Positions 1-64,000 of a stretch of 64,000 nucleotides of DNA are shown piece after piece. Position 1 is the stretch's first letter; the number at the start of each line of letters is the position of its first letter. The notes beneath the pieces were generated by a model. It did not search any database. It had not been told where the DNA came from and was given only the letters and a program-made list of their open reading frames with translations. The translations under genes were made by a program, and so were the position numbers. The stretch is from positions 725-64,724 of the forward strand of contig DATJHM010000048.1 in NCBI GenBank assembly GCA_035493895.1, given 5' to 3'. This stretch comes from Ktedonobacteraceae bacterium. GTDB lineage: Bacteria; Chloroflexota; Ktedonobacteria; Ktedonobacterales; Ktedonobacteraceae.

Positions 1-1
1 T

Positions 2-256
2 GGCGCTGGCGACAAAGAAGACGGTTCCGGACTTCCGGCGGGCGCGTTCCAATTGCGCAACGACGGCGGCGCGCCTCGCTTCGTTGGCGCAGCTCCGCCT
101 GTCGGCCATGGGAAACATCGCTACTTCGTCGTGGTGCACGCGGTCGATGTTGCGTCTCTCGGTATTGGCAAGGACGCCACACCCGCATTTCTCGGCTTCA
201 ATCTTTTCTTTCACACGCTCGGCCGGGCGACGATCGTTTCCTGGTATGAAAGGTAG
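2..256 (+). CDS. YbhB/YbcL (PEBP, Raf-kinase-inhibitor-like) family protein, C-terminal part; 5' end lies outside the window
   Basis: The frame is open from the window edge. The translation ...GAAPPVGHGKHRYFVVVHAVD... carries the conserved GxHRY core of bacterial PEBP proteins. A strong hairpin follows. Confidence 0.65.
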   Translation, partial: GAGDKEDGSGLPAGAFQLRNDGGAPRFVGAAPPVGHGKHRYFVVVHAVDVASLGIGKDATPAFLGFNLFFHTLGRATIVSWYER

Positions 257-281
257 TCTCTTCTCTCTCATCCTCACATGA

Positions 282-349
282 ACAGGGGCGGAACGGTGAT
301 GCTCAACATCTTGCACTTAGATGTTTGAGCATCACCGTTCCGCCCCTGT
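282..349. terminator. Bidirectional terminator candidate: roughly 30-bp near-perfect inverted repeat between convergent genes
   Basis: The arm ACAGGGGCGGAACGGTGATGCTCAACATCT (282-311) pairs with AGATGTTTGAGCATCACCGTTCCGCCCCTGT (319-349) with one bulge. It lies between the stop codons at 256 (+) and 365 (-). Confidence 0.6.
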
Positions 350-364
350 CGCAAACGCTCTCAA

Positions 365-1975
365 TTAAGAACAGCCAAGCTGCAATAATTGTTCACTGCA
401 ACAATACGTGGAGCTTGGTGCCGCAGGCGTTTGCGCGTTGACATAGTGGTGAGAAAAGATGTCTGCATACATCTTTGCAACCATCGGACCAACGTCGAGC
501 CCTCCATCGCCACCATTCTCTTTCATCGCTACGATGGTCAGATCCGGCAGCTGATTGGGATTGCTTATGGAGTAGGGGGCCTGCGTGATCATCCACGCAT
601 TGGCGGCGGGAGTTCCATTCGTGCTGACCTGACCGGTGCCGGTCTTGCCAATAATTCCCCACGGCGAGTTGTAGAGATCGGGCACAATCGAACCTGAACC
701 ACAGCGCGCTACCCCGTACATCGCCTGACGCACTTCCGTTGCCGTCTGCTGGCTCACAGGCGAGCTGAGCTCCTGAGGCGTGAAGGACTGAACAACGCTG
801 TTGCTTTTATCGGTGATTTTCGAGATCAGTGTTGGTCGCATCAGCCGTCCATTATCGGCGGCGACGTTATTAATCAGGGCCATCTGCAATGGGGTCACGT
901 TATCGTAGCCCTGACCGAAGGCATCCTCCGCCAGCGCATTGTCGGCCAGCGACTGATTATTTTTCAGCACGGTGCTGGTGGCAACAGGCAGATCAAAAGG
1001 AATTTTCTGGCTGAGATACAGACGTTTCGCGTAATTAAGCCAGGTCTGCTGCCCGATATTGACCCCGATCTGGCCATAAATCAGGTTGTCCGAGTGGGTA
1101 TAGCCATATTCGGTCGAAACCGGGAAATGGAATGTATAGCCTTGAATATTATTGCCAATAATTTGCTGACCATCAATGTAGAGGGGACCCATGGCATGCT
1201 GCTGGTCAAATCCCTGGTTCAGCGTCGTTTTGCCACTATTCAGGCCCGCCATCAACGTTACCGTTTTAAAGACTGATCCCGGGATAAAGAGCCCCTGGGT
1301 AGGACGTTCCAGGAGCGGCTGTTCTGTATCATTTGCCTCCTGATTGTAGTAGGCAAGATTATTGACGTTGAGCTGGTTCACAAGCGTATTGGGATTGAAC
1401 GTAGGACGGCTCACCATTGCCAGAATTGCCCCTGTCTGTGGGTCCATGACGATAACCGCCCCACGATCGCTTTGAAAGGTATTGTCATTATCGATCTTTA
1501 CGTAGGTATCGAAATCCTGGTTGACTATTTTCTGAATGCGCTCATCTATGGTCAGATAGAGCGAATCTCCTACTGGTGGCTGATGAAGCGTTTGATTCAC
1601 CAGGTTTTCCAGGCTGCTCGTTCCTACCTGCCCGGTGAGGTAGTTATTATACTGCTGTTCTATGCCTGTTGAACTATATTGGGTGCCAGCATAATACCCG
1701 ATGAGTCCGGCCAGGGATGGATCGGTATAGCGGCGAACATAGCCACATCCTGTCCCCGTATCTGTAGGGACCGATTCTGCCAGCAGCACGCCATTGCGGT
1801 CATAAATCTTCCCGCGCACAGGCACGTTAGCCGGAAGGCAAGAACGAAGATTGTGAATATTACTGGTCACCTGCTGTGCCACTACGACTTGCCAGTAGAC
1901 AAGACCTGCACTGGCGGCAATGAAGAAGGCAACAAATAATATGGCCAGTTTGCGTATATTTGAGGCAATATTCAT
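365..1975 (-). CDS. penicillin-binding protein 2 / FtsI-type peptidoglycan D,D-transpeptidase
   Basis: 536 aa with an N-terminal TM helix and the transpeptidase motifs SVFK (SxxK), SDN (SxN) and KTGTG (KTG). ATG start at 1975. Confidence 0.9.
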   Translation of the reverse strand: MNIASNIRKLAILFVAFFIAASAGLVYWQVVVAQQVTSNIHNLRSCLPANVPVRGKIYDRNGVLLAESVPTDTGTGCGYVRRYTDPSLAGLIGYYAGTQYSSTGIEQQYNNYLTGQVGTSSLENLVNQTLHQPPVGDSLYLTIDERIQKIVNQDFDTYVKIDNDNTFQSDRGAVIVMDPQTGAILAMVSRPTFNPNTLVNQLNVNNLAYYNQEANDTEQPLLERPTQGLFIPGSVFKTVTLMAGLNSGKTTLNQGFDQQHAMGPLYIDGQQIIGNNIQGYTFHFPVSTEYGYTHSDNLIYGQIGVNIGQQTWLNYAKRLYLSQKIPFDLPVATSTVLKNNQSLADNALAEDAFGQGYDNVTPLQMALINNVAADNGRLMRPTLISKITDKSNSVVQSFTPQELSSPVSQQTATEVRQAMYGVARCGSGSIVPDLYNSPWGIIGKTGTGQVSTNGTPAANAWMITQAPYSISNPNQLPDLTIVAMKENGGDGGLDVGPMVAKMYADIFSHHYVNAQTPAAPSSTYCCSEQLLQLGCS

Positions 1976-2249
1976 GTGACTGCTCGATTTCTATTGTCTG
2001 ATGCCAAGAAGAACCTGGAGAGATATTTGAGCTCCTTCTCAGTAGTGTGATCTTTTCTCTTGTAACTATACCATGTCTACTATTATTATTCCAATGGATG
2101 TGACTGGCATTGATCATATCAGGAAATACTACATATAATGTAAAATTATGCAATATTTTAAATATTTTACGCTTTTGGCTCTGGAGCCGCTCAAGCATAA
2201 GAAGCTTCGCCTTACGAATATTGTGCCTGAATTTGAGGCACAATGAGCA

Positions 2250-2300
2250 TTGACAACGAATCGTATCTCAACTATATTACGTGCATCGGATTTATCCGAT
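2250..2300 (+). promoter_or_regulatory. Cassette 1 promoter plus 5' leader hairpin
   Basis: TTGACA (2250-2255), a 17-nt spacer and TATATT (2273-2278). The hairpin ATCGGA-TTTA-TCCGAT (2285-2300) starts 7 nt after the -10. The same layout occurs in 5 copies. Confidence 0.7.
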
Positions 2301-2304
2301 CAGC

Positions 2305-2377
2305 TCAGGCGTAGCTCAGATGGTAGAGTGTCTGCCTGTCACGCAGAAAGTCGCAGGTTCGAATCCTGCCGCCCTGA
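2305..2377 (+). tRNA. tRNA-like module 1 of cassette 1 (Asp-type GUC anticodon arm, non-canonical acceptor)
   Basis: D arm TAGCTCAGATGGTAGAGT, anticodon arm TCTGC-CTGTCAC-GCAGA (identical to bacterial tRNA-Asp) and T arm GCAGG-TTCGAAT-CCTGC. The acceptor strands TCAGGCG / CGCCCTGA pair only with a bulged C, and the helix extends into leader and trailer. Confidence 0.55.
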
Positions 2378-2386
2378 ACTGTCGGT

Positions 2387-2460
2387 GGGGGCGTGGTGCA
2401 GCGTAAGCATTGTACCTCCAACTTGTACAGGACGCCGGGTTGAACTCCTGGCCGCCTCCA
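2387..2460 (+). ncRNA. tRNA-like module 2 of cassette 1 (Ala-type acceptor G3:U70/A73, 9-nt anticodon loop CTCCAACTT)
   Basis: Invariant GGGGGCGTGGTGCAGCG ... CGCCTCCA. T arm GCCGGG-TTGAACT-CCTGGC (6 bp) and anticodon arm TGTAC-CTCCAACTT-GTACA. Confidence 0.55.
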
Positions 2461-2525
2461 CATCCTGTCCTATCCCCTGGTCTGCGTTGAAGCGATTAGT
2501 ATCTGAGAGATAGATAGATATAAGT

Positions 2526-4487
2526 ATGCCCGATGAGATAGTATCACCGGCTCTTTTCACGGAAGCCGCCAACATGGATACGTTCCCGGCGCGGCTCACT
2601 GCTCTGGCGCGTTTTGCTGCCCTCCAACCCCTGATCGCGGCGAACCCGGCAACGCCGCCCACAACCTTAGAGCAGCTCAGTACGTCCACCGATCCTGGCA
2701 TACGGCGCGCAGTGGCTCAGAATCCCAATGCATCCGTACAGACGTTGTGCCGTCTGGCAGGCGAATTTCCCCAGGAATTTTTGCACAATCCCATTATTCC
2801 CCTCCTGAGCATGACCCGGCCTGCCTTTGTCAAAGATCTTCCTCTCCTTTCCTGGGCAAGCCTGCTCAGATTCGAAAATCTCTCTCGCTCGTGGCTGCAA
2901 CAAATCGTGACGGATAAGAGCTATGAGCGCAATCGGTCTCCTATCTTGCGGCTGGTGCAGTTGCATGTGACCCAGGCAGGCAAAAAGCCCGAAGCATGGC
3001 GATTTGAGGCGACGCACGCGTTGCGGGCATATCGACAAATAGGGAAGTTTCAGCAAACGGTGGGATATCAACCAAAAGCTACTCCCCTTGCTTCCATTCA
3101 TCAACAGGCTGAGATAGATATATTTCTCTTGTTGGCTCTGCTGTGCCCTCAATGTGCCCCGATGTTGAAAGAGCAATGGACCAATGTTGTACACACATCG
3201 CCTGATCGTATCGTGGGCGCGCTATCTTCGTCTCTGGCGATAAGCAGTAAAACGCTGTCTTTGCTCTCGTTTGAACGCAATGTGCCCGTACTCTGCCAGG
3301 TAGCTCGTCATCCGCGCACACCCGCGAATGTTCTGGTGCACCTCGCAGGTCGTCGTCTTTCATGGGAAGTGCGGTGCGCCGTCGCCAGCAATCCGCATAC
3401 TCCATTGGAGAATGTCTATCGGCTGCTGTCTGACAGCAAGCGTGTGGTGCGCCGGGCTGCTGTCTCGCATCCCGCTCTCACGCAACAGGACTACGAAATT
3501 CTTGCTCTCGATCAGGAGACCTCAGTACGTGCTGCTCTTGCCAGAGTGCCCCGGATCGGACTCGATTTGTTGAGCCAGCTGGCCCGTGACCCCGCGCCAG
3601 CCGTACGAGCCGCCGTTGCCCGCAATGTGAAAATCAACGTGGAGACTCTTACCACATTAGCACATGATCCCGAGCCAGTAGTGCGCGCTGCGGCCGCCGC
3701 CAACTCGCGTCTTCCGGGCGAGATACAGAGCATGCTGGCTACCGATCCTGAAGTTGCTGTGCGCGCCGGAGTGAGCGGGAATGCACGTTTACCTGAGTCG
3801 TGCTTTGCCGTGCTCGTGCAAGATCCCTCGCCGCTCGTGCGTAAACAGCTCGCCGCCAATTCGCGCCTGCCCGTCCAGCATCTCGAAACACTCTGGCGAA
3901 CGGGCAATGCGGAGGTCTGGCAGGGGGTCGCACGCCATCCTCAGACCGCTCCAGAACTGCTGACACAACTGGCGCAACAGGGCGATGCACGTGTGCGCGC
4001 AGCCGTTGCCGCTCACAGGCAGACGCCGCTCGAAGTGCTCTATGCCCTGGAGCAGGAAAATGTACGCGAGATCTGGCAGGGTCTGGCTATGAACCCGAAC
4101 GCGCCGCTTGACATCCTGGAACGTGCGCTTGCTACACCGTATACCGATCTCTGGTATCGCCTCTTCAACCATCCGACGATGCTGCGCAATCAGCGTCGTC
4201 CCTATCTCACGCTGCTCGCGAGCAAGCTCCAGCAACTTATGGTTGCAAACAGCTTTCCGAACTGGCTGCGAAAAGTCGTATTCCAATATTACACCTCATT
4301 TCCCGCAACCATCATGGAGCCGTTTGCTAGCTCTCCTCACTGGGAAGAGCGCTACCTTGCAGCTCGCCATCCGCAAATAGCAGAATCGCTCCTTGATACA
4401 CTTGCTCACGATGGCATCTGTTATGTCCAGGCCGGTGCACAGGACGCATTGCAACAGCGCAAACTCTCTCATAATCTGAAGCATTGA
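2526..4487 (+). CDS. leucine-rich-repeat-variant (LRV) / HEAT-like repeat protein
   Basis: 653 aa with many roughly 24-aa repeats of the form LAxDPxPxVRxAVAxNxxxP (for example LARDPAPAVRAAVARNV, LAHDPEPVVRAAAAANSRLP, LATDPEVAVRAGVSGNARLP). ATG at 2526. The TGA stop lies inside the next cassette's -35. Confidence 0.8.
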   Translation: MPDEIVSPALFTEAANMDTFPARLTALARFAALQPLIAANPATPPTTLEQLSTSTDPGIRRAVAQNPNASVQTLCRLAGEFPQEFLHNPIIPLLSMTRPAFVKDLPLLSWASLLRFENLSRSWLQQIVTDKSYERNRSPILRLVQLHVTQAGKKPEAWRFEATHALRAYRQIGKFQQTVGYQPKATPLASIHQQAEIDIFLLLALLCPQCAPMLKEQWTNVVHTSPDRIVGALSSSLAISSKTLSLLSFERNVPVLCQVARHPRTPANVLVHLAGRRLSWEVRCAVASNPHTPLENVYRLLSDSKRVVRRAAVSHPALTQQDYEILALDQETSVRAALARVPRIGLDLLSQLARDPAPAVRAAVARNVKINVETLTTLAHDPEPVVRAAAAANSRLPGEIQSMLATDPEVAVRAGVSGNARLPESCFAVLVQDPSPLVRKQLAANSRLPVQHLETLWRTGNAEVWQGVARHPQTAPELLTQLAQQGDARVRAAVAAHRQTPLEVLYALEQENVREIWQGLAMNPNAPLDILERALATPYTDLWYRLFNHPTMLRNQRRPYLTLLASKLQQLMVANSFPNWLRKVVFQYYTSFPATIMEPFASSPHWEERYLAARHPQIAESLLDTLAHDGICYVQAGAQDALQQRKLSHNLKH

Positions 4488-4534
4488 CAGCGAATGTGCT
4501 CTCGATTATAGTAATGCCATCGACTTTGTTCGAT
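4484..4534 (+). promoter_or_regulatory. Cassette 2 promoter plus 5' leader hairpin
   Basis: TTGACA (4484-4489, overlapping the stop codon at 4485-4487), a 17-nt spacer, TATAGT (4507-4512) and the hairpin ATCGA-CTTTGT-TCGAT (4519-4534). Confidence 0.65.
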
Positions 4535-4538
4535 CGGT

Positions 4539-4611
4539 GCGGGTGTAGCTCAGATGGTAGAGCATTGGTTGGCTAAACCGAAGATTGCAGGTTCGAGTCC
4601 TGCCCACTCTG
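4539..4611 (+). ncRNA. tRNA-like module 1 of cassette 2 (GCU in anticodon position, short variable loop, no U33)
   Basis: D arm TAGCTCAGATGGTAGAGC, anticodon arm TTGGT-TGGCTAA-ACCGA and T arm GCAGG-TTCGAGT-CCTGC. The acceptor region pairs only as a bulged extended helix (GGTGCGGGTG with CACTC-T-GCGC). Confidence 0.5.
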
Positions 4612-4620
4612 CGCTGTTGT

Positions 4621-4692
4621 GGGGGCGTGGTGCAGCGGCAGCATCGTGCACGCAAAGCACGGGAGGCCGGGTTCGATCCCCGGTCGCCTCCA
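4621..4692 (+). tRNA. tRNA-like module 2 of cassette 2 (Ala-type acceptor, GCA in anticodon position, 7-nt loop ACGCAAA)
   Basis: This is the only copy with a 5-bp anticodon stem (CGTGC/GCACG) and a 7-nt loop. Position 33 is C, not U. Acceptor GGGGGCG/CGCCTCC plus A73, and T arm GCCGGG-TTCGATC-CCCGGT. Confidence 0.55.
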
Positions 4693-4727
4693 CATTCTTC
4701 CTATTCTCCCCCTTTTTTTGCCCCGTT

Positions 4728-4757
4728 TTGGGATAGAGACGTTCGTTTTGGTATGAT
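4728..4757 (+). promoter_or_regulatory. Possible secondary promoter upstream of the kinase gene
   Basis: TTGGGA (4728-4733), an 18-nt spacer and TGG-TATGAT (extended -10, 4749-4757). Confidence 0.3.
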
Positions 4758-4933
4758 AGAGATGGGTCTCAGAGGGACTTTTTCGTCTCTCGCCCGTATA
4801 TCATAAAGATGACCTATCGTTGGCTCGATAGTGTGCACATTCAACCCCGCAACAATACGTATGCTCTTTCCGTTTGTTCGCTGTTGCTGAAAATGGAAAG
4901 AGGAATGGCAAAAAATCTCTGGAGAGGCTGCAT

Positions 4934-6952
4934 ATGGTTGATTACATAGGACGACAGCTTGGCAATTATCGCCTTACCCGTCTTTTAGGCAAAGGCAGTT
5001 TTGCGCAGGTCTATCTTGGGGAGCATATCTATCTTGGTACTCCGGCGGCGATGAAGGTGCTCAGCACGCAGATGGCGGACGATCTGGATGTGTTTCGCAC
5101 AGAAGCTCGTACTATCGCTCGTCTGATTCATCCCAATATTGTGCGCGTGCTGGAATTTGGCGTGGAAGGCACCATTCCGTTTCTGGTGCTGGACTATGCG
5201 CCCAATGGAACGCTTCGTCAGTACTACCCCAAAGGCGTGCCTCTCCCCTTGCCAACGGTGGTCTCCTATGTGAAACAGATCGCTGAGGCATTAGCGTATG
5301 CCCACGGTGAAAAGTTGATTCACCGGGATGTGAAGCCGGAAAATATCCTCCTGGGAAGAAATAACGAGTTGCTTCTGAGCGACTTTGGGATCGCTCTGAT
5401 GGCGCAGACGATGCACGATCAGAATATGCAGAATGTGGCGGGTACGCTGGCCTATATGGCCCCTGAACAAATCCAGGGCAATCCGCGTCAGGCCAGCGAT
5501 CAGTATTCATTGGGCATCATTGTCTATGAGTGGCTGACTGGCGAACGTCCCTTCAATGGCTCGTTCAACGAGATAATCTCGCAGCAGCTCTCTGTTCTCC
5601 CTCGTCCCTTGCGCGCAAAGGTTCCGACGATTGCCCCGGCCGTTGAACAGGTGGTGTTGATGGCCCTGGAGAAGAATCCTGATCGACGCTTTAACAACAT
5701 CCGCGCATTTGCCTTTGCCCTGGAGCTGGCGAGCCAGCTCAATGCGTCTGCCTCTGACGTCGCCGGTAAGCCTGCCGGAGTTGGCGAGATCTCCCCCTCC
5801 TTCAGCAAGCCCCAGGGCGATGAAAGAGCCGCGATTGCGCCGACGATTCTCCCATCTCCAGCGCCTGTATCGCCAGCAAACAATGCCGCGCCTCCGACGA
5901 TCCTTCCACCCCCTGAACTCCTATCGCCAGCGAAAAGTGAAGGCCCTGTTGTGCGCCCTGTCGCACCCCCGCCATCAGTACCCACGCCGCAAACAAAACC
6001 CGCGGGAACGCTCGTCTCCAGTTATCAGGGACATCCGAACGAAGTATGTTCTTTATCGTGGTTCTCCGGTGGCGTGCGCATTGTGTCGGTAAGCAATGAT
6101 AAAAGTGTGCATGTCTGGGATGCTATGACGGGCAAGCAGTTCCAGATCTACCAGGATATCGCTGATGCCGTGGGTGTCATCGCAGGCTCACCTGATGGCT
6201 CACGTATTGCCACTGCCGGATCTGATGCCCAGGTGCGGATCTGGGATTTTGCCACGAATCGTCTGGTAACCACATATCGTGGTCATGTCGGAAGCACCAT
6301 TAACGCAATCGCCTGGTCGCCAACGCAGCAGCAGCTCGCTTCCGCCGCTGCTGACGGCACCGTACACGTCTGGGATGCGACGACGGGGCAGACGCTCACC
6401 ATCTATCGTGGTCATACCGGCAGCGTCAATATGCTGGCGTGGTCGCCCGATGATCCTTCGTCGGCGCGTATCGTTTCCGGTGGCGACGATGCGTCAGTGC
6501 AGACCTGGAATGCCTCCACTGGCAGAAGTATTGCGCTCCACCGCAGCCAGGGGGCGAAGGTCATGAGTGTCGCATGGTCGCCGGAGGTATATCCCATGTC
6601 TCTCCAGACGAGCTACTCGGCAAGCATGCCCACGAAGGTTCCCAATAGTGCCCGGGTCGCGTGCGGGAGAGCAGACGGAACGGTACAGATGTGGGATACC
6701 ACCACAGATCGCGAAGTATTAAGCTACCGCTACAATGCCCCTCTCTCCGTCGTCGCATGGTCGCCGGATGGGAGGCGTTTCGCCTATGCCAGCGAAAACA
6801 AGACAGTAGAGGTGTGGGACACCATGACGAATCTCAAACTGGTAACCTTCTCCCATGCCGCTCCAACCCGCGTCATGGCCTGGTCCCCCGACGGAAAATA
6901 CATTGCCTCTGGCGGTGGCGATGCAACGATACAAGTCTGGGTTGCCCCATAA
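4934..6952 (+). CDS. Ser/Thr protein kinase with C-terminal WD40 beta-propeller
   Basis: Kinase motifs GKGSFAQV, HRDVKPENILL, DFGIA and APE. A Pro-rich linker is followed by at least 7 WD repeats (VHVWDA, VRIWDF, VQTWNA, VQMWDT, VEVWDT, IQVWV). The ATG at 4934 is preceded by GGAGAGG. The ORF track's TTG at 4874 is less likely. Confidence 0.9.
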   Translation: MVDYIGRQLGNYRLTRLLGKGSFAQVYLGEHIYLGTPAAMKVLSTQMADDLDVFRTEARTIARLIHPNIVRVLEFGVEGTIPFLVLDYAPNGTLRQYYPKGVPLPLPTVVSYVKQIAEALAYAHGEKLIHRDVKPENILLGRNNELLLSDFGIALMAQTMHDQNMQNVAGTLAYMAPEQIQGNPRQASDQYSLGIIVYEWLTGERPFNGSFNEIISQQLSVLPRPLRAKVPTIAPAVEQVVLMALEKNPDRRFNNIRAFAFALELASQLNASASDVAGKPAGVGEISPSFSKPQGDERAAIAPTILPSPAPVSPANNAAPPTILPPPELLSPAKSEGPVVRPVAPPPSVPTPQTKPAGTLVSSYQGHPNEVCSLSWFSGGVRIVSVSNDKSVHVWDAMTGKQFQIYQDIADAVGVIAGSPDGSRIATAGSDAQVRIWDFATNRLVTTYRGHVGSTINAIAWSPTQQQLASAAADGTVHVWDATTGQTLTIYRGHTGSVNMLAWSPDDPSSARIVSGGDDASVQTWNASTGRSIALHRSQGAKVMSVAWSPEVYPMSLQTSYSASMPTKVPNSARVACGRADGTVQMWDTTTDREVLSYRYNAPLSVVAWSPDGRRFAYASENKTVEVWDTMTNLKLVTFSHAAPTRVMAWSPDGKYIASGGGDATIQVWVAP

Positions 6953-6962
6953 GCGCTCATCA

Positions 6963-6996
6963 GTAGGGACGCCATGGAGGCACGGAATGGCGTCCG
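6963..6996. repeat. REP-like element, family a (GTAG head plus hairpin GGACGCCAT...ATGGCGTCC)
   Basis: The 36-mer CAGTAGGGACGCCATGGAGGCACGGAATGGCGTCCG is repeated identically at 27910-27945 and 28686-28721. This copy sits 10 nt after the kinase stop and may double as a terminator. Confidence 0.75.
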
Positions 6997-7079
6997 GGTA
7001 GCCAACGAATTCTCAGGCACCGAAGACGAGAGCAGCAACAAAAAACCAGCCGAATCGCAGCCCAGAAGCCCAATGAGCA

Positions 7080-7130
7080 TTGACAATAAATCTAAACTCA
7101 ACTATATTGCATACATCGGATTCGTTCGAT
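7080..7130 (+). promoter_or_regulatory. Cassette 3 promoter plus 5' leader hairpin
   Basis: TTGACA (7080-7085), a 17-nt spacer, TATATT (7103-7108) and the hairpin ATCGGA-TTCG-TTCGAT (7115-7130). Confidence 0.7.
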
Positions 7131-7134
7131 CGGC

Positions 7135-7208
7135 GCAGGTGTAGCGTAGTGGCCTAACGCAGCTGTATATCCCGCAGGAGATCTCAGGTTCGAATCCTGT
7201 CGCCTGTG
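7135..7208 (+). ncRNA. tRNA-like module 1 of cassette 3 (AUC in anticodon position)
   Basis: Acceptor GCAGGTG/CGCCTGT (two G-U pairs), extended to 11 bp with leader and trailer. D arm GCGT-AGTGGCCTA-ACGC, anticodon loop ATATCCC and T arm (T)CAGG-TTCGAAT-CCTG(T). Confidence 0.5.
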
Positions 7209-7217
7209 TCGCATAGT

Positions 7218-7291
7218 GGGGGCGTGGTGCAGCGTCAACACAGTACATCCAATTGGTACATGACGCCGGGTTCAACTCCCGGTCGCCTCCA
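7218..7291 (+). ncRNA. tRNA-like module 2 of cassette 3 (Ala-type acceptor, 9-nt loop ATCCAATTG)
   Basis: Invariant GGGGGCGTGGTGCAGCG ... CGCCTCCA. Anticodon stem GTAC/GTAC and T arm GCCGGG-TTCAACT-CCCGGT. Confidence 0.55.
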
Positions 7292-7344
7292 CAGTTCATC
7301 CATTGCAAAACTCTCCTCATCGCAGCCCAGAAGCACAACAAGCA

Positions 7345-7395
7345 TTGACAATAAATCTAAACTCAACTATATTGCATACATCGGATTCGTCCGAT
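7345..7395 (+). promoter_or_regulatory. Cassette 4 promoter plus 5' leader hairpin
   Basis: TTGACA (7345-7350), a 17-nt spacer, TATATT (7368-7373) and the hairpin ATCGGA-TTCG-TCCGAT (7380-7395). Confidence 0.7.
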
Positions 7396-7399
7396 CAGC

Positions 7400-7472
7400 A
7401 CAGGAGTAGCGTAGATGGTAGCGCGTCTGCTTTGCACGCAGAAGGTCGCAGGTTCGAGTCCTGTCTCTTCGT
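7400..7472 (+). tRNA. tRNA-like module 1 of cassette 4 (Ala-type UGC anticodon arm, non-canonical acceptor)
   Basis: The anticodon arm TCTGC-TTTGCAC-GCAGA is identical to bacterial tRNA-Ala(UGC). D arm GCGT-AGATGGTA-GCGC and T arm GCAGG-TTCGAGT-CCTGT. The acceptor ACAGGAG / CTCTT-C-GT pairs only with a bulged C and continues 4 more bp. Confidence 0.55.
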
Positions 7473-7481
7473 GCTGTCAGT

Positions 7482-7554
7482 GGGGGCGTGGTGCAGCGTG
7501 AGCATCGTGCAGCCAAAAGCACAGGACATCAGGTTCAACTCCTGGTCGCCTCCA
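7482..7554 (+). ncRNA. tRNA-like module 2 of cassette 4 (Ala-type acceptor, 8-nt loop AGCCAAAA)
   Basis: Invariant GGGGGCGTGGTGCAGCG ... CGCCTCCA. Anticodon stem GTGC/GCAC and T arm ATCAGG-TTCAACT-CCTGGT. Confidence 0.55.
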
Positions 7555-7607
7555 CACTTCATCCACCGCAAAACTCCCCTCGTGCCACCTCAGAAGCGCA
7601 ATGAGCA

Positions 7608-7658
7608 TTGACAACGCTTTTCCCCTCAACTATATTACATGCATCGACTTTGTTCGAT
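7608..7658 (+). promoter_or_regulatory. Cassette 5 promoter plus 5' leader hairpin
   Basis: TTGACA (7608-7613), a 17-nt spacer, TATATT (7631-7636) and the hairpin ATCGA-CTTTGT-TCGAT (7643-7658). Confidence 0.7.
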
Positions 7659-7662
7659 CGGC

Positions 7663-7736
7663 GTGGGAGTAGCTCGGGTGCTAGAGCGCCTCCTTGCCAA
7701 GGAGAGAGGTCGCAGGTTCGAGCCCTGCACACTCAA
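7663..7736 (+). tRNA. tRNA-like module 1 of cassette 5 (Gly-type GCC anticodon arm, degenerate acceptor)
   Basis: The anticodon loop TTGCCAA is identical to bacterial tRNA-Gly(GCC). D arm GCTC-GGGTGCTA-GAGC and T arm GCAGG-TTCGAGC-CCTGC. The 5' GTGGGAG pairs with the trailer only through an internal loop. Confidence 0.5.
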
Positions 7737-7745
7737 CGTCGTCGT

Positions 7746-7818
7746 GGGGGCGTGGTGCAGCGAAAGCATAGTACGCTCATTAGTACAGGACATCAGGTTC
7801 AACTCCTGGTCGCCTCCA
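7746..7818 (+). ncRNA. tRNA-like module 2 of cassette 5 (Ala-type acceptor, 8-nt loop GCTCATTA)
   Basis: Invariant GGGGGCGTGGTGCAGCG ... CGCCTCCA. Anticodon stem GTAC/GTAC and T arm ATCAGG-TTCAACT-CCTGGT. Confidence 0.55.
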
Positions 7819-7916
7819 CATTCACCCGAATATCTTATGGCCATTTATCCCCGCATTCTTGCCAGACCGATCTTGCAGAGATTTCAGCCAATAAAAAAAG
7901 AATTGAGTGGACTATC

Positions 7917-8951
7917 ATGACGCCAGAAGCTCTCTCAAGTTTTTTGCATAAGCTCGTCGAACATCGTCTGATGTTCAGTACTATGATCTGGGGCGCGCCG
8001 GGCATCGGCAAATCGAGCATTGTCGCGCAGACTGCGGCTGCCTACGAGATGGAGATGATCGATCTTCGCCTCTCACAACTGGCCCCGACGGATCTGCGCG
8101 GCTTGCCCGTGGCTGACAATGGTGTCTCGCGCTGGTATCCGCCCGAATTTTTGCCGCGTGAAGGCAAGGGCATTCTCTTTCTCGACGAATTGAATCTCGC
8201 TCCTCCCGCGATGCAGGGGATGGCGCAACAGTTGATTCTGGATCGCCGCGTCGGGAACTATACGGTTCCCCGGGATTGGTTTGTCTGGGCCGCAGGCAAT
8301 CGCAAAGAAGATCGTGCCGCCGTGTTCGACATGCCCGCGCCACTCGCCAACCGCTTCATCCATCTCACGGTCGAGGCGCACTTTGACAGCTTCAAATCCT
8401 ACGCCCTCGGACAGCACATTCACGAGCACATCCTGGCGTTTCTCTCTTTCCGTCCCGCATTGCTACATAAGCTCGATCCACAGCAGCCTGCCTGGCCTTC
8501 GCCTCGCTCGTGGATGATTGCCAATCGTCTATACAAAGTGGGCCTGGATATCTCGCATGTGGTCGGCCAGGGCGTTGCCGCAGAGTTTGCCGCTTTTCTC
8601 AAGCTCTATCAACAGTTGCCCAATGTCACTGAGATTTTGCAGGGAAACGGCGACAAGATTGGCTTCCCCGATGAGCCATCGCAGCGTTACGCCCTGACCG
8701 TTGCTCTGACTATGCGCGCCACTTCTCTGCAAGAAAGCTATCTGGCATTTCAATGGATGGCTGCGCATGCCGGACACGAATGGATACAGCTCTTTGCTAC
8801 CGATCTCTTCCGTCAGGCTCGCGCACGCAACGAACTGGGACGTCTGGCGACACTGGTGCAGCGCGATAAACGCTTACAGCAAATGTTCATTGAATACATG
8901 AAGTTGCTGGAGGAGCCCGACGCGTTGGAGGAAGCCGATGAGCAAGAATGA
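7917..8951 (+). CDS. MoxR-like AAA+ ATPase (AAA_5 type)
   Basis: Walker A GAPGIGKS, Walker B ILFLDELN, and AAGNRKEDRAAVFDMPAPLANRF. The likely start is the ATG at 7917 (MTPEALSS...). The ORF-track start at 7608 reads through cassette 5 and is rejected. Confidence 0.85.
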   Translation: MTPEALSSFLHKLVEHRLMFSTMIWGAPGIGKSSIVAQTAAAYEMEMIDLRLSQLAPTDLRGLPVADNGVSRWYPPEFLPREGKGILFLDELNLAPPAMQGMAQQLILDRRVGNYTVPRDWFVWAAGNRKEDRAAVFDMPAPLANRFIHLTVEAHFDSFKSYALGQHIHEHILAFLSFRPALLHKLDPQQPAWPSPRSWMIANRLYKVGLDISHVVGQGVAAEFAAFLKLYQQLPNVTEILQGNGDKIGFPDEPSQRYALTVALTMRATSLQESYLAFQWMAAHAGHEWIQLFATDLFRQARARNELGRLATLVQRDKRLQQMFIEYMKLLEEPDALEEADEQE

Positions 8952-10068
8952 TGCTTTTCAGCGCCAGATTTCCGCCGCGATCATTCAGTTGCGCCTGCAT
9001 TCGCCGTTCTTTGCAACGCTCGCGCTGTTCGCCAGGATTATTCCCACGCAAAACTATCCCACGGCGGCAACCGATGGACGCGATGTCTTTATCAATCCAG
9101 ATTTCTGGCGCGACCTGACGACCGCTGAGCGCCTGGGCTTGCTCGCTCACGAAGTACTGCACGCCGCGCTCCTCCACGTGCCGCGCCTGGGCCGACGCCA
9201 TCCCTTAACCTGGAATATTGCAGCCGATATTGTGGTCAATGGCATCATTCTTGCTCAGGATGGTTTTGCGCTGCCGAAGGGGCATCTGCGCTATGCGCAG
9301 CTTGAACAACTGAGTGTGGAGGAAATTTATCATCAGATCCAGGCAAATGCCGACGTACGCAAGCTTTTGCTTCCTCTGTTTGCCGATCTGCTGTTGCCCA
9401 CAGAAGGACTCTCTCCCGACCAGTATGCCGAACTTGAGCAGCACTGGAGGCAGGCCTTACGCCAGGCCGAAACGCTGGTCGAAGTGCTGGGACATGGCAC
9501 GCTGCCAGCAGGCTTGCGGCGCGAAATGACCCATCTCAGCCCCTCTCAACTGGATTGGCGAGCCTATCTCTGGCGCTTCCTGGTGCAAACTCCGACCGAT
9601 TTTGAGGGCTTCGATCGTCGCTTTGTGGGTCAGGGACTCTATCTGGACGCGCTCGCGGGGGAGAAACTGCGCGTCTTTGTGGCGGTCGATACCAGCGGCT
9701 CTATTGGCAGTAAAGAGATTGCGCAGTTTCTCGGCGAGGTGCAGGCCATCCTGGGTGCCTATCCACATCTGGAGGCCATCCTCTATTATGCAGATGCTGC
9801 CTGCTATGGTCCCTATGAGCTGACCCCTAACTCAGAGCTTCCCCCTCCGGTGGGTGGCGGCGGCACCGATTTTCGTCCGTTCTTTGCGGCCGTTGAGACG
9901 ACCCTCGATGCTTCGTCTCATGGCATCTGCATCTATCTGACCGATGGCTATGGTACCTTTCCCAGCGTACCACCCTCATTGCCCGTGCTCTGGGTCCTCT
10001 CTCCCGGCGGGATAAGCATCGAATATGTGCCATTTGGGGAAGCGGTACGCCTGATTCCCGACGTGTGA
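8938..10068 (+). CDS. vWA-like domain protein with N-terminal HExxH metallopeptidase-like domain (DUF2201-type partner of MoxR ATPases)
   Basis: HEVLH zinc-binding motif and a MIDAS-like VAVDTSGSI. The start overlaps the ATPase stop by 14 nt, which suggests an operon. Confidence 0.8.
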   Translation: MSKNDAFQRQISAAIIQLRLHSPFFATLALFARIIPTQNYPTAATDGRDVFINPDFWRDLTTAERLGLLAHEVLHAALLHVPRLGRRHPLTWNIAADIVVNGIILAQDGFALPKGHLRYAQLEQLSVEEIYHQIQANADVRKLLLPLFADLLLPTEGLSPDQYAELEQHWRQALRQAETLVEVLGHGTLPAGLRREMTHLSPSQLDWRAYLWRFLVQTPTDFEGFDRRFVGQGLYLDALAGEKLRVFVAVDTSGSIGSKEIAQFLGEVQAILGAYPHLEAILYYADAACYGPYELTPNSELPPPVGGGGTDFRPFFAAVETTLDASSHGICIYLTDGYGTFPSVPPSLPVLWVLSPGGISIEYVPFGEAVRLIPDV

Positions 10069-10101
10069 CCTGCGCGCCTCGCTTTCCCGATCTGTTTTGT
10101 A

Positions 10102-10431
10102 TTAGCGGTTCCGTTCGCTACGTACGAAGACTGTCGTCTCGATAGAGAGAAAGAGCACGAACAGAATCCCGATGACCAGCAGATTGATGAACGGATTGAG
10201 CAGGACAACCTGAGCGTATTCTGATCTGCCCATATAGAAGATACTACGGACCAGATCGACGGTGTAGCGCATCGGGACAAGCTTCGAGAGGATGTCCAGA
10301 TACCAGGGGAGATTGCGGACCGGCAGAAAGACGTCTGCCAGAAAGAATCGCGGGATGACAGTGAAGTACCCCACGGCTGAAGTTATCAAAATCCATCTAT
10401 TGAAAATCTTGATGTGCTCTTGCTCCTGCAA
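10102..10431 (-). pseudogene. ABC-2 type transporter permease, C-terminal fragment only
   Basis: The 109-aa ORF matches only the last TM segments of ABC-2 permeases (LPVRNLPWYLDILSKLVPMRYTVDLVRSIF). The upstream frame is broken by a stop, and the expected N-terminal part is occupied by repeat family X. Confidence 0.5.
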
Positions 10432-10576
10432 GTGTAGCCGGAGAAAGGATGAGAACCGGCATCATCCCCGCAGATGAGTTACCAGGAACCACATCGGATA
10501 GTAAAAAACGAAAAGATAGACAATGACGTTTGACTAAACAATCCAAATCCCTCTATGGATTGAAAGCATGTACGTC

Positions 10577-10969
10577 CACAAATTCATGCCGAAGAACCAA
10601 TTTCGCCCGAACCCTTCAGAAATTTCATTACCTGTCGAATATCTATAACAGAAGAGGAAAAATCCCTCCCACCCCGTTCTCACAACAACGATGTCGCCTG
10701 AAGAGAGACAGTGCAGCATCCAATAATGGGGGAAAGTGTAGGACTGGCGTAGGGGGCGTGTAGGCGTGAGATTCCCATCACATCGGCATTTGTGTAGGTT
10801 ATGTAGCTTTTTAGAAAAAAATCTCGTAGCGTAAAAAAATCTCGTAGCGCGTCACCAAAAGGATCCCAATTCCCTATCATCTCACCTCTCACCATCTCCT
10901 GTAGCTCTGGTGTCGAGGCGTGTAGGGTCAAGATCGCGATCACATCCACCCTGGTGTAGGATGTGTAGC
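10577..10969 (+). repeat. Repeat family X, copy A (roughly 400-bp non-coding element with multiple TGTAG motifs)
   Basis: Shares about 80-85% identity by eye with 28240-28542 (same orientation) and 53627-54067 (inverted). It contains a 17-nt tandem repeat, AAAAAAATCTCGTAGCG x2, at 10815-10849. Confidence 0.75.
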
Positions 10970-11052
10970 CCTGTAACAACTTGTCATAACGAATCCACCC
11001 ATTGGCCCGGAGAACCCATACCGGCATCGACACGCGTCGCGCCCCCGCAGAG

Positions 11053-11098
11053 GTAGGGATCGGGCTTTATGCCGATCCGCGAGCCCCCCGGCCATCGC
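11053..11098. repeat. REP-like element, family b (GTAGGGATCGGGCTTTATGCCGATCC) plus a CCCCCGGCCATC box
   Basis: A GTAG head is followed by an imperfect palindrome. The same architecture recurs at 16600-17120. Confidence 0.65.
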
Positions 11099-11205
11099 GC
11101 GCGACAAATCTGTTGAAAACGAAACAAAAATCTATATTTCACTATATTTTCTAAAACTAACTGCTAATACGTTTGATACAGAAATAGGTACATAGTATTA
11201 GTTTC

Positions 11206-11234
11206 TGTACAAAAATGAATAATATCCCTATAAT
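11206..11234 (+). promoter_or_regulatory. Possible promoter of the 1714-aa gene, inside an AT-rich leader
   Basis: TGTACA (11206-11211), a 17-nt spacer and TATAAT (11229-11234). GGAGG at 11271-11275 lies 9 nt before the ATG. Confidence 0.35.
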
Positions 11235-11284
11235 AAGTGGATATTGCCCCTGTCTATCAGTAACCCATCAGGAGGACGTCCTTT

Positions 11285-14200
11285 ATGTTATCGTGCTGGA
11301 ACTGCCACGCGGTATTACCAGAGGGAGCAAAATTTTGTGGACGCTGTGGAAATAAACAAGACACGGCAGCGTCTGTTCTACCATCTTCTCTTCTTACCGT
11401 TCCCCACTCTACTCAACTTGTAGCAACGGACCTTGTGCATCATGATCAACCTGTCGCAACGGACCTGCATCATGATCACTCTGCCGCTCCCACTTTTACC
11501 ATCTACTCGGCCGTTTTGCCGATCAAAACCTGGCTTGCAGAACATCGCGCGACCATTGCCGCAAAACTTTTGACGGTCCTTGTGTATGTCAATACCAGGC
11601 GCAATGAAAACAGAGAGCTTTTTGAAACCAATAGCGGAAGAGAAACTCCTCCGCTCGAAGATCGTTCCTGGGACAAAGTTGCCTTTATTGCCGGGCTGTA
11701 TGCTCGCTTTATGTGGCGCTATGAGTTGAACGCCGAACAGAAACGCAATCTCTGGGATGCCTTGTGCTGGTCCGTGCTCTATGAACGAGCTTTGCGCCCG
11801 AAGATGGCTGATGCCCGCTTTGCCGAACTGGTTGGCTTTTTTAATGGCTGCGCCGGGGATAGCGAATTCTTCGCCTATATGCTCCTGAGCATGCCGCTCT
11901 TACTTGAATATGTTGATACTTCCAATATCCACAAACTCCTGACCGCCAGTGAACGTCTGGGCAACTCATCGGATGTCGTGCATCTGCGCGCATTACTTCA
12001 CCAACGCCTCGTTATGCCTGCCGATGTGGATCTGGAGTCAACTCAATTGACGGTGCTGGCCGATCAGCCCGGCCCGAGACGTGAGTGGGCGCGTATCATT
12101 CTGGCTATTGAACATCTCTGGCAGTTTTTAGACAAAAAACGCGAGAGCAGTAATCAGCGCGCGCTGACCTTTGCCCGCGAAAATCCCATGGACTCGACCA
12201 CTCCTTCGCAACTGGCAACGCTGGGCGGGGTGATTTGTCGCAATGTCGTCTTTCGCTATGCTCACAATAGTACGTTACCTGGCAGCATGCTGACTGCTGA
12301 ACAATTGGCGGACGCCATCGCGCTGGCGGAATACTCGATACGCTATAGTTCAGGTGATTATATTGGTAAGGCCGAATATTATTATCTGCTCTTGAGCAGC
12401 TTACGCGATCTGCGGACACATGTACTCTCGGCCGATGTGCTCGTGAGCGCGCTGAAACGCCAGTTCGCACCCGAGGGATTGGCCCGAATATCGGAATTCT
12501 CCTGGTCCGATCTCCTCGGCATCGTGACGCGCTACCTGAGCGAGTGTCGTCTGGCGGAAACCATTGATGTGGTGGAGGTGGAGTCCTGGATACGCGCTCT
12601 GGCTGATCTTGCTCCTCAGTTTCAACTGGAGGCGCGCAAGGTGTTTGTGAGTGAGGTGCGCCAGCATGGCGTGCGCGACAGTATGGCTTTGCGTGCTTTG
12701 CAGGGCGAGTCATTGGAAATGGTCAGTGAAACACATGACAGGGGGCCACTGGCGTTTCTCGGACAGGAGCGCTACAAAGAGCTGCTGACCTGTATTCGTA
12801 CCTCTCGTCTGGATCGTCTGGGCGAAATTCTGCGTGAGGCGCGCCCGAAACTTTTCGCCGAACTGAGCCGTCTATTGACCGATCAGAAGTTTGCGGAGAT
12901 TCTCCCGCCCCGACGCTCATTGCGCATACGTGGTCGCAATGCCAATGCTCTCGATCGCTTTCAGGAGGCAAAAACGCTTATTCAGAGCGAGAATGTCGCC
13001 GAGCAACAGGAGGGACTTGCTCTCTTCGAGCGAGCTCAGGCTGATACTGCCCGCGAATATCAGCCCGTTGCACGCGAATGGCGTCTGTTCGCGATTGCCT
13101 GCGTCCGGGCGCGCTATCAGGCGGTCCCGCTGTGGGAAGAGGATCGCTGCAAGGGCGTTGCGTCCTGGGAGGAGATCTGGAATCTGGCCGTCTTCTATGT
13201 TCATGTTGGCAAGATCGATCAGGCGTTGGAATTGCTGGTGCCCGGCGTTGAGCGGCAGCGAGCCCCTTTCTCGCATCTGCGTTTTGCCCTCTATTGCAGC
13301 GTGCAGATTCTCGGACAGGGGTCACATTCGCAACACGAGAGCATCGAAGCCGCCGAAACGTTTCTTATGGAGCATCTGAAACAGTATCCCTTGCCGGAAT
13401 GCTATCTGGCATGGTCTTTATTGGTCAGTGAACGCGAGAGTGTTGATCGAGCGCAAAGTACAAACAATATGATGAAGCAACTGACGATCCTGACCAAATT
13501 TAACGAGTTGCTTGACCATCCCATCCTTATCCTGAAGCCAGAGGAGTCGGTCAGCGATTCTGCCCTGGAGACATTTGAAAAAGAACTCCGTCGCCTCGAT
13601 CTGGACGATGTCTGGCGTTTCTGGATTCACGACTATGCCCAACGCAACCGCTATAAATTCAGTGCCTGGCAGGCGCTGAGCGATGCGTACGAGCGCGCGG
13701 GCGAAAGTACCGGAGCTGAAAAGTCCCTGAAACATGTTGCAGATACGCAGCTTGATATGTATCTGAAGCAGCGCGAGAAAAGTAGTGCTGTTGTCTCTAA
13801 TCTGCTGCATCTGCGCAATCATCTATGTAAGTTGTTCGATTTTTATCAACGTCAGGGCCGTTTATTGGACGATGATGTCTTTGCCCGCTTTAAGCACTAT
13901 CGCACGACTGTCCCCGAACTATGGCATGAACGGGAGAGTGCGAATACGAAGTTGATCAAGCAGACACGTCCTCTGCTGGAGAAACTGGGGCGAACAGGCA
14001 GCACAAACGAGTCTTCTGCAACTCAAGCCCCACAGAAAGCCTGGTATGCGCTCGCTTCGGAGCTTACGACTGTCCAGGAAATCGCCACTCTGAAGAGCTT
14101 GCAGGCGCGCATACATACCCATGTCCATCTTCTGACGGATGCGCAAAAGCAGGGTCAGGACGATGTTGCGGGCGTCCTATCGCTGCTGGATGATCTCTGC

Positions 14201-16429
14201 TCACTCGAGGGTACCCGCTGGCGTCACGATGAGCTGTCGCGCGAGGTGGAGCGTTTGAATAGCGCCATCCAGGAGGTTGGTGCTCAAATAGAACAGGAAG
14301 CCGCTCTCAAGCCACTGAAAGCGTTGCTCGAAACATTTCGTCGCGTCTTCAAACGTTTTAGCGAAATGCAGCATCTGGCACCGGAGCTGGAGATCGAGCC
14401 AACTCCGCTTGGAGGTGGCCTGCCTGATGATATGCCCGAGACTGCGCTGGTGATCCGCATTCATAATCCCGGCCCTGGCAAAGTCAGCGATCTGCGCATC
14501 TCCTGTACTGAGAAGGGATTGACCGCCTCGCAGGGCGAAGTAACGCTGAACTGTCTGGAGCAGGGAGAGAATGCTGTCGTCGCTATCCCTGTGCTTGTGC
14601 AGGTGCCCGCAGAGGCAATCCAGCTCGATTTTCAGATTACGTTGACCTACCAATGGGGGATTATCAAGGATATGAGCTGTATCTGTCCGCTCAAGGTTCG
14701 GCTCTTCAATTTCCACGATTTCTTACGCCAGCATGATATTCACGATTATGAGCTGCCCAATCCGTACATTTTCAATCGTCCCATCGACTTTTCTGAGGAT
14801 GATCACCGTCTCTTCCAGGGACGTGAGAGCGAGCTTGCGCTGATCCGCACGATCTTTTTCAAGCGGCAGATGACCGGCGCTCCCCTCTATTTCCACGGGA
14901 TTCGCAGGGTGGGAAAGACGTCGCTACTCAATCGCATTGTGCTGGAATTGCGGAAAGAGGCGTTCTTTCCCTGCGTTGTCGATCTCAAAAGCGTGAAAGC
15001 CGCGCAGCACCCGTTAGAGGTCACGATCAACAGTTTTACACAGAGCATCCTGCGCGATGCGCAAAGTCAGGGCCTGGATGTAGAGGGTCTGGAGTCTGTG
15101 GGAGCGAGCCATCCAGATCCGCTTCTCGGCGTTGAGCGTTTCTTCGCGGCGCTGCGCGAACGGACCGGTCGACTCCAGCTTGTGCTGCTCCTGGACGAGT
15201 TCTATCTCCTCGTTGCCGAGCGCACGACGCCTTTGCTGGACCTGTTGCGCCATATTCATCAGAGTGGGATGATTCTCTTTATTATGTCCGGTTGGATGCG
15301 CCCGGAACCGCTACGCCGCGCCTGCCCGGAGACGCAACTCTTCCCGCTCACAGAAAGGCCGCTCGATTTTCTCTCAGTTCACGCTGTTCGTCAGGTACTG
15401 CTTGCGCCGGTTGCGGGCTATGGCATTGAAATTCCTGATCATACCGTGCAGCGTGTCTTCTGGCAGACTGCTGGCAATCCTTACCACGTTGCGCGCATGG
15501 CCTATGAAGGGGTGGATCGGCTCAATGCCCAGCATCGCACCGTGCTGGCTCCACAGGATATCGATGCGATCGCCGAGCGTCTGGCCAGCGAGCCCGCCAA
15601 CTTCACCTCATCGTTGTTCAGCCCCTTAATTCTCAGTCCGGAGGAACAGCGTGAGGCGATCCGCTTTGCCAGAGGTTTAAACGGGAAGCGTGACTATCTC
15701 GACTTTGCGGAAGCCTCGCGCACATTTGATCTGGACATTATTCGTGGGTTGGAAGAGAAATATATTCTTGAGTACCTGCGTGATGAGAAGGGAGAGCGTC
15801 TACGTGTGCGCAGCAAGATGCTGGCGACGTTCCTGGGGAGTCGTATGACCGAGCCCATCGTCCTGCCGCCGCCGCCATCCCATGAGAAACGCGTGGGATT
15901 ATTCGTCGATTACGAAAATCTCCGCCCCCTCATGCCCGCCAGCATGACGGCCAGGGAGGTCGGCGAGATGCTCGTCACCTATGCTGCTCGTTTTGGCGAA
16001 GTCGTCTGTTGTTGGGCCTGTGCTGATCCGCGCAACATTCGCGATCTCGCCAGCGTCAAACTCGAACTGGAGCAGGTCGGTTTCCAGCTTCAGACGCCGA
16101 GCGGTGAGCCTCAGACCGGGCAATCCAGCAAGAACCTGTCGGACTTCGTGCTCATCGAACGTATCATCGACGAAAGCACGCACACCGATCCCAGCATCTA
16201 TATCATCGTCAGTGGAGACAAAGATTACTACGAACGCATCAACACGCTTCTGAACGGAGGTTGTACCGTGCGTCTCTGCGCCTCCATCAGCGCTGGCAAT
16301 CTGGCCGAGAAGTATCATACCCTGGAGACAGAACGTCATCAGTATCAACTCGCCGAAGGCAAACCAGAGCGCGATTTCTTTATCGACGATCTGGATGCCG
16401 TCTTGAAACTCAAAGTGAACAACCCGTAG
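11285..16429 (+). CDS. 1714-aa multidomain protein: N-terminal zinc ribbon, long helical region, STAND/ORC-like P-loop ATPase, C-terminal NYN (LabA-like) ribonuclease domain
   Basis: CWNCHAVLPEGAKFCGRCG (zinc ribbon). FQGRESEL...YFHGIRRVGKTSLLNRI (Walker A, about 14896-14925) and LVLLLDEF (Walker B). The NYN motifs are VGLFVDYENL (about 15893) and IIVSGDKDYYERI (about 16204). Strong RBS and ATG start. Confidence 0.85.
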   Translation: MLSCWNCHAVLPEGAKFCGRCGNKQDTAASVLPSSLLTVPHSTQLVATDLVHHDQPVATDLHHDHSAAPTFTIYSAVLPIKTWLAEHRATIAAKLLTVLVYVNTRRNENRELFETNSGRETPPLEDRSWDKVAFIAGLYARFMWRYELNAEQKRNLWDALCWSVLYERALRPKMADARFAELVGFFNGCAGDSEFFAYMLLSMPLLLEYVDTSNIHKLLTASERLGNSSDVVHLRALLHQRLVMPADVDLESTQLTVLADQPGPRREWARIILAIEHLWQFLDKKRESSNQRALTFARENPMDSTTPSQLATLGGVICRNVVFRYAHNSTLPGSMLTAEQLADAIALAEYSIRYSSGDYIGKAEYYYLLLSSLRDLRTHVLSADVLVSALKRQFAPEGLARISEFSWSDLLGIVTRYLSECRLAETIDVVEVESWIRALADLAPQFQLEARKVFVSEVRQHGVRDSMALRALQGESLEMVSETHDRGPLAFLGQERYKELLTCIRTSRLDRLGEILREARPKLFAELSRLLTDQKFAEILPPRRSLRIRGRNANALDRFQEAKTLIQSENVAEQQEGLALFERAQADTAREYQPVAREWRLFAIACVRARYQAVPLWEEDRCKGVASWEEIWNLAVFYVHVGKIDQALELLVPGVERQRAPFSHLRFALYCSVQILGQGSHSQHESIEAAETFLMEHLKQYPLPECYLAWSLLVSERESVDRAQSTNNMMKQLTILTKFNELLDHPILILKPEESVSDSALETFEKELRRLDLDDVWRFWIHDYAQRNRYKFSAWQALSDAYERAGESTGAEKSLKHVADTQLDMYLKQREKSSAVVSNLLHLRNHLCKLFDFYQRQGRLLDDDVFARFKHYRTTVPELWHERESANTKLIKQTRPLLEKLGRTGSTNESSATQAPQKAWYALASELTTVQEIATLKSLQARIHTHVHLLTDAQKQGQDDVAGVLSLLDDLCSLEGTRWRHDELSREVERLNSAIQEVGAQIEQEAALKPLKALLETFRRVFKRFSEMQHLAPELEIEPTPLGGGLPDDMPETALVIRIHNPGPGKVSDLRISCTEKGLTASQGEVTLNCLEQGENAVVAIPVLVQVPAEAIQLDFQITLTYQWGIIKDMSCICPLKVRLFNFHDFLRQHDIHDYELPNPYIFNRPIDFSEDDHRLFQGRESELALIRTIFFKRQMTGAPLYFHGIRRVGKTSLLNRIVLELRKEAFFPCVVDLKSVKAAQHPLEVTINSFTQSILRDAQSQGLDVEGLESVGASHPDPLLGVERFFAALRERTGRLQLVLLLDEFYLLVAERTTPLLDLLRHIHQSGMILFIMSGWMRPEPLRRACPETQLFPLTERPLDFLSVHAVRQVLLAPVAGYGIEIPDHTVQRVFWQTAGNPYHVARMAYEGVDRLNAQHRTVLAPQDIDAIAERLASEPANFTSSLFSPLILSPEEQREAIRFARGLNGKRDYLDFAEASRTFDLDIIRGLEEKYILEYLRDEKGERLRVRSKMLATFLGSRMTEPIVLPPPPSHEKRVGLFVDYENLRPLMPASMTAREVGEMLVTYAARFGEVVCCWACADPRNIRDLASVKLELEQVGFQLQTPSGEPQTGQSSKNLSDFVLIERIIDESTHTDPSIYIIVSGDKDYYERINTLLNGGCTVRLCASISAGNLAEKYHTLETERHQYQLAEGKPERDFFIDDLDAVLKLKVNNP

Positions 16430-16500
16430 AGTCGCCGCTCGCCTGCCCTGTCACGGAAAGAAGGTGACGCTCCCATCATTTCTGACCACCATCGTGCCCA

Positions 16501-17165
16501 GTAGGGACGCCATGTCGAATGGCGTCCGCCCCCACCGGCCATCTCGCCCTTCTGCACACATCGGGATCGCGCTTCCTGCCTCTCCAATACGTATCAACCT
16601 GAGGGGCAAGATGGCCGGTGGGGGGGCGCGGACCGGCATAAAGCCCGGTCCCCTACCTCAGCCCTTCTTCGAGGAGTGGGAGCATCGGTGCCCCCTTGCC
16701 AAAGACGATACGACCCGCAAAACAGAACAGGTAGGGACCGGGCTTTATGCCGGTCCAATACGCATCAACCTAAGAATAGATGAGCCATTGGAGATGGCCG
16801 GTGGGGCACGCGGGCAGGAACAAACCCATTGTGGGCCCCGGCCACGACGTTGGTGACAGTAGAGGCACAGTTCCGCTGCGGCTCCACCGTGCCTCTACTG
16901 ATCCATTGACGAGGTGAGGGAGTGCCTGCGAACTCGCTCGATTTCCCTGGCTCCGCCGCAGGAACGCGCTAGGATCGGTGCCCTTCGCATCCAACCACGA
17001 GCGCGAAAAAGCTGGTCGCTCTCCCTTTGGCCCTCTCGCATACCTCATCCTTTCTTAGGTTGATGCGTATTGACCGGGCTTTATGCCGGTCCGCGGCCCC
17101 CACCGGCCATCTCCAATAACTCACCCTTTCTCTGGTTGATGCGTATTGGGCATAGACCCGCCGCG
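16501..17165. repeat. Mosaic of REP/BIME-like elements (families a, b, d plus GCCCCCACCGGCCATCTC boxes and CAATACGCATCAACC boxes) in both orientations
   Basis: Elements include GTAGGGACGCCATGTCGAATGGCGTCC (16501), GGACCGGCATAAAGCCCGGTCCCCTAC (about 16627), GTAGGGACCGGGCTTTATGCCGGTCC (about 16733), GTAGAGGCAC...GTGCCTCTAC (about 16861-16903), and the GGTTGATGCGTATTG / CAATACGCATCAACC boxes. Confidence 0.75.
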
Positions 17166-17230
17166 CTTCTACAAAATACTGCGCATGGTCATTTGCTGAC
17201 CTGCGTTGCGAACCCTACAACATAGCATAG

Positions 17231-17256
17231 AGGGTACCCATGCCACCGGGTACCTT
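17231..17256 (-). terminator. Hairpin just downstream of the permease stop
   Basis: AGGGTACC ... GGGTACCTT forms a stem of about 8 bp, 10 nt after the stop at 17266. Confidence 0.35.
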
Positions 17257-17265
17257 GCAAATCGT

Positions 17266-18690
17266 CTACCGCACCTCAACCTCACTTAACTCTGCCTTCG
17301 CCGTTACCGTTTTGTGTGCAAACACAAAACGCGCAAGCAGCCAGTACAGGACACCGCCGACAATGAAGCCGGTAAAAACGCTCATATCAGAGTTGTGAAA
17401 GAGCTTTGCGAGCGGCCCCACAATCAAAGTAGAGTTTAACCAGAGCGCAGAAGCAATCATACCCACAATCTGCGCAATGATCCCGGCTGGATTGATGCCG
17501 CCTTGATACCAGTAAGGGCCTCCCAAGCGCGCAAATAATCCTGGAACATCATAGATATTGTGGCGCATCCAGGCGTCCATCAGATAGATCGCACACCAGG
17601 GAGCCAGGAAAATAATGAGCAACGAAAGGAATTCGCCATACAGCGTATTAAAGCTCGAAGAGAAAATCGCAATCGCCGCCAGGACCGTACAAATCACCAT
17701 ATCGACAGTCGTGGCCTGCCAGCGTTTAAGTGGTAGCCCCAGCGCCTGCAAGGTCAAACCGGAAGAGTACAGATCAATGGCATTCACCGCCAGCATGTTC
17801 ACGCAGAGCAGCAGTAAATAGGGGACAAGAAACCAGCCAGCCAGCGCTGATGGTAGCCCGGAGATAGGATCAGAGGCCCCCGGCAGGCGTGTTGCAACGG
17901 CCGCTCCCAGGATTTCGAGCAGTACAGCAGGGATCATTCCTCCAAGAGAAGAAGCCCAGATGACTGGTCCGGAGCGCACCGTTTTCGGCAGATAGCGCGA
18001 GTAATCGCTGCCCGTATTCGCCCAGGAGATACCGCCTCCCGAGACCATCAGGGCAAATCCTACCGTCATCGCCGCAAAAGAACCGCTTTGTCCTCCCGAG
18101 AGCTGCACTTTGCCTGCAACCATCACGGCTACAATGATGAAGAACAGCAGGAAAATCCAGGCCAGCACCTTTTGAAATGCCATGATTGCCGCATGCCCTA
18201 CGGTCGGGAGATAGATCTGTACCGCCGCAACAACGAGGATCACCACAATCTTGAACCACGCTGCATCGCTAAACGTTATGCCAACCGCATGCGTCAGCGT
18301 GAGAATGGCAATCACGGCCAGCGCTAAACCAGAACCTTCAAAACCAATCAGTGTGCACCAGTTAAAAAAGGAGAGCAGGCGTCCACCATTAGGACCGAAT
18401 GAGGCGCGGTTAATGGCAAAGGTCGCAGTCCCCGTGCGTGGTCCCTGAATGCTGGTCAACCCCAGCAAAAAGAAAGCCAGGTTTCCTACAAGAATAACTC
18501 CCAGGCTCTGATAGAAAGATAATCCCAGGGAAATAAGCAACGCACCATTGATAATATAAAATACATTCGCATTGGTTCCTAGCCAGAGGAAAAAGAGGTC
18601 GCGTGGGCGTCCCCGCCGCTCATTTTCTGGTACGACTTCGATGCCGCGCTGTTCAATCGTACCGCTCTGCGCTTCTTGTTCTGTCGCCAT
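17266..18690 (-). CDS. purine-cytosine permease (NCS1 family transporter)
   Basis: 474 aa with about 12 TM helices. The N-terminus GIEVVPENERRGRPRDLFFLWLGTNANV is typical of CodB-like NCS1 permeases. Confidence 0.85.
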   Translation of the reverse strand: MATEQEAQSGTIEQRGIEVVPENERRGRPRDLFFLWLGTNANVFYIINGALLISLGLSFYQSLGVILVGNLAFFLLGLTSIQGPRTGTATFAINRASFGPNGGRLLSFFNWCTLIGFEGSGLALAVIAILTLTHAVGITFSDAAWFKIVVILVVAAVQIYLPTVGHAAIMAFQKVLAWIFLLFFIIVAVMVAGKVQLSGGQSGSFAAMTVGFALMVSGGGISWANTGSDYSRYLPKTVRSGPVIWASSLGGMIPAVLLEILGAAVATRLPGASDPISGLPSALAGWFLVPYLLLLCVNMLAVNAIDLYSSGLTLQALGLPLKRWQATTVDMVICTVLAAIAIFSSSFNTLYGEFLSLLIIFLAPWCAIYLMDAWMRHNIYDVPGLFARLGGPYWYQGGINPAGIIAQIVGMIASALWLNSTLIVGPLAKLFHNSDMSVFTGFIVGGVLYWLLARFVFAHKTVTAKAELSEVEVR

Positions 18691-19469
18691 TAGCTCTGTA
18701 ACTCCTGTAATTGTCGTAGTTCTTGTAAAACGGGGATGCGCTCCAGCATACCAGGCTCAAGGCGTTCCCAGACGACATGCCCCGGTTGATGTCCATATTC
18801 TGCGGGGACGGTAATCGTTTGTGTTGGGGTCACAATGAGATCAACGCGCGTATCGAACACGGAACCGGGCAGGGCGACTTCAACTACCTGCACATCATGT
18901 CCCGCGCAGACAACGGTCGGGTTCTCGGTCAGGCAGTGCGTCTCAGAAAACATGGCCCATTCCAGGTCGAAGTAGCCATGCCCTTTGCCAAAGCGGACAC
19001 CTGACGTGCTGATGGCCGATGCACCTGTTACCAGCAGATCGAACTTGCCAAGCGCCGCAACTTCTGCCAGTCCGAGGGGCAGCGCAAAACGATCCATGCC
19101 GTCCAATGTCGCCGCCCAACCATAATTTTGCGCTGGAATACGCGCCGGATCGATATAGAGAAACCCACGTGCGATGCCATATGTGGACATCACAAATCGC
19201 TTCCCATCCTCCATCGCTTTTCGGCGCAGCACTTCCAGATTGTTGTCCGGTGTGATAAACATCAATGTGCTATTCTGCCATGCGGGAAGTTCCTGAATAC
19301 GTCGTGCTCCATCCTCAGAACCTTCATAGTCAGTAATAAACTCTGCAAAGTTCCAATGAAAACGCGAATCCGGTCGCGCCACCTTGCGCAAGGCTTGCCA
19401 GACGTGCTCGCGTATCGCCTCCTTTGTGAGGAGATCCGCAGGATGCTGGGAGTTTCTGTCTGATGTCAT
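18690..19469 (-). CDS. 5-formyltetrahydrofolate cyclo-ligase family protein
   Basis: 259 aa. The GVRFGKGHGYFDLEW motif resembles the GxGGGYYD signature of the family. Its stop overlaps the permease start, which suggests an operon. Confidence 0.6.
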   Translation of the reverse strand: MTSDRNSQHPADLLTKEAIREHVWQALRKVARPDSRFHWNFAEFITDYEGSEDGARRIQELPAWQNSTLMFITPDNNLEVLRRKAMEDGKRFVMSTYGIARGFLYIDPARIPAQNYGWAATLDGMDRFALPLGLAEVAALGKFDLLVTGASAISTSGVRFGKGHGYFDLEWAMFSETHCLTENPTVVCAGHDVQVVEVALPGSVFDTRVDLIVTPTQTITVPAEYGHQPGHVVWERLEPGMLERIPVLQELRQLQELQS

Positions 19470-19858
19470 AGTTATTTTATGCTCCTTGATAGAGAGAAAA
19501 TAGAGGACAATTGCTCCTTCTTCAGCGTTTGTTTGTTCTTCATTTGAGCCGCCGAGATCAAAAATATCTCATGTGGGGATAGCCAAATGTTTCATCTTGC
19601 GTGGTGTACTTCAGCGGCGAAGGAGGTCGTCAGTGTGATAAGACAAGATGGTATCCTGATTTTACTCATTTGATCTTGTTGTAGAGTATAATCAATGTCT
19701 CTTTGTTCATTCTATGGATGATATGCCCAAAAAATAGGCACCGTAATTCAACAATTCACACAAACATGCCACACGACTCCTCAGCAGGAACTCATCCGCC
19801 GCTCAGACGTCTTCTTCTATGGGCTGATGCATATACCAGCCCAGGAAAGAAGAAAACG

Positions 19859-20296
19859 ATGAAAATACTACACTGGGGATGGATACTCTTGTTGGGATTC
19901 TTGCTTGTCGCATGTGGAAAAACGCCTCAGCAACCGACCGCACTGCATGTGTTGCGTCCTGCCAGTCAATTCCCCGTCTTTGGTCAACCGTTCCCTCGTC
20001 TGGAACGCACCACTCATGATACAACAACTATCCAACAACTGTATGCCGCTGCACAGGCCCTTCCGGTCGTCGATCTGGGAAAGGTCTACCATTGCCCTGC
20101 TGACTTTGGCGTGGTCTACCAGCTGGACTTTCAGGCTGGGAGCGACCTGCTCCAACACATGGATGTACAGGCCAGTGGCTGTCAGTGGGTCCATCTGAGC
20201 TCCACTGATGTTCGTCAGAGCAATGCTGCATTCAGCCGTCTCCTGGCAAGCACGATTGGTATCCCTTCGTTGCTGCCAGTAGTGAAGCATACCTGA
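19859..20296 (+). CDS. hypothetical lipoprotein
   Basis: MKILHWGWILLLGFLLVAC is a signal peptide with a lipobox (LVAC). An AGGAAAGAAG RBS lies upstream. The ORF-track start at 19703 is less likely. Confidence 0.6.
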   Translation: MKILHWGWILLLGFLLVACGKTPQQPTALHVLRPASQFPVFGQPFPRLERTTHDTTTIQQLYAAAQALPVVDLGKVYHCPADFGVVYQLDFQAGSDLLQHMDVQASGCQWVHLSSTDVRQSNAAFSRLLASTIGIPSLLPVVKHT

Positions 20297-20420
20297 TCAC
20301 AGGGAGGTGTTTTTTTGTCTCTATCCGGATCGTCCACGCTTTTCCCTGCACTGACAAAACCGTTTTCGCGATATGCAGGGAGAATATACCTGAAGCGCGT
20401 TCGCGTTTTGTGCTATTCAT

Positions 20421-20459
20421 GCCCATGGCTCTCACACATTGTGCATGAGAGCCATGGGC
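20421..20459 (-). terminator. Hairpin terminator downstream of the MscS gene
   Basis: GCCCATGGCTCTCA (20421-20434) pairs with TGAGAGCCATGGGC (20446-20459), a 14-bp perfect stem 15 nt after the stop. Confidence 0.6.
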
Positions 20460-20473
20460 GTGAATGAAGCAAA

Positions 20474-21502
20474 TTATCGATTGGGTGTAAGGTGTACGGT
20501 CTGCGTTGGATAGGCAAATTCGATGTTTTCCTCAGAGAAAGCAGTGATGAGCTGAAAATTAATGGCCTGTTGGATATCCATGTAGGTGTTATAGTTTCCC
20601 GATAGGACATAATATACAACTTCGAACAAATAGGCTGAGTTCCCAAATGAAAGCAGATGTGCGCGATCGAAGCGTGTATTTTCGGATGCGGTGATAATGT
20701 CCCGTACATGGTGCGGAATCTTTTCTAATTTCTCGAGTGGCGTTTCGTAGGCCACGTTAAAAGAAAATACGATGCGCCGCTCTTGCATCTTTTTAAAATT
20801 TTGAATGCGTGTAGAGGTCAGCTCACTATTGGGGATAACAAGCTCCTCGCCTTGCAAAGCGCGGATACGCGTGGTTTTGATCCCTACTTTTTCGACGATA
20901 CCCATCTGCGTACCGACGATAATAAAATCATCTTTGACAAAGGGCTTATCAAAGTAAATGGCGAAATAACTAAATAAATCGCCAAGAATGCTCTGCACGG
21001 CAAGAGCTACAGCGACACCGCCAATGCCAAATCCTGCAACCAGTGATGTCACATTGATTCCCAGGTTGGAAAGGATAAAAAGCAAGCCAAAGGCCCAGAG
21101 GCTCACTTTGACGATCAACTGGATCATGTCTCTGATGTGTGCGGCACTTGATCCATTTGCTGCCTTTACTCTTTGCGCCACGCTATAATCAAGGAAAATC
21201 AGCACGACGGTCACTAATTGATAGACCACGCTGATAATGAAGATCGCATCGATGATCTTGCGAATGGTCGCATGGAGAACGAGAAATTGTATCGCAATAT
21301 AGAATGCAATAACAATATAGACAGGGAGCTTTATCGATACAAACATCGAGACGATAACGTCATCAATGGTGTTTTTTGTATGTTCTGTCAGGGATTTGAG
21401 CCTGTTGAGGATAATATACTTGAAAACAAGGGAGAGACTGAGCGCTATGAGAAAGGCCACCAGCGCATACAAACAGTTGGAAAGGGTATTTCCCAGGACC
21501 AT
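20474..21502 (-). CDS. mechanosensitive ion channel (MscS family)
   Basis: 342 aa with N-terminal TM helices and the beta-domain motif IIVGTQMGIVEKVGIKTTRIRALQGEELVIPNSEL. Confidence 0.85.
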   Translation of the reverse strand: MVLGNTLSNCLYALVAFLIALSLSLVFKYIILNRLKSLTEHTKNTIDDVIVSMFVSIKLPVYIVIAFYIAIQFLVLHATIRKIIDAIFIISVVYQLVTVVLIFLDYSVAQRVKAANGSSAAHIRDMIQLIVKVSLWAFGLLFILSNLGINVTSLVAGFGIGGVAVALAVQSILGDLFSYFAIYFDKPFVKDDFIIVGTQMGIVEKVGIKTTRIRALQGEELVIPNSELTSTRIQNFKKMQERRIVFSFNVAYETPLEKLEKIPHHVRDIITASENTRFDRAHLLSFGNSAYLFEVVYYVLSGNYNTYMDIQQAINFQLITAFSEENIEFAYPTQTVHLTPNR

Positions 21503-21734
21503 AAAGATAAAGAATCCTTTCTAAAGACCTGCTTCGAGAGGAGAAAGACAGATAGTGAATCAAAACAGCGCCCTGGACAGACAAATAGGACCCGATGGTG
21601 TCTTGGCCCCAGGTAACGCATGTTCTGATTGTATAGTATGCCAAAAAGTCGTAGGAAAGGGAAGGAAGAAGCCCAGAAGTCCAGGACTGATAAGGTTTTA
21701 GTGACGATCAGCTTGCATCATCTGAGGTCCAGAC

Positions 21735-22847
21735 TCAATCCGGGATATGAGAGAGTGCCAGCAGTGTTTCCATATAGCGGGAAAAGGCCGCATAGGGACC
21801 GACAAAGGGAATTTCCTGTTGCAGGGTATGTAGTTGCTCAGGCGTGAAGCCTCGTGCGTGCAGATTGTGCAACCAGACCTGCGCTTTTTTGATACGAGCG
21901 AGATCATTTGCTGAAAGCGGTTGATCCGGTAGACCTCGCCCGTAGTTGTAGCGACGCACAAGATCTGGATCGAGAAGATAGGAGCGTAGCAATGGCAGAA
22001 GGATGAGTTGTAGCGCTTCCCCACTGACGCGAGGCTGGAGAAAAGCGCTCATATCCTGCGCATCAGGTAGCGTTGCCGTACTCATCGTGTGCAGCAGGCG
22101 GTTACGAGCTTCCAGTGCCGTACGCACAGGATGGAGCAGGTGCCCCTGCGCATCCAGCCGTATCTCGTCAAGTGCGCCAATCAGCGTTGCACCGTAGCCC
22201 AGGCGACCCACCCAGCCCGTGAGCGAAAGCTCTTGCGTTGCGTTCGCCTGCTGAAGCCAGGATTGTCCCAGCGTACGATCAATGGGCCAGCGCAGCCAGA
22301 TGCGGGGAGGCGTGACTTGCGGATCGAGAAAGAGTAGCTCGTGCGTGGTCTGCAAGATCGCTTCGAGAAATGCCTCCTGCTTCTCACGGCGATTAGTCCC
22401 GATAATCCAGATATCCAGAATCCCAGCCTGACGATAGGCGTTGTGGCGCTTGCGCCATTCCTCGATATCCAGTGGAGCGCATTGAAATTCAAGCGCCCAG
22501 CAGCGATCATCGCTCTGGCGCACGAAAATATCGGCGATGCGGTTCGGTTCTGGCAATCGTTCCTCAAGCGAGATCGTCGCCCTGGGAAATTGGGTATGGA
22601 GCCAGTGGGCCAGTACCGACTTCCCGCGCATATGGCGCAGCGATTCGCTCTCTGTGCTCCATGCGCATTCGCCTTTTTGATGGGCAAAATGCAATTGCGT
22701 ACGCTTCTCGGGTCCCCCACGGAGATGTACCACCCCTCGACAGTTGGGACAATACAACGTATGCGCGCGGGACCACTGCTGCAATTGCGTCAGTTGTGTC
22801 TCTTCGGCAACGATCGGACTGGCATCAGGACCATAGGCAACGAGCAT
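21735..22847 (-). CDS. competence protein CoiA-like family protein (putative nuclease)
   Basis: The N-terminal CPNCRGVVHLRGG...HFAHQKGEC zinc-finger-like segment is followed by DIFV...ALEFQC, resembling the CoiA family layout. Confidence 0.55.
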   Translation of the reverse strand: MLVAYGPDASPIVAEETQLTQLQQWSRAHTLYCPNCRGVVHLRGGPEKRTQLHFAHQKGECAWSTESESLRHMRGKSVLAHWLHTQFPRATISLEERLPEPNRIADIFVRQSDDRCWALEFQCAPLDIEEWRKRHNAYRQAGILDIWIIGTNRREKQEAFLEAILQTTHELLFLDPQVTPPRIWLRWPIDRTLGQSWLQQANATQELSLTGWVGRLGYGATLIGALDEIRLDAQGHLLHPVRTALEARNRLLHTMSTATLPDAQDMSAFLQPRVSGEALQLILLPLLRSYLLDPDLVRRYNYGRGLPDQPLSANDLARIKKAQVWLHNLHARGFTPEQLHTLQQEIPFVGPYAAFSRYMETLLALSHIPD

Positions 22848-23174
22848 AACGCATTCTCAAGTTCTTGAATAGAGTTGTATACTGACAAACATCAACACAA
22901 TCTCTTGATCTGGTACCAGGATATAAAAAAACTATACCATAGAAGCACTTTCTTACCAGTGCGTTGCGACAGGCCTTTATTCCATGTTATTCTGGTGCAT
23001 CTACTTCTCTCCTGTCCTGCGTACGAAAAATTGTCATCATGATCATTGTAGTAGGAATAATAGAAAGAGCCCATGATCTGGGCTTTCCGTCACATTGTTG
23101 TGTGTGTCTATGGCTCTTGTGCGTAATGCGTGATGGAGGTAGAGGTATAAACGTGGATATAAGTAGATCAGAGA

Positions 23175-23651
23175 ATGCTAGGAAGGCGCGATATGACTGA
23201 TGTTGTGAGTTCGTCGGGAAATACACGTTTGTTTCGTGTTGGCGTATACGCAGTGATTTTTGCTGGCACGAAGGTGCTGCTGGCGTTGCGCCGGGATATT
23301 GCGTGGTGGAATCTTCCTGGTGGCGGTATGGAGCCAGGAGAGACGGTGGAGGAAGCCATGCGTCGTGAGGTGAGAGAGGAGACGGGTCTGGAGGTTGAGG
23401 TCGAGAGTCTGGTTGGTGTCTACTCCAAACCACAGAAGCAGGAGGTCGTGTTGACCTTTCGTTGCCGCATCGTGGGCGGACACTTGCAAGAGACGGATGA
23501 GTCGCGAGAATGTCGCTTCTTTCTCCCAGGAGAGATGCCAATGAATACGCTTCCCAAGCATCGGCAGCGCGTCGAAGATGCATTGCAAAACCGACCTGAA
23601 GCGATCATCCGGACACAGAGTAGCACTTCGCAGGAAGATCAGCTGTTGTAG
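23175..23651 (+). CDS. NUDIX hydrolase
   Basis: Nudix box GGGMEPGETVEEAMRREVREETGL. An alternative start is at 23193. Confidence 0.85.
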   Translation: MLGRRDMTDVVSSSGNTRLFRVGVYAVIFAGTKVLLALRRDIAWWNLPGGGMEPGETVEEAMRREVREETGLEVEVESLVGVYSKPQKQEVVLTFRCRIVGGHLQETDESRECRFFLPGEMPMNTLPKHRQRVEDALQNRPEAIIRTQSSTSQEDQLL

Positions 23652-23726
23652 CGATTTTGTCCGGCATGATATTATGTTGATCAAAATCGCTTTAGACTAC
23701 AAAACTACAAGGAAAAGATCTGCCAT

Positions 23727-24830
23727 ATGCAAGACATTCGTCTCAATCGTTGGGCTCATACCCTTGTGCACTATTGTCTCTCGCTACGTGCGGGCGAAAC
23801 CGTTGCGATCTATGCCACTCCCACGGCCTCTCCCCTCGTCGAGGCAGTTTACCGCGAAGTATTGCGCGTGGGAGCTTATCCGGTCCCGGTGATTGCGCTG
23901 GAGGGTCTGGAGGAGATTCTTCTGCGCGAGGGTAACGATGACCAGCTCTCGCACATCTCGCCCGTGCAGGAATTGCTGGCCGAACGCGCCGATGCTCGCC
24001 TCTCGATTCACTCTCAGAATAGCCCCCACGCACTGAGCAACATCGATCCTGCTCGCGCTGCCAGACGCCATCGCGCCTCCCGCAGCCTTGCCGGTACCTC
24101 ACAACGCCGCGAACAGGCGGGCGCGTTCCGCTGGTGTCTGACACTCTACCCCACCAATGGCTATGCTCAGGATGCCAATATGTCGTTAAGCGAGTTCGAA
24201 GAGTTCGTCTTTGACGTTTGCTTTCTGAATGATCCAGATCCTATCGCGCGCTGGCAAGAGCTTTCTCAGCAGCAGCAGCGCCTCGTCGACTGGCTGGTGG
24301 GGCGCAAGCAGGTGCATATCGTCGGCCCGGGCACCGATCTCACGCTCTCTATTGCTGATCGGCGCTTTATTAATAGCGATGGCAAACGCAATTTCCCCAG
24401 CGGCGAGTTCTTTACGGGACCCGTTGAGAACAGCGCCAATGGCGTGGTCCAGTTTGCGATTCCCGCTGCCTACAATGGTCATGCCGTTGAGGGCGTGCGT
24501 CTCGTCTTCCAGGAAGGCAAAGTGGTGGAAGCCAGTGCAAGCCAGGGTCAGGACTTCTTGCAGCAAATGTTAGAGCTCGATGAGGGTGCGCGCTATCTGG
24601 GCGAGTTTGCCTTCGGCAACAATGTCCGCGTCACCCATGCCTCGAAAAACATTCTGTTCGACGAGAAAATGGGTGGCACTATCCATATGGCGCTTGGGAA
24701 CGGCTATCCCGAAACCGGCAGTCTCAACCATTCCGTACTGCACTGGGATATGATCTGCGATCTACGTAGTCAGGGCGAAGTCTGGATCGATGGCATTCTT
24801 TTCCTCAAAGATGGGAAATTTGTCGTTTAA
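23727..24830 (+). CDS. aminopeptidase, M29 (AmpS/PepS) family
   Basis: 367 aa. The N-terminus RLNRWAHTLVHYCLSLRAGETVAIYATPTASPLVEAVYREVLRVGAYP is typical of thermophilic M29 aminopeptidases. Confidence 0.75.
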   Translation: MQDIRLNRWAHTLVHYCLSLRAGETVAIYATPTASPLVEAVYREVLRVGAYPVPVIALEGLEEILLREGNDDQLSHISPVQELLAERADARLSIHSQNSPHALSNIDPARAARRHRASRSLAGTSQRREQAGAFRWCLTLYPTNGYAQDANMSLSEFEEFVFDVCFLNDPDPIARWQELSQQQQRLVDWLVGRKQVHIVGPGTDLTLSIADRRFINSDGKRNFPSGEFFTGPVENSANGVVQFAIPAAYNGHAVEGVRLVFQEGKVVEASASQGQDFLQQMLELDEGARYLGEFAFGNNVRVTHASKNILFDEKMGGTIHMALGNGYPETGSLNHSVLHWDMICDLRSQGEVWIDGILFLKDGKFVV

Positions 24831-24842
24831 ATAGATAGTATT

Positions 24843-24883
24843 TTTTGCAGGGGATACAATACTATCAGTATCCCCTTGCAAAA
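24843..24883 (+). terminator. Rho-independent terminator candidate after the aminopeptidase gene
   Basis: TTTTGCAGGGGATAC ... GTATCCCCTTGCAAAA forms an inverted repeat with flanking T/A runs. Confidence 0.6.
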
Positions 24884-24906
24884 CAGGAATGAGGAGGAGA
24901 GCGGAT

Positions 24907-25701
24907 ATGGATCTCGGTCTGAAAGGCAAAGTTGCGCTTGTGCTTGCCGCGAGTAAGGGATTGGGACGCGCCAGTGCGCAGACGCTTGCGTCTGAGGGTG
25001 CATCTGTCGTGATTGGCTCGCGTGATAAAGACGCGCTGGCGCAGGCAGCACAGGATATTGAGCATGCGAGTGGGAGCAAAGTTCTGCCCATTCCTGTGGA
25101 TGTGACGAAGCCAGAGGAACTGGAGGCGTTTGTTGCGGCCGCGCACCGCGCGTTTGGCCGCATCGATATCCTGGTGAACAATGCCGGTGGTCCTCCCGTC
25201 GGAACATTTGACTCTTTTAACGATGCTCAATGGCAGGCCGCATTCGAACTGACTCTCCTCAGTGTCATACGCCTGACGCGCCTTGTGCTTCCGTCTATGC
25301 GTACAACTGGCAGCGGACGTATTATCAATATCGTCAGCACATCTGTGAAGCAGCCGATTGATAATTTGTTGCTCTCGAATGCGATCCGGCCTGCTGTGAT
25401 CGGGCTGGCAAAGTCGCTCTCGAACGAACTTGCTCCCGATAATATCACCGTGAACAATGTTTGCCCTGGTCGCATCCTCACGGATCGTTTGCTGGCAGGA
25501 CATCACATGCAGGGACAATTGGCGAAGGGCGTCAGCCCGCAAGTGGTGCTCGACGCGATTGCGCAGGATATCCCTCTCAAGCGTCTGGGCAAGCCCGAAG
25601 AGTTAGCCTCTCTGGTCGCATTTCTGGCCTCGGAGCAGGCGGCGTATATTACAGGCACGACGACGCAGGTTGATGGAGGGCTCGTACGGTCACTGTTCTG
25701 A
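24907..25701 (+). CDS. SDR family oxidoreductase (FabG-like)
   Basis: LKGKVALVLAASKGLGRASA (TGxxxGxG-like), NNAG, and a YxxxK region. The ATG at 24907 lies 7 nt after GAGGAGGAG. Confidence 0.85.
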   Translation: MDLGLKGKVALVLAASKGLGRASAQTLASEGASVVIGSRDKDALAQAAQDIEHASGSKVLPIPVDVTKPEELEAFVAAAHRAFGRIDILVNNAGGPPVGTFDSFNDAQWQAAFELTLLSVIRLTRLVLPSMRTTGSGRIINIVSTSVKQPIDNLLLSNAIRPAVIGLAKSLSNELAPDNITVNNVCPGRILTDRLLAGHHMQGQLAKGVSPQVVLDAIAQDIPLKRLGKPEELASLVAFLASEQAAYITGTTTQVDGGLVRSLF

Positions 25702-25944
25702 TTGTTTCCGTTTATTCACTATACTTGACATATTTGAATATATGTTCTATATTACTCTATAGTTCGAAAAAAATCACACACTACTATCGTGCGGCGTATG
25801 TTTGCTTTCTGCTCTCCAACACGTGAGCGCGATAGTATCCGGTCGTGCCTGTTTTACCAGGATGTTTCTGTCTTTTCAATGCTTGCATGATACAATGGGC
25901 TACTTCGCGATATGGCACTATGCCAGAAAGCAGGGTTGTGATTT

Positions 25945-26265
25945 ATGTCTGATGATATGTATACTCCGTGGGGAATAGTGCGGGTAAAACAGCAGCTTGC
26001 GGAGGATGTGTTTCTGGTGCAAACGCCCGACGAGCAACATGGTGGTATTCTGATCTCTACCACCAGAGCCGAAGAGATCCTCAGTGATAAAGCGCGTACG
26101 ATCGGCCAGATCTGGCAGGAATTTCTGGCATTTGAGCAGGAATCGGCGATGATGGTGGTGTTCTATGAACATCCCGAACTCTATCCATGGGTTGAGGAGG
26201 ATTTGACGGCGCGTTTTGCGGAGGAGAGTGTGCGCGAGGGCTATCCTGGCTACTTTATCGCGTGA
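25945..26265 (+). CDS. hypothetical protein (106 aa)
   Basis: Clean ORF with acidic composition. It overlaps the 3' end of the convergent nuclease gene by 11 nt. I recognised no family. Confidence 0.45.
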   Translation: MSDDMYTPWGIVRVKQQLAEDVFLVQTPDEQHGGILISTTRAEEILSDKARTIGQIWQEFLAFEQESAMMVVFYEHPELYPWVEEDLTARFAEESVREGYPGYFIA

Positions 26266-27592
26266 TCTGTTTCCACCTGATAGTTTCTTTGAAGCGATCG
26301 AAGGCCGTTTTCGCCAGGAGATAACATTCCTGTCCGGTAATTGGCATCGATCCCACCTGTACCTGAATGGCATGTGCTGGCAGCTCTGTCAGCTGTGCGC
26401 GCCTACATTCATGCTCAGGCGATTGCCATGCGTAGCCACTTTTCATTGCCCAGTTGAGATAAAAAATGCACTCAATCAGGGCCATAAGGGCTTCCCGGTA
26501 ATCGCTGGGTTCTAACTGGTACTGGCAACCATCGTTTAAGTTGTAGAGAATCAGCTCCACAGGCTGACATAGGGACATTGGAATTTCTTGAAGTAAGCCG
26601 CGCGCCTCTTTGTACTGCGCGTTTTTGTTCCAGCGCGTCTGAAATGCGAGCCAGTAGGTCATGAGCTGCATTGCATGCGCGTGGGTAGGTTGTATGACTT
26701 CATTCGTCTCCTCCTCTTCCTCCGTGAGTTCCGCGAAGAGACCCGGGAGACTGGTCGCCGCTTTCTTTTTCCCACCCAGACCTTTTTTAAATTCGATAAT
26801 CGCCGGTATACCCTGCTGCTTGCGGGGGTCCTGTCCCTGTTCATGGCGCAGACGAATCTGGTCAAACTCTCCGATCAGGCAGACATAACCACCTCTATCT
26901 GGATGCTCTGCAAACGTGTTTTTTGTCGAGATCAGCTTGCATTGGAAGCGCTCCGAAGCGGTAAAAACGGTCGTATTGGTTTTTGCCAGCTCCTGCTGAT
27001 AACGGAGGATTGGCGCGCTTATGGTCGTCGCGAGCGTCCTTTTATCGTAGCTCAGCTCATTGAAAAATATCGCCAGATTCATCTTTCCGGCCTGCTGCAA
27101 TGCCTGAAGAAGATCCTGCTGGATAAATCGTGCAAGTGCATCAGTATTATCGAGTAGACGTATACGTAGATCTTGTGCAAGCGGACCTTTCTCGTCGTGC
27201 AGCACGTTCACGATGGTATGGAGAAGGGTGCCTACCATTCGTGGATCCGGGCACCCTTTGCCAAAAAGCGTTGTCTGTCGCGCTTGCATCATTTGTGTGG
27301 GCTCTTTTGTGCGCTTCTTTCGCTTTTGCACCAGCATACACCATGGGCATTCCAGGTAAGAAGCGAGCGAGGAATAGCTGACGGGACTGAGCACAAAAGG
27401 GTTGCGCACACGCTGAATTTTGAAGAGATTGTCGTAATTGAAGCTGACGGAGAGGGGAAGAGGCTGAGATGCCGCCTGAGCAGCAGTCAAAATGTGTGGA
27501 GTACCGATTAGCTTGCCTCTTTTCTCATTTTTGGCTGTCCTTGCATAGTGAGATCTTACAAAGCAAAACTCCGACTTCAGCCTATATTTCAA
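26255..27592 (-). CDS. PD-(D/E)XK nuclease superfamily protein (RecB/Cas4-like fold), start uncertain
   Basis: VSYSSLASYLECPWCM matches the N-terminal motif of PDDEXK_1 proteins. IGEFDQIRL...AIIEFKKG gives the D...ExK catalytic signature. The ORF-track start is a TTG. Confidence 0.6.
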   Translation of the reverse strand: MKYRLKSEFCFVRSHYARTAKNEKRGKLIGTPHILTAAQAASQPLPLSVSFNYDNLFKIQRVRNPFVLSPVSYSSLASYLECPWCMLVQKRKKRTKEPTQMMQARQTTLFGKGCPDPRMVGTLLHTIVNVLHDEKGPLAQDLRIRLLDNTDALARFIQQDLLQALQQAGKMNLAIFFNELSYDKRTLATTISAPILRYQQELAKTNTTVFTASERFQCKLISTKNTFAEHPDRGGYVCLIGEFDQIRLRHEQGQDPRKQQGIPAIIEFKKGLGGKKKAATSLPGLFAELTEEEEETNEVIQPTHAHAMQLMTYWLAFQTRWNKNAQYKEARGLLQEIPMSLCQPVELILYNLNDGCQYQLEPSDYREALMALIECIFYLNWAMKSGYAWQSPEHECRRAQLTELPAHAIQVQVGSMPITGQECYLLAKTAFDRFKETIRWKQITR

Positions 27593-27869
27593 CTATAACA
27601 TAGAAATGCATACTATGTCAAGTTATATCTTTTATGATTATGATGCTGTTGCAAAATTGCTGTTTATGTAGGTCGCGAAATGAATAAGTGGCACGAATCT
27701 ACATGAAACTCTCTGAAAATTATATCATTTATAGATGGGCTGTATGCGTAGCGGCGGGGTTGATCTCCAATGTCACGTAGATAACGTCTGTACCCGGTCA
27801 AACGTCATCGCCCCCGTTCGAACCGCTCCCCAGGCTCGCCCGGAACGCGTAGTACTCAGACAAATCTCA

Positions 27870-28225
27870 TTGCACCCGTTTGGGCAACCCTCGAAAAGGC
27901 TCCCCAGGCCAGTAGGGACGCCATGGAGGCACGGAATGGCGTCCGGGAACTCGCGCGATCCCGTTCGCTCCGCAGACGTGGCGTTGCACCCTTCCACCAT
28001 TTTGCGTGCCACAGAAAACGTGTGCCATAACGTTTGACGGCGTCCCACTGGTCTGCCAGGCGTCATGGTGTCTTTTCTCCCGCCAGGGACATGCGCTCGA
28101 GAAGCTCGTAGAAGGGCGAGATGGTCGGTGGGGGCGGACGCCATTCGCCATGGTGCCCCTACTGAGAAAAGATGCCACGACGGAAATGATGGGAGATTCT
28201 CTTTCTCTCCGTGACAGTGCGGCTT
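27870..28225. repeat. Composite repeat Y, copy 1 (REP family a head, then GAACTCGCG...GCTCCGCAGACG body, GGCGAGATGGNCGGTGGGGGCGGA box, second REP)
   Basis: About 88% identical by eye to 28648-28995. It contains REPs at 27912-27945 and 28136-28162. Confidence 0.75.
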
Positions 28226-28239
28226 GTCTCATAAACTCC

Positions 28240-28542
28240 AACACATTCATGCCCCAAAAAAAGAATCTCGCAGAGACTCTTCAGAAATCTCACCATACGC
28301 CGAATATACCTATTAGGAGGGGCAAACACTCCCTACCGCCCGGCACTCACACCCACGATGTCGCCTGAAAGAGGGACAGTGCAACATCGGCATGGGGACA
28401 CGTGCAGTGCTAATATAGGGGAGCGTGCCAGGAGAAGATCTCGCTGCAATCGGCATCAGTGTAGGTGATGTAGGATGTGTAGCATTTTAGGAAAAAGCGT
28501 GGTAGCGCATCAGTGTAGGTGATGTAGGATGTGTAGCATTTT
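28240..28542 (+). repeat. Repeat family X, copy C (partial), with a perfect 35-nt direct repeat
   Basis: Homologous to 10577-10969. CATCAGTGTAGGTGATGTAGGATGTGTAGCATTTT occurs twice, at 28454-28488 and 28508-28542. Confidence 0.7.
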
Positions 28543-28647
28543 GGAGATTCCTGTATGGATTTTGTGACATCGCTGCTTGTCTGCGACCGGGCCGATTCCA
28601 ACAAATTCACGTAGAGAAGGCGAATCTCCGATCAATTTCGTCGCATC

Positions 28648-28995
28648 CGGTCAAACGTTGCACCCGTTGGCACCGCTCCCCAGGCCAGTAGGGACGCCAT
28701 GGAGGCACGGAATGGCGTCCGCGAACTCGCGTGATCCCGTTGGCTCCGCAGACGTGGCGTTGCGCCCTTTCCACGGTTTCGTGTGCCACCGAAAATGTGT
28801 GCCATGACCTTTGACGGCGTCCCACTGGTCTCTCAAGCGTCATGGTGTCTTTTCTCCCACCAGGAACATGCGCTCGAGAAGCTTCTAGAAAGGCGAGATG
28901 GCCGGTGGGGGCGGACTGAGAAAAGATGTAACGAAGGTGGTCAGAGCACGACGGAAATGATGGGAGATTCCCCTTCTTTCCGTAACATTGCCCCA
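28648..28995. repeat. Composite repeat Y, copy 2 (lacks the second REP hairpin)
   Basis: The body matches 27870-28225, with a REP at 28688-28721. At 28916/28917 the 23-nt REP present in copy 1 (28140-28162) is precisely absent. Confidence 0.75.
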
Positions 28996-29066
28996 ATGCT
29001 ACGAATGGTGCGCGTAGGACGGATGGTCTCCGCCCTACGCTAAATGTCCATTCAGAGATGAATGTT

Positions 29067-30602
29067 CTACGGCAGGGAGTTAAGGTGCGGCTTGACCGTA
29101 TTGGCATAGTTGTAGCCGTTGGAGGCGTCCCAGTTGATGGCCCAGGTCATCGCTCCACGAAGGCCAGGGTACGTGGTCGATGGCTTAAATGAGCCACAAT
29201 TGGTGCCCAGCTCCAGACAATCAAGCGCGGCATTGACCACCGATGGCGCGATATAGCCACCGCCAGCAGCCGTCGTTGCCGGGGTCCCGATGCCAACCTG
29301 GTCCGGACGCAGTCCACCTTGCAACTGAATACATGCCAGAGCGGTCAGGAAATTCTCGGTGCCCGACGCGTAGACGTTGCCATCGCAGCCAAGCATCGTG
29401 CCTGAGTTATAGTACTGCATATTGACGATCGTGAGGATGTTCTTGATGTTCAACGCGAGCTGGAAGTAGGAGCCTGACGTCGATTGCATATCGATGGTCT
29501 GCGGGGCCAGCGTAATGATCAGGCTGGAACCGGCCTTTGCGGACAATTGCTGCAATGCGCTTGCCATATAGGTCGCGTTGACGCCATTCTCAAGATCGAT
29601 ATCGACGCCATCGAATTTGTAGGTCGTCATCAGCGAATACACGCTATTGGCGAAGTTGGCGGCGCTGGTCGAGTCGGCGACACTGATCGTCCCATTTTGA
29701 CCGCCAACCGAGATGATCACTTTCTTGCCCTGTGCATGCAGCGTGGCGATATCGCTGGTGAACTGAGCATCGCTATAGCCACCGAGTGCCGACGAGAGTG
29801 CCGGGTCGACGCTGAATGTGACTCCACCGGGTTTGGTTGGATCGGCGTTAGCGAAAGCGACGGCGATGAGATCGTAATTAGCGTTGACCGCGCTCAGACG
29901 CAAGGCCGTTGCGCCGTTCGTGAAATCTTGCCAGTAACCGGTCAGCACATGTTTGGGCAGGCTTCCACCGCAGTTCGTGCATGGCGTAGGCGTAGCTGTA
30001 GGGATTGTTGTGGGCGTTGGTGTGGGGGGCGTGGTAGTAGGCGTGGTGGTTGGCCTCGGTGTGGGTGTATTCGTTGGCACAGGCGTCGGGGTACTGGTGC
30101 CTCCCGGGCCGGTGAGTGCTACATCGTCGACGAGGACGCTGGCCTGCGCATACCAGCCATGGACATAAATAGTAACGCTGCTGGTTGAGGCCGTCGTTGT
30201 GAACGTATACGAGAGTGCGGTATAGCTGCTGCTGTTGGTCCAGGTGTTACTGTAGTTATTGACGCCGAGATAGGCATAGGGACCACTCACGTAGGCGCTC
30301 AAGGTATAGGCGGTGTTGGGCTGGACGCTGATGGTCTGGGCACACTGTCCAGTCGTGGCACTGGTCGGGTTCATTTGTAGCGCGTAAGATCCGCTGTGGA
30401 CCGGGCTGCCGACGGTCGTGTCGCCGGAATCGCAGGTCCAGCCGCTCAACGTCCCGGTCTCGAACCCTGGATTGGTGGCCAGGTTGTTGGAAGCGGCAAA
30501 CGCGGGAGATACCGAATTGAAGAACAGGATGGCACCAATGCTCCCAATGAGCAGCATGCCAGTAACGGAGATGAGCATGAGATGACGATAGGAACGCTGC
30601 AT
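29067..30602 (-). CDS. secreted GH18 chitinase with N-terminal carbohydrate-binding module and Pro/Thr linker
   Basis: Signal/TM segment, a CBM-like NLATNPGFETGTLSGW, a linker TPTPVPTNTPTPRPTTTPTTTPPTPTPT, and the GH18 catalytic motif FDGVDIDLE (DxxDxDxE). Confidence 0.9.
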   Translation of the reverse strand: MQRSYRHLMLISVTGMLLIGSIGAILFFNSVSPAFAASNNLATNPGFETGTLSGWTCDSGDTTVGSPVHSGSYALQMNPTSATTGQCAQTISVQPNTAYTLSAYVSGPYAYLGVNNYSNTWTNSSSYTALSYTFTTTASTSSVTIYVHGWYAQASVLVDDVALTGPGGTSTPTPVPTNTPTPRPTTTPTTTPPTPTPTTIPTATPTPCTNCGGSLPKHVLTGYWQDFTNGATALRLSAVNANYDLIAVAFANADPTKPGGVTFSVDPALSSALGGYSDAQFTSDIATLHAQGKKVIISVGGQNGTISVADSTSAANFANSVYSLMTTYKFDGVDIDLENGVNATYMASALQQLSAKAGSSLIITLAPQTIDMQSTSGSYFQLALNIKNILTIVNMQYYNSGTMLGCDGNVYASGTENFLTALACIQLQGGLRPDQVGIGTPATTAAGGGYIAPSVVNAALDCLELGTNCGSFKPSTTYPGLRGAMTWAINWDASNGYNYANTVKPHLNSLP

Positions 30603-30998
30603 GTTTAGCTCTCCTTGCGATCATGCGCATAGTCCTCATCCAATAGGGATGAGCTGATCCATATCAATTGCTAATGCCATACGCGATAGGGATAGGAGGG
30701 GTGCATAAAAAATAGGCTTTCAGGGGTAATAGCCGATAACGTCGACCGGTATGGCACCAGGCTCTACAAGCAAGAATAGTAGGTTATGGTTATATTGTCA
30801 AGTTATCTATACCAGTTGGGCTAGAGATTTTCGAGTGTTGAAATGCTTCTCAACAAAGAGAGATCCATACAATCTCCGTTAATGGCTTGTTAAGCCTGAG
30901 ATATACGCTTGTCAGGCTTGACGAAAGGATTCTCACGTGCATACTCTGAAAGAAAGTGCAGAAATGCAGAGTGATGTTAGCTCTGGAAAGGCGGGTCT

Positions 30999-32117
30999 AT
31001 GAGCACGAATCGTGCCACGGAGGTCATTATCATTGGGGGAGGAGTGATCGGCTCTTCTATTGCCTATTATTTGCGCAAGCGTGGTGCGGAGGTTGCGGTT
31101 GTCGAGAAAGGCGTTGTTGCGGCTGAAGCATCCAGTGCCGCAGCGGGTCTGATAGCGCCACTGGATGGGCTCTTCGAATCGGAGGCATTTGCGCGTCTGG
31201 TGCTGGAGAGCTGGTTTTCATTTCCCGATCTTATTGCAACGCTCGAAGAGATGACCGGCGTAGGGGTAGAATTCTATCACCCGGGCTCTATTCGTATCGC
31301 ACGGAAAAGTGAGCACGAACAGGTACAGACGTACATGAAGACCTGGAAGCAGCATAACTTGCCAGCGACGTGGCTCACGGGAGATGAGGCGCGAGCACAG
31401 GAACCGTTGCTCTATGCTGGAGCTGAAGCAGCCATTTTTGGACCTCAGGAGGCGAGTCTCAAGCCTGAACTGCTGACCAGAGCCTATGCTGAAGCTGCAC
31501 GCAAACTGGGGGTGCATTTCTACGAACATACCGAGGTCACGGGTATTGTGCGTAGCGCTTCTCGCGTTACTGGCGTAAAAACGGCCTCTGGCGAAACGAT
31601 TACCGGTAGTCATCTGGTGATCGCTACGGGAGCATGGGCGGCGCATTGTGGGGAGTGGTTGGATGTGCCTTTGCCCGTGAGCCCTTTGCGTGGTCAGATC
31701 CTCGCGCTCAAGCAGCCTGAAGTACCATTGCAACGTATCATCTTTGCCAACGGTATCTACCTCGTGCCGAAGCTCGATAATACCATCTACGTCGGTGCAT
31801 CACTTGAGCATGCCGGTTTCGATAAAGCGATCACCGCTGGGCGTATCGCTGAACTGCTGACCAGCGCCATTGCGGTCGTACCCTCGCTTGAGGATGCCCC
31901 CATTGCGCGCATCTGGGCTGGCCTACGCCCCTGGTCGTCGGATGGCAAGCCCATCATGGGGAAAGCGCCCAACTGGGAGAATGTCACAGTGGCGACCGGT
32001 CATGGTGCGATGGGCATTAGCTTGAGTCCGGTGACGGGTCAGGCGATGGCCGAGCTCATCACCACGGGACAGACGCCAGAAATCCTGCGTCCCTTTGGTG
32101 TCGAGCGGTTTATGTAA
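30999..32117 (+). CDS. FAD-dependent oxidoreductase, glycine oxidase (ThiO)-like
   Basis: VIIIGGGVIGSSIAYYLRKRG dinucleotide-binding motif, DAO-family length (372 aa), and a C-terminal HGAMGISLSP. Confidence 0.75.
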   Translation: MSTNRATEVIIIGGGVIGSSIAYYLRKRGAEVAVVEKGVVAAEASSAAAGLIAPLDGLFESEAFARLVLESWFSFPDLIATLEEMTGVGVEFYHPGSIRIARKSEHEQVQTYMKTWKQHNLPATWLTGDEARAQEPLLYAGAEAAIFGPQEASLKPELLTRAYAEAARKLGVHFYEHTEVTGIVRSASRVTGVKTASGETITGSHLVIATGAWAAHCGEWLDVPLPVSPLRGQILALKQPEVPLQRIIFANGIYLVPKLDNTIYVGASLEHAGFDKAITAGRIAELLTSAIAVVPSLEDAPIARIWAGLRPWSSDGKPIMGKAPNWENVTVATGHGAMGISLSPVTGQAMAELITTGQTPEILRPFGVERFM

Positions 32118-32119
32118 AT

Positions 32120-32157
32120 AAACTGGCAGGGGAAATTGCTTGTTTCCCTGCCAGTTT
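32120..32157 (+). terminator. Rho-independent terminator candidate
   Basis: AAACTGGCAGGGGAAA ... TTTCCCTGCCAGTTT lies immediately after the stop at 32117. Confidence 0.65.
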
Positions 32158-32471
32158 CGATGTTGCCGATTGCCAATCTGATAGATCGGGTAGTGGATAT
32201 GCTATGGAAAAACAAAGCGCAGGAGGAATAATCCAGCAAGAACATTTTGCTGATGGTGAGCGCAGACGTCATTACCTATCTCATCTGACAGCGATGAAAC
32301 TCGATGCGGCAACGTTCTGGGGAAACGTCTTGTGGGGGAGAGATGATCGTATTGTCGTTCCTCTTGTACGTCGCCACATCACCATGTTTTGATGATGTGG
32401 CGACGTTTGCCCTGTTACAACAGGAGCGTCCTTCTCTCAAACATATACGTCTTCTTATTCATGGAAAAACG

Positions 32472-33071
32472 CTAAGCTCGTGGACCCGTGGGCAGCAGGA
32501 AGGGTGCCTTCACCGTCGTGAGCAGACCGGCCAGGGCCGTGTACCAGGCAGCAAGGGCCGTCAGAATACCAAGCCAGCCACCAATCATCGTTAATGCGGC
32601 GCTACCTGCAAGCGCGCCAATCGCAAGGGCCAGGAACGTAAGAAAAAGAAGACCAAAGACAGTCATAAGAGCGAGGTTACTGCGCAGCGTGCCTATGAAC
32701 ATGAGCCCGGTAAAGATGGCCCAACCAAGTAAAAAGAAACCGAAGGCCGTGTCATTGGGAATCAATTTGAACCAGAGTGCGGCACCCGTGGCGAGCCAGA
32801 ATGCACCGTAAGAGCTAAATGCGGTCCCACCAAACGTATTGCCAACGCGGAATTCCCACATGCCAGCCAGTAATTGTGCGAGCCCTCCATAAAAGATGGC
32901 CAGACTAATCACAACGGTGGCACCAACAAACCAGCCTGCATTTGCCGCACTGAGGACGAACGTTGTCAGGGCAAATGCGGAGAGACCAAGTGGAGCGGGA
33001 TTGGTCGTTGCGACGACCGCTGTTCCTGTGCTTTCAGCATTGTAAGCAGCTTGAGCCATGACGTATCTCAC
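32472..33071 (-). CDS. satP: acetate/succinate uptake channel, GPR1/FUN34/YaaH (SatP) family
   Basis: NPAPLGL signature and six TM helices in 199 aa. An alternative start is at 33059. Confidence 0.8.
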
Positions 33072-33557
33072 CTTTCACAAAAAGCAATGTGCCTACATTT
33101 CCGTATTTCATTGAATATGCTCAATTTGTGCATCGACAGACCCGATTGTCTGCCTCAAATGGAAACTTGCTAACATTGACTCGAGAGATTAAAAAGGCTC
33201 ACAAGAGGACGTAGGGTTTGAAGAGAAGTCGAAAAGTACTTTTCGGTGGTAACTCCTTTCTGGCCGATAACGACAGGTATCGTACTATACATAGTATATA
33301 TTTAATCAGGCAATATTGCTAGAGAGGACGTGTATTTGCTGGATTTATCTTCGCCTTAGGCCGCATCTTTAATGCTGATGCAGAGGACATTTGAGGATTT
33401 TTTTGTTTCCCTTTTACTGTAGAGGTAAATAAGTACAATCTGGTGAGATTTAGCGGTCTTCAGTTGTCTCGTTTTACCCATTTTTATGCAACCTTCCTGA
33501 CTTCTACGGTGTCATAGCTACTAGACAATGCGTTAGGATAGGAGCACTGATGAGTCT

Positions 33558-34142
33558 ATGAGCCAACAAGAGGATCATCTTACGGCCCTTTTAATAAAAG
33601 ATGTAGATAGCTATTTCAAGCAGTTCGTCGAGACCTATCAACACCAGTTGTATCGCTTGATGTATCGCCAGGTCGGTAGCATGCAGGATACAGAAGACAT
33701 TCTTCAGGAAACCTTTGTGCGCGCCTATTATGCGTTACGTGACTATGCTGCTCAGGGCGTTTCTCTCCAATATATTCGTCCCTGGCTGTATAAGATCGCC
33801 TTCAATGTCTACTATAACAGGTTACGGGCTACAAGGCCCCTGGTACTTCCTCTGGATATGCTGGAAGAAGGGATGTTATTTGAACTGGAGTATCCAGGTC
33901 CCGGTCCAGAAGAGTTAGTAGATCGGCAGGAGAGCCTGCGCGAGGTGTCGGAGGCTATCGCTTCGCTGCCTGAGCACTATCGTGTTGTGCTGGGTCTCTA
34001 TTATGTCGAACAACTCAGCTATCAGGAAGTTGCGGACCTGCTTCACCAGCCTCTGGGTACGATCAAGTCGAAGATTCACCGTGGACTGAATCTGGTACGT
34101 GCCGTGCTCAACAATGTTCGTAGAGAGGAGAGAGCACAATGA
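33558..34142 (+). CDS. ECF-type sigma-70 family RNA polymerase sigma factor
   Basis: Region 2 (DTEDILQETFVRAYY) and region 4 (LSYQEVADLLHQPLGTIKSKIHRG). Confidence 0.9.
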   Translation: MSQQEDHLTALLIKDVDSYFKQFVETYQHQLYRLMYRQVGSMQDTEDILQETFVRAYYALRDYAAQGVSLQYIRPWLYKIAFNVYYNRLRATRPLVLPLDMLEEGMLFELEYPGPGPEELVDRQESLREVSEAIASLPEHYRVVLGLYYVEQLSYQEVADLLHQPLGTIKSKIHRGLNLVRAVLNNVRREERAQ

Positions 34143-36349
34143 ACGAGAATGAAAACCATCACTTTCATATGCAAGATGAGCAGGCACCTTCCTCGCTTAT
34201 GCCTGCGTTACTTGCTCGCCTGGGACTGGATGGTTCTGAGCAAGTGCCTGAGCCCTCTTTGGCGGCGTTGAAGATAGCTCTGAGCAGTCCCGAATGGACG
34301 GTGCGCATCGATGCAGTACAGAAGCTGGAGCATGTAAGAGACGAGGAGTCGTTTCAACTGCTTCTCGCGGCCTTGCACGACGAAGACGATTCAGTACGCG
34401 CCTGTGCGATCCGTGTGCTGGGGAGGCGCAGCGATTCAGCGAAGCACGTCGCGCTTGAGCAACTGGAAACGGCTCTGCATGATAGCGCGTGGCATGTGCG
34501 TGAAACAGCCGTTTATGCGCTGGCCGTCCTGGGCGATCAGACCTCGCTTCTGGCATTGAGAGAGGCCCTGCACGATTCCGATGATGCCGTGCGCCAGGCA
34601 GCACAAATTGCTATCCAGCGCCTTCAACACGAGGCGGACAAGCGCGAGTCAAGCAAGGAACAGCCTGTCCTGGAGCAGGCCCTCCCCTTATCCCCATCAT
34701 TTATTGGAGTGTGCTCTCAGCAGATGCGCCGCTTCGTATTGCGCCTGCAATCGCACGCATCCACCGATACAGAAGAGGGTCTGGATATGCTCGAAGAAAC
34801 ACAAGAGGTGGAGACTGAATATCCGCCTGTGGCGAGCGAAAGAACATTCGGGACAAAGCGTCCCACTCCGCCGCGACAGGTCCGGCCACAGCGTCGCCTG
34901 ATGCGCGTGCTGGAACAGGGGATGGCCGCTGTACTCATCCTGGCCCTCCTTGTTGGATGGTTCGCGCTCAGTCGCTGGTCTCATACCTCCAGCGGATCAC
35001 CATCTGACGCAGATACATCCTCGCCTGGTAAGCCTGTTGCGACAGTCCAGAGCAACTTTTATGGGTTATCCGGCTGGTCGCCCGATGGACATACGTTCAT
35101 CTATCAGCATGTGAACACGCAGAAGCACACGTTGGAAGTGGTTATGCTGGATGCAGCCACCGGGCGCTCTACTTTCTATCCTGTGCTGGATGCCTCCTGG
35201 ACACCAGATGACTACTTGATGGTTCTGGGGGGGCGCTATTTGCTGGCCTTACGCCCTCATGGGGCGAATCAGGCAACAATGGTAATCTGGGATATTATCG
35301 GGCATCGCGCTATCACGACGCAAATTGTTTCTGCCCGGCTTGCAGGAAATGGTCAGGTTGTATCGCCCCAGATTATGCCCTCGGATAATGGGCAGAAGTT
35401 TGCCGCGTATTTCCCTGATGGAACAGTGGCAATCTGGGATCTTGCCAGCGGCCAGAAACTGGTCACCTGTGAAGGGAACGTTCCGTTGCGTTATCAAGGT
35501 CCTGTGTATATCAGGTGGTATAATCACGATCAGGACTTGCTCTTGAACTCTATTGATGGAAGCCAGATTGTGGCGTGGAACGCGACTACAGGGGCTCGTT
35601 TATTCAATTTGCACGAGAACGACGCCCCTGAAACGCGCCACACTTTTCCTCAAGTTTCGCCGAATAGCAAATATCTGTTATTAACCACAGGCCATCCGCT
35701 AACAGATCCTAAAATGCCACACGCTTCATCATATTATATTTCCGACACCGTAGAAATTCTGGATGCTTCTTCTGGTCAGGTGATACATCGCTATCCTCTC
35801 AGTGCGTCATCAGAAGAATTTGTCTGGTTACCCGATAGTCAACGTTTGCTTGTGACAACTGTCCATACCAGTAGCTCCGACACTCCATCTTCTTTAACCC
35901 ACGCGACGGAGCAGGTAAGTATCTGGAATATCTTCACCAATCAGATAACACCTCTTACTTCTGCTTCTTATGATGGGGTGGACTGGCACACAGCAGATGG
36001 TCGGTATATGATCCTGGGTAGCCGCGATGGCCGCTCGCTGAAAATCTGGCAAACGAGCAATAGTCGTCTGATTGCCACGATTGAGACACCCGGAACACCT
36101 GCCAGAACAGATGCGTTTTTTTCCCTGGGCAATCAGTACCTGGTCATAGGGCAGAGGGAGAACTTTTCTATCTGGAGTATAGCCAGCGGAAAGTTACTCT
36201 ACACATATCACGGTCCTACACCTTTTTCTCTTTATGGACAGAGTGGAAGCTTAGTGACATGGTCACCCAATGAGAAGTATCTCTCCATGATCGCAGGAAG
36301 CGAGCCTTCGATCGGTTCGGGAAGCCTTGCTATCTGGCGTATACCTTGA
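34139..36349 (+). CDS. membrane protein with cytoplasmic HEAT repeats, one TM helix and extracytoplasmic beta-propeller-like domain (anti-sigma-like partner)
   Basis: ATGA start/stop overlap with the sigma gene. HEAT repeats (EWTVRIDAVQKL, DDSVRACAIRVLG, AWHVRETAVYALA, DDAVRQAAQIAI), a TM helix MAAVLILALLVGWFAL, and repeated WD-like blades (VAIWDL, VAWNAT, VSIWNI, LKIWQT, FSIWSI, LAIWRI). Confidence 0.8.
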   Translation: MNENENHHFHMQDEQAPSSLMPALLARLGLDGSEQVPEPSLAALKIALSSPEWTVRIDAVQKLEHVRDEESFQLLLAALHDEDDSVRACAIRVLGRRSDSAKHVALEQLETALHDSAWHVRETAVYALAVLGDQTSLLALREALHDSDDAVRQAAQIAIQRLQHEADKRESSKEQPVLEQALPLSPSFIGVCSQQMRRFVLRLQSHASTDTEEGLDMLEETQEVETEYPPVASERTFGTKRPTPPRQVRPQRRLMRVLEQGMAAVLILALLVGWFALSRWSHTSSGSPSDADTSSPGKPVATVQSNFYGLSGWSPDGHTFIYQHVNTQKHTLEVVMLDAATGRSTFYPVLDASWTPDDYLMVLGGRYLLALRPHGANQATMVIWDIIGHRAITTQIVSARLAGNGQVVSPQIMPSDNGQKFAAYFPDGTVAIWDLASGQKLVTCEGNVPLRYQGPVYIRWYNHDQDLLLNSIDGSQIVAWNATTGARLFNLHENDAPETRHTFPQVSPNSKYLLLTTGHPLTDPKMPHASSYYISDTVEILDASSGQVIHRYPLSASSEEFVWLPDSQRLLVTTVHTSSSDTPSSLTHATEQVSIWNIFTNQITPLTSASYDGVDWHTADGRYMILGSRDGRSLKIWQTSNSRLIATIETPGTPARTDAFFSLGNQYLVIGQRENFSIWSIASGKLLYTYHGPTPFSLYGQSGSLVTWSPNEKYLSMIAGSEPSIGSGSLAIWRIP

Positions 36350-36361
36350 GCCTGGCCTTTG

Positions 36362-36396
36362 TGCCCGTGTGGACGAATATATCATCCACACGGGCA
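36362..36396. terminator. Hairpin between convergent genes
   Basis: TGCCCGTGTGGA ... TCCACACGGGCA forms a 12-bp perfect stem. Confidence 0.55.
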
Positions 36397-36442
36397 AATA
36401 GCGACTATTCAGAACACAACGAGTTCTGAATAGTCGCTATTT
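36397..36442. terminator. Second hairpin between convergent genes
   Basis: AAATAGCGACTATTCAGAAC ... GTTCTGAATAGTCGCTATTT forms a 20-bp perfect stem that overlaps the DinB stop codon. Confidence 0.55.
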
Positions 36443-37006
36443 GCGAGCTTCTCGCGCCTGACGCATGATCTCGCGCAACTGCCCCACGTGGTCTGTATCG
36501 TGGGCGAGACCCAGGATGAAGCGACCAACGGCATTGAGTGCGCCTACTTGAGGAAATGGGATGTAGGCGACATCCAGATGGGGCTCATCGGGCCACGCGT
36601 CCAGCATCGCTTTGCGCATACGCCGACTCTCCTCGAGGCGCTGACGTACCTGGGCGATGGTCGTGACGCTTTGCCATGGTGTCTCGTAGCGTGAGCGGCC
36701 CTCAACCTCCAGACCACGTGCCAGGACCAGCGCTAATGCCGCCGACTCCTCAGATGAGGCCGTGGCGTGGACGATCACGTGGCCCAGCGTCCAGGCCAGA
36801 TTGTCTTCCTCAGGAATGCCAAAGGGATCTTTCGCATTGGGGTCCTGCGGCACAAAGGCCACGTCCTGGTCGACGGCATCCTCGACGATGGTCTTCATGG
36901 TGTCAATCATCTCATCCGTTAAGGCGTAGAGATCGGCTTTTGTCAGGCTTTCCGCAAGACCTGCGAAAGACAGGGACCCATTTCTGACTGGTGTGAAATC
37001 AAGCAT
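36437..37006 (-). CDS. DinB family (YfiT-like) metal-dependent protein
   Basis: 189 aa with His-triad spacing ([12 protein letters not shown] ... [11 protein letters not shown]) typical of the DinB superfamily. Confidence 0.75.
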
Positions 37007-37192
37007 TGCAATTCTCCAGTAAAATAATGGTTTGTGATTGGTAAAAATAGGACTATGTTAAAAGGTGAACAACTTTCCTTTTCTGAAAACATTGTACTTG
37101 ATTGGCCTATTCCAGCATTTCAGTCTGATCCTCATCTCGCATGGGCATTGCTAGATAGTGGCAGAGAGCGTCTTCTTCGTGATAGGGTAGAG

Positions 37193-37885
37193 ATGGGGAG
37201 ACTGTCCCACGAAAAAAATTGCGAGATGAAGAAAATCGGCGTGAAGAAATCTATAAATATGAGGCGTATCCTCAGCAATCTGTTTATAGCCGCGCTCATC
37301 GCCAGCCCATTTTTGTATATCGGTTCCGTCTACCCTGCTACCAGACATACTGCTCTCTTCACGATTTTGCTGGGGTATCTCTCGCTCATCCTTGTGTTTG
37401 TTAGCTTGCTCATCGGGCCGCTCAACCTCCTGCGCTCCAGACGTAACCCGGTGAATATTTTCCTGCGGCGCGATATTGGCATCTGGTCCGCCGTAACTGG
37501 TTGCTATCATGTCGCCCTGGCCGTTGAGACACGTTCTGGTAGCCAGATCCTCCGCTTTTTCCTCAGAGAAGGAAGTATCGTGCCGCTGTTCACACTCTAT
37601 GGTTTGAGCAACGATACTGGCCTGTTTGCGACAATTCTGCTTGTGTTGTTGCTGCTGCTCTCGAATACGTTGTCGCTGCGTCTCCTCAAGGGAAAGCGCT
37701 GGAAGCAAATTCAGCGCCTGAGCTATCTGCTGACGCTGCTGGCGCTGGCGCATACCTTTGGCTATCAATATATAGATGGGCAGAATGCGCTCTTTTTCGT
37801 GGCAGTGATTAGCATGATCGTGCTCGTTCTTATCGGTCAGGGGATAGGGATTGCGCTCGTTCGCGCTCGTCAGAAGCGGGGGTAG
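37193..37885 (+). CDS. ferric-reductase-like transmembrane protein (MsrQ/YedZ-like), start uncertain
   Basis: Six predicted TM helices with conserved His residues (CYHVALAV, LALAHTFGY). Possible starts are at 37193, 37226 and 37259. Confidence 0.5.
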   Translation: MGRLSHEKNCEMKKIGVKKSINMRRILSNLFIAALIASPFLYIGSVYPATRHTALFTILLGYLSLILVFVSLLIGPLNLLRSRRNPVNIFLRRDIGIWSAVTGCYHVALAVETRSGSQILRFFLREGSIVPLFTLYGLSNDTGLFATILLVLLLLLSNTLSLRLLKGKRWKQIQRLSYLLTLLALAHTFGYQYIDGQNALFFVAVISMIVLVLIGQGIGIALVRARQKRG

Positions 37886-37975
37886 GCGTAGAAAAGTGGT
37901 GGGGAGGGGGCAGGGCTCATCCATAATGGTTTCATCCCTGCCCACAATGGCTTATCAGCTCCTGCTTTGTGGAAG

Positions 37976-39037
37976 CTACTTCTTTTGCTGCTGTTCAGCT
38001 AACTCTTTGACGCGTTGCACATGGTTTTTGTGGCAGATCACCGTCGTTCCCGCCATTTCGACCACGATCACATCTTCCAGGCCAATCGTAAAGACCTGGC
38101 GCTCGGTCGTATTGTAGACGACGATATTCTGGCAGCCGAGACTTTGATGGCTTCCGATCGCACGTACGCCCAGCTCATCTGCGGGGAAGAGCGCGCCATA
38201 TTGATCCCAGTTGCCAACATCGTTCCAGCCGAGTTGTGCCGGGATCACGACGAGATTATGCGTCTTTTCGAGGATACCATAATCGATAGAGATGGATTGT
38301 ATCGTCGGCCAGAGCTCTTCGAGCACGCTTGTCTCCGCGGTCGTGCCCTGCGCATCCACAATCGCACTGATCGTTTTTGCCACGGCGGGGAGATGTTCGC
38401 GAAATTCAGCGAGAATGCTCTGCACCTTCCAGATAAAAATACCGGCATTCCAGACATAATGCCCATCCTGTAGATAGCTCTGAGCCGTAGCCAGGTTCGG
38501 CTTCTCTACAAAACGTTCTGCGTTATGGGCGTTGTGCTCAAATCCCTCGCTGACTTTATCGGCATAGCGGATATAGCCGTAACCAGTTTCAGGGGAAGTG
38601 GGAGTAATGCCGATGGTCACAAGATGGCCCTGTTCCGCGAGATCATATGCCAGATGGAGCGTCTGTCTGAGCGCGTCGACATCGAGGATCACCGCGTCGG
38701 CGCTAAAAATAGCCATGACAGCCTCCGGGTCCTGCCGTGCAATGGTCTCGGCGGCCCAGGCAATGGCGGGAGCAGAGTTACGTCCCATTGGTTCTTTCAA
38801 AATATGCGTGGAGGCAATGGATGGGAGATGTTCTTGTACCAGCCCCGCCATTGAACGACCGGTAACGACCCATGATTGTGCCGCAGACGTAAGTGGTGCC
38901 ACGCGGTTCAGCGTCTCTTGAATCATACTATTTCCGCTGGGAAGGGGCAGAAATTGTTTGGGAAAGCTAGGAGTACTGAGCGGCCATAATCTTGTACCAC
39001 TGCCACCTGCCAGGATCACAGCATTAAAATGTTTCAA
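37976..39037 (-). CDS. mannose-1-phosphate guanylyltransferase
   Basis: The AVILAGGSGTRLWPLS...FPKQFLPL signature. The likely start is the TTG at 39037, 7 nt after AAGGAG. The ORF track extends to 39070. Confidence 0.85.
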   Translation of the reverse strand: MKHFNAVILAGGSGTRLWPLSTPSFPKQFLPLPSGNSMIQETLNRVAPLTSAAQSWVVTGRSMAGLVQEHLPSIASTHILKEPMGRNSAPAIAWAAETIARQDPEAVMAIFSADAVILDVDALRQTLHLAYDLAEQGHLVTIGITPTSPETGYGYIRYADKVSEGFEHNAHNAERFVEKPNLATAQSYLQDGHYVWNAGIFIWKVQSILAEFREHLPAVAKTISAIVDAQGTTAETSVLEELWPTIQSISIDYGILEKTHNLVVIPAQLGWNDVGNWDQYGALFPADELGVRAIGSHQSLGCQNIVVYNTTERQVFTIGLEDVIVVEMAGTTVICHKNHVQRVKELAEQQQKK

Positions 39038-39305
39038 AATAGAACTCCTTAAATGGCAAACGTGTTGCAAGTGCGATTGTGCTCGTTAAAATTCCAGTTG
39101 GTCGCTTACAACCATCGTCCTGTTCTAAAGGCATTGTATAGAGGTTTTTTAATGGTGTCAATGAAACTGTACTATTATTTTAGAGAAGAAAATAGGACGA
39201 AAACAAGAGGCGTGCTACCGTTACTCTGTTCGGGCTAACGAGCACAAGTGCGGTAATGCACGCATTCTCTTTTCTCTATATGACAAAACCATGTCCAGGC
39301 CAGGG

Positions 39306-40178
39306 TTAAGCGGCTGTTGTGTCCTTGTTGAGATCTGCTGGTAACTGTGCGCGTCGTGCCATCTGTTCCGGTGAAACGCGATAGACCTCTTTCACCAGAC
39401 CCACATGCTCGAGCGTCCAGATAATATAGCCCGAAAGATCAAATTGCCACCAGCGGAGACCATGAAAGGCTGAGCGGGGGAACGCGTGGTGGTTGTTGTG
39501 CCAGCCCTCGCCCATGGCAAGTAGTCCCACAAGCCATTCGTTGCGGCTCGCATCGTTGGTCTCAAACTCGCGTTTGCCAAATGAGTGGCAGATCGAATTG
39601 ACGCTCCAGGTAATGTGATGAGCCAGGAAAATGCGCACCAGTCCGCCCCACAAGAGTCCACTCCAGCCACCAATCGCAAATGGTATCAGCAGTGAGAGCA
39701 CGACCCAGAGGAGAAATGTGCGGCTGACAAACATGACCTGCTGATCTTTGAGTAGATGGCGGCAATAGATCTCAGGTGCGGCCTGCCGATCTTTGAAAAG
39801 CCAGCCGACATGCGCGTGGAAAAAGCCTTCCATCGGGCTATGAGGATCGCCCTCTTTATCGGAATGGGCATGGTGTTTCACATGTGTGGCTGTCCACTCA
39901 ATCGCTGCGCCTTCCAGAGCCATTGAGCCGAGCACGAGGAAAATGAACTTGATGACCGGGTGGGGATTGAAGCTGCGGTGGGTTAACATCCGGTGATAGC
40001 CAATGGTAATGCCGAGCGCGGTACATATATACAGGCTGATCAATAGCGCAATATCTGTCTCATTCACTGCACGCATCCAGAGCATGCGTATCGCAAAAAC
40101 TGTCGCAACAAGGGGACCTATCACAACTACCAGAAGAATGGCCTTATACAGGGTTTTCGAATTCAATCTAACCTCCAA
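39306..40178 (-). CDS. acyl-CoA (delta-9-type) fatty acid desaturase
   Basis: Three His boxes (HRMLTH, HVKHHAHSD, HNNHHAF) and four TM helices. Confidence 0.9.
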   Translation of the reverse strand: MEVRLNSKTLYKAILLVVVIGPLVATVFAIRMLWMRAVNETDIALLISLYICTALGITIGYHRMLTHRSFNPHPVIKFIFLVLGSMALEGAAIEWTATHVKHHAHSDKEGDPHSPMEGFFHAHVGWLFKDRQAAPEIYCRHLLKDQQVMFVSRTFLLWVVLSLLIPFAIGGWSGLLWGGLVRIFLAHHITWSVNSICHSFGKREFETNDASRNEWLVGLLAMGEGWHNNHHAFPRSAFHGLRWWQFDLSGYIIWTLEHVGLVKEVYRVSPEQMARRAQLPADLNKDTTAA

Positions 40179-40527
40179 AGCTGATGTCCTGCTTTTGTAT
40201 GAGGATCATCGCATAAACCACTTTTTATTGCGTGGTAATTAGTAAGAGTGAAGTTTCCTCTTTTTTGTTTCATGAGTTTTGAAAGTCCTGATAGCTCTTC
40301 ACCTTCTCAAGAATTTTCTTGGTTGATAGTTCAGCACATGATTCGCCACGGCAATCATGTGCTCAGGGGACAATTGCGCCGCATGTATAATAAATATATA
40401 TGCTGGCCAGGGGCATATTTTGTTCACCCTCTGCTCCTGGCCATACCGTTGCAAGGACCGATCACTACCGTCTACCTGCCAATCGTCAGCCAAAAATCGC
40501 TCAAAACAGTTCTAGAAAAGGATCTCC

Positions 40528-42498
40528 GTGGAGAATTTTGATCAGCAGCAATGGAAACAACCATCGTTCTATGATACCGGGACCTCTTTAAGTTATAGAC
40601 AAAGCAGCGAATATGCGTATCTCGAGCCAACACTGCCCATTCAACGTCCGCTCAGCCTGCAAGAGCAACGGCTCCGCCAGTTGCGCGAGGGTCGCGAGCA
40701 ACGCCAGCGACGAACAGTCCCGCTCAAGAGGAGCGGCGAGCTCTCCTGCGGTCTGGTGGAACTCTCCCAGCAAGGGCCACCACGGCGGATCAGTATTGGC
40801 AAAGCGGCCTTGCTCATCTCGGCCTCACTGACCGCCAGCCGTTTTCTGGGATTGCTGCAAAAAGCCCTGTTTACCGCGGTCTTTCGTCCCTCAGCTGTAA
40901 CCGATGCCTTTAATCAGGCCAGCCTTGTGCCGGACCTGATTTTTAATATCGTCGCCGGGGGCGCGCTCATGTCGGCGTTTATCCCTGTGTTTAATGCCTA
41001 TATGCTCGAGCAAAAAGAGTCGCAGGAGGGCTGGCATGTGGCGAATGCAGCTCTGAGTCTGGTGATGAGTGGCATGGTGCTACTGGCGGGCATAGCAATG
41101 ATCTTCGCCCCGCAGATCGTATGGCCGTATAATTATAATGTTTCTCCGCAACAGCTCACTTTTATCGCAACGCTCACCCGGATTATGCTCTTACAGTCGG
41201 TGATCATGGGGAGCGGCGTGATCGTGACCAGTGTGCTCAATGCGCGTCAGCATTTCTTTTTGCCCGCGCTTGGTACCTTGCTCTATCCCGTAGGCGCGAT
41301 TATCGGCCTCTTCCCGGGATTAGTCCTGGTTCTTTTACATCACCCGAATGATGTGCTTGCCGTCTATTGTGCAACCGCAGGGGTCGTGTTAGGGGCGCTC
41401 TTCATGGTTGGCGTGCAGGTGCCGGGTTTAGTGCGTGTGGGCATGGACTTTCGTTTTACGCTCGATTGGCGTCATCCCGGTATTCGTCAGATGGTACGTC
41501 AGATGCTGCCCCGCCTTGCCAACACACTGATGCTCAATTTTTCTACTGCTATCGATCGTATTCTTCTCTCGTTTCTCGTCATTGCCGTGGGATCGGCAGG
41601 TTTCACCACCGTCTATATGCTGGCTTTTGCGGTCGTCTCCATCCCGCTCAGCCTCGTCATGGCATTGGGAACGGCGACCTTTCCTACGATGTCCGAGTAT
41701 GCCGTCACCGGGCAGATGGAGCGCTTTGTCGCGATCGTGCTGGAGGCGTTGCGCAGCATTCTTTTTGTCTCTATTCCCTGTGCAGTCGGGCTATTGATCC
41801 TCAATCTGTCTATCGTGCAGATCATGTTTGAGCACGGTTCTTTCACACTTTTGTATGCAGAATTGACTGCCGTGCCCTTGCTTGGTTTTGCACTTGGCCT
41901 GCCCGGGAACGCCGCCATAGAAATTCTCACACGTGCTTTTTACGCGCTACGCAATAGTAAAACGCCGGTTCTGATCAGCATCTGGCAATTTTTGCTCAAA
42001 ATCGTGCTGAGCCTGTTATTGCTCGACCCGATTGTCTGGTGTGCGGAGCATGGTCTGGGGAACTGGGCATCAGGCGTTCTGACGCGACCGTTGCAGGTCG
42101 GAGCCTGGGGGATGGCCGCACTCTCACTGGCGACCTCTATTGCGGTGCTGGCAGAGGCGGGAATTTTGCTCTGGCTGTTGCATCAGCAGCTTGGAGGGTT
42201 GCATTTGCGTGCGCTGGCGCTCTTTGTGGTGCGTGTGGGCATCGCGACGCTGGCCCTGGCTCTGGCGCTCCTGCTTTCACGCTGGCTGCTCGATATGCTG
42301 TTCGTGACGGCCTCTACGAATGCAGAGCAATCGCTTGGAGTATCTGGCATCGTTTTGGTGTTGCTCAAACTGGTCCTCTCAGTCTGTATCGGAGGATTCG
42401 TGTATGTACGTGCCGCACGTTTTTTGCATATTCTGAATGCAGAGCAGCTCGGACCTGTGAACAGATTGCTCGTGAGGCTGCATTTATCCCGGGTGTAG
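40528..42498 (+). CDS. murJ: lipid II flippase MurJ paralog 1 with Gln/Arg-rich N-terminal extension
   Basis: SRFLGLLQKALFTAVFRPSAVTDAFNQASLVPDLIFNIVAGGALMSAFIPVF is the MurJ N-terminal signature. About 14 TM helices. GTG start at 40528. Confidence 0.85.
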   Translation: MENFDQQQWKQPSFYDTGTSLSYRQSSEYAYLEPTLPIQRPLSLQEQRLRQLREGREQRQRRTVPLKRSGELSCGLVELSQQGPPRRISIGKAALLISASLTASRFLGLLQKALFTAVFRPSAVTDAFNQASLVPDLIFNIVAGGALMSAFIPVFNAYMLEQKESQEGWHVANAALSLVMSGMVLLAGIAMIFAPQIVWPYNYNVSPQQLTFIATLTRIMLLQSVIMGSGVIVTSVLNARQHFFLPALGTLLYPVGAIIGLFPGLVLVLLHHPNDVLAVYCATAGVVLGALFMVGVQVPGLVRVGMDFRFTLDWRHPGIRQMVRQMLPRLANTLMLNFSTAIDRILLSFLVIAVGSAGFTTVYMLAFAVVSIPLSLVMALGTATFPTMSEYAVTGQMERFVAIVLEALRSILFVSIPCAVGLLILNLSIVQIMFEHGSFTLLYAELTAVPLLGFALGLPGNAAIEILTRAFYALRNSKTPVLISIWQFLLKIVLSLLLLDPIVWCAEHGLGNWASGVLTRPLQVGAWGMAALSLATSIAVLAEAGILLWLLHQQLGGLHLRALALFVVRVGIATLALALALLLSRWLLDMLFVTASTNAEQSLGVSGIVLVLLKLVLSVCIGGFVYVRAARFLHILNAEQLGPVNRLLVRLHLSRV

Positions 42499-42512
42499 AG
42501 GCGATGATGGCC

Positions 42513-42574
42513 GTAGGGATGGGGCTTGTCTCCATCCGTTGCTCGCCGCGGATGGAGACAAGCCCCATCCCTAC
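42513..42574. repeat. REP-like palindrome, family e (GTAGGGATGGGGCTTGTCTCCATCCG ... CGGATGGAGACAAGCCCCATCCCTAC)
   Basis: A perfect 26-nt inverted repeat pair with GTAG/CTAC ends. It lies between the two murJ paralogs and probably also acts as a terminator. Confidence 0.75.
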
Positions 42575-42706
42575 TAGTCAGGAAAAGGAGAGTGTGGTAT
42601 GCTTGACGAGCGGTGCGGATAATGCACCCGGTACGTCAGAAATTTGAAATGTAATGTTTTACTACAATTTTTAATGTTTTAGAGCACTATTGTGGAAAAC
42701 GAAGGA

Positions 42707-45076
42707 ATGCAATCTCCTCAGTCGGAGCAGGGGCCGGATAAACAGTCGGAATATGGCTGGCAGTATGAGCAGAATGACGGTGGTGAGATCTCGCAACCTG
42801 TTTCTCCGTCATCTTCGGGCCCCTTACATGCACTATCATCACTGCCACCGGCTCAAACACAACTATCAGCAGATAACGATTCCAATTCTCTCGATCCTGC
42901 CAGTTCCCAGATTCAGCAGGGACGGCAGCTACCATTACCTGCCAGCTACCAGGAACCTCTCTATGATATGGGCACCTCTCTGGGATACGGGCAGGGAATG
43001 GAGTATCAATACTTCGATGCACCGCAGCCTACCCAACCTATGGCACAATTACGCCAGGAAAGGTTACAGCACGTGCGCGAGGAGCGGATGCGCCGCCAGC
43101 AACGGCGTATCAAATCAGATATTACAACGCTGATTTCAGGGAAAAAGAAGGCTGAACCGCCTTTGAACGACGACACACTCTCTGCATCCGTTCCTGTACC
43201 GCCAGCCATCAGGCAATCCACGCTCCCCCCGGAAATCCATGTGGGAACAGGTGGGGCAGAGGCAGTTGTGCAACTATCACCATCTTCTGTTCCAGAGCCT
43301 CAGCAGGCAAATGGACACGCACGAGGATATGCGCGGGAACATCTTCAACCTGCTGGTCAATCTGTACAGGATACAGGGATGATCCAGAAGGTGCGTGTTG
43401 GCAAAGCCGCGGTTATTCTGACCAGTGCGTTTGTTGCCAGTCGTATGCTGGGGCTGGTGCGTACGTCGATGTTTGCCTTTGTGTTCGGTACCAGTATGAC
43501 CTCGGATGCCTATTTACAGGCATTTTTGATTCCCGACCTGATTTTCAATATCGTGGCAGGAGGGGCACTGGCCTCGGCCTTCATTCCGGTCTTTACGCGC
43601 ACAATGGTGGCGGAAAAAGATGAGAAGACGGCATGGCATATCGCGAGTTCTGCGCTGAATATGGCCCTGGTGATTATGGTGGCGCTTGCGCTGATCGCGA
43701 TCGTGTTTGCGCCCTGGCTAGTCCCTCTCTATAATCCTGGCATTCACGACCCTGCTGAACTGGCCCTGATTGCGTCCTTAACGCGCATCATGCTCTTACA
43801 GGCGGTCGCGCTGGGTGTGGGTGTGATTATCAATGCCGTCCTCAACGCACGTCAGGACTTTCTGCTTCCGGCCATTGGCACCGTGATGTATAATGTGGGC
43901 CTGATCGTAGGATTATTGCCAGGCATTTACTTTGCCTTTCGCAGCCAACGGAATGATACGATTGCAGTATATGCTGCTACCTGGGGCGTGGTGATCGGGG
44001 CCCTGTTGCAAGTTGGCGTGCAGATTCCGGGCCTGTTCAAAGTAGGGATGCGCTATACGCCTTCCTTTGATTGGCGTCATCCAGGTGTGATTCAGATTGG
44101 CCGACAGATGGTCCCACGTATTATCAATGCGGCGATGCTCTATCTGTCGACGTTTGTTGATCGTGGCCTGATTCAGCTCATGGTTGGCGTAATAATCATC
44201 AAAGATACTGATGGTTTGATTACGCAATACTATCAGTCGATGCAGTTGATGCTCTTGCCCCTGGGCATTTTCGGGATGGCAGTTTCGACGGCGGCCTTTC
44301 CGACCCTCGCAGAAAATGTCGCCAGGGGGCGTATGGACCGCGTGCGTAGTTCTATTCTGGAGACGGTGCGCAGTATTCTGTTTATGTCCATTCCATCGGC
44401 TATCGGCCTGATTGTGCTGGGTTTCCCGATCATTCAGGTTTTGCTCCAGCATGGTCGTTATAGTTTGAGTATGGCGCAATCGACGGCGGTCCCTCTGGCA
44501 TTCTTTGCGCTGGGTCTGCCCGCGCTGGCAGCTGTAGAGATTTTGACGCGCTCATTCTATGCGATGCGTGACAGCGTGACGCCGGTTATTGTCAGCGTCG
44601 CGCAGTTCGTCTTCAAAATTGTGCTGAGCCTGTTATTGATTCATGTTGCCATCTGGGGCGCTCCGTGGGGCATGGGGGCACTGGCCTTTTCGACTTCATT
44701 AGCGGGTACGTTGGAGGCAATGGTCCTGTTTTATCTCTTGCATCAGCGTATTGGTGAACTTCAGGTCAGGGTCGTGGTGGCATTCATCAGTCGAGTCGTG
44801 GTGGCGGCATTGGCCATGGGCTTTGCGCTGCTGATTACGCGGTACGTCCTCGATTTTATCCTGGGCCTGCTGGCGAATGTCTCGTTCCTGAGTGTCCTGG
44901 ATACCACGCTCACCCCGACGTTAAAGATCGGTGGAACCTTCGTGGCGCTCGCGAAGCTGTTGCTTGAGCTCTTTGTAGGTGTGTTCGTGTATATCCGTGG
45001 GGTTCGTATGCTGGGTATTGAGGAATTGGGGCCGATCAAGCGCGTGCTGGATCGCCTGAAATTATCCTGGATCTAG
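42707..45076 (+). CDS. murJ: lipid II flippase MurJ paralog 2 with long Gln/Pro-rich N-terminal extension
   Basis: SRMLGLVRTSMFAFVFGTSMTSDAYLQAFLIPDLIFNIVAGGALASAFIPVF. The ATG at 42707 follows GAAGGA. The ORF-track GTG at 42692 is also possible. Confidence 0.85.
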   Translation: MQSPQSEQGPDKQSEYGWQYEQNDGGEISQPVSPSSSGPLHALSSLPPAQTQLSADNDSNSLDPASSQIQQGRQLPLPASYQEPLYDMGTSLGYGQGMEYQYFDAPQPTQPMAQLRQERLQHVREERMRRQQRRIKSDITTLISGKKKAEPPLNDDTLSASVPVPPAIRQSTLPPEIHVGTGGAEAVVQLSPSSVPEPQQANGHARGYAREHLQPAGQSVQDTGMIQKVRVGKAAVILTSAFVASRMLGLVRTSMFAFVFGTSMTSDAYLQAFLIPDLIFNIVAGGALASAFIPVFTRTMVAEKDEKTAWHIASSALNMALVIMVALALIAIVFAPWLVPLYNPGIHDPAELALIASLTRIMLLQAVALGVGVIINAVLNARQDFLLPAIGTVMYNVGLIVGLLPGIYFAFRSQRNDTIAVYAATWGVVIGALLQVGVQIPGLFKVGMRYTPSFDWRHPGVIQIGRQMVPRIINAAMLYLSTFVDRGLIQLMVGVIIIKDTDGLITQYYQSMQLMLLPLGIFGMAVSTAAFPTLAENVARGRMDRVRSSILETVRSILFMSIPSAIGLIVLGFPIIQVLLQHGRYSLSMAQSTAVPLAFFALGLPALAAVEILTRSFYAMRDSVTPVIVSVAQFVFKIVLSLLLIHVAIWGAPWGMGALAFSTSLAGTLEAMVLFYLLHQRIGELQVRVVVAFISRVVVAALAMGFALLITRYVLDFILGLLANVSFLSVLDTTLTPTLKIGGTFVALAKLLLELFVGVFVYIRGVRMLGIEELGPIKRVLDRLKLSWI

Positions 45077-45097
45077 CAATAGATAGGTGCTTTTTGT

Positions 45098-46144
45098 ATG
45101 AAACAGCTTCGTCTCTCTATTATTGGATTTGGTGTGGTGGGTCAGGGGCTGGCCGAATTGCTGGTGACCAAACAGGCGTTGTTGCGTGAGCATTACGGAT
45201 GTGATGTCCGGTTAGTGAGTGTGGCAAGTGGGCGTCAGGGATTTATCTATCGCGAAGAAGGCCTGGATATTCCTTTCTTGCTGCAGCAGGCGGCGAAAGG
45301 TCAGCCGTTTACGCAGCACCCCGGGGTCAAACATTGGGTCACGGCTCTGGAGGGATTGCGTGCGACTGGTGGTGATGTGCTGGCTGAGGCAACCGGCACG
45401 AATCTGCGCGATGGGGAGCCGGGGATCAGCCACATTCACGCCGCTTTAACGCAGGGCATGCATGTGATCACGGCGAATAAGGGACCGATCGCATTGGCCG
45501 CCAACGATCTGCTGGCATTAGCGCACAAACACAACGTGCAATTGCGTATGGAAGCAACGGTCATGGCGGGCACGCCTGTTCTGAGCACGATTCGCGAAGG
45601 TATGGCGGGTGCGAAGGTGCGTGCAGTGCGTGGCATTTTGAATGGCACGACAAATTATATTCTTACTGCCATGGCGAAAGGGCGCAAATATGCGGACGTG
45701 CTCGCCGAAGCGCAGGCTCAGGGCTACGCGGAGGCCGATCCCACGGCCGATGTGGAGGGATACGATGTCGTCGCCAAGACGCTGATCCTTTCGGCCGTCG
45801 TATTTGGTCATACCCTGGAGCCGAGTCAGGTCAATCGTCAGGGCATCACGGGGGTGAAGATCGAGCACATCCTCAAAGCGCAGGAGGAGGGCAAGTGCAT
45901 CAAACTGGTTGCCACGCTGCATGCCGCCTCAGATCTGAGCGCTGTGCCTATAGAGGCCCGCGTGGAGCCTCTTGCACTGCCTTTGAGTGATCCTCTGGCA
46001 AGAGTGGATGGCGTTATGAATGCGATTACGTTCCAGACGGATACGCTTTCGGAGGTAACCATTATCGGTCCAGGTGCCGGACGCTTGCAGACCGGCCAGG
46101 GGTTGCTTGCAGACCTTATTGCCGTTGCGCAACACCACTCGTAA
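45098..46144 (+). CDS. hom: homoserine dehydrogenase
   Basis: IIGFGVVGQG NAD-binding motif, ITANKGPIA, EATVMAGTPV, GILNGTTNYILT and GYAEADPTADVEGYDV. Confidence 0.9.
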   Translation: MKQLRLSIIGFGVVGQGLAELLVTKQALLREHYGCDVRLVSVASGRQGFIYREEGLDIPFLLQQAAKGQPFTQHPGVKHWVTALEGLRATGGDVLAEATGTNLRDGEPGISHIHAALTQGMHVITANKGPIALAANDLLALAHKHNVQLRMEATVMAGTPVLSTIREGMAGAKVRAVRGILNGTTNYILTAMAKGRKYADVLAEAQAQGYAEADPTADVEGYDVVAKTLILSAVVFGHTLEPSQVNRQGITGVKIEHILKAQEEGKCIKLVATLHAASDLSAVPIEARVEPLALPLSDPLARVDGVMNAITFQTDTLSEVTIIGPGAGRLQTGQGLLADLIAVAQHHS

Positions 46145-46155
46145 TCCTGCAATTA

Positions 46156-46189
46156 AAACAGGCCCGTGCTTTTCAGCGCGGGCCTGTTT
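46156..46189 (+). terminator. Rho-independent terminator after hom
   Basis: AAACAGGCCCGTGC-TTTTCA-GCGCGGGCCTGTTT. Confidence 0.7.
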
Positions 46190-46203
46190 GTCGTCCGCGG
46201 ACC

Positions 46204-46417
46204 CAGTAGTGGCACGGTGCAGTGCAACGGAACTGTGCCTGCGAACTCGTGCGATTCCTCAGGCTCCGCAGGCGGTCTCGCGCACCTGCGTTCTCATGTT
46301 ACGAGCTCGGAACGAGGGCATTCCTCTTTTTTGCTTGTTCCATCCCGACCTCCGGAGCCAGCGAAATCGTGCGAGTTCGCAGGCACAGTTCCGTTGCACT
46401 GCACCGTGCCACTACTG
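46204..46417. mobile_element. MITE-like 214-bp element with 53-bp terminal inverted repeats (REP family d heads, GTAGTGGCACGGTG...)
   Basis: The left arm (46204-46256) and right arm (46365-46417) are reverse complements at 51 of 53 positions. There is no ORF. A related partial arm lies at 46435-46468 and another at 54108-54145. Confidence 0.6.
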
Positions 46418-46464
46418 AGCTCACTTGGGAGAGAGAGTTCGCAGGCACAGTTCACCGTGCCACT

Positions 46465-46526
46465 ACTGGGTTCAAAGTGCCACTTAGGCGCGGCTACTGG
46501 ATTCAAAGTGCCACTTAGGCGCGGCT
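46465..46526 (+). repeat. Tandem 31-nt direct repeat x2
   Basis: ACTGG(G/A)TTCAAAGTGCCACTTAGGCGCGGCT occurs twice, head to tail. Confidence 0.8.
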
Positions 46527-46666
46527 TGTCTGCGTCAGGGGGCGAAAAGTAATGCTCTACAACTTTTGGCGGCAGCATACGTAACAAGTAGTGGCAATAA
46601 CAATTGAGGCAGAAAAAACAATCACGTATAGGGCACTTAACTTTCTATAAATCAGGAGGAAACGTT

Positions 46667-46906
46667 ATGTTTAGTCTCAATCCCCTGGTGATACTCTTAC
46701 GCCTATTTCCTATCGGCATTCAAGGCGTAATGGCGCTGGTAACTATCTTCTGGATCTGGGTATTGGTTGATTGTTTGACCAAGGAGCCTTCCGAGGGCAA
46801 TGACAAAGTTGCCTGGACACTCTTTATTCTGGGAGTGCCGCTGATCGGAGCGCTGATCTACTACTTTGTGAGGCGCCCGGAGCGCATCAAAACGGCTGGA
46901 CATTAG
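46667..46906 (+). CDS. PLD-nuclease N-terminal (PLDc_N) domain small membrane protein
   Basis: 79 aa with two TM helices. WIWVLVDCL...KVAWTLFILGVPLIGALIYYFV is typical of PLDc_N. The ATG follows AGGAGGA. Confidence 0.7.
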   Translation: MFSLNPLVILLRLFPIGIQGVMALVTIFWIWVLVDCLTKEPSEGNDKVAWTLFILGVPLIGALIYYFVRRPERIKTAGH

Positions 46907-47045
46907 TTCGGGGTAGGGGCGAGGGAAATGTTCAGATTGCACGCTGCATGAGAGGACATTTCCCTCTTTGATCTGTATTTTTCAATTTATCAATACAACG
47001 GACTGAAGCACATTCTCTTCTTCTGTTCTCCTTTTTTCTCCACCC

Positions 47046-48419
47046 TCAATGGCGCTCTTTAAAGACATAGAGCTGATTCATGCCGGGCACTTCAAACCTC
47101 AGGCGTACTTTGCCTACAAAGATGATATCGCCGTGCTGGAGAATCTCCGCTTTGAGAGGAAGCAGGGGGAGTTCTCCCAGTCTCGTTTTATTGCGACTTT
47201 TGAGATCTTCAATATAAAAAAAAGTCTTCTCAAAACGAATGCGGGCATGTTGACGTGAGATAGTCATTTTGGGATCGAGCTCGGTTAGATCGATATCGGG
47301 ACTGAGATTGCGTTTCGGATCGATGCGACCAAGAATGCAGACCGGTTTTGTCATTGGGAACCGTTGCAGCACTGCCCCATCTTTTTCGAAACAGAGATAG
47401 GCATAGACTTCCGATTGCGTGGACGGGTCAATGCCACTGTTGTCGACAATGCCTCCTGCGCCATTCGTGGGTACTGCCGGGTGCGTGTCGTCAATGCTCA
47501 CCTCAGGAATTTCTGCGGTCAGACCAGGTTGACGAGAATCGATTTTTTGTTGCCTGGAAGGACGAAGCGAAGCCTGTAGCTGTTCGAGCGCCTCCAGCAA
47601 TTGGGTCGCGCTGGTATAGCGCTGCTGTGGATCTTTCTGCAAGGCACGTTCAATAACATCCTGAAAGCTGGCCGGAGTTTCGTGGTTATACTGGCTCATG
47701 CGTGGAACCGGCTCGCTACTTTGCATAATGCCGGTCGCAGCAGGATTCAGGCCGACGAAGGGTGGTCGGCCGGTCACCAGCTCAAAAAAAAGGAGTCCGA
47801 GCTGATAGGTATCGCTCCAGGGACCACTCTCCTCGTGATTAATATACTCTGGTGGGGCGTAGCGAGGATCGAGATAGCTGATATCGTTGCTATGCTGGCT
47901 ATAGGTGTACCCCAGTCGTATGAGAATCGTGCGCAGGCCAATATCGTCTACCTGCGCACGATCAACCGTGCCCGGCGTATCGACTGTAAGCAAATGCGGA
48001 CGAAGATCTAACGCGTGGATCTGCTTTTCATGGAGCGATTGCACGCCTCTCGCCAGTTGCCGGACGAGCTCGAGAGAACGCTGAAGATCGATATTGTCGG
48101 TATCCAGCACGTAGCGCAAGGTGACGCCGCGTGGAGGGTCGGTCGCGATATACGCTCGTGTCCCATCGATGCCAAAATCGTGAACCTGGAGAACGTGAGA
48201 CGAATGCAGCCCTTGTCGTTGCGTGAGCGGTTGCAAGAGTTGTTGTACAAAAGGAATTTGTACAGATGTGGGTAGTCCAATCACGTAGAGACCGACGACA
48301 TCATTGGTATAGCGATGATAGGCGGTGCAGGCGGTGAGGATAGTGCTGGAACTCATCACCTGACCGATGCGATAGATGTTGCCAACAAGACGAGGATCGT
48401 TTTGTGCCATACTCCCCAC
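47046..48419 (-). CDS. FHA-domain protein with degenerate N-terminal Ser/Thr kinase-like domain (probable pseudokinase)
   Basis: C-terminal FHA domain (ILGRIDP...ISRQHARIRFEKTFFYIEDLKSRNKTRLG...GDIIFVG). The kinase-like core retains HALDLRPHLL, VDDIGL and APPEY, but lacks a Gly-rich loop and the VAIK lysine. Confidence 0.75.
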   Translation of the reverse strand: MGSMAQNDPRLVGNIYRIGQVMSSSTILTACTAYHRYTNDVVGLYVIGLPTSVQIPFVQQLLQPLTQRQGLHSSHVLQVHDFGIDGTRAYIATDPPRGVTLRYVLDTDNIDLQRSLELVRQLARGVQSLHEKQIHALDLRPHLLTVDTPGTVDRAQVDDIGLRTILIRLGYTYSQHSNDISYLDPRYAPPEYINHEESGPWSDTYQLGLLFFELVTGRPPFVGLNPAATGIMQSSEPVPRMSQYNHETPASFQDVIERALQKDPQQRYTSATQLLEALEQLQASLRPSRQQKIDSRQPGLTAEIPEVSIDDTHPAVPTNGAGGIVDNSGIDPSTQSEVYAYLCFEKDGAVLQRFPMTKPVCILGRIDPKRNLSPDIDLTELDPKMTISRQHARIRFEKTFFYIEDLKSRNKTRLGELPLLPLKAEILQHGDIIFVGKVRLRFEVPGMNQLYVFKERH

Positions 48420-48534
48420 CTTTTTAACTTTCCAGACACAATACGCATTTTATCATAGATGAATATTTAGCTACTATAAAGGAGTTGTGCAGGCGAGTCA
48501 ACGGCCTGAAGAATATATTGGTCATAGACCTCTC

Positions 48535-48633
48535 GTAGAGGCAGGGTGTATCTCCGCCCGGGCGGCAATCATCCAGGTTCGTCCCGCAAGGTGATTTTCG
48601 GCCATCATTGGCGGAGATACACCCCGCCTCTAC
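48535..48633. repeat. REP doublet, family c (GTAGAGGCAGGGTGTATCTCCGCC ... GGCGGAGATACACCCCGCCTCTAC)
   Basis: Inverted pair with GTAG/CTAC termini around a spacer of about 50 nt, located just downstream of the xdhC stop. Confidence 0.75.
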
Positions 48634-48659
48634 GGGAGAATGGATGAACAGCCAATATC

Positions 48660-49403
48660 CTATTTCCCGTGCTGCGTTGCGACAATCTCGGCCATAATCG
48701 CGAGCGCAATCTCCTCGGGCGAAGTTGCGCCAATATTGAGGCCAATGGGACCATGAATGCGTTGGAGCTGTTCAGGGGTGACTCCGTCGCGCAGCAGGCG
48801 CTCGGCTCGCTCTTCACTCGTTTTGCGGCTACCGATCGCGCCGATATAGCCGACTCGTCGTGTGAGAATCACTTTGAGCGTGGGTTCATCAAATTTGGGA
48901 TCATGCGTCAGCACCGCAATTGCCGTTGCCGGATTGAGATCGCGTTTTGCAAGCACTTCATCGGGCCATGCAACGATAATCTCATCGGCATGCGGAAAGC
49001 GCTCGCGGGTCGCAAACGCTGAGCGCGCATCGACAATGGTGACATGATATTTCAACGTTTTCGCAAAAGTCGTCAGGGGAATAGCGATATGACCGGCCCC
49101 GACAATAATCAGCGAAGGAGGAGGGGGGAATCCTTCGATAAACACAGAAAAAGTTTGCGGATCGCTGTTCGGCTCCTCAACGGTGTAGGTGCGTGTTTCG
49201 GCTTTGCCCGTCCAGATCGCCTGCTCGGCATCGGCGCGAACCAGCGTATCAAGCGCGGTCAGACCGAGAGAGCCCTGCGTGGTATTGTTCGACAACACCA
49301 GAAGTTTTGCCCCTACATGTTGTGCGCCCTGTACAACCGTCGCCAGAGCGCTTCCTTGCTCATGCTCCAGACGATCGCGCAATGTTGTATAGAGTGTGCT
49401 CAT
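48660..49403 (-). CDS. XdhC/CoxI family molybdoenzyme maturation protein (Rossmann-like domain)
   Basis: The LIIVGAGHIAIPL motif, and IGSRKT...GPIGLNIGATSPEEIALAIMAEI typical of the XdhC C-terminus. Confidence 0.8.
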   Translation of the reverse strand: MSTLYTTLRDRLEHEQGSALATVVQGAQHVGAKLLVLSNNTTQGSLGLTALDTLVRADAEQAIWTGKAETRTYTVEEPNSDPQTFSVFIEGFPPPPSLIIVGAGHIAIPLTTFAKTLKYHVTIVDARSAFATRERFPHADEIIVAWPDEVLAKRDLNPATAIAVLTHDPKFDEPTLKVILTRRVGYIGAIGSRKTSEERAERLLRDGVTPEQLQRIHGPIGLNIGATSPEEIALAIMAEIVATQHGK

Positions 49404-49433
49404 GATGAAAACCCCTCTCTTCTCCTGCTCGCT

Positions 49434-49751
49434 TTACCAATCCAGCCGCTCGACGAAGACCCGGATCGTGCCGCCACAGGCCAGCCCGATTTGTTCGATA
49501 TTTTGTTCTTCGGTAATGCCAAATTCGAGCATCTGCGGCTGACCATTTTTCAGCACCTGCATCGCCGTTTCGATGACCGCTGGTTCGACGCAACCACCGC
49601 TCACCGAACCGGCGATCTCGCCCTTTTCGCTGACGGCCAGCTTTGCGCCGGGACGACGTGGGGCAGAGCCTGCCATACTGATCACCGTGGCGAGCGCAAC
49701 CCGCTCGCCACGGGAGCGCCAGGTCTCGATATCCGTTATAACGTCACGCAT
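49434..49751 (-). CDS. XdhC/CoxI N-terminal domain protein (stand-alone)
   Basis: ALATVISMAGSAPRRPGAKLAVSEKGEIAGSVSGGCVE matches the XdhC_CoxI N-domain signature. Confidence 0.75.
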   Translation of the reverse strand: MRDVITDIETWRSRGERVALATVISMAGSAPRRPGAKLAVSEKGEIAGSVSGGCVEPAVIETAMQVLKNGQPQMLEFGITEEQNIEQIGLACGGTIRVFVERLDW

Positions 49752-49766
49752 CGTTCAAATCCTCCT

Positions 49767-49843
49767 GTAGAGGCGGGGTTTATCTTCGCCTGAGACTCCG
49801 CCTGAGACCGTTCCCCCCCGGCGGAGATAAACCCCGCCTCTAC
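49767..49843. repeat. REP doublet, family c (GTAGAGGCGGGGTTTATCTTCGCC ... GGCGGAGATAAACCCCGCCTCTAC)
   Basis: Inverted pair with GTAG/CTAC termini, between the xdhC N-domain gene and the coxE-like gene. Confidence 0.75.
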
Positions 49844-49857
49844 AAGGGAACAGGTTG

Positions 49858-51210
49858 TTAATACGTTTTTCGTTTCGTCCAGGCCTCAACGGCTTTGCGA
49901 CGAGCGGCTGGATTGCGTTCGGGTCGACTGTCATCAATGGAGGAAAGCAGATTGCCCAGTGTGATCAGACTGTCCAGATTGTGCGAGGGCAGAAAATTAT
50001 CAATAAAAGGTAATGCTGTTTTCATGCCAATAGTTAATGGACGATAGTCGGGCGAGCCGAGCAGTGGATTGAGCCAGATCAGGCGATGGCTGCTATGCTG
50101 CAACCGGTCCATCTCGGCGCTCAGCACATCGGCATCGCCGCGATCCCAGCCGTCACTGATCAGCAGCACCACCGCGCCCCGTCCAAGCACGCGGCGCGAC
50201 CATTTATTATTGAAGTAGTGCAGAGCATCGCCGATACGCGTGCCACCGGACCAGTCCTGCACCGATTTCGAGACATCGCGAACCGCATCATCGACATCGC
50301 GCTTTTTCAGTTGACGTGTGATGCGCGTCAGGCGCGTCCCGAAGACGAATGTCTCCACGTTCAGCAAGCCATTCGAAATGGTATGCACAAAATGGAGCAG
50401 GAGCCGGGAATAGAGGCTCATCGAGCCGCTGATATCGCAAATGATGACGAGTGGGCGTGGCTTATAGCGTGTTTTGCGCCAGCTCAATTCGATAAATTCG
50501 GCACCGTATTTCAGATTGCGTCGTATGATGCGGCGCATATCGGGATACGAGCCGTTGCGGGCGGGCGATTTGCGCCGTGTCGGGCGCATGCCGAGATTCC
50601 AGTGCATCTCCGCCATGAGCCTTTTGGCTTCCTGCACCTCATCCCAGGTGAAATTCTCGAAATCTTTCTTACGCAGTTGTTCGATGGCGGTAAAGGCCGT
50701 TCCCTGAGCGTCGCCATCGTCTTCGTTCGCCTTGTCATCGCGTTTCCCCTTGCGCATGAGACGATCTGTATGATGCATCTCGAGGCGAGGATCACGGCGG
50801 GACTCGTTCGAATTCATGTGCTCGGCCAGCCGCTTCCGCTCAGAAGGAGGGAGGCGTATCTGTCGTTCATCGCGGCGAGCCGGACCTGATTTGCCCTTTG
50901 TATCCTTGCCCTGGCGATCGCGCAGATACCAGTAATAGAGATACAACTGATCAAAGAGCGCTTCCTGCTCATGGCGTGTCAGCAGACTGCACTTGAGCGC
51001 ATTGTAGAAGTCCTCTTTATTCTTCGGATCGATATAGCGCAGCGTCTCCGTGAGGTCCAGCATCTGGCGTGGTCCCACGTGAACGCCAGCCTCCCAGAGA
51101 ATATGCCCAAATTCGGTTAAGCGATACAGCAGGCGTTCGCCACGTTCAATATCGATAGGGCGCATCTCAAGAGGGCCGTCGCTATTCTGTTGTGGTGAGG
51201 GCATCGTCAT
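49858..51210 (-). CDS. vWA domain protein, CoxE-like
   Basis: The N-terminus LTEFGHILWEAGVHVGPRQMLDL is CoxE-like. The MIDAS motif is VIICDISGSMS. Confidence 0.8.
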   Translation of the reverse strand: MTMPSPQQNSDGPLEMRPIDIERGERLLYRLTEFGHILWEAGVHVGPRQMLDLTETLRYIDPKNKEDFYNALKCSLLTRHEQEALFDQLYLYYWYLRDRQGKDTKGKSGPARRDERQIRLPPSERKRLAEHMNSNESRRDPRLEMHHTDRLMRKGKRDDKANEDDGDAQGTAFTAIEQLRKKDFENFTWDEVQEAKRLMAEMHWNLGMRPTRRKSPARNGSYPDMRRIIRRNLKYGAEFIELSWRKTRYKPRPLVIICDISGSMSLYSRLLLHFVHTISNGLLNVETFVFGTRLTRITRQLKKRDVDDAVRDVSKSVQDWSGGTRIGDALHYFNNKWSRRVLGRGAVVLLISDGWDRGDADVLSAEMDRLQHSSHRLIWLNPLLGSPDYRPLTIGMKTALPFIDNFLPSHNLDSLITLGNLLSSIDDSRPERNPAARRKAVEAWTKRKTY

Positions 51211-51216
51211 ACGCGT

Positions 51217-52113
51217 TTACGCTCCCCGAGCTTTTTGCAGCATCTTGTTAAAATCGTTGCCACCGGCCTTCAGCACATCATCCTGATATTTGAGCAGAGC
51301 GCCCAGGGTATCGCGCACCGGACCCTCTACCAGTTCGGTTTGACTGAGTGCCAGCAGCGAGCCAATCCAGTCCAACGTTTCGGCAACGCCCGGGGCCTTA
51401 TAGAGATCGAGCGTACGCAGTTCACGCACAAACGTACAGACCTGCCTGGCTAGCTGCTGCGGGGCCTCAGGCATGCGTGCCACCACAATCGAATATTCTT
51501 TTTCAATCGTGGGATAATCGATCCAATAATAGAGGCAGCGGCGGCGCAGGGCATCGTGAATCTCGCGAGTGCGATTAGACGTAATAATGACAAAGGGAGG
51601 CTCTTTAGCTTGGATCGTGCCCAGTTCAGGAATAGTAATCTGGAAATCGGAAAGTAATTCCAGCAGATACGCTTCAAACTCTTCATCGCTGCGATCAAGT
51701 TCATCGATAAGCAGGACCGGCGCACTGGGGTTGGCGGGATCGATTGCTTGTAGCAGTGGGCGTTGCATCAGGAACTCGGGTCCGAAGATCTCTTTGAGCT
51801 CCTCCTGGCCGCCTGCTTTGCTGGCCTCGGCCAGACGAATATGCAGCATCTGTCGTGTATAGTTCCACTCGTAGACGGCAGTGCTGATATCAATGCCTTC
51901 GTAGCATTGCAGGCGAATCAACTTCGTATTGAGCAGAGTGGCCAGAACTTTTGCAATCTCTGTTTTTCCCACTCCTGGTTCGCCCTCAAGGAGAAGGGGT
52001 TTGCGTCGTTTGAGAGCCAGGAATACCGCTGTTGCCAGGCTGCGGTCGGCAATATAGTCATGTGCGAACATTGCACGTTGTACATCTTCAATTGTATTAA
52101 GTTCCTGATCCAA
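51217..52113 (-). CDS. MoxR family AAA+ ATPase, CoxD-like
   Basis: Walker A LLEGEPGVGKT, Walker B VLLIDELDR, 298 aa. Confidence 0.85.
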   Translation of the reverse strand: MDQELNTIEDVQRAMFAHDYIADRSLATAVFLALKRRKPLLLEGEPGVGKTEIAKVLATLLNTKLIRLQCYEGIDISTAVYEWNYTRQMLHIRLAEASKAGGQEELKEIFGPEFLMQRPLLQAIDPANPSAPVLLIDELDRSDEEFEAYLLELLSDFQITIPELGTIQAKEPPFVIITSNRTREIHDALRRRCLYYWIDYPTIEKEYSIVVARMPEAPQQLARQVCTFVRELRTLDLYKAPGVAETLDWIGSLLALSQTELVEGPVRDTLGALLKYQDDVLKAGGNDFNKMLQKARGA

Positions 52114-52317
52114 CGGTAGCCTCCCCAGATGAAACTAATGCCTCAGGCATAGAACGATTGTGTGTTTCTCCTATTTTAAGCTATACAGAAGGGTGATAGC
52201 AAGGTAGCATTGGCGTGCGGCGCGATTTTGCAAGAGATCGATTGTCGTAAGGTCCTGGAAGCGAGGTTCCCTGGTTGAACTTCTTTTTCTCTTGCTCTAT
52301 GATATAAAGAAGATTAG

Positions 52318-53427
52318 ATGGGAGATATAGACGCACGTATGCCAGAACAGAATATTTCGCATGAACCGGGGCAGGAGGATGGCCTGCTCGATCTCAATGA
52401 AATTATGCATCGTTTCGGGATAGACACCTGGGAGAACCTTGGTCCCGATGAAGATGCGCCGGGTCCGAATCTAAGCGTACTGGTGGAGATTGAGGGGCGG
52501 CGCTATGTGCTGCGTGAGCGTCCTGAGGGGATGTTGGAAGAGAATCTCGCGCATCGTTATGATTTTCAGCACTATCTTCAGCAGGCGGGCATTCCTTTGC
52601 CTGCGTTCCATTTGACCCCACAGGGCGAAGCGGCCGTGGCCCTGGGCGAAGACTATTTTGAACTGCAACAATGGAGTGGGGGAGAACGCTTTAGCTCGTC
52701 TGGTCCGCGCAGTCTGGATTGGGTTGAGCATGCCGGTACCATGTTGGGACGCATTCATGTTGCATCGCAGGCATATACCGGCCATATGCATCGCTGGCCC
52801 TCAGAGGTGCATATCGGCGGGATGGTACAGAGCTGGCTTGGTTTAGCGCGTGCCAGGGCCGATGAGATTCAACCGCAGGCCGTTTCTGTCGCGCTCAACG
52901 ATTGGGTCGAGCAATGGGAGGCGGTGCTGCCCGCAGCGATGATGTCGATCGGCTCCAATCGCAATCTGCCGGAGTTTCATATTCATGGCGATTATTATCC
53001 GTTGAATCTCCGCTTCAATGCTTTTGGTGTGACGGCAGTGCTCGGTCTGGAGGCTTCTCATTGGGAGAAGCGCATTTTCGAGGTGGCATACGCCCTCTTT
53101 TCCTTTGGCGCGCTCTCCTGGCAGCCCGATGAGGCATTGACGCATCCCCTCACCAAACGTGGTTTTGAGCCGGAACGTGCTCAGCGCTTTTTGCAGGCCT
53201 ATGGGGAACTCTGTCCACCGTCTCCCGGAGAGGCCGCACTCCTGACCGATGCCTTGCTGCTCATGGCTCCCATCGCCACGATCAACGGCCCCCTGGAAGA
53301 TCTCTTTTATCAGCAGGGTCTCCCTCCCGAAACGCTGATCGATGATGTGATGGAGCGTCTCCATTGGGCAGCCTCGCTTCCCGCATGGTTGCAACGTACA
53401 CGCCGCGCCCTCACGGACATGTGGTGA
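52318..53427 (+). CDS. phosphotransferase enzyme family (APH/CotS-like kinase)
   Basis: YVLRERPEG..., a Brenner-like HIHGDYYPLNLRF (HGDxxxxN), 369 aa. Confidence 0.7.
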   Translation: MGDIDARMPEQNISHEPGQEDGLLDLNEIMHRFGIDTWENLGPDEDAPGPNLSVLVEIEGRRYVLRERPEGMLEENLAHRYDFQHYLQQAGIPLPAFHLTPQGEAAVALGEDYFELQQWSGGERFSSSGPRSLDWVEHAGTMLGRIHVASQAYTGHMHRWPSEVHIGGMVQSWLGLARARADEIQPQAVSVALNDWVEQWEAVLPAAMMSIGSNRNLPEFHIHGDYYPLNLRFNAFGVTAVLGLEASHWEKRIFEVAYALFSFGALSWQPDEALTHPLTKRGFEPERAQRFLQAYGELCPPSPGEAALLTDALLLMAPIATINGPLEDLFYQQGLPPETLIDDVMERLHWAASLPAWLQRTRRALTDMW

Positions 53428-53626
53428 TGATGCACGTAGTTGCCAGATGAACACGTAACCCATAAGTACATACAAGCAACAAACGAAGCAAAGCCCATGC
53501 TGCAAACATTCCTTTACAGGGGAGAGGCATACAGCACCGCCTACCTGTCATGTTGCTTCGATGTGATTCGAGGTTCGTACATGTTTCCCAGACGAATTGG
53601 GGATGCATGATAAAAATTGTAAAAGT

Positions 53627-54067
53627 GCTACACATCCTACACAAAGGTGGATGTGATCGGGATCTTATCCCTACACGCTCCTACACCAGAGCTACATGAG
53701 AGGGTGAGAGGTGAGATGATAGGGAACAGGGATCTTTTTGGTGACGCGCGACAAGATTTTTTTACGAAAATGCTACATATCCTACAGAAATGCCGATGTG
53801 ATGGGAATCTCGCTCCTACACTCCTCCCTACACTAGCTACACATTCCCCATATTGATGCGACACTGACCCATTAGCAGGTGACATCGTTACCATGAGAGC
53901 TAAGAGGGAGGTATTATTGCCTCTTCTGTTATAGATATTCGGCAGGTCGTGAGATTTCTGAAGAGTTGATGCGAAATCTGGCAGCGGCAAGCGAACGCAG
54001 GGCGTGCCAGCGTGGCAAGAAAACGTGTAACTCCGGGTGCGCCGCGTCTTTCTGATGGCATGAAGTG
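53627..54067 (-). repeat. Repeat family X, copy B (inverted relative to copies A and C)
   Basis: The reverse complement aligns with 10577-10969, including the GATGTGATGGGAATCTC, CGAATATCTATAACAGAAGAGG and TTCATGCC blocks. Confidence 0.75.
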
Positions 54068-54107
54068 AGCAACCAGTCCTCCAAGGGGCGAGAGGGGCAG
54101 AGTGGGT

Positions 54108-54145
54108 CGCAGGCACAGTTCCGTTCCACGTCACCGTGCCACTAC
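54108..54145. repeat. REP family d partial arm (CGCAGGCACAGTTCCGTT...CACCGTGCCACTAC)
   Basis: Matches the right arm of the MITE-like element at 46365-46417. Confidence 0.6.
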
Positions 54146-54236
54146 CGGGTTTATCTGTGCGTAAAGGAGAACCTATCTTTGGGGAAGAGTGGTGAGGAAG
54201 TGTTCGTGTGGGCGGCTGTTGGGCTAGCTCTTCCGA

Positions 54237-55865
54237 TCATCCCAGATGGCCCTGAGTAAGCAGGAAAACTCCCAGTATGATCAGCAAGAGGAGGATAGCA
54301 ATCAATAGAATGATGGTGCGGGGACCGATAGCCAGGAATGAACGGTTGGTAGACTGCCCCTGATTTTGTGTAGGGGCAGGCGAATTCTGCCTGTTAGTGC
54401 CTGAATTTGATGGTGTTTGCAGGGATGGTGGAGCCTGAGTGGCCGTAGAGCCATGCCCCGCAGGTCTCGTGCTCGTCTGTTGTGCTTGATAGTGCGCAGG
54501 CGATCCGGCATTGCCTCTCTGGGCATTGCTTTTCTGTGCATGGTTGGCAATCTGCTGTGCCATCACCTGCGGATTGACGATCATCGTCTGGTCTCCCATG
54601 TCAGCTTGAGAGCCGGTAGAGCCAGTGGAAGGGCCAGTCTGCGGCGAATTCGTTTGCGGGAAAAGCGAGCTGCCACAACGTGGGCAGTAGGTTGCCTGCG
54701 GGCTCACTGGCGTGTTACAGCGTGGGCACTGGGTCGTAGAAGGCGCGGTCGGACGCTGGGCCTTATTATCCAGGGAACCCTGTGTGTTTGCTTGCTCTTT
54801 GGCAGCTTGCAGAGCCTCGTAGAGCATTGGCAGATCTGGCTGTGTGCTGTGCGGATCAACATCGCGTGCCGCCCCGGATGGTTGTTGCGGTGCTGGGAAC
54901 GCATTGATCACCTTCTTCAGATCCTGAGACAAATCAGCCACAGACTGATAGCGATCTTTGGATTGCATGGCCATCGCCCGCTGAATGATGCGGTTCAATT
55001 GCTTGAGCAGATCTGGTGGCATTGCGCCTAACTGTGCAATATGGCGTGAATGGCGTGGTGCAGTCCTGGCGGGCCGATTGGAGCCCACGCGGAATTGACG
55101 CCCTCCAACGTCAGGTTTTTCCTCGGGAGGATTATTTGCCAGAAGCTCCTGTAGTGTTGGCAGGTCAGGTTTTTTATTCTGGATGGCTTGATTGCGTGTT
55201 GAGACACTGGGAGGCTCGTGGGTTGTGAGCGCAAAATAGAGGGTGCCTCCTAATGCATAGACATCGGAGCGGGTATCGGTGCCGCTGCCGCCCGGGTATT
55301 GTTCCTGGGGGGCATAGCCGGGGGTGCCCTGGTGGCGAATGAAAAAGAGCGTGCGAGCGCCATCAGCGGCGGCTTTCGCATTGCCCAGATCCACCAGGAT
55401 CGCGGTTCCACTCGAAGTGATGCGGATATTGTCGGGTTTAATGTCGCGGTGTATGACGGGCGGATACTGATTGTGCAGGAACGTGACAGCTTCACAAATA
55501 GAGATGAGCCATTGTAGAATGCGCTCGATAGGAACGACTTCATTGCGTTGCCGGGTCATGCGAATAAGATCGGTCAGATCGTTCCCTTCAATATAGTTCA
55601 GAACGACATAATAACGGCCGCGTTCCATGAATGCATCCTGGAATGCGGGAAGGCTTGGATGATGAAGCTGGCTCAGGACAGTGGCCTCATGCTTTAACTG
55701 TTCTTGCCCGCTGGCTCCTGTCACAAGATATTCTTTGACAGCACATTGCTGGCTGCTCGTGAGGTTAGATGCCAGATAGACATGTCCAAAACCTCCACTA
55801 CCCAGTACCCGCTCGATCCGGTAGTGTCCGTAGAGTATTGTGCCCGGTGGAACCGTTTCTATCAT
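54237..55865 (-). CDS. Ser/Thr protein kinase with zinc-ribbon, low-complexity region and C-terminal TM anchor
   Basis: GSGGFGHVYLA, HRDIKPDNIRI, DLGNA and APQE. The zinc ribbon is CPRCNTPVSPQATYCPRCG, and the C-terminal helix is TIILLIAILLLLIILGVFLL. The ATG at 55865 follows GGGAGG. The ORF track extends to 55913. Confidence 0.85.
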   Translation of the reverse strand: MIETVPPGTILYGHYRIERVLGSGGFGHVYLASNLTSSQQCAVKEYLVTGASGQEQLKHEATVLSQLHHPSLPAFQDAFMERGRYYVVLNYIEGNDLTDLIRMTRQRNEVVPIERILQWLISICEAVTFLHNQYPPVIHRDIKPDNIRITSSGTAILVDLGNAKAAADGARTLFFIRHQGTPGYAPQEQYPGGSGTDTRSDVYALGGTLYFALTTHEPPSVSTRNQAIQNKKPDLPTLQELLANNPPEEKPDVGGRQFRVGSNRPARTAPRHSRHIAQLGAMPPDLLKQLNRIIQRAMAMQSKDRYQSVADLSQDLKKVINAFPAPQQPSGAARDVDPHSTQPDLPMLYEALQAAKEQANTQGSLDNKAQRPTAPSTTQCPRCNTPVSPQATYCPRCGSSLFPQTNSPQTGPSTGSTGSQADMGDQTMIVNPQVMAQQIANHAQKSNAQRGNAGSPAHYQAQQTSTRPAGHGSTATQAPPSLQTPSNSGTNRQNSPAPTQNQGQSTNRSFLAIGPRTIILLIAILLLLIILGVFLLTQGHLG

Positions 55866-56190
55866 AAGACCTCCCTGGAGACCCATAGACTTTCTCGCTA
55901 TGGGGGGAAACAAAGAGGCCAGCTGGCACTCTCTGTTTGATCTTTCCCCTTACGGGGGAGCATTTTTGTGACGGGGAAGGCTCTAACCCCTTCATCTCAC
56001 TCAGCCCGCTTGCTGTATAGGGCTCTCAAGCGCATAGCGAGGCCAAAATGATAGCTTGCTCGGCATTCCGCGTTGCTTTGCAAGCCTGTAATCGCATTAT
56101 ACACTAGTTCAAAGAACATGTACATGTGACAAGCCAGATGTAGGATGTTTTTCCGCAGAGGATTGAAGCGATTTCTCCGACAAATACTTT

Positions 56191-56718
56191 TTAATCCTCC
56201 ACCTGCGGAATACGCTGTAATGGCTGTTTCGATGGAAGAAGACGGGCCTGTGAAAGAAAAGCCAGGTCATTCTGTTTGTAGACTCGTAGATACGTCAGCG
56301 TCTCAGCTTTCTGCACTCCAGAGACTTTATAGAGTTTTTGCGTCAGAAACTGTAAAAAATGATCGCTATCCTGGCATACCACTTCAGCCAGGGCATCAAA
56401 ACGGCCACTACAGAGTATTAAATAGATCACTTCCTCAAATTGTGCTATCTCTGCCATCGCAGCCAGGAGGTGTTCGCCCGCAATATGAATGCCGAGCATG
56501 CTGGCATGACTGAATCCCATTTTCATAGGATTGGTGACGGCTACGATCTGCATTACCTGTGTATTGATGAGATGGGCTACTCGTTGTCTCACACTGGCCT
56601 CTGAGATGCCAAGATCGGCAGCGATCTTGGTAAATGGACGACGCCCATCTAAACGGAGTGCTTCGATAATCCGTTGATCGATTTCATCTGTTACATTTTT
56701 ACTGCTATTTTGATCCAT
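56191..56718 (-). CDS. Lrp/AsnC family transcriptional regulator
   Basis: The HTH region DEIDQRIIEALRLDGRRPFTKIAADLGISEASVRQRV and a RAM-like C-terminal domain. The start at 56718 or 56733 is more likely than 56826. Confidence 0.8.
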   Translation of the reverse strand: MDQNSSKNVTDEIDQRIIEALRLDGRRPFTKIAADLGISEASVRQRVAHLINTQVMQIVAVTNPMKMGFSHASMLGIHIAGEHLLAAMAEIAQFEEVIYLILCSGRFDALAEVVCQDSDHFLQFLTQKLYKVSGVQKAETLTYLRVYKQNDLAFLSQARLLPSKQPLQRIPQVED

Positions 56719-56851
56719 AGGTACACGTATCATATCATGCCTGCCTTGAGGGTGCAATCCTTTGCCGTTTTGCTGTAATCTTGCTCTGATTCTCCTGTTT
56801 ATGCTTACATATAGAACGGAGGACATGTGTCTTTTACGAGGAAGAGAAAGG

Positions 56852-58000
56852 ATGCCCGATCAAATGCCCCCACGCACAGGCTTTGTTTTTGATGAGCGGT
56901 TCCTCAATCATGATACCGGGGTGAAAGCTTCGGTGCAGATGCGAGGTCGTACCTTTGAGGTCTCGCCGGTTGCTCATTATTCGTCGCTCTATATCACAAA
57001 ACGGATCAAAGAATTCTTTGATGGTTCTGGCTTAACGGCACACATGTTTCCTATCCCGGCACGTGCGGCAAGCGAAGATGAGCTCGCCATGTTTCACACG
57101 CGCGAGTATATTGCTGGTATCCGTGCGTACGCCGCGGGTGGCCCTGCCTCTGGACCCTGGGGAGAGACCGATGAGGATACTGTGGTCAGTCCTGGCACTT
57201 TTGAGGCGGCTCTGTATGCTGCTGGTGGTGCCCTGAACGCGGTCGATGCAGTAGTGGAGGGCAGGGTACACAATGCCTATGCCTTGCTTCGTCCTCCCTG
57301 TCATCATGCGACGCGCAATCAGGGGCTGGGCTTCTGCATTTTTAACAACACCGTGCTCGCAGTTCTCCATGCTCGGCACAAATACGGTCTGGAACGGGTA
57401 ATGATCGTCGATTGGGATGTGCATCATGGCAACGGGACGCAGGATGCTTTCTATGAAGATGGCAATGTGTTATTTGTCTCGCTGCATCAGGAAAACTGGT
57501 ATCCGAAGCTGAGCGGCGAACTGGATCAGGTAGGGAGCGGCTCCGGGGCTGGTACGACAGTGAATATTCCCCTTCCTCCCGGCACTGGTGATAGAGGGTA
57601 TCGAGCTGCCTTTGAGCAGATTGTATTGCCGGTGGGCCAGCAATTTCGTCCGCAACTGCTGATTATCACGGCTGGTCAGGATGCGAGCTGGCAGGACCCG
57701 ATTGCGCAGATGATGCTCACGATGGATGGTTATCGTGATCTCTCGCAGATGCTTGTCGATTTTGCCGATCAGGTCTGTGATGGCCGTCTGGTGATGCTTC
57801 AGGCTGGCGGTTATAGTGCCATGTATGTCCCCTATTGTACACTCGCGGCGGTAGAGCCTCTGGTAGGCGTGGATCTGGGTCTGATTGATCCAGATGTGGA
57901 TACTGCAGAGGTTGAGCGGTGCAAGACGGTATTTTCGCAGGATACGCAGCAGGCGCTACTGGCTGCGCAAGCATGGCATCAGCGTTGGTGGAATATTTAG
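56852..58000 (+). CDS. histone deacetylase family protein (acetylpolyamine/acetoin-utilisation-type deacetylase)
   Basis: RPPCHHA, GFCIFNN and DWDVHHGNGTQ motifs. The ATG at 56852 follows GAAGAGAAAGG. Confidence 0.85.
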   Translation: MPDQMPPRTGFVFDERFLNHDTGVKASVQMRGRTFEVSPVAHYSSLYITKRIKEFFDGSGLTAHMFPIPARAASEDELAMFHTREYIAGIRAYAAGGPASGPWGETDEDTVVSPGTFEAALYAAGGALNAVDAVVEGRVHNAYALLRPPCHHATRNQGLGFCIFNNTVLAVLHARHKYGLERVMIVDWDVHHGNGTQDAFYEDGNVLFVSLHQENWYPKLSGELDQVGSGSGAGTTVNIPLPPGTGDRGYRAAFEQIVLPVGQQFRPQLLIITAGQDASWQDPIAQMMLTMDGYRDLSQMLVDFADQVCDGRLVMLQAGGYSAMYVPYCTLAAVEPLVGVDLGLIDPDVDTAEVERCKTVFSQDTQQALLAAQAWHQRWWNI

Positions 58001-58016
58001 CTGCGCCTCTACATGT

Positions 58017-58910
58017 CTATGTCAGATATTCCTGATAGAGAAAGTCTTTGAACGCCTGCGCCGCTGGTGAGAGGGTGTGTCTGTGCCGAATGATGAGCTG
58101 GAAAACACGCTGTAAGGAGAAGTTTGTGACAGCAACCGCTGCGAGACGTTTCTCGGCTATTGCACGCTCAACGGTCAGTGGCGAGAGAAACGCGATGCCG
58201 AGTCCGGCCTCAACAGCCCGCGCCACGCCCTCGCCGCTTGGTAGCTCGAGTACGACATGGGGAATGATACCTGCGGCGGCAAGCGCCTGTTCTACGAGCA
58301 GGCGGGTTCCTGAGCCCGGTTCGCGCCACACCATGGGTTCGCCAATCAACTCCTGTTGCGTAATCGATTCTTGCTGCGCAAAGGCATGTTGTGGGGAGAC
58401 TACGAGGATGAGATGGTCATGCTGATAGGGGATATGCTCCAGTTGCTCATCCTGACTTGAGCCTTCTATGAGTCCCAGATTGAGCGCGCCAGTATGCACA
58501 TGATGAGCGATAGTGCTGGTATTGGCAACCTCTACATGGAGATGAACGCCTGCATGCTTCTGCGTAAAGCGAGCGAGGAGAGAGGGAAGGGCGTACGTTC
58601 CGATCGTCAATGTTGCGCCAAGCCGTAATTCCCCGGCGCGCGCCTCGGCAAATTCGGTCATATCATGCTCCAATGCCGCGACACTGGTCAGGAGATCACC
58701 AGCACGCGCCGCAAGAAAACGGCCCGCTTCGGTCAACTCCGGCTGATGACCAACGACCTCGACGAGCTGTAATTTGAAATGTCGCTCCAGGGCTCGTATC
58801 TGCTGAGTGACGGCTGGCTGTGTCAGGAAACGTTCTTCGGCAACCCGTGTAAAATTGCCCAGCGCGGCCAATCGCATGAACGTTTCCAGCTGGACCAGGG
58901 TCAGACTCAT
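58017..58910 (-). CDS. LysR family transcriptional regulator
   Basis: The N-terminal HTH LVQLETFMRLAALGNFTRVAEERFLTQPAVTQQIRALE, 297 aa. Confidence 0.9.
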   Translation of the reverse strand: MSLTLVQLETFMRLAALGNFTRVAEERFLTQPAVTQQIRALERHFKLQLVEVVGHQPELTEAGRFLAARAGDLLTSVAALEHDMTEFAEARAGELRLGATLTIGTYALPSLLARFTQKHAGVHLHVEVANTSTIAHHVHTGALNLGLIEGSSQDEQLEHIPYQHDHLILVVSPQHAFAQQESITQQELIGEPMVWREPGSGTRLLVEQALAAAGIIPHVVLELPSGEGVARAVEAGLGIAFLSPLTVERAIAEKRLAAVAVTNFSLQRVFQLIIRHRHTLSPAAQAFKDFLYQEYLT

Positions 58911-59013
58911 AGATCACTCCTCTCTATCCAAAGAAAAAATTTGGATAATACTTACAAAATCTACCTGGACTTATCATACCATATACGATACAGTTACTAC
59001 TATAAATTGGGAT

Positions 59014-59193
59014 ATGAACCTGCTGGAAGAGGAGATGATACGTCCGGACCCGTTAGCGCCTGGTCTCGACGGCACCGCTGATGGTGTATTAATGGATGGC
59101 GAAGGGCGTCCCGTACCGCATCTCTGGACGCTCGGTCCTCTGCTGAAGGGACGCCTCTGGGAAATAATTGCCGTGCCAGATATTCGTGGGTAG
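59014..59193 (+). pseudogene. C-terminal remnant of a FAD/NAD(P)-binding oxidoreductase gene
   Basis: Only about 59 codons remain. The ending ...HLWTLGPLLKGRLWEIIAVPDIRG is typical of the C-terminus of FAD-dependent pyridine-nucleotide oxidoreductase-like proteins. No upstream domain is present. Confidence 0.35.
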
Positions 59194-59392
59194 GCTGAGA
59201 AAGTTGCGTTGAGTGTGCTACGCGTGAACGAAAGAGAGTTCGCATGATGCGCTTTCATTTTATATATGAATGCAGCAGCGTTGAAACGAACTGTTTCTCT
59301 GCTGCTGCCTGGCCAATGGACAGAAAATGCCTGGTCATCCAGAGCCCTTCAGTCGACCTCCCTGCTTCTTCAATCTGTATTCTTCTCATTTT

Positions 59393-60130
59393 CTACGCGA
59401 AAAAACCGGACTCCGTGATAATCTCCTGAGATGGGAGGAAGGTGGCTTCGACGACGGATTTGCCTGTGCGTTGGAGATAGTGCTGGACAACACGATAACC
59501 GATGGCGTATCCGGCAAAATCAGGAATGCCAGCTTTGGGCTGCCCCCAGGATGTGGCAATGGTATCGCCGAAGATATAGCCGCGCACCGCATTGAAGCCG
59601 CGCACCTCAAGCGCACCGCTAATGACGCGCCGGGCTGTGGCCAGTTCCTCCTCGTTGAAATCAGTGACAAAGTAGCCGACCAGTTCCTCTCCAAAGAGCT
59701 CAGCTGCGAATGCTTCAGCCAACCCTTCGGCGATGATATAATCGGCAACGGTGACCTGCATGGGCAGGAAGGGCACGATCTTGAAACGGACGTTGTGGTT
59801 GAGCTCATGAACCGATGCTGGCCCGACGCGGGGCAGCGTATAGTCGTTGGTGAGGCTGAGCGAGACCATGAGATAGCCTGGGAGGCCACCAAATCCCGCA
59901 TAGCCTCGACCGGGAAGATTGCTATTGTGCCTGGTGAGGACCACCGCACAGTTGATGGTATCCAATCCAATGCGGGGGGCTACGGAGGCGAATGCAGCCA
60001 CACCCCGTTCAAGTGCAACTGCGAACCTCTGCCAGGCCCCATCATCGGTCAGTCGCCTGACCATGTCCTCAATGAGGGGACGCTGCTCGCCGTCGAAATT
60101 GATCGTGTCCCACTTCTGTGGAATCACCAA
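59393..60130 (-). CDS. DUF2268-type predicted Zn-dependent protease, start uncertain
   Basis: HELNH (HExxH) motif followed by ADYIIAEGLAEAFA. The longest ORF (to 60277) would overlap the divergent DUF4157 gene start, so an internal TTG/GTG near 60130/60127 or the ATG at 60064 is more plausible. Confidence 0.55.
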   Translation of the reverse strand: MVIPQKWDTINFDGEQRPLIEDMVRRLTDDGAWQRFAVALERGVAAFASVAPRIGLDTINCAVVLTRHNSNLPGRGYAGFGGLPGYLMVSLSLTNDYTLPRVGPASVHELNHNVRFKIVPFLPMQVTVADYIIAEGLAEAFAAELFGEELVGYFVTDFNEEELATARRVISGALEVRGFNAVRGYIFGDTIATSWGQPKAGIPDFAGYAIGYRVVQHYLQRTGKSVVEATFLPSQEIITESGFFA

Positions 60131-60269
60131 ACTTGGAAGAGGATGGACCAAAAAGGGAAGAAGGCAGCGGTTTCTGTATACATTGTTATGGTATGATATG
60201 TGCTGGAGGAAATATAAAAAAGATCCTCTCTGGCCTTCTTTACGATGGAGAAACGGCAAGGAGCATATC

Positions 60270-62195
60270 ATGAACACGTTTGCCCATCTTCACAAGAGGA
60301 GAGCGTTGTCCTCCTCATCTTCGTTTACCCACAAGTCGCCACCACAACACTCACTCACCACCTCGCTAAACCAGCGGAGTGCTGGATCTACGACTGCGTT
60401 ATCGGCCTCTGCTGATTCAGGAAATGCTCCTGTTGCATTTGATCTTAGCCGTCTGCCTCTTTTTGCACAGCGTGAGACCAATCCTGCGAACGCTGACGTG
60501 GACCTCCCTCGACAGAATGAGGCGGGCGCAGAGACCCCACTCGCACAGCGCATCCGTGCAGCTATTGCTACAGGTGGTCATCCCCTGGAAGGTCGTGTAC
60601 AACGTCGGTTGGAGCAGGGATTGGGCGCGAATCTCTCGGCGGTGCGTGTGCATAGCGATGTCAATGCGAGCACACTGGCGCGATCGGTGAATGCACTGGC
60701 CTTTACCACGGGTCGTGATATTTTCTTCCGGTCGGGCATGTATCATCCTGACACGCGACGGGGGATGTCCTTGCTCGCTCACGAGGCCACCCACACCTTA
60801 CAGCAAGCGGCGGGTCCTGTTTCCGGCACGCCAGGGGCAGGTGGTATCAACATCAGCCAGCCAGGTGATCGTTTCGAGCGGGCCGCATCTTCGGCTGCCA
60901 GACAGATTGCCGCCGGGCAGGTAGCGCCTATGCGAGCTGCATCTGTGTCGCGTTCGGCTACTGGTGGGGTTCCCCTGACCATTCAACGCGCCGTCGGGTT
61001 CGAGGTCGAACTCAATGTACCGATCAGCCTCTATAATCCAGGGATGAACGATAATCTTGCCGCGAATGTACGTCCCCAGAATGATGATTGGGCCAATGCG
61101 CGTGTTCCTGTACCATACAAGCAAGTTGCCTATTCGCTGAAGCGCAATAAAGAAGAGCCATCGACCATTTATACAGATGCGCATCTCGCAGTTGTGCCGG
61201 ATATCGGCAACGATTTCGTCTCCAAACAACGCATGGAAATAGTTACAACCCCCATCGATACCACCAATGCCATGAATATTACGGCGGAAATAGCGACGTT
61301 GCAGGCAGAAATGCAGACATTCTACAACCATATTCAGCCTAACAATCCTGACACTGCTCGCTTTTTGCTGCCGAACGGGGCTGGCTCTGAACAACGTGCA
61401 ATGGTCGGCATTCCCACGAGCGCCGATCCTATGGGCGTGTTCCTCCCGGCGAGCCGGGCTAAAGTCAGTTTTGCTGGCATTTTACAGGCGACGGCAGGGG
61501 TCTACACACATAAGCTTGTGAACCTGCATACCGCGGTGGCAGAGGGAAATAGTGGAGCGAATCCGGCGTACTATGCCGCGCTCCAATCCCCAAAAAATAG
61601 AAATCAAACCATTGCTACGAATGCGAAAATGATTGCTAATACCGTTTACACGGACACGAATGCAGGCACTCTGCGGAAATTCAATGCTGAGAATGCGCAG
61701 GCTGCTGAAGCCTTGATGGGGTTTCTCACACTGGTTGCAGCATACCTGCTGGGTGGGGAAGCAAGCAGGGTGGAGAGCAGCAATCCGAAAAATATCACCG
61801 GACTGTTCTCGCGTAGCGCATTTAGCCGCATACGAACGGATGGATTATCAACAAAGGGTGAGCGATGGGTCTATGGGAATGCGACATTGCTCACCAAGAA
61901 TTTTGCCACTGCGACAAAGAGAAAGCTTGATGAACCTCTCTACAACGATCCTGGCCTGGAGAATAACACCACGACCGTAAAGGCGTTCCTGCTCAGCGCC
62001 TTCACAGATACACACGGTCGCGACCCCTTTACCGAGAATGAGAGCAAAAATCTGCTCGGCCCGGAGAATCTTGGCGGACCAAAGCCGGGAGCCGTCCTCG
62101 AATTTCGTCAGATTAGCGGCGCGGGGGGCAATCCAGCAGCCTGGGCCACGAAGATGGAAGAGGTCGCTCAGGACATTCGACAGCTCAATGTTTAA
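60270..62195 (+). CDS. DUF4157 (zincin-like, eCIS/polymorphic-toxin-associated) domain protein with large uncharacterised C-terminal region
   Basis: PLEGRVQRRLEQGLGANLSAVRVHSDVNASTLARSVNALAFTTGRDIFFRSGMYHPDTRRGMSLLAHEATHTLQQ matches the DUF4157 signature. The ATG at 60270 lies 6 nt after AAGGAG. The ORF-track start at 59919 is rejected. Confidence 0.8.
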   Translation: MNTFAHLHKRRALSSSSSFTHKSPPQHSLTTSLNQRSAGSTTALSASADSGNAPVAFDLSRLPLFAQRETNPANADVDLPRQNEAGAETPLAQRIRAAIATGGHPLEGRVQRRLEQGLGANLSAVRVHSDVNASTLARSVNALAFTTGRDIFFRSGMYHPDTRRGMSLLAHEATHTLQQAAGPVSGTPGAGGINISQPGDRFERAASSAARQIAAGQVAPMRAASVSRSATGGVPLTIQRAVGFEVELNVPISLYNPGMNDNLAANVRPQNDDWANARVPVPYKQVAYSLKRNKEEPSTIYTDAHLAVVPDIGNDFVSKQRMEIVTTPIDTTNAMNITAEIATLQAEMQTFYNHIQPNNPDTARFLLPNGAGSEQRAMVGIPTSADPMGVFLPASRAKVSFAGILQATAGVYTHKLVNLHTAVAEGNSGANPAYYAALQSPKNRNQTIATNAKMIANTVYTDTNAGTLRKFNAENAQAAEALMGFLTLVAAYLLGGEASRVESSNPKNITGLFSRSAFSRIRTDGLSTKGERWVYGNATLLTKNFATATKRKLDEPLYNDPGLENNTTTVKAFLLSAFTDTHGRDPFTENESKNLLGPENLGGPKPGAVLEFRQISGAGGNPAAWATKMEEVAQDIRQLNV

Positions 62196-62304
62196 AGGCG
62201 TGCCCACTCTATCCAGGAGAGAGCGTAATCACACAGATTCGCTCTTTTCTCTTCCACGCCACTTGTATACAGGGCCACCAAACAGGCGGCTAAACAACAA
62301 TTTT

Positions 62305-62355
62305 GTGCTTCACGGTATGGGGACTACTACATCCATTCCCCATACCGTGAAGCAC
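62305..62355. terminator. 19-bp perfect hairpin between convergent genes
   Basis: GTGCTTCACGGTATGGGGA (62305-62323) pairs with TCCCCATACCGTGAAGCAC (62337-62355). Confidence 0.6.
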
Positions 62356-62430
62356 CTATAAGACACATCATTCAAACGGGATCTCTGCCCCCACACAACA
62401 GGCATTCACCTTCTCGAAGAAACAGGACAG

Positions 62431-62456
62431 GTAGGGGCAGGGCTTCATGCCTGCCC
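62431..62456. repeat. REP-like element, family f (GTAGGGGCAGGGCTTCATGCCTGCCC)
   Basis: A GTAG head plus the imperfect palindrome GGGCAGGGC / GCCTGCCC. Confidence 0.6.
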
Positions 62457-62500
62457 GGTGAGGGCGACGATTCCGTTCGAAAAAACGTTTCGTCAAGCGT

Positions 62501-63334
62501 TCAGGCGTACTCCCAATCCATCTTCTTCAGCAGACTCTGCAATGCTTGCGAGGCACTCTGGAACAGATTCGGACCGCTGAAGCCCTGGAACTGACCCGCA
62601 GCTTTCAGATGCGGCTCCAGCGCCAGGAAGCCATCATAGCCATCCTTACGTAATCGTTCCAGCAGTTCGGGCCAGTGCCCTTCCCCTTCACCAGCGGGAA
62701 CCAGCGTGCCATCTGCGCGCACATCCTTGACGTGCACATAATCCAACCAGGGCAGGGTCGCCTCGTACGCATCGGGATAGGGTACCTGCTCGCATTGGAG
62801 ATAGTTTGCTGGATCAAGCACGGAGCGGAGAGCGGGACTCTGAATCGCCTGGAAGATATCGACGTTGCGTGCAATCGTATCGCCGTAAATATCTTTCTCG
62901 TTTTCATGCACCAGCGTCACTCCGGCAGCCTGCGCACGTTCTGTCAGCACACCGAGGCGGCGTAGCACCTCTTCGCGATAGCTTGCCGGGTCAGCATCTG
63001 GCTGGCTGGCGGGTGCATAGAAGGAGAACATGCGAATATAGGCAGTGTTCAGACGTTGGGCGACCGTCAACGCACGCTCAAATTGTTTCAGATGTTCCTC
63101 GAAAGCGAAATCGACCGGCACTTTTCCGATGGGCGAGGCAATGGCCGCAACGCCAATCCCATTTGCTTTCAGCGTTTGCCCGACCTCCGCAACCTGTTCG
63201 TCGCTGAGCGAGAGCACATTGATGCCCCACACGCCGCGTAGCTCAATAAAGTGAATATGTTCGCGTTTGAGCACCTCGATCTGCTCATTCAGATCTGGCG
63301 ATATTTCGTCTGCAAAAGCAGAGAGACGAATCAT
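62501..63334 (-). CDS. sugar phosphate isomerase/epimerase (xylose-isomerase-like TIM barrel)
   Basis: 277 aa. FIELRGVWG..., LVHENEKDIYGD and HVKD motifs typical of the AP_endonuc_2 / TIM-barrel family. Confidence 0.8.
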   Translation of the reverse strand: MIRLSAFADEISPDLNEQIEVLKREHIHFIELRGVWGINVLSLSDEQVAEVGQTLKANGIGVAAIASPIGKVPVDFAFEEHLKQFERALTVAQRLNTAYIRMFSFYAPASQPDADPASYREEVLRRLGVLTERAQAAGVTLVHENEKDIYGDTIARNVDIFQAIQSPALRSVLDPANYLQCEQVPYPDAYEATLPWLDYVHVKDVRADGTLVPAGEGEGHWPELLERLRKDGYDGFLALEPHLKAAGQFQGFSGPNLFQSASQALQSLLKKMDWEYA

Positions 63335-64000
63335 GAGAGTACGATCTCCTTCCCTGTTCTAGCGGCTTCGTAGACGCCGAGAATAATCTCAACCGGATGG
63401 CGTCCCGCCTGTGCATCCACCAGCGGTGTGCCATCTTCACGGATCGCCTGGATCATATTGGTGATCTGCTGGGCATGGGTATTGGCCTGCAAAGCGGCGG
63501 GGTCTTTAGCTGTCGTGCTATCAGTGCTTGCACCACTTCCCTTCTTGGCCCCGCCGTAAGGACCAAGCTCCTCCTGATCATCGCGTGCCAGATGCAAATA
63601 GCCAAGACGGTCATTCTCGATAATGGCAGAGCCCTTGTCGCCGAAGATCTCGATACGCGTGACTGCTCCTGGATAGCCACCTGTTGTGGCTGAAATGGTT
63701 CCGAGCGCGCCATTGGCAAAGCGCAGAACGGCCACGGCCACGTCCTCGGTCTCCATCTGGTGTACCAGCGTATCGGTATAGGCCCGGATGCTTTTTACGG
63801 GTCCCATTAGCCACTGAAGTACATCAATCGAGTGGATCGATTGGTTCATCAGGATACCGCCGCCGTCCAGTTCCCACGTTCCGCGCCATGCGCCGCTATC
63901 GTAGTATTTCTGCGAGCGCCACCATGGAATAGCCGCATTTCCCAGTACCAGACGACCAAATGCTCCCTCTTGCACCAGCTTATGGACCTGGACTGCGGCA
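63331..64000 (-). CDS. Gfo/Idh/MocA family oxidoreductase, C-terminal part; 5' end lies beyond the window
   Basis: GAFGRLVLGNA...WRGTWELDGGGILMNQSIHSIDVLQWLMGPV is the C-terminal dimerisation domain. The frame stays open to the window edge, and the stop overlaps the next gene's start. Confidence 0.8.
   Translation of the reverse strand, partial: AAVQVHKLVQEGAFGRLVLGNAAIPWWRSQKYYDSGAWRGTWELDGGGILMNQSIHSIDVLQWLMGPVKSIRAYTDTLVHQMETEDVAVAVLRFANGALGTISATTGGYPGAVTRIEIFGDKGSAIIENDRLGYLHLARDDQEELGPYGGAKKGSGASTDSTTAKDPAALQANTHAQQITNMIQAIREDGTPLVDAQAGRHPVEIILGVYEAARTGKEIVLS

Follow-up and report, generated by a model that had tools for sequence, protein, structure and literature searches.

In the window, that is, the whole 64 kb stretch of Ktedonobacteraceae DNA analysed here, there are five cassettes interspersed with protein genes (Table 1), all on the plus strand and at the positions given by the initial annotation; the first base of each -35 hexamer opens the corresponding promoter in the table. 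The promoters read TTGACA-N17-TATATT (TATAGT in cassette 2), as had been claimed, and each of them matches the sigma-70 consensus at 11 of 12 positions, the only matches of this quality between positions 1900 and 11400. The internal geometry that had been described was recovered as well. A hairpin (ATCGNN-N4-NNCGAT) begins at the seventh base past the -10, with six bases in between, the motif GGGGGCG of the second module is found at an offset of 137 or 138 from the -35, and exactly 15 nt separate the T stem of the first module from GTGGGGGCG in all five cassettes. The 17-mer GGGGGCGTGGTGCAGCG occurred five times (0.2 expected), even when three mismatches were allowed, and had no further site in the 64 kb beyond the cassettes. 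Overall identity among the five copies is 80%, the promoter hexamers (the variant of cassette 2 apart), the hairpin stem and the module 2 scaffold being invariant, and the differences in the stems are compensatory changes.

Table 1. Cassettes and neighbouring genes in the window (P1, 5' hairpin; P2, helix closing module 1).
Feature	Position	Strand	Remarks
Cassette 1 promoter, TTGACA-N17-TATATT	2250..2278	+	11/12 sigma-70 consensus match
Cassette 1 P1 (2285-2300) and module 1 closed by P2 (2301-2381)	2285..2381	+	loop CUGUCAC (GUC)
Cassette 1 module 2	2385..2461	+	9-bp stem GU-GGGGGCG/CGCCUCC-AC, D arm, variable hairpin, 6-bp T stem
LRV-repeat alpha-solenoid protein, 653 aa, pI 9.5	2526..4487	+	conserved gene 3' of cassette 1
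Cassette 2 promoter, TTGACA-N17-TATAGT	4484..4512	+	
Cassette 2 P1 and module 1	4519..4615	+	loop UGGCUAA (GCU), no long variable arm
Cassette 2 module 2	4619..4693	+	sole module 2 called by ARAGORN, "Cys GCA"
Ser/Thr kinase-WD40 gene	4934..6952	+	lineage-specific insertion between cassettes, outside the conserved cluster
Cassette 3 promoter	7080..7108	+	
Cassette 3 P1 and module 1	7115..7212	+	non-canonical loop UAUAUCC; perfect 11-bp P2
Cassette 3 module 2	7216..7292	+	
Cassette 4 promoter	7345..7373	+	
Cassette 4 P1 and module 1	7380..7476	+	loop UUUGCAC (UGC)
Cassette 4 module 2	7480..7555	+	
Cassette 5 promoter	7608..7636	+	
Cassette 5 P1 and module 1	7643..7740	+	loop UUGCCAA (GCC)
Cassette 5 module 2	7744..7819	+	
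AAA_5 (midasin/MoxR-like) ATPase	7917..8951	+	conserved gene 3' of cassettes 3-5
DUF2201_N (HExxH metallopeptidase-like) and DUF2201 VWA-like protein	8938..10068	+	conserved partner of the ATPase

Judging from the sequences, the product of each cassette would be an RNA of ca. 177 nt (with predicted ends) made up, in this order, of P1, module 1 (M1), a 3-nt linker and module 2 (M2). The 5' hairpin P1 abuts P2, a leader/trailer helix of 10-12 bp (typically 11 bp) that closes the tRNA-like cloverleaf M1, and 3 nt past M1 comes M2, again a tRNA-shaped junction, whose closing helix, P3, has 9 bp. Predicted folds of single sequences give the same P1-M1-M2 architecture. Paired cells amount to 96.4% in the structure alignment, vs. 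82% in shuffles and ca. 44% in slid controls, and compensatory double changes are found in 32 of the 41 base pairs. The pairing energy of P2 is -14.5 kcal/mol with cognate flanks and -8.9 kcal/mol with non-cognate ones. Positions 73 and 74 of M2 are paired with -1 and -2, and these pairs covary (GU..AC vs. GCA..UGC); therefore the 3' end would not be free in the transcript. The two tandem tRNA-like modules of the initial annotation are thus tRNA-like in shape, as proposed, but they are not free tRNAs, as the 5' and 3' flanks of each pair with one another, and what was taken for an anticodon arm in M2 is really a hairpin, which in the window copies has a stem of 4-5 bp and a loop of 7-9 nt.

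ARAGORN called a tRNA in all five M1 of the window and in one of the five M2, and reported no tmRNA for either the window or the related loci. Against the Rfam tRNA model (RF00005), M1 scored 33-59 bits, with one copy covering only model positions 7-64. Two of the M2 reached 30.9 and 27.3 bits (threshold 29), and the three remaining ones had no tRNA match in Rfam, only weak tRNA-Sec or mascRNA-like matches, the latter because of their shape. M2 is the constant part of the RNA, with an identity between loci of 0.77-0.83. It carries the pairs G3·U70 (38 of 40), G2-C71 (39 of 40) and G4-C69 (40 of 40), which are the identity pairs of bacterial tRNA-Ala (PMC9976931). G3·U70 is replaced by A3-U70 in two copies. 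The acceptor end also has G1-C72 and mostly A at position 73 (UA at -1:73 in 32 of 40). CCA is not encoded, ACA, UGC or GCC standing in its place. The acceptor/T stack is 13 bp long, split 7/6, with a 6-bp T stem and a 5-nt variable region. There is no anticodon loop; the canonical arm with a 5-bp stem and a 7-nt loop is replaced across the relatives by a hairpin of 4-5 bp with a loop of 4-9 nt, and in loci L006 and L039 this arm is absent altogether.

M1 has the opposite character, diverse and authentic-looking anticodon loops being carried by one common scaffold. About two thirds of the copies have the 5-bp stem and 7-nt loop, and the identity of this arm between loci is only 0.42. The loops CUGUCAC, UUGCCAA, UUGCAAA, CUGCGGA, CUCCAAA and CUCAUAA were seen, which we take to be the usual ones of tRNA-Asp, Gly, Cys, Arg, Trp and Met, respectively, and the stem-loops presumably resemble those of real tRNAs for Asp, Gly, Ala, Cys, Glu, Arg, Met, Trp and Val. 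We looked for complementarity of these loops with each other or with mRNA and found none. The acceptor type is the same whatever the anticodon, in disagreement with canonical identity elements: the GCU ("Ser") copies go without a long variable arm, and in the GCC copies the G1-C72/C2-G71/U73 set is absent. With a single scaffold under diversified loops, the M1 copies do not form an isoacceptor set. The acceptor stems are often bulged and continue into the 10-12-bp helices, giving an acceptor/T geometry of 11/5 with a 5-bp T stem. The canonical tRNA plan of a 7-bp acceptor with unpaired discriminator and 3' end is thus found neither in M1 nor, with its paired positions 73 and 74, in M2.

Elsewhere we detected 43 full-length non-redundant copies (79.7-181 bits, 42 of them at 96-181 bits), all from Ktedonobacteria or close Chloroflexota. 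Nearly all have the promoter TTGACA-N17-TATAGT. Where they form arrays, 2-4 diversified copies stand in tandem, each behind a promoter of its own, and these diverge as much inside one locus as between loci. The genome of Ktedonospora formicarum has one match to the M2 pattern. A U-tract directly follows P3 in 15 of 42 copies, and IS elements and IscB elements adjoin some copies. No Rfam family matched the cassette RNA, the YrlA model stayed at 17.4 bits (threshold 69), and our literature search found no description of it. As far as sequence can tell, this is an undescribed RNA family, in agreement with the initial annotation.

The genes that accompany the cassettes in these soil Ktedonobacteria are also conserved. 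A search by M2 alone gave 19 non-redundant loci outside the window, and 18 of them, as well as the window, have genes of the cluster formed by the LRV solenoid, the midasin-like AAA_5 ATPase and the DUF2201 peptidase/VWA protein, often preceded by a nuclease-SDR (PD-(D/E)xK-SDR) gene. Dictyobacter aurantiacus and strain brp13 share this order, and so do two loci that are more distant; in L039, a translationally coupled LRV-AAA-DUF2201 operon begins with a pair of cassettes. All cassettes point in the same direction as a gene, and what directly follows each of them is a gene or a further cassette; in the window, the next start codon lies 64, 240 and 97 nt away, with no terminator in between, and no other strong promoter was found for the LRV and AAA genes. 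Unrelated inserted genes are also preceded by a cassette, i.e., the kinase-WD40 gene in the window and DUF3052/EamA in locus L036. Calothrix has the LRV-AAA_5-DUF2201 triad without any cassette or tRNA, and therefore the cluster proteins do not depend on the RNA. The LRV protein is predicted to be a long basic alpha-solenoid, for which structure comparison retrieved generic HEAT scaffolds only (TM about 0.25). No recognised RNA-binding domain was found in the cluster proteins. PADLOC gave no match for the LRV, AAA_5 or DUF2201 proteins; only the non-conserved kinase and a nuclease domain matched, to generic models.

Our preferred explanation, which we put forward tentatively, is that each cassette is the gene for a stable, non-decoding RNA with twin tRNA-like mimics, which would also supply the cluster with promoter and leader. 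Somewhat unlikely, but the most serious of the alternatives, would be a purely cis-acting promoter-plus-leader module in the manner of the t-elements, driving the downstream gene. The hairpin and the tRNA shapes would then stabilise the transcript, RNase P and RNase Z would set the 5' end and half-life of the mRNA, and the excised RNA would have no function of its own. The co-orientation of the cassettes with the genes that they directly precede, the lack of a terminator or other strong promoter in the window, the coupled operon of L039 and the cyanobacterial triad without the RNA all agree with this. The cassettes before unrelated genes fit such a plain role equally well as they fit a mimic RNA. 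However, nucleases that read shape need neither a near-invariant M2 sequence nor a conserved G·U wobble, and the U-tract that 15 of 42 copies have past P3 would stop transcription before the gene. Diversified arrays of 2-4 copies with their own maximal promoters and the canonical anticodon-loop signatures of M1 are also left unexplained. Besides, leader and trailer pair with each other around both cloverleaves, which disfavours RNase P cleavage.

We consider it improbable that M2 is released, receives CCA and is charged by AlaRS, to act as a non-ribosomal alanine carrier or as a titrator of the AlaRS/tRNA-Ala pathway, for which the 13-bp stack and the missing anticodon would bar it from translation. 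The Ala identity pairs, conserved at 95-100%, A73 in most copies, a stack length equal to that of tRNA-Sec and a U at -1, which is the usual RNase P context, would all suit this role, but the paired and covarying 73/74, the non-encoded CCA and the two A3-U70 copies do not, and the cluster has no aminoacyl-transferase of the Fem, MprF, CDPS or L/F type. An unusual operon for the normal isoacceptors of the organism would account for the M1 scores and for the anticodons that ARAGORN assigns, but it is hardly credible with M2 scores that hardly exceed the Rfam tRNA threshold or stay under it (at most 31 bits), M2 loops of 4-9 nt or no M2 arm at all, often bulged M1 stems that run on into 10-12-bp helices, one acceptor type for all anticodons and "Ser" copies without long arm, in units restricted to one gene cluster (a single M2 match in K. 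formicarum); the initial annotation was right to set them apart from independent housekeeping tRNA genes. A last reading takes the cassettes for repeats in decay, whether pseudogenes of tRNAs, remnants of integration sites or a selfish mobile repeat of tRNA origin. The neighbouring IS and IscB elements and the foreign genes between cassettes suggest it, but it is just as implausible given full-length copies with intact consensus promoters across genera, compensatory changes in all helices with covariation conserved in the 43 copies, a divergence within a locus equal to that between species and a fixed position in the cluster. No sign of decay free of structural constraint was seen among the copies.

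Among known systems, YrlA with Rsr/Ro60 follows a similar plan: the ncRNA does not decode, a long helix closes its tRNA-like module, and its gene shares an operon with those of the partner proteins. The building blocks of Ro60, an alpha-solenoid and a VWA/MIDAS domain, are both found in the cassette cluster. However, the cassette RNA consists of two full cloverleaves and differs by its alanine-type acceptor and its diversified anticodon arms, and the solenoid and VWA are separate proteins to which an AAA_5 ATPase is added, with no TROVE domain (Rsr) in the cluster proteins. In Acidobacteria, polycistrons of irregular, tandem allo-tRNA-like sequences have been described, some with G3:U70 and odd anticodons, for which a role in regulation was suspected rather than one in translation (Mukai et al., 2017, PMC5389517). 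Like the cassettes, they are tandem non-canonical tRNA-like genes near conflict-type genes, but with 8/4 or 9/3 geometry (a 12-bp branch), long variable arms, free acceptor ends and toxin-antitoxin neighbours (PMC5389517), in contrast to the 7/6 (M2) and 11/5 (M1) geometries, closed ends, fixed promoter-hairpin spacing and different gene cluster found here. Neither module would pass as an allo-tRNA, with 13 bp and a 5-nt variable region in M2 and a 5-bp T stem in M1. Plant mitochondrial t-elements and the MALAT1 mascRNA are also tRNA shapes co-transcribed with another RNA, whose ends RNase P and Z could define, but they are single, not bacterial, and have no promoter of their own, no conserved identity set and no diversified anticodon arms. 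The tRNA-like domain of tmRNA shares with M2 the alanine-type acceptor (G3·U70, A73) and a body without anticodon, but the M2 acceptor is not built from the two ends of the RNA, M2 has a D stem and there is no tag reading frame. Type III toxin-antitoxin loci (ToxI) have a similar layout of strong promoter, tandem structured RNA, sometimes a leaky terminator, and then a protein gene; the cassette units have 5 times the length, a tRNA shape and a promoter each, without a toxin of the ToxN/AbiE type.

Returning to the non-decoding mimic RNA that we tentatively favour, transcription would begin at the 5'-terminal hairpin P1 from the near-consensus sigma-70 promoter. The constant M2 might serve as a handle for one unvarying partner, be it the basic LRV solenoid or AlaRS and tRNA-processing enzymes, and M1, as the part that diversifies, could act as bait or decoy towards factors recognising anticodon arms. 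The same transcript would also yield the mRNA for the cluster genes, by read-through or by 3' cleavage behind M2.

The five cassettes of the window turned out to share one and the same layout, as the initial annotation had described for this strand. In a regular-expression check, 5/5 had TTGACA, 17 nt, TATATT (TATAGT in copy 2), 6 nt and a hairpin of the form ATCGNN-N4-NNCGAT, with GGGGGCG at offset 137 or 138 and CCTCCACA as the terminal sequence. The 17-mer GGGGGCGTGGTGCAGCG was found five times (0.2 expected, 3 mismatches permitted), with no further site in the window outside the cassettes, and the five 11/12 matches to the promoter consensus in 1900-11400 are all cassette promoters. The copies are 80% identical to one another. 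Promoter hexamers and the scaffold of M2 (the second of the two tRNA-like cloverleaves, M1 being the first) are invariant, while the differences in stems are compensatory changes, in agreement with the earlier description of a faithfully copied promoter and scaffold combined with varying RNA segments.

Coordinates of the cassettes and of other features in the window and in outside loci
Feature	Locus	Position	Strand
Cassette region	window	2250-7820	+
Cassette 1	window	2250 (start)	+
Cassette 2	window	4484 (start)	+
Cassette 3	window	7080 (start)	+
Cassette 4	window	7345 (start)	+
Cassette 5	window	7608 (start)	+
Kinase-WD40 gene inserted after cassette 2	window	4934-6952	
1714-aa protein gene	window	11285-16429	+
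GDSL lipase-ricin lectin gene inserted between cassettes	L020	4968-6281	
DUF3052, EamA transporter and double-TIR protein genes inserted between cassettes	L036	6899-9441	
LRV-AAA_5-DUF2201 triad with several extra LRV paralogues (Calothrix sp. NIES-4071)	L041	1-10604	
Planctomycetales tRNA	L004	177-249	
Planctomycetales tRNA	L013	5176-5249	-
IscB element	L006	1731-3336	-
IscB element	L027	856-2172	
A3-U70 copy of M2	L011	1031-1102	
Duplicated 5' hairpin segment	L023	3540-3600	

The exact pattern was also scanned against one genome per species. The real relatives were Ktedonospora formicarum and three MAGs, only Ktedonobacteria-type Chloroflexota; 16 of the 22 loci were dismissed as chance matches in GC-rich coding DNA and two Planctomycetales loci as a separate, unrelated tRNA-like gene. 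A degenerate M2 pattern matched 14 soil-metagenome contigs and no viral contig, and blastn against a phage collection returned generic tRNA similarity only. Among the soil contigs, L032 matches window cassette 1 exactly. Related genomes, where the initial annotation had advised looking, hold further copies: a covariance model built from 30 copies gave 5 matches in the window and 43 non-redundant full-length matches elsewhere, 42 of them at 96-181 bits and one, degenerate, at 79.7. These include Dictyobacter aurantiacus, the Ktedonobacteria strain brp13 and two more distant loci, and TTGACA-N17-TATAGT lies at equal distance in nearly all copies. At one outside locus, L023, a cassette surrounded by IS240, IS110 and IS66 transposase genes is preceded by a tandem duplication of the 5' hairpin segment (AGCGCCAGCGGAGCAATCTGCTCGGT). 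The Planctomycetales gene is a tRNA of 55-58 bits that shares its 5' 14-mer with M2 and combines an alanine-type acceptor (G3:U70 and A73) with a GCG (Arg) anticodon. In L013 its position 33 is C, not U, and it directly follows a PLD-like gene; in L004 the upstream gene ends in a similar sequence. It could be a mistranslating or non-canonical tRNA.

ARAGORN calls M1 in all the window cassettes (anticodons GTC, GCT, ATC, TGC and GCC) and M2 in one of the five. With the Rfam tRNA model the M1s score 58.7, 53.4, 42.2 (partial), 41.6 and 33.2 bits and two of the M2s 30.9 and 27.3 bits; the three other M2s have no match to it, and give sub-threshold tRNA-Sec or mascRNA matches instead. This run (tRNA, tmRNA and YrlA), which had been proposed with the initial annotation, indicates that the modules are not all ordinary high-scoring tRNAs. 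The 64 kb contain no tmRNA call and no tRNA other than the cassette modules. At permissive thresholds Rfam returned tRNA and sub-threshold tRNA-Sec, mascRNA and YrlA matches and nothing else, YrlA reaching 17 bits against a threshold of 69. The failure to recognise a described RNA family is borne out: Rfam 15 has no matching family, and we found no description of a twin tRNA-like RNA family in the literature searched.

The RNA begins with a hairpin of 5-6 bp (P1) at the predicted +1, directly followed by P2, a 10-12-bp helix in which the 5' flank of M1 pairs with the 3' flank; this helix closes the module and often has one bulged base. Cognate flanks pair with -14.5 kcal/mol, versus -8.9 for non-cognate ones. 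M1 has canonical D, anticodon and T arms, and 3 nt separate it from P3, the 9-bp helix closing M2, made of the 7-bp acceptor plus pairs -1:73 and -2:74, which covary (GU..AC in most copies, GCA..UGC or GGU..GCC in the rest). Within M2 there follow a D arm with a 4-bp stem and a 7-nt loop without the usual GG, a hairpin of 4-7 bp with a loop of 3-9 nt, commonly N-N-C-A-N-A (missing in the copies L006 5918 and L039 7384), a variable region of 5 nt and a T stem of 6 bp. The outermost pair of this stem covaries (AU 17, GC 13, GU 9), so that M2 has a 7/6 (13-bp) acceptor/T stack. RNAalifold and pair counting over 40 copies put 96.4% of the cells in pairs, where column shuffles reach 82.1% and sliding the partners about 44%, and changes on both sides occur in 32 of 41 pairs; whichever measure is taken, 0/500 shuffles attain the observed value. 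Single-sequence folds of the window copies give the same architecture (z about -2). A conserved P2 bulge as a Ro-like site was rejected, since many copies have a perfect helix and the position of the bulge varies. Nor did a kissing-loop/riboregulator test find cognate-specific complementarity among the M1, M2 and P1 loops and 110 nt downstream.

Conservation is very unevenly distributed along the cassette. Identity between loci is 0.83 for the acceptor and D arm of M2 and 0.77 for its T arm, versus 0.61 for the T arm of M1, 0.42 for its anticodon arm and 0.41-0.52 for the P2 strands. Copies within one locus diverge as much as copies from different organisms, so recent duplication does not account for the paralogues, which are either old or diversifying. 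M2 retains G1-C72, G2-C71 (39/40), G3·U70 (38/40, the other two being A-U), G4-C69 (40/40) and mostly A73, and the conserved pairs are the bacterial alanine identity pairs (PMC9976931). In about nine copies (e.g., L029, L023, L039 (GAUCACCUCC)) the 3' strand of the M2 acceptor is (G/A)UCACCUCC, the anti-Shine-Dalgarno end of 16S rRNA, and the 5' strand of one A3-U70 copy, GGAGGUG, is a perfect Shine-Dalgarno sequence. These strands may be a coincidence with tRNA-Ala-like sequence or a hint of ribosome/SD mimicry.

Read as anticodons, the M1 loops give at least 15 different triplets, and most of the loops are complete, with 7 nt. CUGUCAC, UUUGCAC, UUGCCAA and UUGCAAA correspond to the loops usual in tRNA-Asp, Ala, Gly and Cys, respectively, and CUGCGGA, CUUCUAA, CUCCAAA, CUCAUAA and UUCACAA to those of tRNA-Arg, Arg, Trp, Met and Val; positions 37 and 38 also bear the right bases for those tRNAs. 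Outside the anticodon arm M1 is independent of the anticodon, with a single acceptor type in all copies: those with GCU have no long variable arm and those with GCC no Gly acceptor set. Because the rest of M1 ignores the anticodon, M1 is an anticodon-arm mimic on a common scaffold rather than an isoacceptor set. In more distant copies (L005, L039, L040) the D and T arms of M1 are M2-like, which points to an origin of the two modules by tandem duplication.

From ORF clustering of all loci, together with Pfam and annotated contigs, a single conserved gene order emerged. It opens with the gene of a fusion between a PD-(D/E)xK (DUF6602) nuclease and an SDR domain (~600 aa). At least one cassette separates this gene from that of an LRV-repeat protein (~650 aa), and at least one more stands between the latter and the gene of an AAA_5 ATPase (~340 aa, best solved relative midasin); a DUF2201_N (HExxH) plus DUF2201 VWA protein comes last. 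Genes of this cluster are present in 18/19 non-redundant outside loci, although these were retrieved by M2 alone, the sole exception being an IS-ridden region (L023). The twin tRNA-like RNA genes constitute a new family that is structurally constrained, lineage-restricted and tied specifically to one gene cluster. The nuclease-SDR gene, missing in the window and in L039, was discarded as an obligate partner. Three window cassettes precede the ATPase gene. From the unrelated insertions in three loci (see table), tandem cassettes seem to be an insertion or recombination hot spot. IscB elements (RRXRR+HNH ORF, in L006 with a HEARO/omega RNA of 96 bits) lie precisely between a cassette and the downstream cluster gene in two independent loci, and the cassette 3' flank may be a preferred site for their insertion. 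The Calothrix triad has no cassette and no tRNA at its locus; the protein module is older than the RNA and more widespread. PADLOC has no model matching the cluster proteins. In a homology search the LRV protein of the window was 100% identical to VL485_04650, which assigns the window to a Ktedonobacteraceae MAG. The protein is basic (pI 9.5) and is confidently modelled as a long alpha-solenoid (pLDDT 92.7) resembling only generic HEAT scaffolds and 1LRV. A TROVE-like ring was rejected for it, the model being an open HEAT-like solenoid with weak matches to the PP2A A subunit and 1LRV. The window also encodes, 1.2 kb downstream of the cluster and outside the conserved set, a protein of 1714 aa that has a zinc ribbon at its N-terminus and an NYN (PIN-like RNase) domain at its C-terminus, in addition to a STAND-type ATPase region.

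The cassette promoters are near-maximal, and the predicted +1 is the first base of the hairpin, which would shield the triphosphate 5' end. No terminator follows any of the five window cassettes, the next start codon is 64 nt downstream for cassette 1, 240 nt for cassette 2 and 97 nt for cassette 5, and the window has no comparable promoter before the LRV or ATPase gene. From this layout, the cluster genes are probably transcribed through the cassettes. A U-tract directly after P3 in 15/42 copies elsewhere looks like a leaky intrinsic terminator, compatible with a discrete RNA product.

There are several possible explanations for these cassettes. The one that we favour, tentatively, is a non-decoding tRNA mimic, in which M2 would be a constant handle and M1 a diversifying bait; the partners of the RNA would be the cluster proteins or host tRNA enzymes, and the RNA would double as promoter and leader of the cluster genes. 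A less probable alternative, which still deserves serious consideration, is that the cassette is a cis-acting promoter-leader or processing element only, as the triad without cassettes in cyanobacteria and the cassettes before unrelated inserted genes would suggest; however, the near-invariant M2 with its kept G·U wobble, the U-tracts, the authentic-looking anticodon loops and the arrays, in which the copies are diversified and each has its own promoter, favour the mimic. We consider it unlikely that M2 is set free and charged with alanine for a use outside the ribosome. Ordinary tRNAs are hardly credible, M2 scoring at most 30.9 bits or lacking a tRNA match and the M1 acceptor type ignoring the anticodon, which supports the initial annotation in setting the cassettes apart from independent housekeeping tRNAs, and equally implausible are repeats decaying free of structural constraint, given the two-sided changes and the pairing.

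Among tRNA-shaped non-coding RNAs are tmRNA, YrlA, viral TLS, mascRNA and allo-tRNA-like polycistrons. The cassettes belong to this known kind, with an unusual modular design and uncharacterised protein partners. They differ from its members in that two closed cloverleaves stand in fixed tandem and every copy has a consensus promoter and 5' hairpin of its own, in combining a constant alanine-type module with one whose anticodon arm is diversifying yet tRNA-authentic, and in their strict tie to a single conserved, uncharacterised cluster (LRV solenoid, midasin-like ATPase, VWA-peptidase). The nearest published case, the "polycistrons of irregular tRNAs" of Acidobacteria, differs in geometry and context (PMC5389517). 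A more specific version of the mimic, a rather long shot, makes the RNA part of an undescribed ribonucleoprotein system, in which it would be the subunit that senses or acts as decoy; the host would thereby encode a diversifying "tRNA decoy array". The LRV solenoid would anchor the RNA via M2, the M1 anticodon-arm repertoire would bait tRNA-targeting enzymes (e.g., anticodon nucleases or modification enzymes of phages or competitors) and the AAA_5/VWA-peptidase pair would read out damage or occupancy of the bait.

The hosts of cassette and cluster are developmentally complex soil Chloroflexota, and the cultured carriers Dictyobacter aurantiacus, Ktedonospora formicarum and strain brp13 make direct testing feasible. 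If real, this RNA would add a new case of tRNA mimicry, whether it serves as decoy, RNP cofactor or processing signal, and supply a compact natural promoter and structured-leader part, and it would provide the first functional handle on the widespread LRV-AAA_5-DUF2201 triad.

What the first reader, a model, noticed from the sequence alone, without database searches (positions are those of the whole stretch)
2305..7736. Module 1 has tRNA D, anticodon and T arms, but the acceptor is replaced by a long bulged leader-trailer helix
Module-1 copies lie at 2305-2377, 4539-4611, 7135-7208, 7400-7472 and 7663-7736.

All have canonical D arms (TAGCTCAGATGGTAGAG-type) and T arms (GCAGG-TTCGA(A/G)T-CCTG(C/T)). 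Three have anticodon loops identical to standard bacterial tRNAs: CTGTCAC (Asp GUC), TTTGCAC (Ala UGC) and TTGCCAA (Gly GCC). The other two are irregular: TGGCTAA, and ATATCCC with A34.

None starts with the usual G1-type 7-bp acceptor. Instead, the 11 nt before position 8 pair with the 12-13 nt after the T stem.
- Copy 1: 4 bp, bulged C, 3 bp, mismatch, 3 bp.
- Copy 2: two bulges.
- Copy 3: 11 continuous bp.
- Copy 4: 5 bp, bulged C, 6 bp.
- Copy 5: 3 bp, internal loop, 6 bp.

The outer 6 bp differ in sequence between copies yet remain complementary (CAGCTC/GAACTG, CGGCGC/GTGTCG with G-U pairs, CAGCAC/GTGCTG, CGGCGT/ACGTCG). A tRNA-like body mounted on a long bulged 5'/3' stem recalls bacterial Y-RNA-like (YrlA) RNAs. 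No Ro/TROVE gene is visible here.
Basis: partly seen in the sequence, partly recalled or inferred. Interest (0 to 1): 0.8.

Follow-up and report, generated by a model that had tools for sequence, protein, structure and literature searches.

The report
Sealed-end tRNA mimics beside a conserved operon
Five copies of a two-part tRNA look-alike gene, whose amino-acid-accepting ends are locked into long double helices, always sit next to the same set of uncharacterised protein genes in two bacterial phyla, which suggests a new kind of non-coding RNA partner for those proteins, not ordinary tRNAs.

Summary
All five module-1 copies are tRNA-like (Rfam tRNA 33-59 bits). In each, the 7-bp acceptor stem with a free 3' end is replaced by a 10-12-bp, often bulged, leader-trailer helix.

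Across 20-23 units from ten Ktedonobacteria loci this helix covaries strongly: 7 of 9 outer pairs show compensatory changes. Cognate strands pair at -13.0 kcal/mol against -7.7 for non-cognate strands.

Module 1 is half of a ~210-bp unit:
- a near-consensus sigma-70 promoter;
- a 5' hairpin that abuts the helix;
- module 1;
- a 2-5-nt linker;
- module 2, a tRNA-Asp-derived mimic with a 9-bp closing helix, a 6-bp T stem and G3:U70.

Units found by RNA sequence alone always flank an LRV-repeat protein, a MoxR-type AAA+ ATPase and a DUF2201 metallopeptidase-vWA protein. Usually they also follow an unusual Zn-ribbon SDR. Filamentous cyanobacteria carry tRNA-like dimers directly downstream of the orthologous SDR.

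In both phyla only the module-1 anticodon arm is hypervariable.

It is not YrlA: there is no Ro/TROVE gene, no Y-RNA match, and the topology differs.

Best reading: a new tRNA-mimic non-coding RNA that works with these proteins. The function is inferred, not shown.

The parts
2250..2278 (+). Unit 1 promoter (TTGACA-17-TATATT)
   Evidence: matches 11 of 12 consensus positions. Conserved in all 24 units.
2285..2300 (+). Unit 1 5' leader hairpin (ATCGGA-TTTA-TCCGAT), directly abutting the outer helix
   Evidence: The stem covaries between loci (ATCGGA, AGCGGA, GCCGGA, ACCAGT).
2301..2381 (+). Unit 1 module 1. Outer-helix 5' strand is 2301-2311; the tRNA-like body has an Asp-type GUC loop; outer-helix 3' strand is 2370-2381.
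   Evidence: 58.7 bits; R1 94.9 bits.
2385..2461 (+). Unit 1 module 2 (GTGGGGGCG...CGCCTCCAC): 9-bp closing helix, 6-bp T stem, G3:U70, 9-nt 'anticodon' loop
4484..4512 (+). Unit 2 promoter (TTGACA-17-TATAGT)
4519..4616 (+). Unit 2 leader hairpin (4519-4534) plus module 1. Helix strands are 4535-4545 and 4604-4616; the loop is TGGCTAA.
   Evidence: (42.2 bits).
4619..4693 (+). Unit 2 module 2 (ARAGORN calls it 'tRNA-Cys' GCA)
7080..7108 (+). Unit 3 promoter
7115..7211 (+). Unit 3 leader hairpin (7115-7130) plus module 1. Helix strands are 7131-7141 and 7201-7211, giving 11 continuous bp; the loop is ATATCCC.
   Evidence: (41.6 bits).
7216..7292 (+). Unit 3 module 2
7345..7373 (+). Unit 4 promoter
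7380..7476 (+). Unit 4 leader hairpin (7380-7395) plus module 1. Helix strands are 7396-7406 and 7465-7476, giving 5 bp, a bulged C, then 6 bp. The anticodon arm is Ala-type UGC.
   Evidence: (53.4 bits).
7480..7555 (+). Unit 4 module 2
7608..7636 (+). Unit 5 promoter
7643..7741 (+). Unit 5 leader hairpin (7643-7658) plus module 1. Helix strands are 7659-7669 and 7729-7741; the loop is Gly-type GCC.
   Evidence: (33.2 bits).
7744..7819 (+). Unit 5 module 2
   Evidence: (30.9 bits).
2526..4487 (+). LRV/HEAT-like repeat protein (653 aa, pI 9.5), flanked by units in every Ktedonobacteria locus
7917..8951 (+). AAA_5 (MoxR/midasin-like) ATPase, a conserved neighbour (74-87% identity in Ktedonobacteria, about 65% to cyanobacteria)
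8938..10068 (+). DUF2201 protein (N-terminal putative metallopeptidase plus vWA-like domain), a conserved neighbour

Best explanation
Each unit is a gene for a non-decoding tRNA mimic.

Inferred transcript. A strong sigma-70 promoter starts transcription about 6-7 nt after the -10 box. The transcript opens with a short 5' hairpin that stacks directly on a 10-12-bp helix. That helix closes a complete D/anticodon/T cloverleaf (module 1). After 2-5 nt comes a second, tRNA-Asp-derived cloverleaf (module 2). Module 2 is closed by a 9-bp helix and has a 6-bp T stem.

Shown: this anatomy and its conservation.

Inferred consequences. In both domains the nucleotides that would be the free 5' end and the 3' NCCA tail are base-paired. 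The RNA therefore keeps the tRNA elbow and, in module 1, a genuine-looking anticodon arm. It should be a poor substrate for RNase P, aminoacyl-tRNA synthetases, EF-Tu and the ribosome.

Proposed role (inferred). The RNA acts as the RNA subunit of the proteins it is always encoded with, as scaffold, decoy or specificity element. Those proteins are a basic LRV/HEAT-like solenoid, a MoxR-type AAA+ ATPase, a metallopeptidase-vWA protein and a Zn-ribbon SDR with an altered active site. The constant scaffold would be the protein-binding part. The hypervariable module-1 anticodon arm makes each copy imitate a different cellular tRNA: Asp, Ala, Gly, Met, Cys, Glu and others. The analogy is Ro60 with Y RNA.
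For: Anatomy:
- Five units share promoter, hairpin, module 1 and module 2.
- Whole-unit folds give hairpin, closed cloverleaf, closed cloverleaf, with z = -2.2 and -2.6.
- The module-1 outer helix covaries: 7 of 9 pairs, 93% paired, 0 of 500 shuffles. Cognate strands pair specifically, 0 of 20,000 permutations.
- The module-2 closing helix is 9 bp. Pair -1:73 reads UA 20, CG 3; pair -2:74 reads GC 19, AU 2, CG 1, GU 1. The sixth T-stem pair reads AU 11, GC 8, GU 5.
- Ordinary tRNA-Asp genes lack such extensions.

Conserved context:
- Loci found by RNA sequence alone (L008, L062, L122-L126) all carry LRV, AAA_5 and DUF2201 wherever the fetched stretch or contig reaches them.
- Loci found through DUF2201 in K. 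racemifer, K. rubrisoli and strain brp13 also carry the units.
- The special SDR lies directly upstream of the units in six Ktedonobacteria loci.
- The orthologous SDR lies directly upstream of tRNA-like dimers in 4 of 4 cyanobacteria examined: Tolypothrix, Oscillatoria, Microcoleus and Calothrix.

Variable cassette: the module-1 anticodon arm has flank-level identity (0.35-0.37), while the rest is conserved (0.7-0.95 in cyanobacteria).

Other support:
- Pairing of leader with the 3' end that extends the acceptor stem inhibits bacterial RNase P (PMC9433436, listed).
- LRV proteins next to the RNA are basic (pI 9.0-9.5). The LRV of an RNA-less locus has pI 6.2.
Against: - There are no expression, end-mapping or binding data, so the transcript limits and the absence of processing are inferred.
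- No clear terminator follows the units. They may be co-transcribed with the downstream genes.
- Three LRV-AAA_5-DUF2201 loci (L131-L133) and the Sorangium SDR locus (L134) have no detectable tRNA-like RNA. The proteins therefore do not strictly need it.
- This window lacks the SDR next to the units.
- In cyanobacteria module 1 has a normal 7-bp acceptor stem, often followed by ACCA. Sealing of the end is therefore not a universal feature of the wider family.
- AAA_5 and DUF2201 are very conserved, which fits a housekeeping machine better than an arms-race decoy system.
Confidence: 0.5

Rival explanations
1. They are precursors of real, chargeable tRNA-like molecules. RNase P or Z and exonucleases would cut inside or next to the extended helices, and CCA would be added. 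The products would be aminoacylated: module 2 by AlaRS through G3:U70/A73, and module 1 perhaps by anticodon-reading synthetases. They would then be used for a specialised purpose such as non-ribosomal aminoacyl transfer or deliberate recoding.
For: - Module 2 keeps G3:U70 in 23 of 24 copies while pairs 5:68-7:66 covary, and position 73 is A in most copies.
- Relative to the parental tRNA-Asp, the G.U has moved from 4:69 to 3:70 and G73 has become A73.
- Module-1 anticodon loops look like real 7-nt loops, mostly with U33 and a purine at position 37.
- Cyanobacterial module 1 has a normal acceptor stem plus ACCA abutting module 2.
- M. smegmatis YrlA shows that a tRNA-like non-coding RNA can be cut by RNase P and receive CCA (PMC4201824).
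Against: - Four of the five window module-1 copies have bulges or mismatches within the first 7 bp.
- Acceptor sequences do not match the identity sets expected for their anticodons. In cyanobacteria one scaffold carries Glu, Met, Ser, Gly and Val anticodons.
- Module-2 'anticodon' loops are 7-9 nt, and the arm is deleted altogether in L062 and L123 copies.
- After canonical trimming, a 7/6 module 2 would have a 13-bp acceptor-T stack with no known decoding counterpart.
- T loops in the cyanobacterial copies lack C56 or U55.
- No Fem, CDPS, LanB or PEARL-type aminoacyl-tRNA-using enzyme was found among the 30 window ORFs scanned with Pfam or in the precomputed Pfam annotations of the gene calls in the loci fetched with gene tables.
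Confidence: 0.2
2. They are cis-acting parts of the operon mRNAs. In Ktedonobacteria they would be tRNA-like 5' leaders; in cyanobacteria, 3' trailers. They would act as processing punctuation, stabilisers or regulators of the LRV/AAA+/vWA/SDR messages, and not as trans-acting RNAs.
For: - Units are always on the same strand as, and 60-100 nt upstream of, LRV or AAA_5.
- The unit promoters are the only strong promoter matches in the region, and no terminator follows them.
- In Oscillatoria the first dimer starts 6 nt after the SDR stop codon, and in Tolypothrix a terminator follows the last dimer.
Against: - Up to three or four units occur in tandem, each with its own promoter.
- A T-rich tract often follows module 2; K. 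racemifer has T7 directly after the helix.
- A hypervariable anticodon arm on an otherwise constant scaffold is hard to explain for a mere processing signal.
- Co-transcription and a trans-acting role are not mutually exclusive.
Confidence: 0.15
3. They are Y-RNA-like (YrlA-type) partners of a Ro60/Rsr protein.
For: - A tRNA-like body sits on a long, often bulged 5'/3' helix.
- There are several copies next to a vWA-domain protein and a helical-repeat protein. Together these loosely recall the two domains of Ro60, the vWA domain and the HEAT-like TROVE ring (from my own knowledge).
Against: - No TROVE domain appears in any ORF of 440 aa or more in the window.
- No TROVE hit appears in the Pfam lists of the gene calls in the related loci fetched with gene tables.
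- No Y-RNA or YrlA-type Rfam match at E<=5.
- The topology is the opposite of YrlA, whose acceptor-like stem is loop-closed and whose ends lie at the anticodon side (PMC4201824).
Confidence: 0.03
4. They are decaying tRNA pseudogenes or a locally amplified repeat with no function.
For: - Some copies are degenerate. L123_1265 and L126_9684 lack a D arm, Osc_c lacks an anticodon stem, and window unit 3 has an odd loop.
Against: - Compensatory changes maintain four or five helices, including the non-tRNA outer helix.
- Near-consensus promoters are kept in 24 of 24 units.
- The same architecture and synteny occur in at least six named Ktedonobacteria genera/strains and, in modified form, in four cyanobacterial genera.
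Confidence: 0.03

Closest known systems
Bacterial Y RNAs of the YrlA type (Ro60/Rsr partners)
   Same: - A tRNA-derived non-coding RNA that keeps D and T arms.
- Encoded in one to several copies next to the genes of its presumed protein partners.
- Carries a long terminal helix, and most are not aminoacylated.
   Different: - No rsr/TROVE gene, and no GNCGAAN0-1G/Ro-binding module.
- The RNA ends lie at the acceptor side, not the anticodon side.
- A complete anticodon arm is present and hypervariable.
- Two tRNA-like domains per transcript.
- The partners are LRV, MoxR-AAA+, vWA-peptidase and SDR.
Ordinary tRNA genes and pre-tRNAs, including tandem tRNA genes
   Same: - Cloverleaf with canonical D and T loops.
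- Real-looking anticodon loops.
- Detected by ARAGORN and Rfam tRNA.
- Module 2 clearly derives from Chloroflexota tRNA-Asp.
   Different: - The acceptor stem is replaced by a 9-12-bp helix with no free NCCA.
- There are bulges within the first 7 bp.
- Module 2 has a 6-bp T stem and 7-9-nt or missing anticodon loops.
- Each dimer has its own promoter and a 5' hairpin.
- Synteny with a protein operon is fixed.
tmRNA tRNA-like domain
   Same: Module 2 has G3:U70 with A73, a reduced D loop without GG, and in some copies no anticodon arm. This is the same set of features that lets AlaRS charge tmRNA.
   Different: - No mRNA-like tag region (ARAGORN finds no tmRNA).
- The end is extended by two or more further base pairs.
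- About 75 nt long.
tRNA-Sec and allo-tRNAs (8/5, 9/4, 8/4, 9/3 structures)
   Same: Longer-than-normal acceptor or T helices in a tRNA frame.
   Different: - Here the stacks are 15-17 bp (10-12/5 and 9/6) against 12-13 bp.
- No long variable arm.
- Rfam tRNA-Sec scores 17.5 bits against a threshold of 47.
tRNA-like RNA linked to SPFH/Band-7 genes in RtcB RNA-repair operons (Burroughs and Aravind 2016; recalled from memory, not read here)
   Same: A tRNA-like non-coding RNA predicted from conserved linkage to a scaffold-type protein in an operon.
   Different: Different proteins, with no RtcB or Band-7 here, and a different RNA architecture. I could not retrieve that paper to compare sequences.
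MoxR AAA+ with metallopeptidase-vWA pair noted in jumbo phages (PMC7824862)
   Same: The same protein pair (AAA_5 plus DUF2201-type peptidase-vWA), predicted to act as chaperone and co-chaperone.
   Different: No RNA partner was described. The phage homologs are only 25-35% identical. No copies of the RNA were found in viral contigs.

Membership tests
Canonical tRNA | Cloverleaf with D, anticodon and T arms and conserved tertiary nucleotides (U8, A14, G18G19, T54-psi55-C56) | tested here: met
   Module 1 scores 33-59 bits on Rfam tRNA. The D, anticodon and T helices covary. GG is present in the D loop and TTCGA in the T loop.
Canonical tRNA | 7-bp acceptor stem ending in an unpaired discriminator and 3' tail; leader not paired with trailer | tested here: not met
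   The closing helix is 10-12 bp and runs through positions -1 to -4 and 73-76. Bulges or mismatches fall inside the first 7 bp in 4 of 5 window copies. Control tRNA-Asp genes show 0.7 extra pairs on average.
Canonical tRNA | Aminoacylation and use in translation | not testable with these tools
   This needs tRNA-seq or charging assays.
YrlA / bacterial Y RNA | Encoded adjacent to a Ro60 (rsr, TROVE domain) gene | tested here: not met
   No TROVE hit in any ORF of 440 aa or more in the window. No TROVE hit in the gene tables of the related loci either.
YrlA / bacterial Y RNA | Ro-binding helix with the GNCGAAN0-1G motif; acceptor-like stem closed by a loop; RNA ends on the anticodon side (PMC4201824) | tested here: not met
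   The ends are at the acceptor side and a full anticodon arm is present. No Rfam match other than tRNA-type models at E<=5.
tmRNA | tRNA-Ala-like acceptor (G3:U70) together with an internal tag-encoding reading frame | tested here: not met
   G3:U70 is present in module 2. ARAGORN finds no tmRNA or tag peptide, and tmRNA_permuted scores 13 bits against a threshold of 47.
tRNA-Sec / allo-tRNA | 12-13-bp acceptor plus T stack in 8/5, 9/4, 8/4 or 9/3 form, with a long variable arm | tested here: not met
   The stacks are 10-12/5 and 9/6, and the variable region is 4-5 nt. tRNA-Sec scores 17.5 bits against 47.
Proposed new family: LRV/MoxR/vWA/SDR-linked tRNA-mimic dimers | Two tandem tRNA-like domains on one strand, 0-5 nt apart, next to the Zn-ribbon SDR and/or the AAA_5-DUF2201 pair | tested here: met
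   Seen in ten Ktedonobacteria loci and four cyanobacterial loci.
Proposed new family: LRV/MoxR/vWA/SDR-linked tRNA-mimic dimers | Constant scaffold with a hypervariable module-1 anticodon arm | tested here: met
   Mean pairwise identity is 0.35-0.37 in the anticodon arm, against 0.7-0.95 for the T arm, acceptor and module 2.
Proposed new family: LRV/MoxR/vWA/SDR-linked tRNA-mimic dimers | Physical association of the RNA with the neighbouring proteins | not testable with these tools
   This needs pull-down or CLIP experiments.

The most novel reading that the evidence does not exclude
These RNAs are the programmable RNA subunits of a previously unrecognised ribonucleoprotein machine found in large-genome, multicellular bacteria (Ktedonobacteria and filamentous cyanobacteria).

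A constant two-domain tRNA-mimic scaffold would be held by a Zn-ribbon SDR and a solenoid protein, and remodelled by a MoxR AAA+/vWA-metallopeptidase pair. An exchangeable anticodon arm would let each copy impersonate one cellular tRNA. Possible uses are to bait, sense or titrate factors that act on specific tRNA anticodon loops, such as anticodon nucleases, modification enzymes or synthetases.
Probability: 0.3. Interest if true: 0.85.

Novelty: new variant of a known kind. Interest (0 to 1): 0.75.

Why it matters
tRNA mimicry by non-coding RNAs is known from only a few systems: tmRNA, YrlA/Y RNA, viral tRNA-like structures and mascRNA.

This appears to be a further, structurally distinct case with clear comparative support:
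- a two-domain mimic with sealed acceptor ends;
- its own strong promoters;
- a hypervariable anticodon cassette;
- fixed linkage to four uncharacterised but highly conserved protein families (LRV solenoid, MoxR AAA+, DUF2201 peptidase-vWA, Zn-ribbon SDR) across two phyla.

It gives an experimental handle on DUF2201/MoxR pairs, which are widespread (more than 5,700 homologs found, including in phages) and have no known substrate.

It is also a warning for annotation. ARAGORN and the Rfam tRNA model call these elements tRNA-Asp, Ala, Gly, Ser, Cys, Met and Glu. tRNA gene counts and codon-usage inferences in these genomes may therefore be inflated.

Tried and rejected
1. The genome-contig scan with the 17-mer GGGGGCGTGGTGCAGCG was too unspecific. 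Eleven were ordinary Chloroflexota tRNA-Asp genes, later reused as controls. The rest were chance hits in GC-rich genomes.
2. PADLOC and NCBIfam gave no matches for LRV, AAA_5, DUF2201 or the NYN-STAND protein, so the cluster is not a catalogued defence system.
3. PDB sequence searches gave only midasin (weak) for AAA_5, the 1LRV repeat for LRV, and nothing for DUF2201.
4. An AlphaFold model of the SDR (pLDDT 85) searched with Foldseek against PDB returned only generic SDRs. The ~100-aa insert is partly disordered and gave no clue to function.
5. Viral contig scans with the Ktedonobacteria and cyanobacterial motifs gave nothing real. L137 is a chance hit inside a coding region.
6. Phage DUF2201 homologs are only 25-35% identical and were not pursued.
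7. The STK-WD40 gene between units 2 and 3 and the 1714-aa NYN-STAND gene downstream were considered as partners. They are not conserved neighbours.
8. Literature searches found no description of these RNAs. Search terms covered Ktedonobacter with tRNA-like, DUF2201, TROVE/MoxR, SDR with tRNA-like in cyanobacteria, extended acceptor stems and RNA repair.
9. The R1 covariance model found no divergent copies in the RNA-less loci L131-L134.

Full report
**1. The observation**

ARAGORN and the Rfam tRNA model place tRNA-like elements at 2305-2377, 4540-4612, 7134-7210, 7400-7472 and 7664-7737. The Rfam scores are 58.7, 42.2, 41.6, 53.4 and 33.2 bits.

There are two trivial deviations: TCAGG in copy 3 and TTCGAGC in copy 5.

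In every copy the 11 nt before U8 pair with the 11-13 nt after the T stem.

**2. The element is larger than the finding**

Alignment of the five regions shows a ~210-bp unit made of:
- a near-consensus promoter, TTGACA-17 nt-TATA(T/G)T. These are the five best promoter matches in the region, each 11 of 12;
- a 6-nt spacer;
- a 16-nt hairpin;
- module 1;
- a 2-5-nt linker;
- module 2, GTGGGGGCGTGGTGCAGCG...CGCCTCCAC, which is invariant at its 5' end in all five copies.

MFE folds put the hairpin directly against the long helix, with no unpaired nucleotide between them. They fold each module as a cloverleaf closed by an extended helix. The whole-unit z-scores are -2.2 and -2.6.

**3. Relatives**

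A genome scan with a 17-mer was mostly noise, but it found the same unit in Dictyobacter aurantiacus (L008) and Ktedonospora formicarum (L062). A tighter pattern found six soil-metagenome contigs.

An nhmmer profile then detected 27 unit matches (24 of them non-redundant) in the window, L008, L062, L121-L126, L128 and L130. Two more were found in strain brp13. All 24 non-redundant units keep the promoter.

**4. Is the long helix selected?**

*Module 1.*
- On a MAFFT alignment of 20 well-formed module-1 copies, RNAalifold predicts a 9-bp outer helix in addition to the D, anticodon and T stems.
- Pair counting on that alignment gives 93.3% of cells paired in the outer helix, with compensatory double changes at 7 of 9 pairs. 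Examples are CG 8/UA 7/UG 4 at one pair and AU 9/GC 7 at another.
- For the whole structure, 0 of 500 shuffles reach the observed values, and the paired fraction collapses to 37-48% when the 3' strand is slid by 1-3 columns.
- An independent test compared each 5' strand with its own 3' strand and with those of the other units. Cognate pairs give -13.0 kcal/mol and non-cognate pairs -7.7. For the outer 6 nt alone the values are -4.1 and -1.4. In both cases 0 of 20,000 permutations reach the observed value.

*Module 2*.
- Its closing helix is likewise extended to 9 bp. Pair -1:73 reads UA 20, CG 3. Pair -2:74 reads GC 19, AU 2, CG 1, GU 1.
- It has a sixth T-stem pair that covaries (AU 11, GC 8, GU 5).
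- It keeps G3:U70 in 23 of 24 copies.

*Control.* Eleven ordinary Chloroflexota tRNA-Asp genes share the first 17 nt of module 2 and are evidently its ancestor. They show only 0.7 consecutive pairs beyond 1:72 on average, against 2.3 for module 2.

**5. Context**

tblastn of the window's proteins against the RNA-defined loci shows that the units always flank the same genes:
- an LRV/HEAT-like repeat protein (36-58% identity);
- an AAA_5 MoxR/midasin-like ATPase (74-87%);
- a DUF2201 protein, made of a putative metallopeptidase and a vWA-like domain (65-79%).

The arrangements include:
- unit(s)-LRV-unit(s)-AAA_5-DUF2201 in L125, L126, L062, L130 and the window;
- four units-LRV-AAA_5-DUF2201 in L123.

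Looking up DUF2201 homologs gave the same arrangement in Ktedonobacter racemifer, Ktedonosporobacter rubrisoli and strain brp13.

These loci also show an SDR directly upstream of the first unit. It has three unusual features:
- an N-terminal Cys4 zinc ribbon;
- a ~100-aa insert;
- an invariant HPHTNMAK motif in place of YxxxK.

This SDR is not next to the units in the present window.

**6. Beyond Chloroflexota**

The DUF2201 ortholog of the cyanobacterium Tolypothrix (56% identity) lies in the order AAA_5, DUF2201, pentapeptide-repeat protein, SDR. Two tRNA-like dimers and a terminator follow. Calothrix has the same layout with three dimers.

Oscillatoria and Microcoleus have pentapeptide protein, SDR, then three dimers or one dimer, without AAA_5/DUF2201 nearby.

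The cyanobacterial dimers are highly conserved. Module 1 has a normal 7-bp acceptor, GGCAGYG/CRCTGCC, followed by ACCA or AACT and then module 2. Both T loops are non-canonical: one lacks C56 and the other lacks U55.

In both phyla the only hypervariable segment is the module-1 anticodon arm. Its pairwise identity is 0.35-0.37, equal to the flanks. The T arm, the acceptor and module 2 score 0.7-0.95.

The loops mimic many different tRNAs, including Asp GUC, Ala UGC, Gly GCC, Met CAU, Cys GCA, Glu UUC/CUC, Arg GCG, Val UAC and Ser GCU. Orthologous positions do not keep the same loop.

**7. Limits of the association**

- Three LRV-AAA_5-DUF2201 loci without the SDR (L131-L133) contain no detectable tRNA-like RNA.
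- A Sorangium SDR locus (L134) also contains none.
- This holds for ARAGORN, Rfam and my covariance model R1.
- The tightest linkage is therefore between the RNA and the SDR (10 of 11 SDR loci).
- The Ktedonobacteria-specific sealed helix goes with the LRV protein.
- LRV proteins next to the RNA are basic (pI 9.0-9.5), while the LRV of RNA-less L132 has pI 6.2. The sample is small.

**8. What it is not**

- *Not YrlA.* There is no TROVE protein among all large ORFs. No Y-RNA-type Rfam match appears at E<=5. The topology is opposite to YrlA (PMC4201824).
- *Not tmRNA.* ARAGORN finds no tag region.
- *Not tRNA-Sec or allo-tRNA.* There is no long variable arm, the helix stacks are 15-17 bp, and tRNA-Sec scores 17.5 bits against a threshold of 47.
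- *Not phage-borne*.
- *Not a catalogued defence system*.
- No paper in the searchable library describes it. The MoxR plus peptidase-vWA pair has been noted in jumbo phages as a predicted chaperone pair, without an RNA (PMC7824862).

**9. Mechanism**

*Shown:*
- the anatomy;
- the covariation;
- the promoters, by consensus only;
- the synteny across two phyla;
- the variable anticodon cassette.

*Inferred:*
- Each unit yields a stable RNA that begins at the hairpin.
- Its sealed ends keep it out of RNase P processing, charging and decoding. Leader/3' pairing that extends the acceptor stem is known to inhibit RNase P (PMC9433436, listed).
- It serves as scaffold, decoy or specificity subunit for the co-encoded proteins, in the manner of Y RNA with Ro60.

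I give this reading 0.5.

*Rivals:*
- Processed, chargeable tRNA-like molecules, 0.2. This is supported by G3:U70/A73 in module 2 and by the normal acceptor plus ACCA in cyanobacteria.
- Cis-acting leader or trailer elements of the operon mRNAs, 0.15. This is supported by the same-strand position and the lack of terminators.
- True Y RNAs, 0.03.
- Pseudogenes, 0.03.

**10. Verdict**

The finding is genuine and unusual. Its YrlA analogy holds only at the level of a 'tRNA-mimic RNA with a protein partner'.

Together with module 2 and the conserved operon, this looks like an undescribed family of tRNA-mimic non-coding RNAs. I class it as a new variant of a known kind, with interest 0.75.

Noticed in passing
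window 2385-2461, 4619-4693, 7216-7292, 7480-7555, 7744-7819: Module 2 derives from Chloroflexota tRNA-Asp(GUC): the first 17 nt are identical and one D-loop G is deleted. The G.U pair has moved from 4:69 to 3:70 and G73 has become A73, which is the AlaRS identity set. The T stem is 6 bp and the 'anticodon' loops are 7-9 nt. In L062 (6119-5907) and three L123 copies the anticodon arm is deleted or shortened.
   Followed up: partly
L062 3126-3336 (- strand): A HEARO RNA (Rfam RF02033, 96 bits) lies between a tRNA-like unit and the AAA_5 gene in Ktedonospora formicarum. It is probably an IS200/605-type (IsrB-like) element that inserted into the cluster.
   Followed up: no
L138 (Ktedonobacteria bacterium brp13, AP024096.1 1-16717): The SDR, two units, LRV, AAA_5 and DUF2201 lie within 17 kb of the end of the 8.9-Mb record. 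Three ResT/TelK telomere-resolvase-like genes flank the locus, which hints at a linear replicon end.
   Followed up: no
window 4874-6952: A Ser/Thr kinase-WD40 gene sits between units 2 and 3. It is not a conserved neighbour in any related locus, so it looks like an insertion into the cluster.
   Followed up: partly
window 11285-16429: A 1714-aa protein with an N-terminal zinc ribbon, a STAND-type ATPase region and a C-terminal NYN (RNase) domain lies 1.2 kb downstream of DUF2201. It is not conserved next to the cluster elsewhere and has no PADLOC or NCBIfam match.
   Followed up: partly
L127 12407-13660; L130 4635-6389; alignment A4: The SDR linked to the RNA dimers has an N-terminal CxxC...CxxC zinc ribbon and a ~100-aa, partly disordered insert. 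An invariant HPHTNMAK motif replaces the catalytic YxxxK tyrosine. Homologs occur in filamentous cyanobacteria, Ktedonobacteria and Sorangium.
   Followed up: partly
window 2526-4487; L128 7075-8985; L130 6672-8648; L138 7038-8969; L132 7007-8977: LRV proteins encoded next to the RNA units are basic (pI 9.0-9.5). The LRV protein of the RNA-less locus L132 has pI 6.2.
   Followed up: partly
window 49858-52113: A second, unrelated MoxR-type pair: a VWA_CoxE protein at 49858-51210 next to an unscanned 298-aa ORF at 51217-52113.
   Followed up: no
window 59919-62195: An eCIS core domain protein (PF13699).
   Followed up: no
L124 (metagenome contig Ga0310811_10084830): The PBP and the first 347 residues of the LRV protein are 100% identical to the window's, and the unit 1 match scores the same as the window's. 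The source organism, or a very close relative, is therefore present in that JGI soil metagenome.
   Followed up: no

Follow-up and report, generated by a model that had tools for sequence, protein, structure and literature searches.

What are the tRNA-like RNAs that, at a single locus of a Ktedonobacteraceae bacterium, carry the acceptor end of an alanine tRNA on a body with an irregular anticodon arm? The window analysed here, meaning the whole stretch of 64,000 nt (GCA_035493895.1, contig DATJHM010000048.1, positions 725 to 64,724), holds five copies of this element, called module 2 (M2), whose predicted positions and sequences were both confirmed. The 17-mer GGGGGCGTGGTGCAGCG has exactly five matches (2387, 4621, 7218, 7482 and 7746; + strand in every case), a number reached in 0 of 100 shuffles. 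The alignment of the five copies has 50 invariant columns, and all of them end in CGCCTCCACA at the 3' side. M2 occupies the 3' position in a cassette that runs from a consensus promoter through a 5' hairpin and the tRNA-like module 1 (M1) to M2, an order common to all 31 units examined. The features of the five window units are:

2250..2300, + strand: unit 1 promoter TTGACA-17-TATATT (2250-2278) and 5' hairpin (2285-2300, from the inferred +1 A), promoter scan
2301..2381, + strand: unit 1 M1, cloverleaf with GUC anticodon loop and extended leader/trailer stem with a one-base bulge (ARAGORN tRNA-Asp GTC)
2387..2460, + strand: unit 1 M2, 7/6 tRNA mimic with G3:U70 and 9-nt loop CUCCAACUU, 88.4 bits
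4484..4534, + strand: unit 2 promoter TTGACA-17-TATAGT (4484-4512) and 5' hairpin (4519-4534)
4535..4616, + strand: unit 2 M1, cloverleaf with GCU-type loop and 11-bp closing stem with a bulged U
4621..4692, + strand: unit 2 M2, 7-nt loop ACGCAAA, 82.5 bits
7080..7130, + strand: unit 3 promoter (7080-7108) and 5' hairpin (7115-7130)
7131..7212, + strand: unit 3 M1, closed cloverleaf with degenerate anticodon arm (ARAGORN 'Asp ATC')
7218..7291, + strand: unit 3 M2, 9-nt loop AUCCAAUUG, 85.5 bits
7345..7395, + strand: unit 4 promoter (7345-7373) and 5' hairpin (7380-7395)
7396..7476, + strand: unit 4 M1, closed cloverleaf with UGC (Ala-type) anticodon arm, lacking G3:U70
7482..7554, + strand: unit 4 M2, 8-nt loop AGCCAAAA, 90.0 bits
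7608..7658, + strand: unit 5 promoter (7608-7636) and 5' hairpin (7643-7658)
7659..7741, + strand: unit 5 M1, closed cloverleaf with GCC (Gly-type) anticodon arm
7746..7818, + strand: unit 5 M2, 8-nt loop GCUCAUUA, 89.0 bits

Each window promoter matches 11 of 12 consensus positions, and an alignment of the five units shows promoter and leader to be conserved; a cassette transcript would measure about 175 nt and start from a private, near-consensus sigma-70 promoter. The 5' hairpin was predicted in units 2-5; it is absent from the minimum-energy fold of unit 1, where it was read from the sequence, as was the closing stem of unit 1 M1 (Rfam tRNA 58.7 bits). M1 is closed by a 10-12-bp leader/trailer stem which the 5' hairpin abuts, and a linker of 1-3 nt separates it from M2. 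Its anticodon loop is mostly the canonical 7 nt, with anticodons (GCC, GCA, CAU, NGC, GUC and others) that differ between cassettes.

No published description of the M2 mimic was found in the literature, and M2 is a previously undescribed tRNA look-alike. Among the window copies the Rfam tRNA gathering score (29) was exceeded by unit 5 M2 only (30.9). An ARAGORN call of unit 2 M2 as tRNA-Cys was rejected as a miscall. Every window copy folds into a cloverleaf with a 7-bp acceptor stem containing G3:U70, a 4-bp D stem, a 7-nt D loop, a 4-nt variable loop and a 6-bp T stem, the outer pair of which reads G-C, G-U, G-U, A-U and A-U in copies 1-5. The anticodon hairpins fold as claimed by the original prediction, with loops of 9, 7, 9, 8 and 8 nt.

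Covariation was analysed in 30 distinct M2 family members from Ktedonobacteria, a check that bore out the 7-bp acceptor, 6-bp T, 4-bp D and 4-bp anticodon stems. In this set 95.8% of cells were paired and 12 pairs had compensatory changes; none of 500 shuffles reached the observed pairing and covariation values, and sliding the register lowered the paired fraction to 37-54%. The D stem and inner T stem pairs are invariant, while pair six of the T stem covaries (AU 17, GC 7, GU 5, other 1) and makes up a 13-bp arm together with the acceptor stem. For comparison, the acceptor/T arm of canonical elongator tRNAs has 12 bp, and that of tRNA-Sec, which is not an EF-Tu substrate, has 13 bp. U8, U54 and U55 of the T loop and A58 are invariant in the family; G18-G19 are missing from the D loop, and the base at position 56 of the T loop varies.

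Strong purifying selection on the scaffold is thus supported: it is near-identical between genomes whose neighbouring proteins share 36-87% identity, and its pairwise identity is 0.86 against 0.27-0.36 for spacers and trailers. We therefore find it scarcely credible that the copies are decaying tRNA pseudogenes or a functionless selfish repeat, alike through recent duplication or gene conversion. Such an origin would suit the copy number per locus (1 to 5), an acceptor mismatch C6·A67 in two copies (L024:11673 and L015:2091) and the degenerate arms of some M1 copies, but it leaves unexplained the compensatory changes in the stems, a scaffold kept across genera amid randomised spacers, a consensus promoter on every unit and a class-wide synteny mirrored in another phylum.

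The variation in M2 lies mainly in the anticodon arm. In the first 27 distinct copies this arm has a column entropy of 1.31 bits, against 0.1-0.5 bits elsewhere, so change is concentrated in one arm and not evenly spread; the stem is kept by compensatory changes, and no M2 copy has an alanine anticodon, all as predicted. Two details needed correction. U33 is missing from window copies 2, 4 and 5 and from most M2 copies in the family, but copies 1 and 3 have a U at loop position 2 (CUCCAAC.., AUCCAAU..); and the fifth anticodon-stem pair exists in window copies 1 and 2 only, being unpaired family-wide in 18 of 28 scorable copies. Loop sizes range from 5 to 9 nt across the family, and in five copies (L003:5917 and four L015 copies) the whole arm has given way to a 2-bp UUCG or GCAA mini-hairpin or a short linker. 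The earlier reading of this pattern as diversification was not supported, as the loop varies roughly as much as the unconstrained flanks (pairwise identity 0.46 versus 0.27-0.36) and the arms of counterpart copies on three different metagenome contigs are identical. The pattern fits instead a spacer that is dispensable and under relaxed constraint, and this also speaks against M2 itself having the suggested mistranslating, frameshifting or anticodon-decoy role.

As the arm is variable, or replaced in five copies, M2 is therefore best seen as a non-decoding tRNA mimic and not a mistranslating tRNA; that it is a selected mimic of this kind we hold with high confidence. A decoding tRNA with alanine identity, which by mistranslation, quadruplet decoding or frameshift suppression would place Ala at unusual codons, is very improbable. 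It would account for G3:U70 occurring together with non-Ala loops, for 8-9-nt loops resembling engineered frameshift suppressors and for NCA triplets in many M2 loops, and the natural occurrence of missense and nonsense suppressor tRNAs, including ones with G3:U70, has been proposed (PMC5389517). Loops of such varying size, an arm that five copies lack and a U33 that is mostly missing are hard to reconcile with decoding. The same is true of an acceptor/T arm 13 bp long instead of the 12 bp of canonical elongators, of the aberrant D loop and T-loop position 56, and of Rfam tRNA scores of at most 31 bits.

The acceptor end behaves differently along its length. The first four pairs are conserved in sequence (G1:C72 in 28/30, G2:C71 in 29/30, G3:U70 in 28/30 and G4:C69 in 30/30), and position 3:70 is GU in 28 and AU in 2 members with a G:C replacement in none of the 30, whereas pairs 5:68, 6:67 and 7:66 vary on both sides. 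Pairs 1-4 are the identity set of tRNA-Ala and tmRNA, and their conservation next to covarying pairs 5-7 is the footprint expected for AlaRS recognition. Both A3:U70 copies also have U73 (L004:1031 and L025:6899, the latter the sole M2 of the 21-kb locus examined from Ktedonobacter racemifer). A73 was predicted to be invariant, which is true inside the window but not across the family (A 22, G 4, U 4). Instead N73 covaries with N-1, being paired in 29/30 (UA 22, CG 4, AU 2, GU 1), both bases having changed together independently at least three times, and position 74 covaries with -2 (paired in 26/30); pairs beyond -2:74 are at chance. In unit 1, A2460-C2461 pairs with G2385-U2386. Selection thus acts on a 9-bp closed precursor helix. 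Such a helix would impede the canonical cut of RNase P at +1, and the G:U would no longer be in register for AlaRS if the helix were retained. CCA is not encoded in the M2 copies. Alanylation of M2 is plausible, yet weakened by the closed helix and the two A3:U70 copies, and we consider its occurrence in vivo possible, with the balance tilted somewhat against it.

The original prediction, supported in part overall, had missed the cassette context and the gene cluster, conserved across Ktedonobacteria, at which the cassettes sit. In the window its genes are:

2526..4487, + strand: LRV/HEAT-repeat protein, 653 aa, flanked by cassettes (Pfam LRV 5.8e-36; tblastn synteny)
4934..6952, + strand: Ser/Thr kinase-WD40 protein between unit 2 and units 3-5 (Pfam)
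7917..8951, + strand: MoxR-type AAA+ ATPase, immediately after units 3-5 (Pfam AAA_5)
8938..10068, + strand: DUF2201 protein (putative metallopeptidase and VWA-like domain), partner of MoxR (Pfam DUF2201_N 1.4e-31, DUF2201 7.4e-15; synteny)

An LRV gene flanked by cassettes and cassettes upstream of MoxR-DUF2201 recur in six related loci (L003, L004, L015, L022, L024 and L026), with MoxR 74-87% identical in syntenic loci (tblastn), and in L025 only one cassette is present, upstream of LRV. The kinase-WD40 gene had no tblastn match in any related locus and is therefore probably an insertion, not a core part.

The window units share the strand of a gene that lies 66-240 nt downstream (M2 ends 2460, 4692 and 7818; gene starts 2526, 4934 and 7917), related loci show the same orientation, and the scan found just one terminator-like site near the cassettes (4764-4780, about 70 nt past unit 2), with none after units 1 and 3-5. 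This arrangement would suit cis-acting expression cassettes, in which strong promoters serve the LRV, kinase and MoxR-DUF2201 mRNAs and the tRNA-like parts act as processing or stabilising punctuation, being RNase P or RNase Z substrates that define mRNA ends. We regard this as improbable, since tandem units precede another promoter and not a gene (units 3 and 4; L004; L015), T-runs follow several M2 copies, cyanobacterial counterparts lie downstream of a gene, and the G:U, D arm and T loop are conserved far beyond the needs of a processing signal.

The explanation we prefer is a functional non-decoding mimic that is processed, alanylated and serves the co-located proteins; taken as a whole it is tentative, slightly short of an even chance. 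The activity of M2 would reside in the 'top half' and core, i.e. acceptor end, D arm and T arm, with the anticodon arm as a spacer hairpin. M2 would be released by RNase P and 3'-end enzymes and receive CCA, and would then be charged by AlaRS, as proposed because pairs 1-4 match the identity set. Having a 13-bp (7/6) arm and no anticodon may keep it from EF-Tu and ribosomal decoding, and the RNA or its alanyl ester might serve the LRV-repeat protein and MoxR-DUF2201 and, in related genomes, also a PD-(D/E)xK-Zn-ribbon-SDR protein.

The gene for this Zn-ribbon SDR lies upstream in seven Ktedonobacterial loci and is absent from the window. Its product has a PD-(D/E)xK/NucC-like N-terminal domain (PADLOC 5.8e-9), a type typical of conflict systems, and the partner repeat protein varies among loci (LRV, pentapeptide or LRR). 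These features would agree with a closed RNA of two cloverleaves that never becomes aminoacylated, the functional species being the transcript of about 175 nt, or M1 and M2 with extended stems, acting as tRNA-shaped decoy, bait, scaffold or antitoxin-like RNA for a neighbouring system of nuclease-ZnR-SDR protein, variable repeat protein and MoxR with VWA-peptidase. M1 would display cellular-tRNA-like anticodon arms, as its mostly canonical loops with various anticodons suggest, and M2 would be a constant handle of which a protein reads the acceptor-proximal pairs and elbow. The covarying helix extensions on both modules (10-12 bp in M1, two extra pairs in M2), the short linker and the abutting hairpin also favour it. 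Nevertheless, it leaves unexplained the AlaRS identity set with its G:U wobble; PADLOC gave no match for LRV, MoxR, DUF2201 or the cyanobacterial SDR proteins; and the window lacks the nuclease-SDR gene. We therefore consider this a real but rather doubtful possibility.

SDR orthologues (46% identity) occur in 5/5 cyanobacterial loci, followed by tandem pairs of irregular tRNA-like elements. As in the Ktedonobacterial cassettes, a variable first module precedes a constant second one, a recurrence that would also fit the closed RNA. Homology of the cyanobacterial second modules to M2 was not detectable and, unlike M2, they lack G3:U70. The cyanobacterial pairs lie downstream of the SDR gene.

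The 64-kb window holds exactly five occurrences of the sequence GGGGGCGTGGTGCAGCG, each of them on the plus strand, and five matches were reached by no shuffle. Each occurrence opens an element of about 73 nt, here called module 2 (M2), and the alignment of the five elements shows 50 invariant columns and a common 3' end, CGCCTCCACA. The exact motif scan and the alignment bear out the positions and the shared ends of the original prediction.

M2 copies in the window and the size of their anticodon loops.
2387, plus strand: M2 copy 1, loop of 9 nt
4621, plus strand: M2 copy 2, loop of 7 nt
7218, plus strand: M2 copy 3, loop of 9 nt
7482, plus strand: M2 copy 4, loop of 8 nt
7746, plus strand: M2 copy 5, loop of 8 nt

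Folding reproduced the proposed cloverleaf, including these loop sizes. A 7-bp acceptor stem with G3:U70 is followed by U8-G9, a 4-bp D stem with a 7-nt loop (AGCGNNA), an anticodon stem of 4 or 5 bp, a 4-nt variable loop and a 6-bp T stem. With only one central G in the D loop, and with C, G, A or U at T-loop position 56, M2 lacks the canonical elbow of G18-G19 to U55/C56. CCA is not encoded at the 3' end, and across the family M2 is a contiguous cloverleaf of 61-80 nt, without an mRNA-like reading frame or pseudoknots. ARAGORN called only the copy at 4621, as a tRNA-Cys, and left the other four uncalled. The Rfam tRNA family scored 30.9 and 27.3 bits on two window copies (threshold 29) and did not match the other three; Rfam searches with gathering and E-value thresholds (E up to 5) gave only weak tRNA, tRNA-Sec and mascRNA matches.

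When species-representative genomes were scanned with a pattern, true homologues turned up in Ktedonobacteraceae alone (L002-L004), while the matches in L001, L005, L007 and L008 were rejected as chance occurrences in GC-rich coding DNA. A looser metagenome pattern combined with a covariance model of the family (R1) gave 33 M2 copies, 30 of them distinct. One related contig, L020, is from the same species as the window, and the nearest homologues of the DUF2201 protein of the window are annotated as Ktedonobacteraceae, which places the window in an uncultured member of this family. Among the 30 distinct copies paired cells make up 95.8%, and both sides change in 12 of the pairs; the observed measures were attained by no shuffle, and slid registers dropped to 37-54% paired. 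The four outer acceptor pairs are conserved in sequence (G1:C72 in 28/30, G2:C71 in 29/30, G3:U70 in 28/30 and G4:C69 in 30/30), compensatory change is found at pairs 5:68, 6:67 and 7:66, and the D stem and the inner T stem are invariant. The sixth T-stem pair, which had been predicted, covaries (AU 17, GC 7, GU 5, other 1) and is therefore real, giving an acceptor/T arm of 7/6, or 13 bp. Two copies (L004:1031 and L025:6899, the latter the only M2 of the 21-kb Ktedonobacter racemifer locus examined) carry A3:U70 together with U73. A73, described as invariant, is so inside the window and varies in the wider family. M2 is a conserved, structured tRNA-like element, with selection on the four acceptor-proximal pairs including the G:U, on the D arm, on the T arm and on a 2-bp extension of the helix.

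The original prediction rightly placed the variation in one arm: the anticodon arm has an entropy of 1.31 bits per column, the rest of M2 one of 0.1-0.5 bits, and four pairs of the anticodon stem covary. It had further read this variation as diversification, and that part did not stand.

Mean pairwise identity within the window.
Anticodon loop: 0.46
Spacers and trailers: 0.27-0.36
4-bp anticodon stem: 0.85
Scaffold: 0.86

The loop is near the identity level of the spacers. In L003:5917 the arm is cut down to a short linker, and in four L015 copies it is gone or swapped for a 2-bp UUCG or GCAA hairpin. Matching M2 copies on three separate contigs (L017, L021 and L022) carry identical arms. Together these observations argue for a dispensable spacer hairpin under relaxed constraint, and the arm is not a decoding anticodon, nor is it a specificity element that has hyper-diversified. 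As predicted, no M2 has an alanine anticodon, NGC in register being found in none (loops are 5-9 nt or absent). The reported lack of U33 applies to three of the window copies, while copies 1 and 3 have U at loop position 2. The 13-bp arm and the missing anticodon would hold M2 out of decoding, and we regard a decoding role as very unlikely. The same can be said of pseudogene decay, against which the compensated stems stand. As a freely replaceable insert, the arm makes M2 a natural "tRNA scaffold".

Further we looked at the nucleotides flanking the acceptor stem.

Pairing outside the acceptor stem among the 30 distinct M2 copies.
Pair -1:73: paired in 29/30 (UA 22, CG 4, AU 2, GU 1)
Pair -2:74: paired in 26/30 (GC 19, AU 3, CG 2, GU 2)
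Pair -3:75: paired in 11/30, which is chance level (mixed types)

At least three independent double changes are visible at the end pairs. Pairing at -1:73 and -2:74 along with these changes shows that selection acts on a 9-bp helix with a paired "discriminator". The pairing may concern precursor processing only, or the RNA may stay uncut at +1, in which case there would be no free NCCA end and the G:U would lie out of the AlaRS register. The paired ends are the chief argument against simple alanylation.

The argument in favour of alanylation comes from tmRNA (SsrA) and tRNA-Ala. The tRNA-like domain of tmRNA and the tRNA-Ala minihelices have the same acceptor pairs G1:C72, G2:C71, G3:U70 and G4:C69 as M2, and the tmRNA domain shares with M2 a canonical T arm. 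AlaRS recognition of tmRNA and of the minihelices needs no anticodon, and the function of M2, like that of the tmRNA domain, is apparently anticodon-independent. Unlike tmRNA, M2 has a normal 4-bp D stem, a 6-bp T stem and one to five copies per locus, and it lacks the internal tag reading frame and the pseudoknots between the tRNA-like halves. ARAGORN found no tmRNA in the window and Rfam gave no tmRNA match. The 3' half of M2 may resemble E. coli tmRNA; a BLAST search with M2 found nothing similar in E. coli genomes. Canonical tRNA-Ala likewise has G3:U70 in a 7-bp acceptor (5/5 copies of the window, 28/30 of the family), whereas M2 lacks the 7-nt U33/NGC loop and the 7/5 geometry. Since the conserved pairs coincide exactly with the identity set of tRNA-Ala and tmRNA, our preferred reading, held tentatively, is that M2 works via its top half, with AlaRS as the most likely reader and with the 13-bp arm and the missing anticodon as bars to decoding. 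The start sites of transcription, the processing, the addition of CCA, the charging and a protein partner of M2 are all putative. A charged M2 would be a natural, dedicated alanyl carrier outside translation and a free-standing counterpart of the tmRNA tRNA-like domain, and would point to a ribosome-independent use of Ala-tRNA.

M2 does not stand alone; each copy closes a unit, or cassette, made of a near-consensus sigma-70 promoter, a hairpin, a first cloverleaf (module 1, M1), a short linker and M2. The promoter, TTGACA-17-TATAKT, has a consensus score of 11/12 in all five window units, and the 5' hairpin starts at the inferred +1 A. Every unit has its own promoter, and M1 and M2 would be transcribed together from it. 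Whole-unit folds give three independent domains with joints of 0-3 nt. M1 has a canonical 7-nt anticodon loop in most copies, with the anticodons GCC, GCA, CAU, GGC/UGC/CGC, GUC, GCU, GCG, ACC and CCA, and several of its anticodon arms presumably resemble those of the corresponding E. coli tRNAs. Inspected by eye, the anticodon loops of M1 and M2 showed no complementarity to each other. The acceptor of M1 is imperfect, and pairing of leader and trailer extends it to a closing stem of 10-12 bp, often with a one-base bulge, whose outer pairs compensate between lineages (e.g. CGGUG/CGCUG, CGAUAU/AUAUCG and CAACA/UGUUG). Duplex energies of cognate and non-cognate closing stems (-14.5 vs -10.3 kcal/mol) are only weakly separated because the stems share sequence, and the closing stem is better supported by the folds and the visible compensatory changes than by these energies. 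Some M1 copies (L002, L003:5987 and L025:6809) have an M2-type D arm and 6-bp T stem, which suggests a common ancestry of the two modules. A purely cis-acting role in promoter function or processing is possible in part and improbable as a full account.

ARAGORN labelled three stretches of the window as tRNA-Ser(GCT) at 4540-4612, tRNA-Cys(GCA) at 4621-4693 and tRNA-Asp(ATC) at 7134-7210. These modules are not canonical tRNAs, as their stems are closed or bulged, a class-II variable arm is missing and one has C33; such mislabelling inflates the tRNA gene counts of these genomes.

In Ktedonobacteria the cassettes, one to five per locus, flank an LRV/HEAT-repeat gene and precede genes for a MoxR AAA+ protein and for DUF2201 (a putative metallopeptidase plus VWA) at all loci extending far enough. 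M2 hence belongs to a two-cloverleaf cassette that bears a promoter and goes with one particular gene cluster. At a non-Ktedonobacterial LRV-MoxR-DUF2201 locus (L028) the tRNA-likes are absent. In seven loci the cluster begins with a protein of about 585 aa, composed of a PD-(D/E)xK/NucC-like domain (PADLOC 5.8e-9), a zinc ribbon (CxxC...CxxCG) and an SDR domain split by an insert of about 90 aa.

Genes of the cluster.
2526-4487 of the window: LRV repeat-protein gene
7917-8951 of the window: MoxR
8938-10068 of the window: DUF2201
4973-6736 of the K. racemifer locus (L025): PD-(D/E)xK-Zn-ribbon-SDR gene, also in L003, L026, L017, L022, L015 and L002

The SDR gene is missing in the present window and a PBP gene lies in its place; the window neighbours examined were PBP, LRV, kinase-WD40, MoxR and DUF2201. 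Searches with the LRV, MoxR, DUF2201 and SDR proteins against PADLOC, NCBIfam and PDB sequences gave no function beyond domain names. It is solely the PD-(D/E)xK domain, predicted in relatives, that would give the neighbour proteins a conflict-like look. On this background M2 could be a closed, never-charged tRNA-shaped RNA serving neighbouring, probably conflict-type, proteins, with M1 as anticodon-arm bait and M2 as constant handle. The paired ends speak for this and the tRNA-Ala/tmRNA identity set for the alanine reader, and we hold the uncharged RNA to be nearly level in probability with the preferred model. An uncharged M2 would represent a new class of tRNA-shaped regulatory or decoy RNA in promoter-bearing cassettes.

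SDR orthologues (46% identity over 385 aa) were found in filamentous cyanobacteria and in Sorangium. Five cyanobacterial loci were fetched (Tolypothrix, Microcoleus, Oscillatoria, Aerosakkonema and one uncultured genome), and in each of them irregular tRNA-likes come after the SDR gene, in one to three tandem pairs. The distance stays within about 250 nt at four of these loci; in L033 a repeat-protein gene intervenes. The Sorangium SDR locus has no tRNA-likes.

Cyanobacterial tRNA-like pairs.
L027: 13927-14249
L031: 9411-9557
L032: 9086-9591
L033: 8944-9435
L034: 7246-7585 and 10596-10740

The first member of each pair has a variable, canonical anticodon arm (UUC, CUC, UAC, UCC, UGC, CAU). The second is constant, with acceptor [A/U]GCAACG, anticodon loop GAGYAKA and T loop UGYRAMU (e.g. 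UGCGAAU or UGCAACU). A pentapeptide or LRR repeat protein, replacing LRV, is usually nearby, and in Tolypothrix MoxR-DUF2201 is also adjacent. The pairs resemble the cassettes in being tandem and in having two abutting tRNA-likes, a variable first and a constant second, beside an SDR orthologue and a repeat protein. They differ in that the cyanobacterial second module has no G3:U70, a 7/5 arm and a conserved anticodon loop, and the first module has no extended closing stem. No homology of the second modules was detected, as neither covariance model (R1 or R2) picks up the other family; their common trait is architecture, not sequence. We found no description of the cyanobacterial pairs in the literature searched.

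Taken jointly, the cassettes might be the RNA arm of an undescribed system common to multicellular Ktedonobacteria and filamentous cyanobacteria, a reading which we consider possible but rather doubtful. Its parts would be the Zn-ribbon SDR, which in Ktedonobacteria is joined to a PD-(D/E)xK nuclease, an exchangeable repeat sensor (LRV, pentapeptide or LRR) and often MoxR with the VWA-metallopeptidase. The M1 copies would present anticodon arms like those of various cellular tRNAs and act as baits or decoys for enzymes that target tRNA. M2, with alanine identity in Ktedonobacteria and perhaps charged, would be the constant handle coupling aminoacylation status or tRNA damage to the protein machinery. 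Paired tRNA mimics at a Zn-ribbon SDR/repeat-protein locus in two phyla would make a new, testable RNA-protein system in developmentally complex bacteria, with substantial upside if it is real.

M2 is a tRNA-like non-coding RNA, an already known class, and is itself a new variant of that class; we found no published description of it in the literature searched. Its acceptor and T stems total 13 bp, as in tRNA-Sec and tRNA-His, and the -1:73 pair recalls G-1:C73 of tRNA-His, yet it is mostly U:A in M2. In contrast to tRNA-Sec, M2 has 7/6 rather than 8/5 geometry, a 4-bp rather than 6-bp D stem, no long variable arm and no UCA anticodon (Rfam tRNA-Sec 24.7 bits, threshold 47), and in contrast to tRNA-His it has no GUG anticodon. 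Eight metagenomic tRNA-His(GTG) genes (L009, L010, L012, L014, L016, L018, L019 and L023) have in common a GGAGGC acceptor and a D arm of the M2 type (GGTGTAGYGGTARCAC). Their retrieval is explained by C73, through which CCTCC falls into the register of the pattern, and they were rejected as members at 33-44 bits against 57-91 for the family.

Ro60 has a VWA-like domain, and YrlA, a bacterial Y RNA, ends its chain in the Ro-binding stem and has a loop-capped acceptor-like stem, whereas in M1 and in M2 the acceptor stem holds the chain ends. YrlA resembles the cassettes in being non-coding, with a tRNA-like D/T-arm elbow and a closed stem, and in being encoded beside its protein partners; its tRNA-mimicking module is bound by Rsr/Ro60 (PMC4201824). 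Rfam gave no Y-RNA/YrlA match (E up to 5), and no TROVE/Rsr gene was found among the neighbours examined. The nearest published analogue of M2 is the polycistrons of irregular, co-transcribed tRNAs and allo-tRNAs of Acidobacteria, with odd acceptor/T geometries (Mukai et al. 2017, PMC5389517). Some of these have G3:U70 or G-1, some are chargeable in vitro yet unused in translation, and they are linked to toxin-antitoxin (conflict) loci, with a regulatory non-coding RNA role suggested (PMC5389517). By the published description their 12-bp arm is split 8/4 or 9/3, a long variable arm or an E-loop is present and the anticodon is defined (PMC5389517), and M2 is set apart by its 7/6 arm (13 bp), 4-nt variable loop, dispensable anticodon arm, other phylum and other neighbourhood. 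In type III toxin-antitoxin arrays one promoter serves a series of short RNA repeats that lie upstream of a ToxN/AbiE-type endoribonuclease and are processed by it, unlike the cassettes, and PADLOC gave no match for the LRV, MoxR and DUF2201 proteins. BLAST of the unit against phages and plasmids matched the M1 body to ordinary tRNAs only and M2 to nothing, and scans of viral contigs for the Ktedonobacterial and cyanobacterial second modules found none.

Some further features were observed in and around these loci. A perfect 25-nt inverted repeat with an 18-nt loop (window 282-349), just 3' of the PBP gene end, is probably a terminator. A Ser/Thr kinase-WD40 gene (4934-6952) lies between cassette 2 and cassettes 3-5; its kinase domain matches PADLOC models of PD-T4-6 (E 4e-67), and tblastn found no counterpart in the related loci examined. 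At 11285-16429 a protein of 1714 aa, for which PADLOC and NCBIfam gave no match, carries a zinc ribbon at its N-terminus, an NTPase region of the AAA/ATPase_2 type and a NYN nuclease domain at its C-terminus. In Ktedonospora formicarum (L003) an ORF read from nucleotides at about 1800-3560 on the minus strand, between cassette and MoxR, has about 450 nt of non-coding DNA 5' of it; apparent RRXRR and HNH-type motifs in its translation suggest that it is IscB-like. Finally, a Planctomycetales MAG (L006, 5177-5249, minus strand) holds a canonical 7/5 tRNA-like with the M2-type acceptor GGGGGCG/CGCCUCC (G3:U70, A73), at 51 bits against R1. Its locus gave no LRV, MoxR, DUF2201 or SDR homologue by tblastn. 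The anticodon loop is CCGCGAA (GCG, C33), and this may be an alanine-identity missense tRNA.
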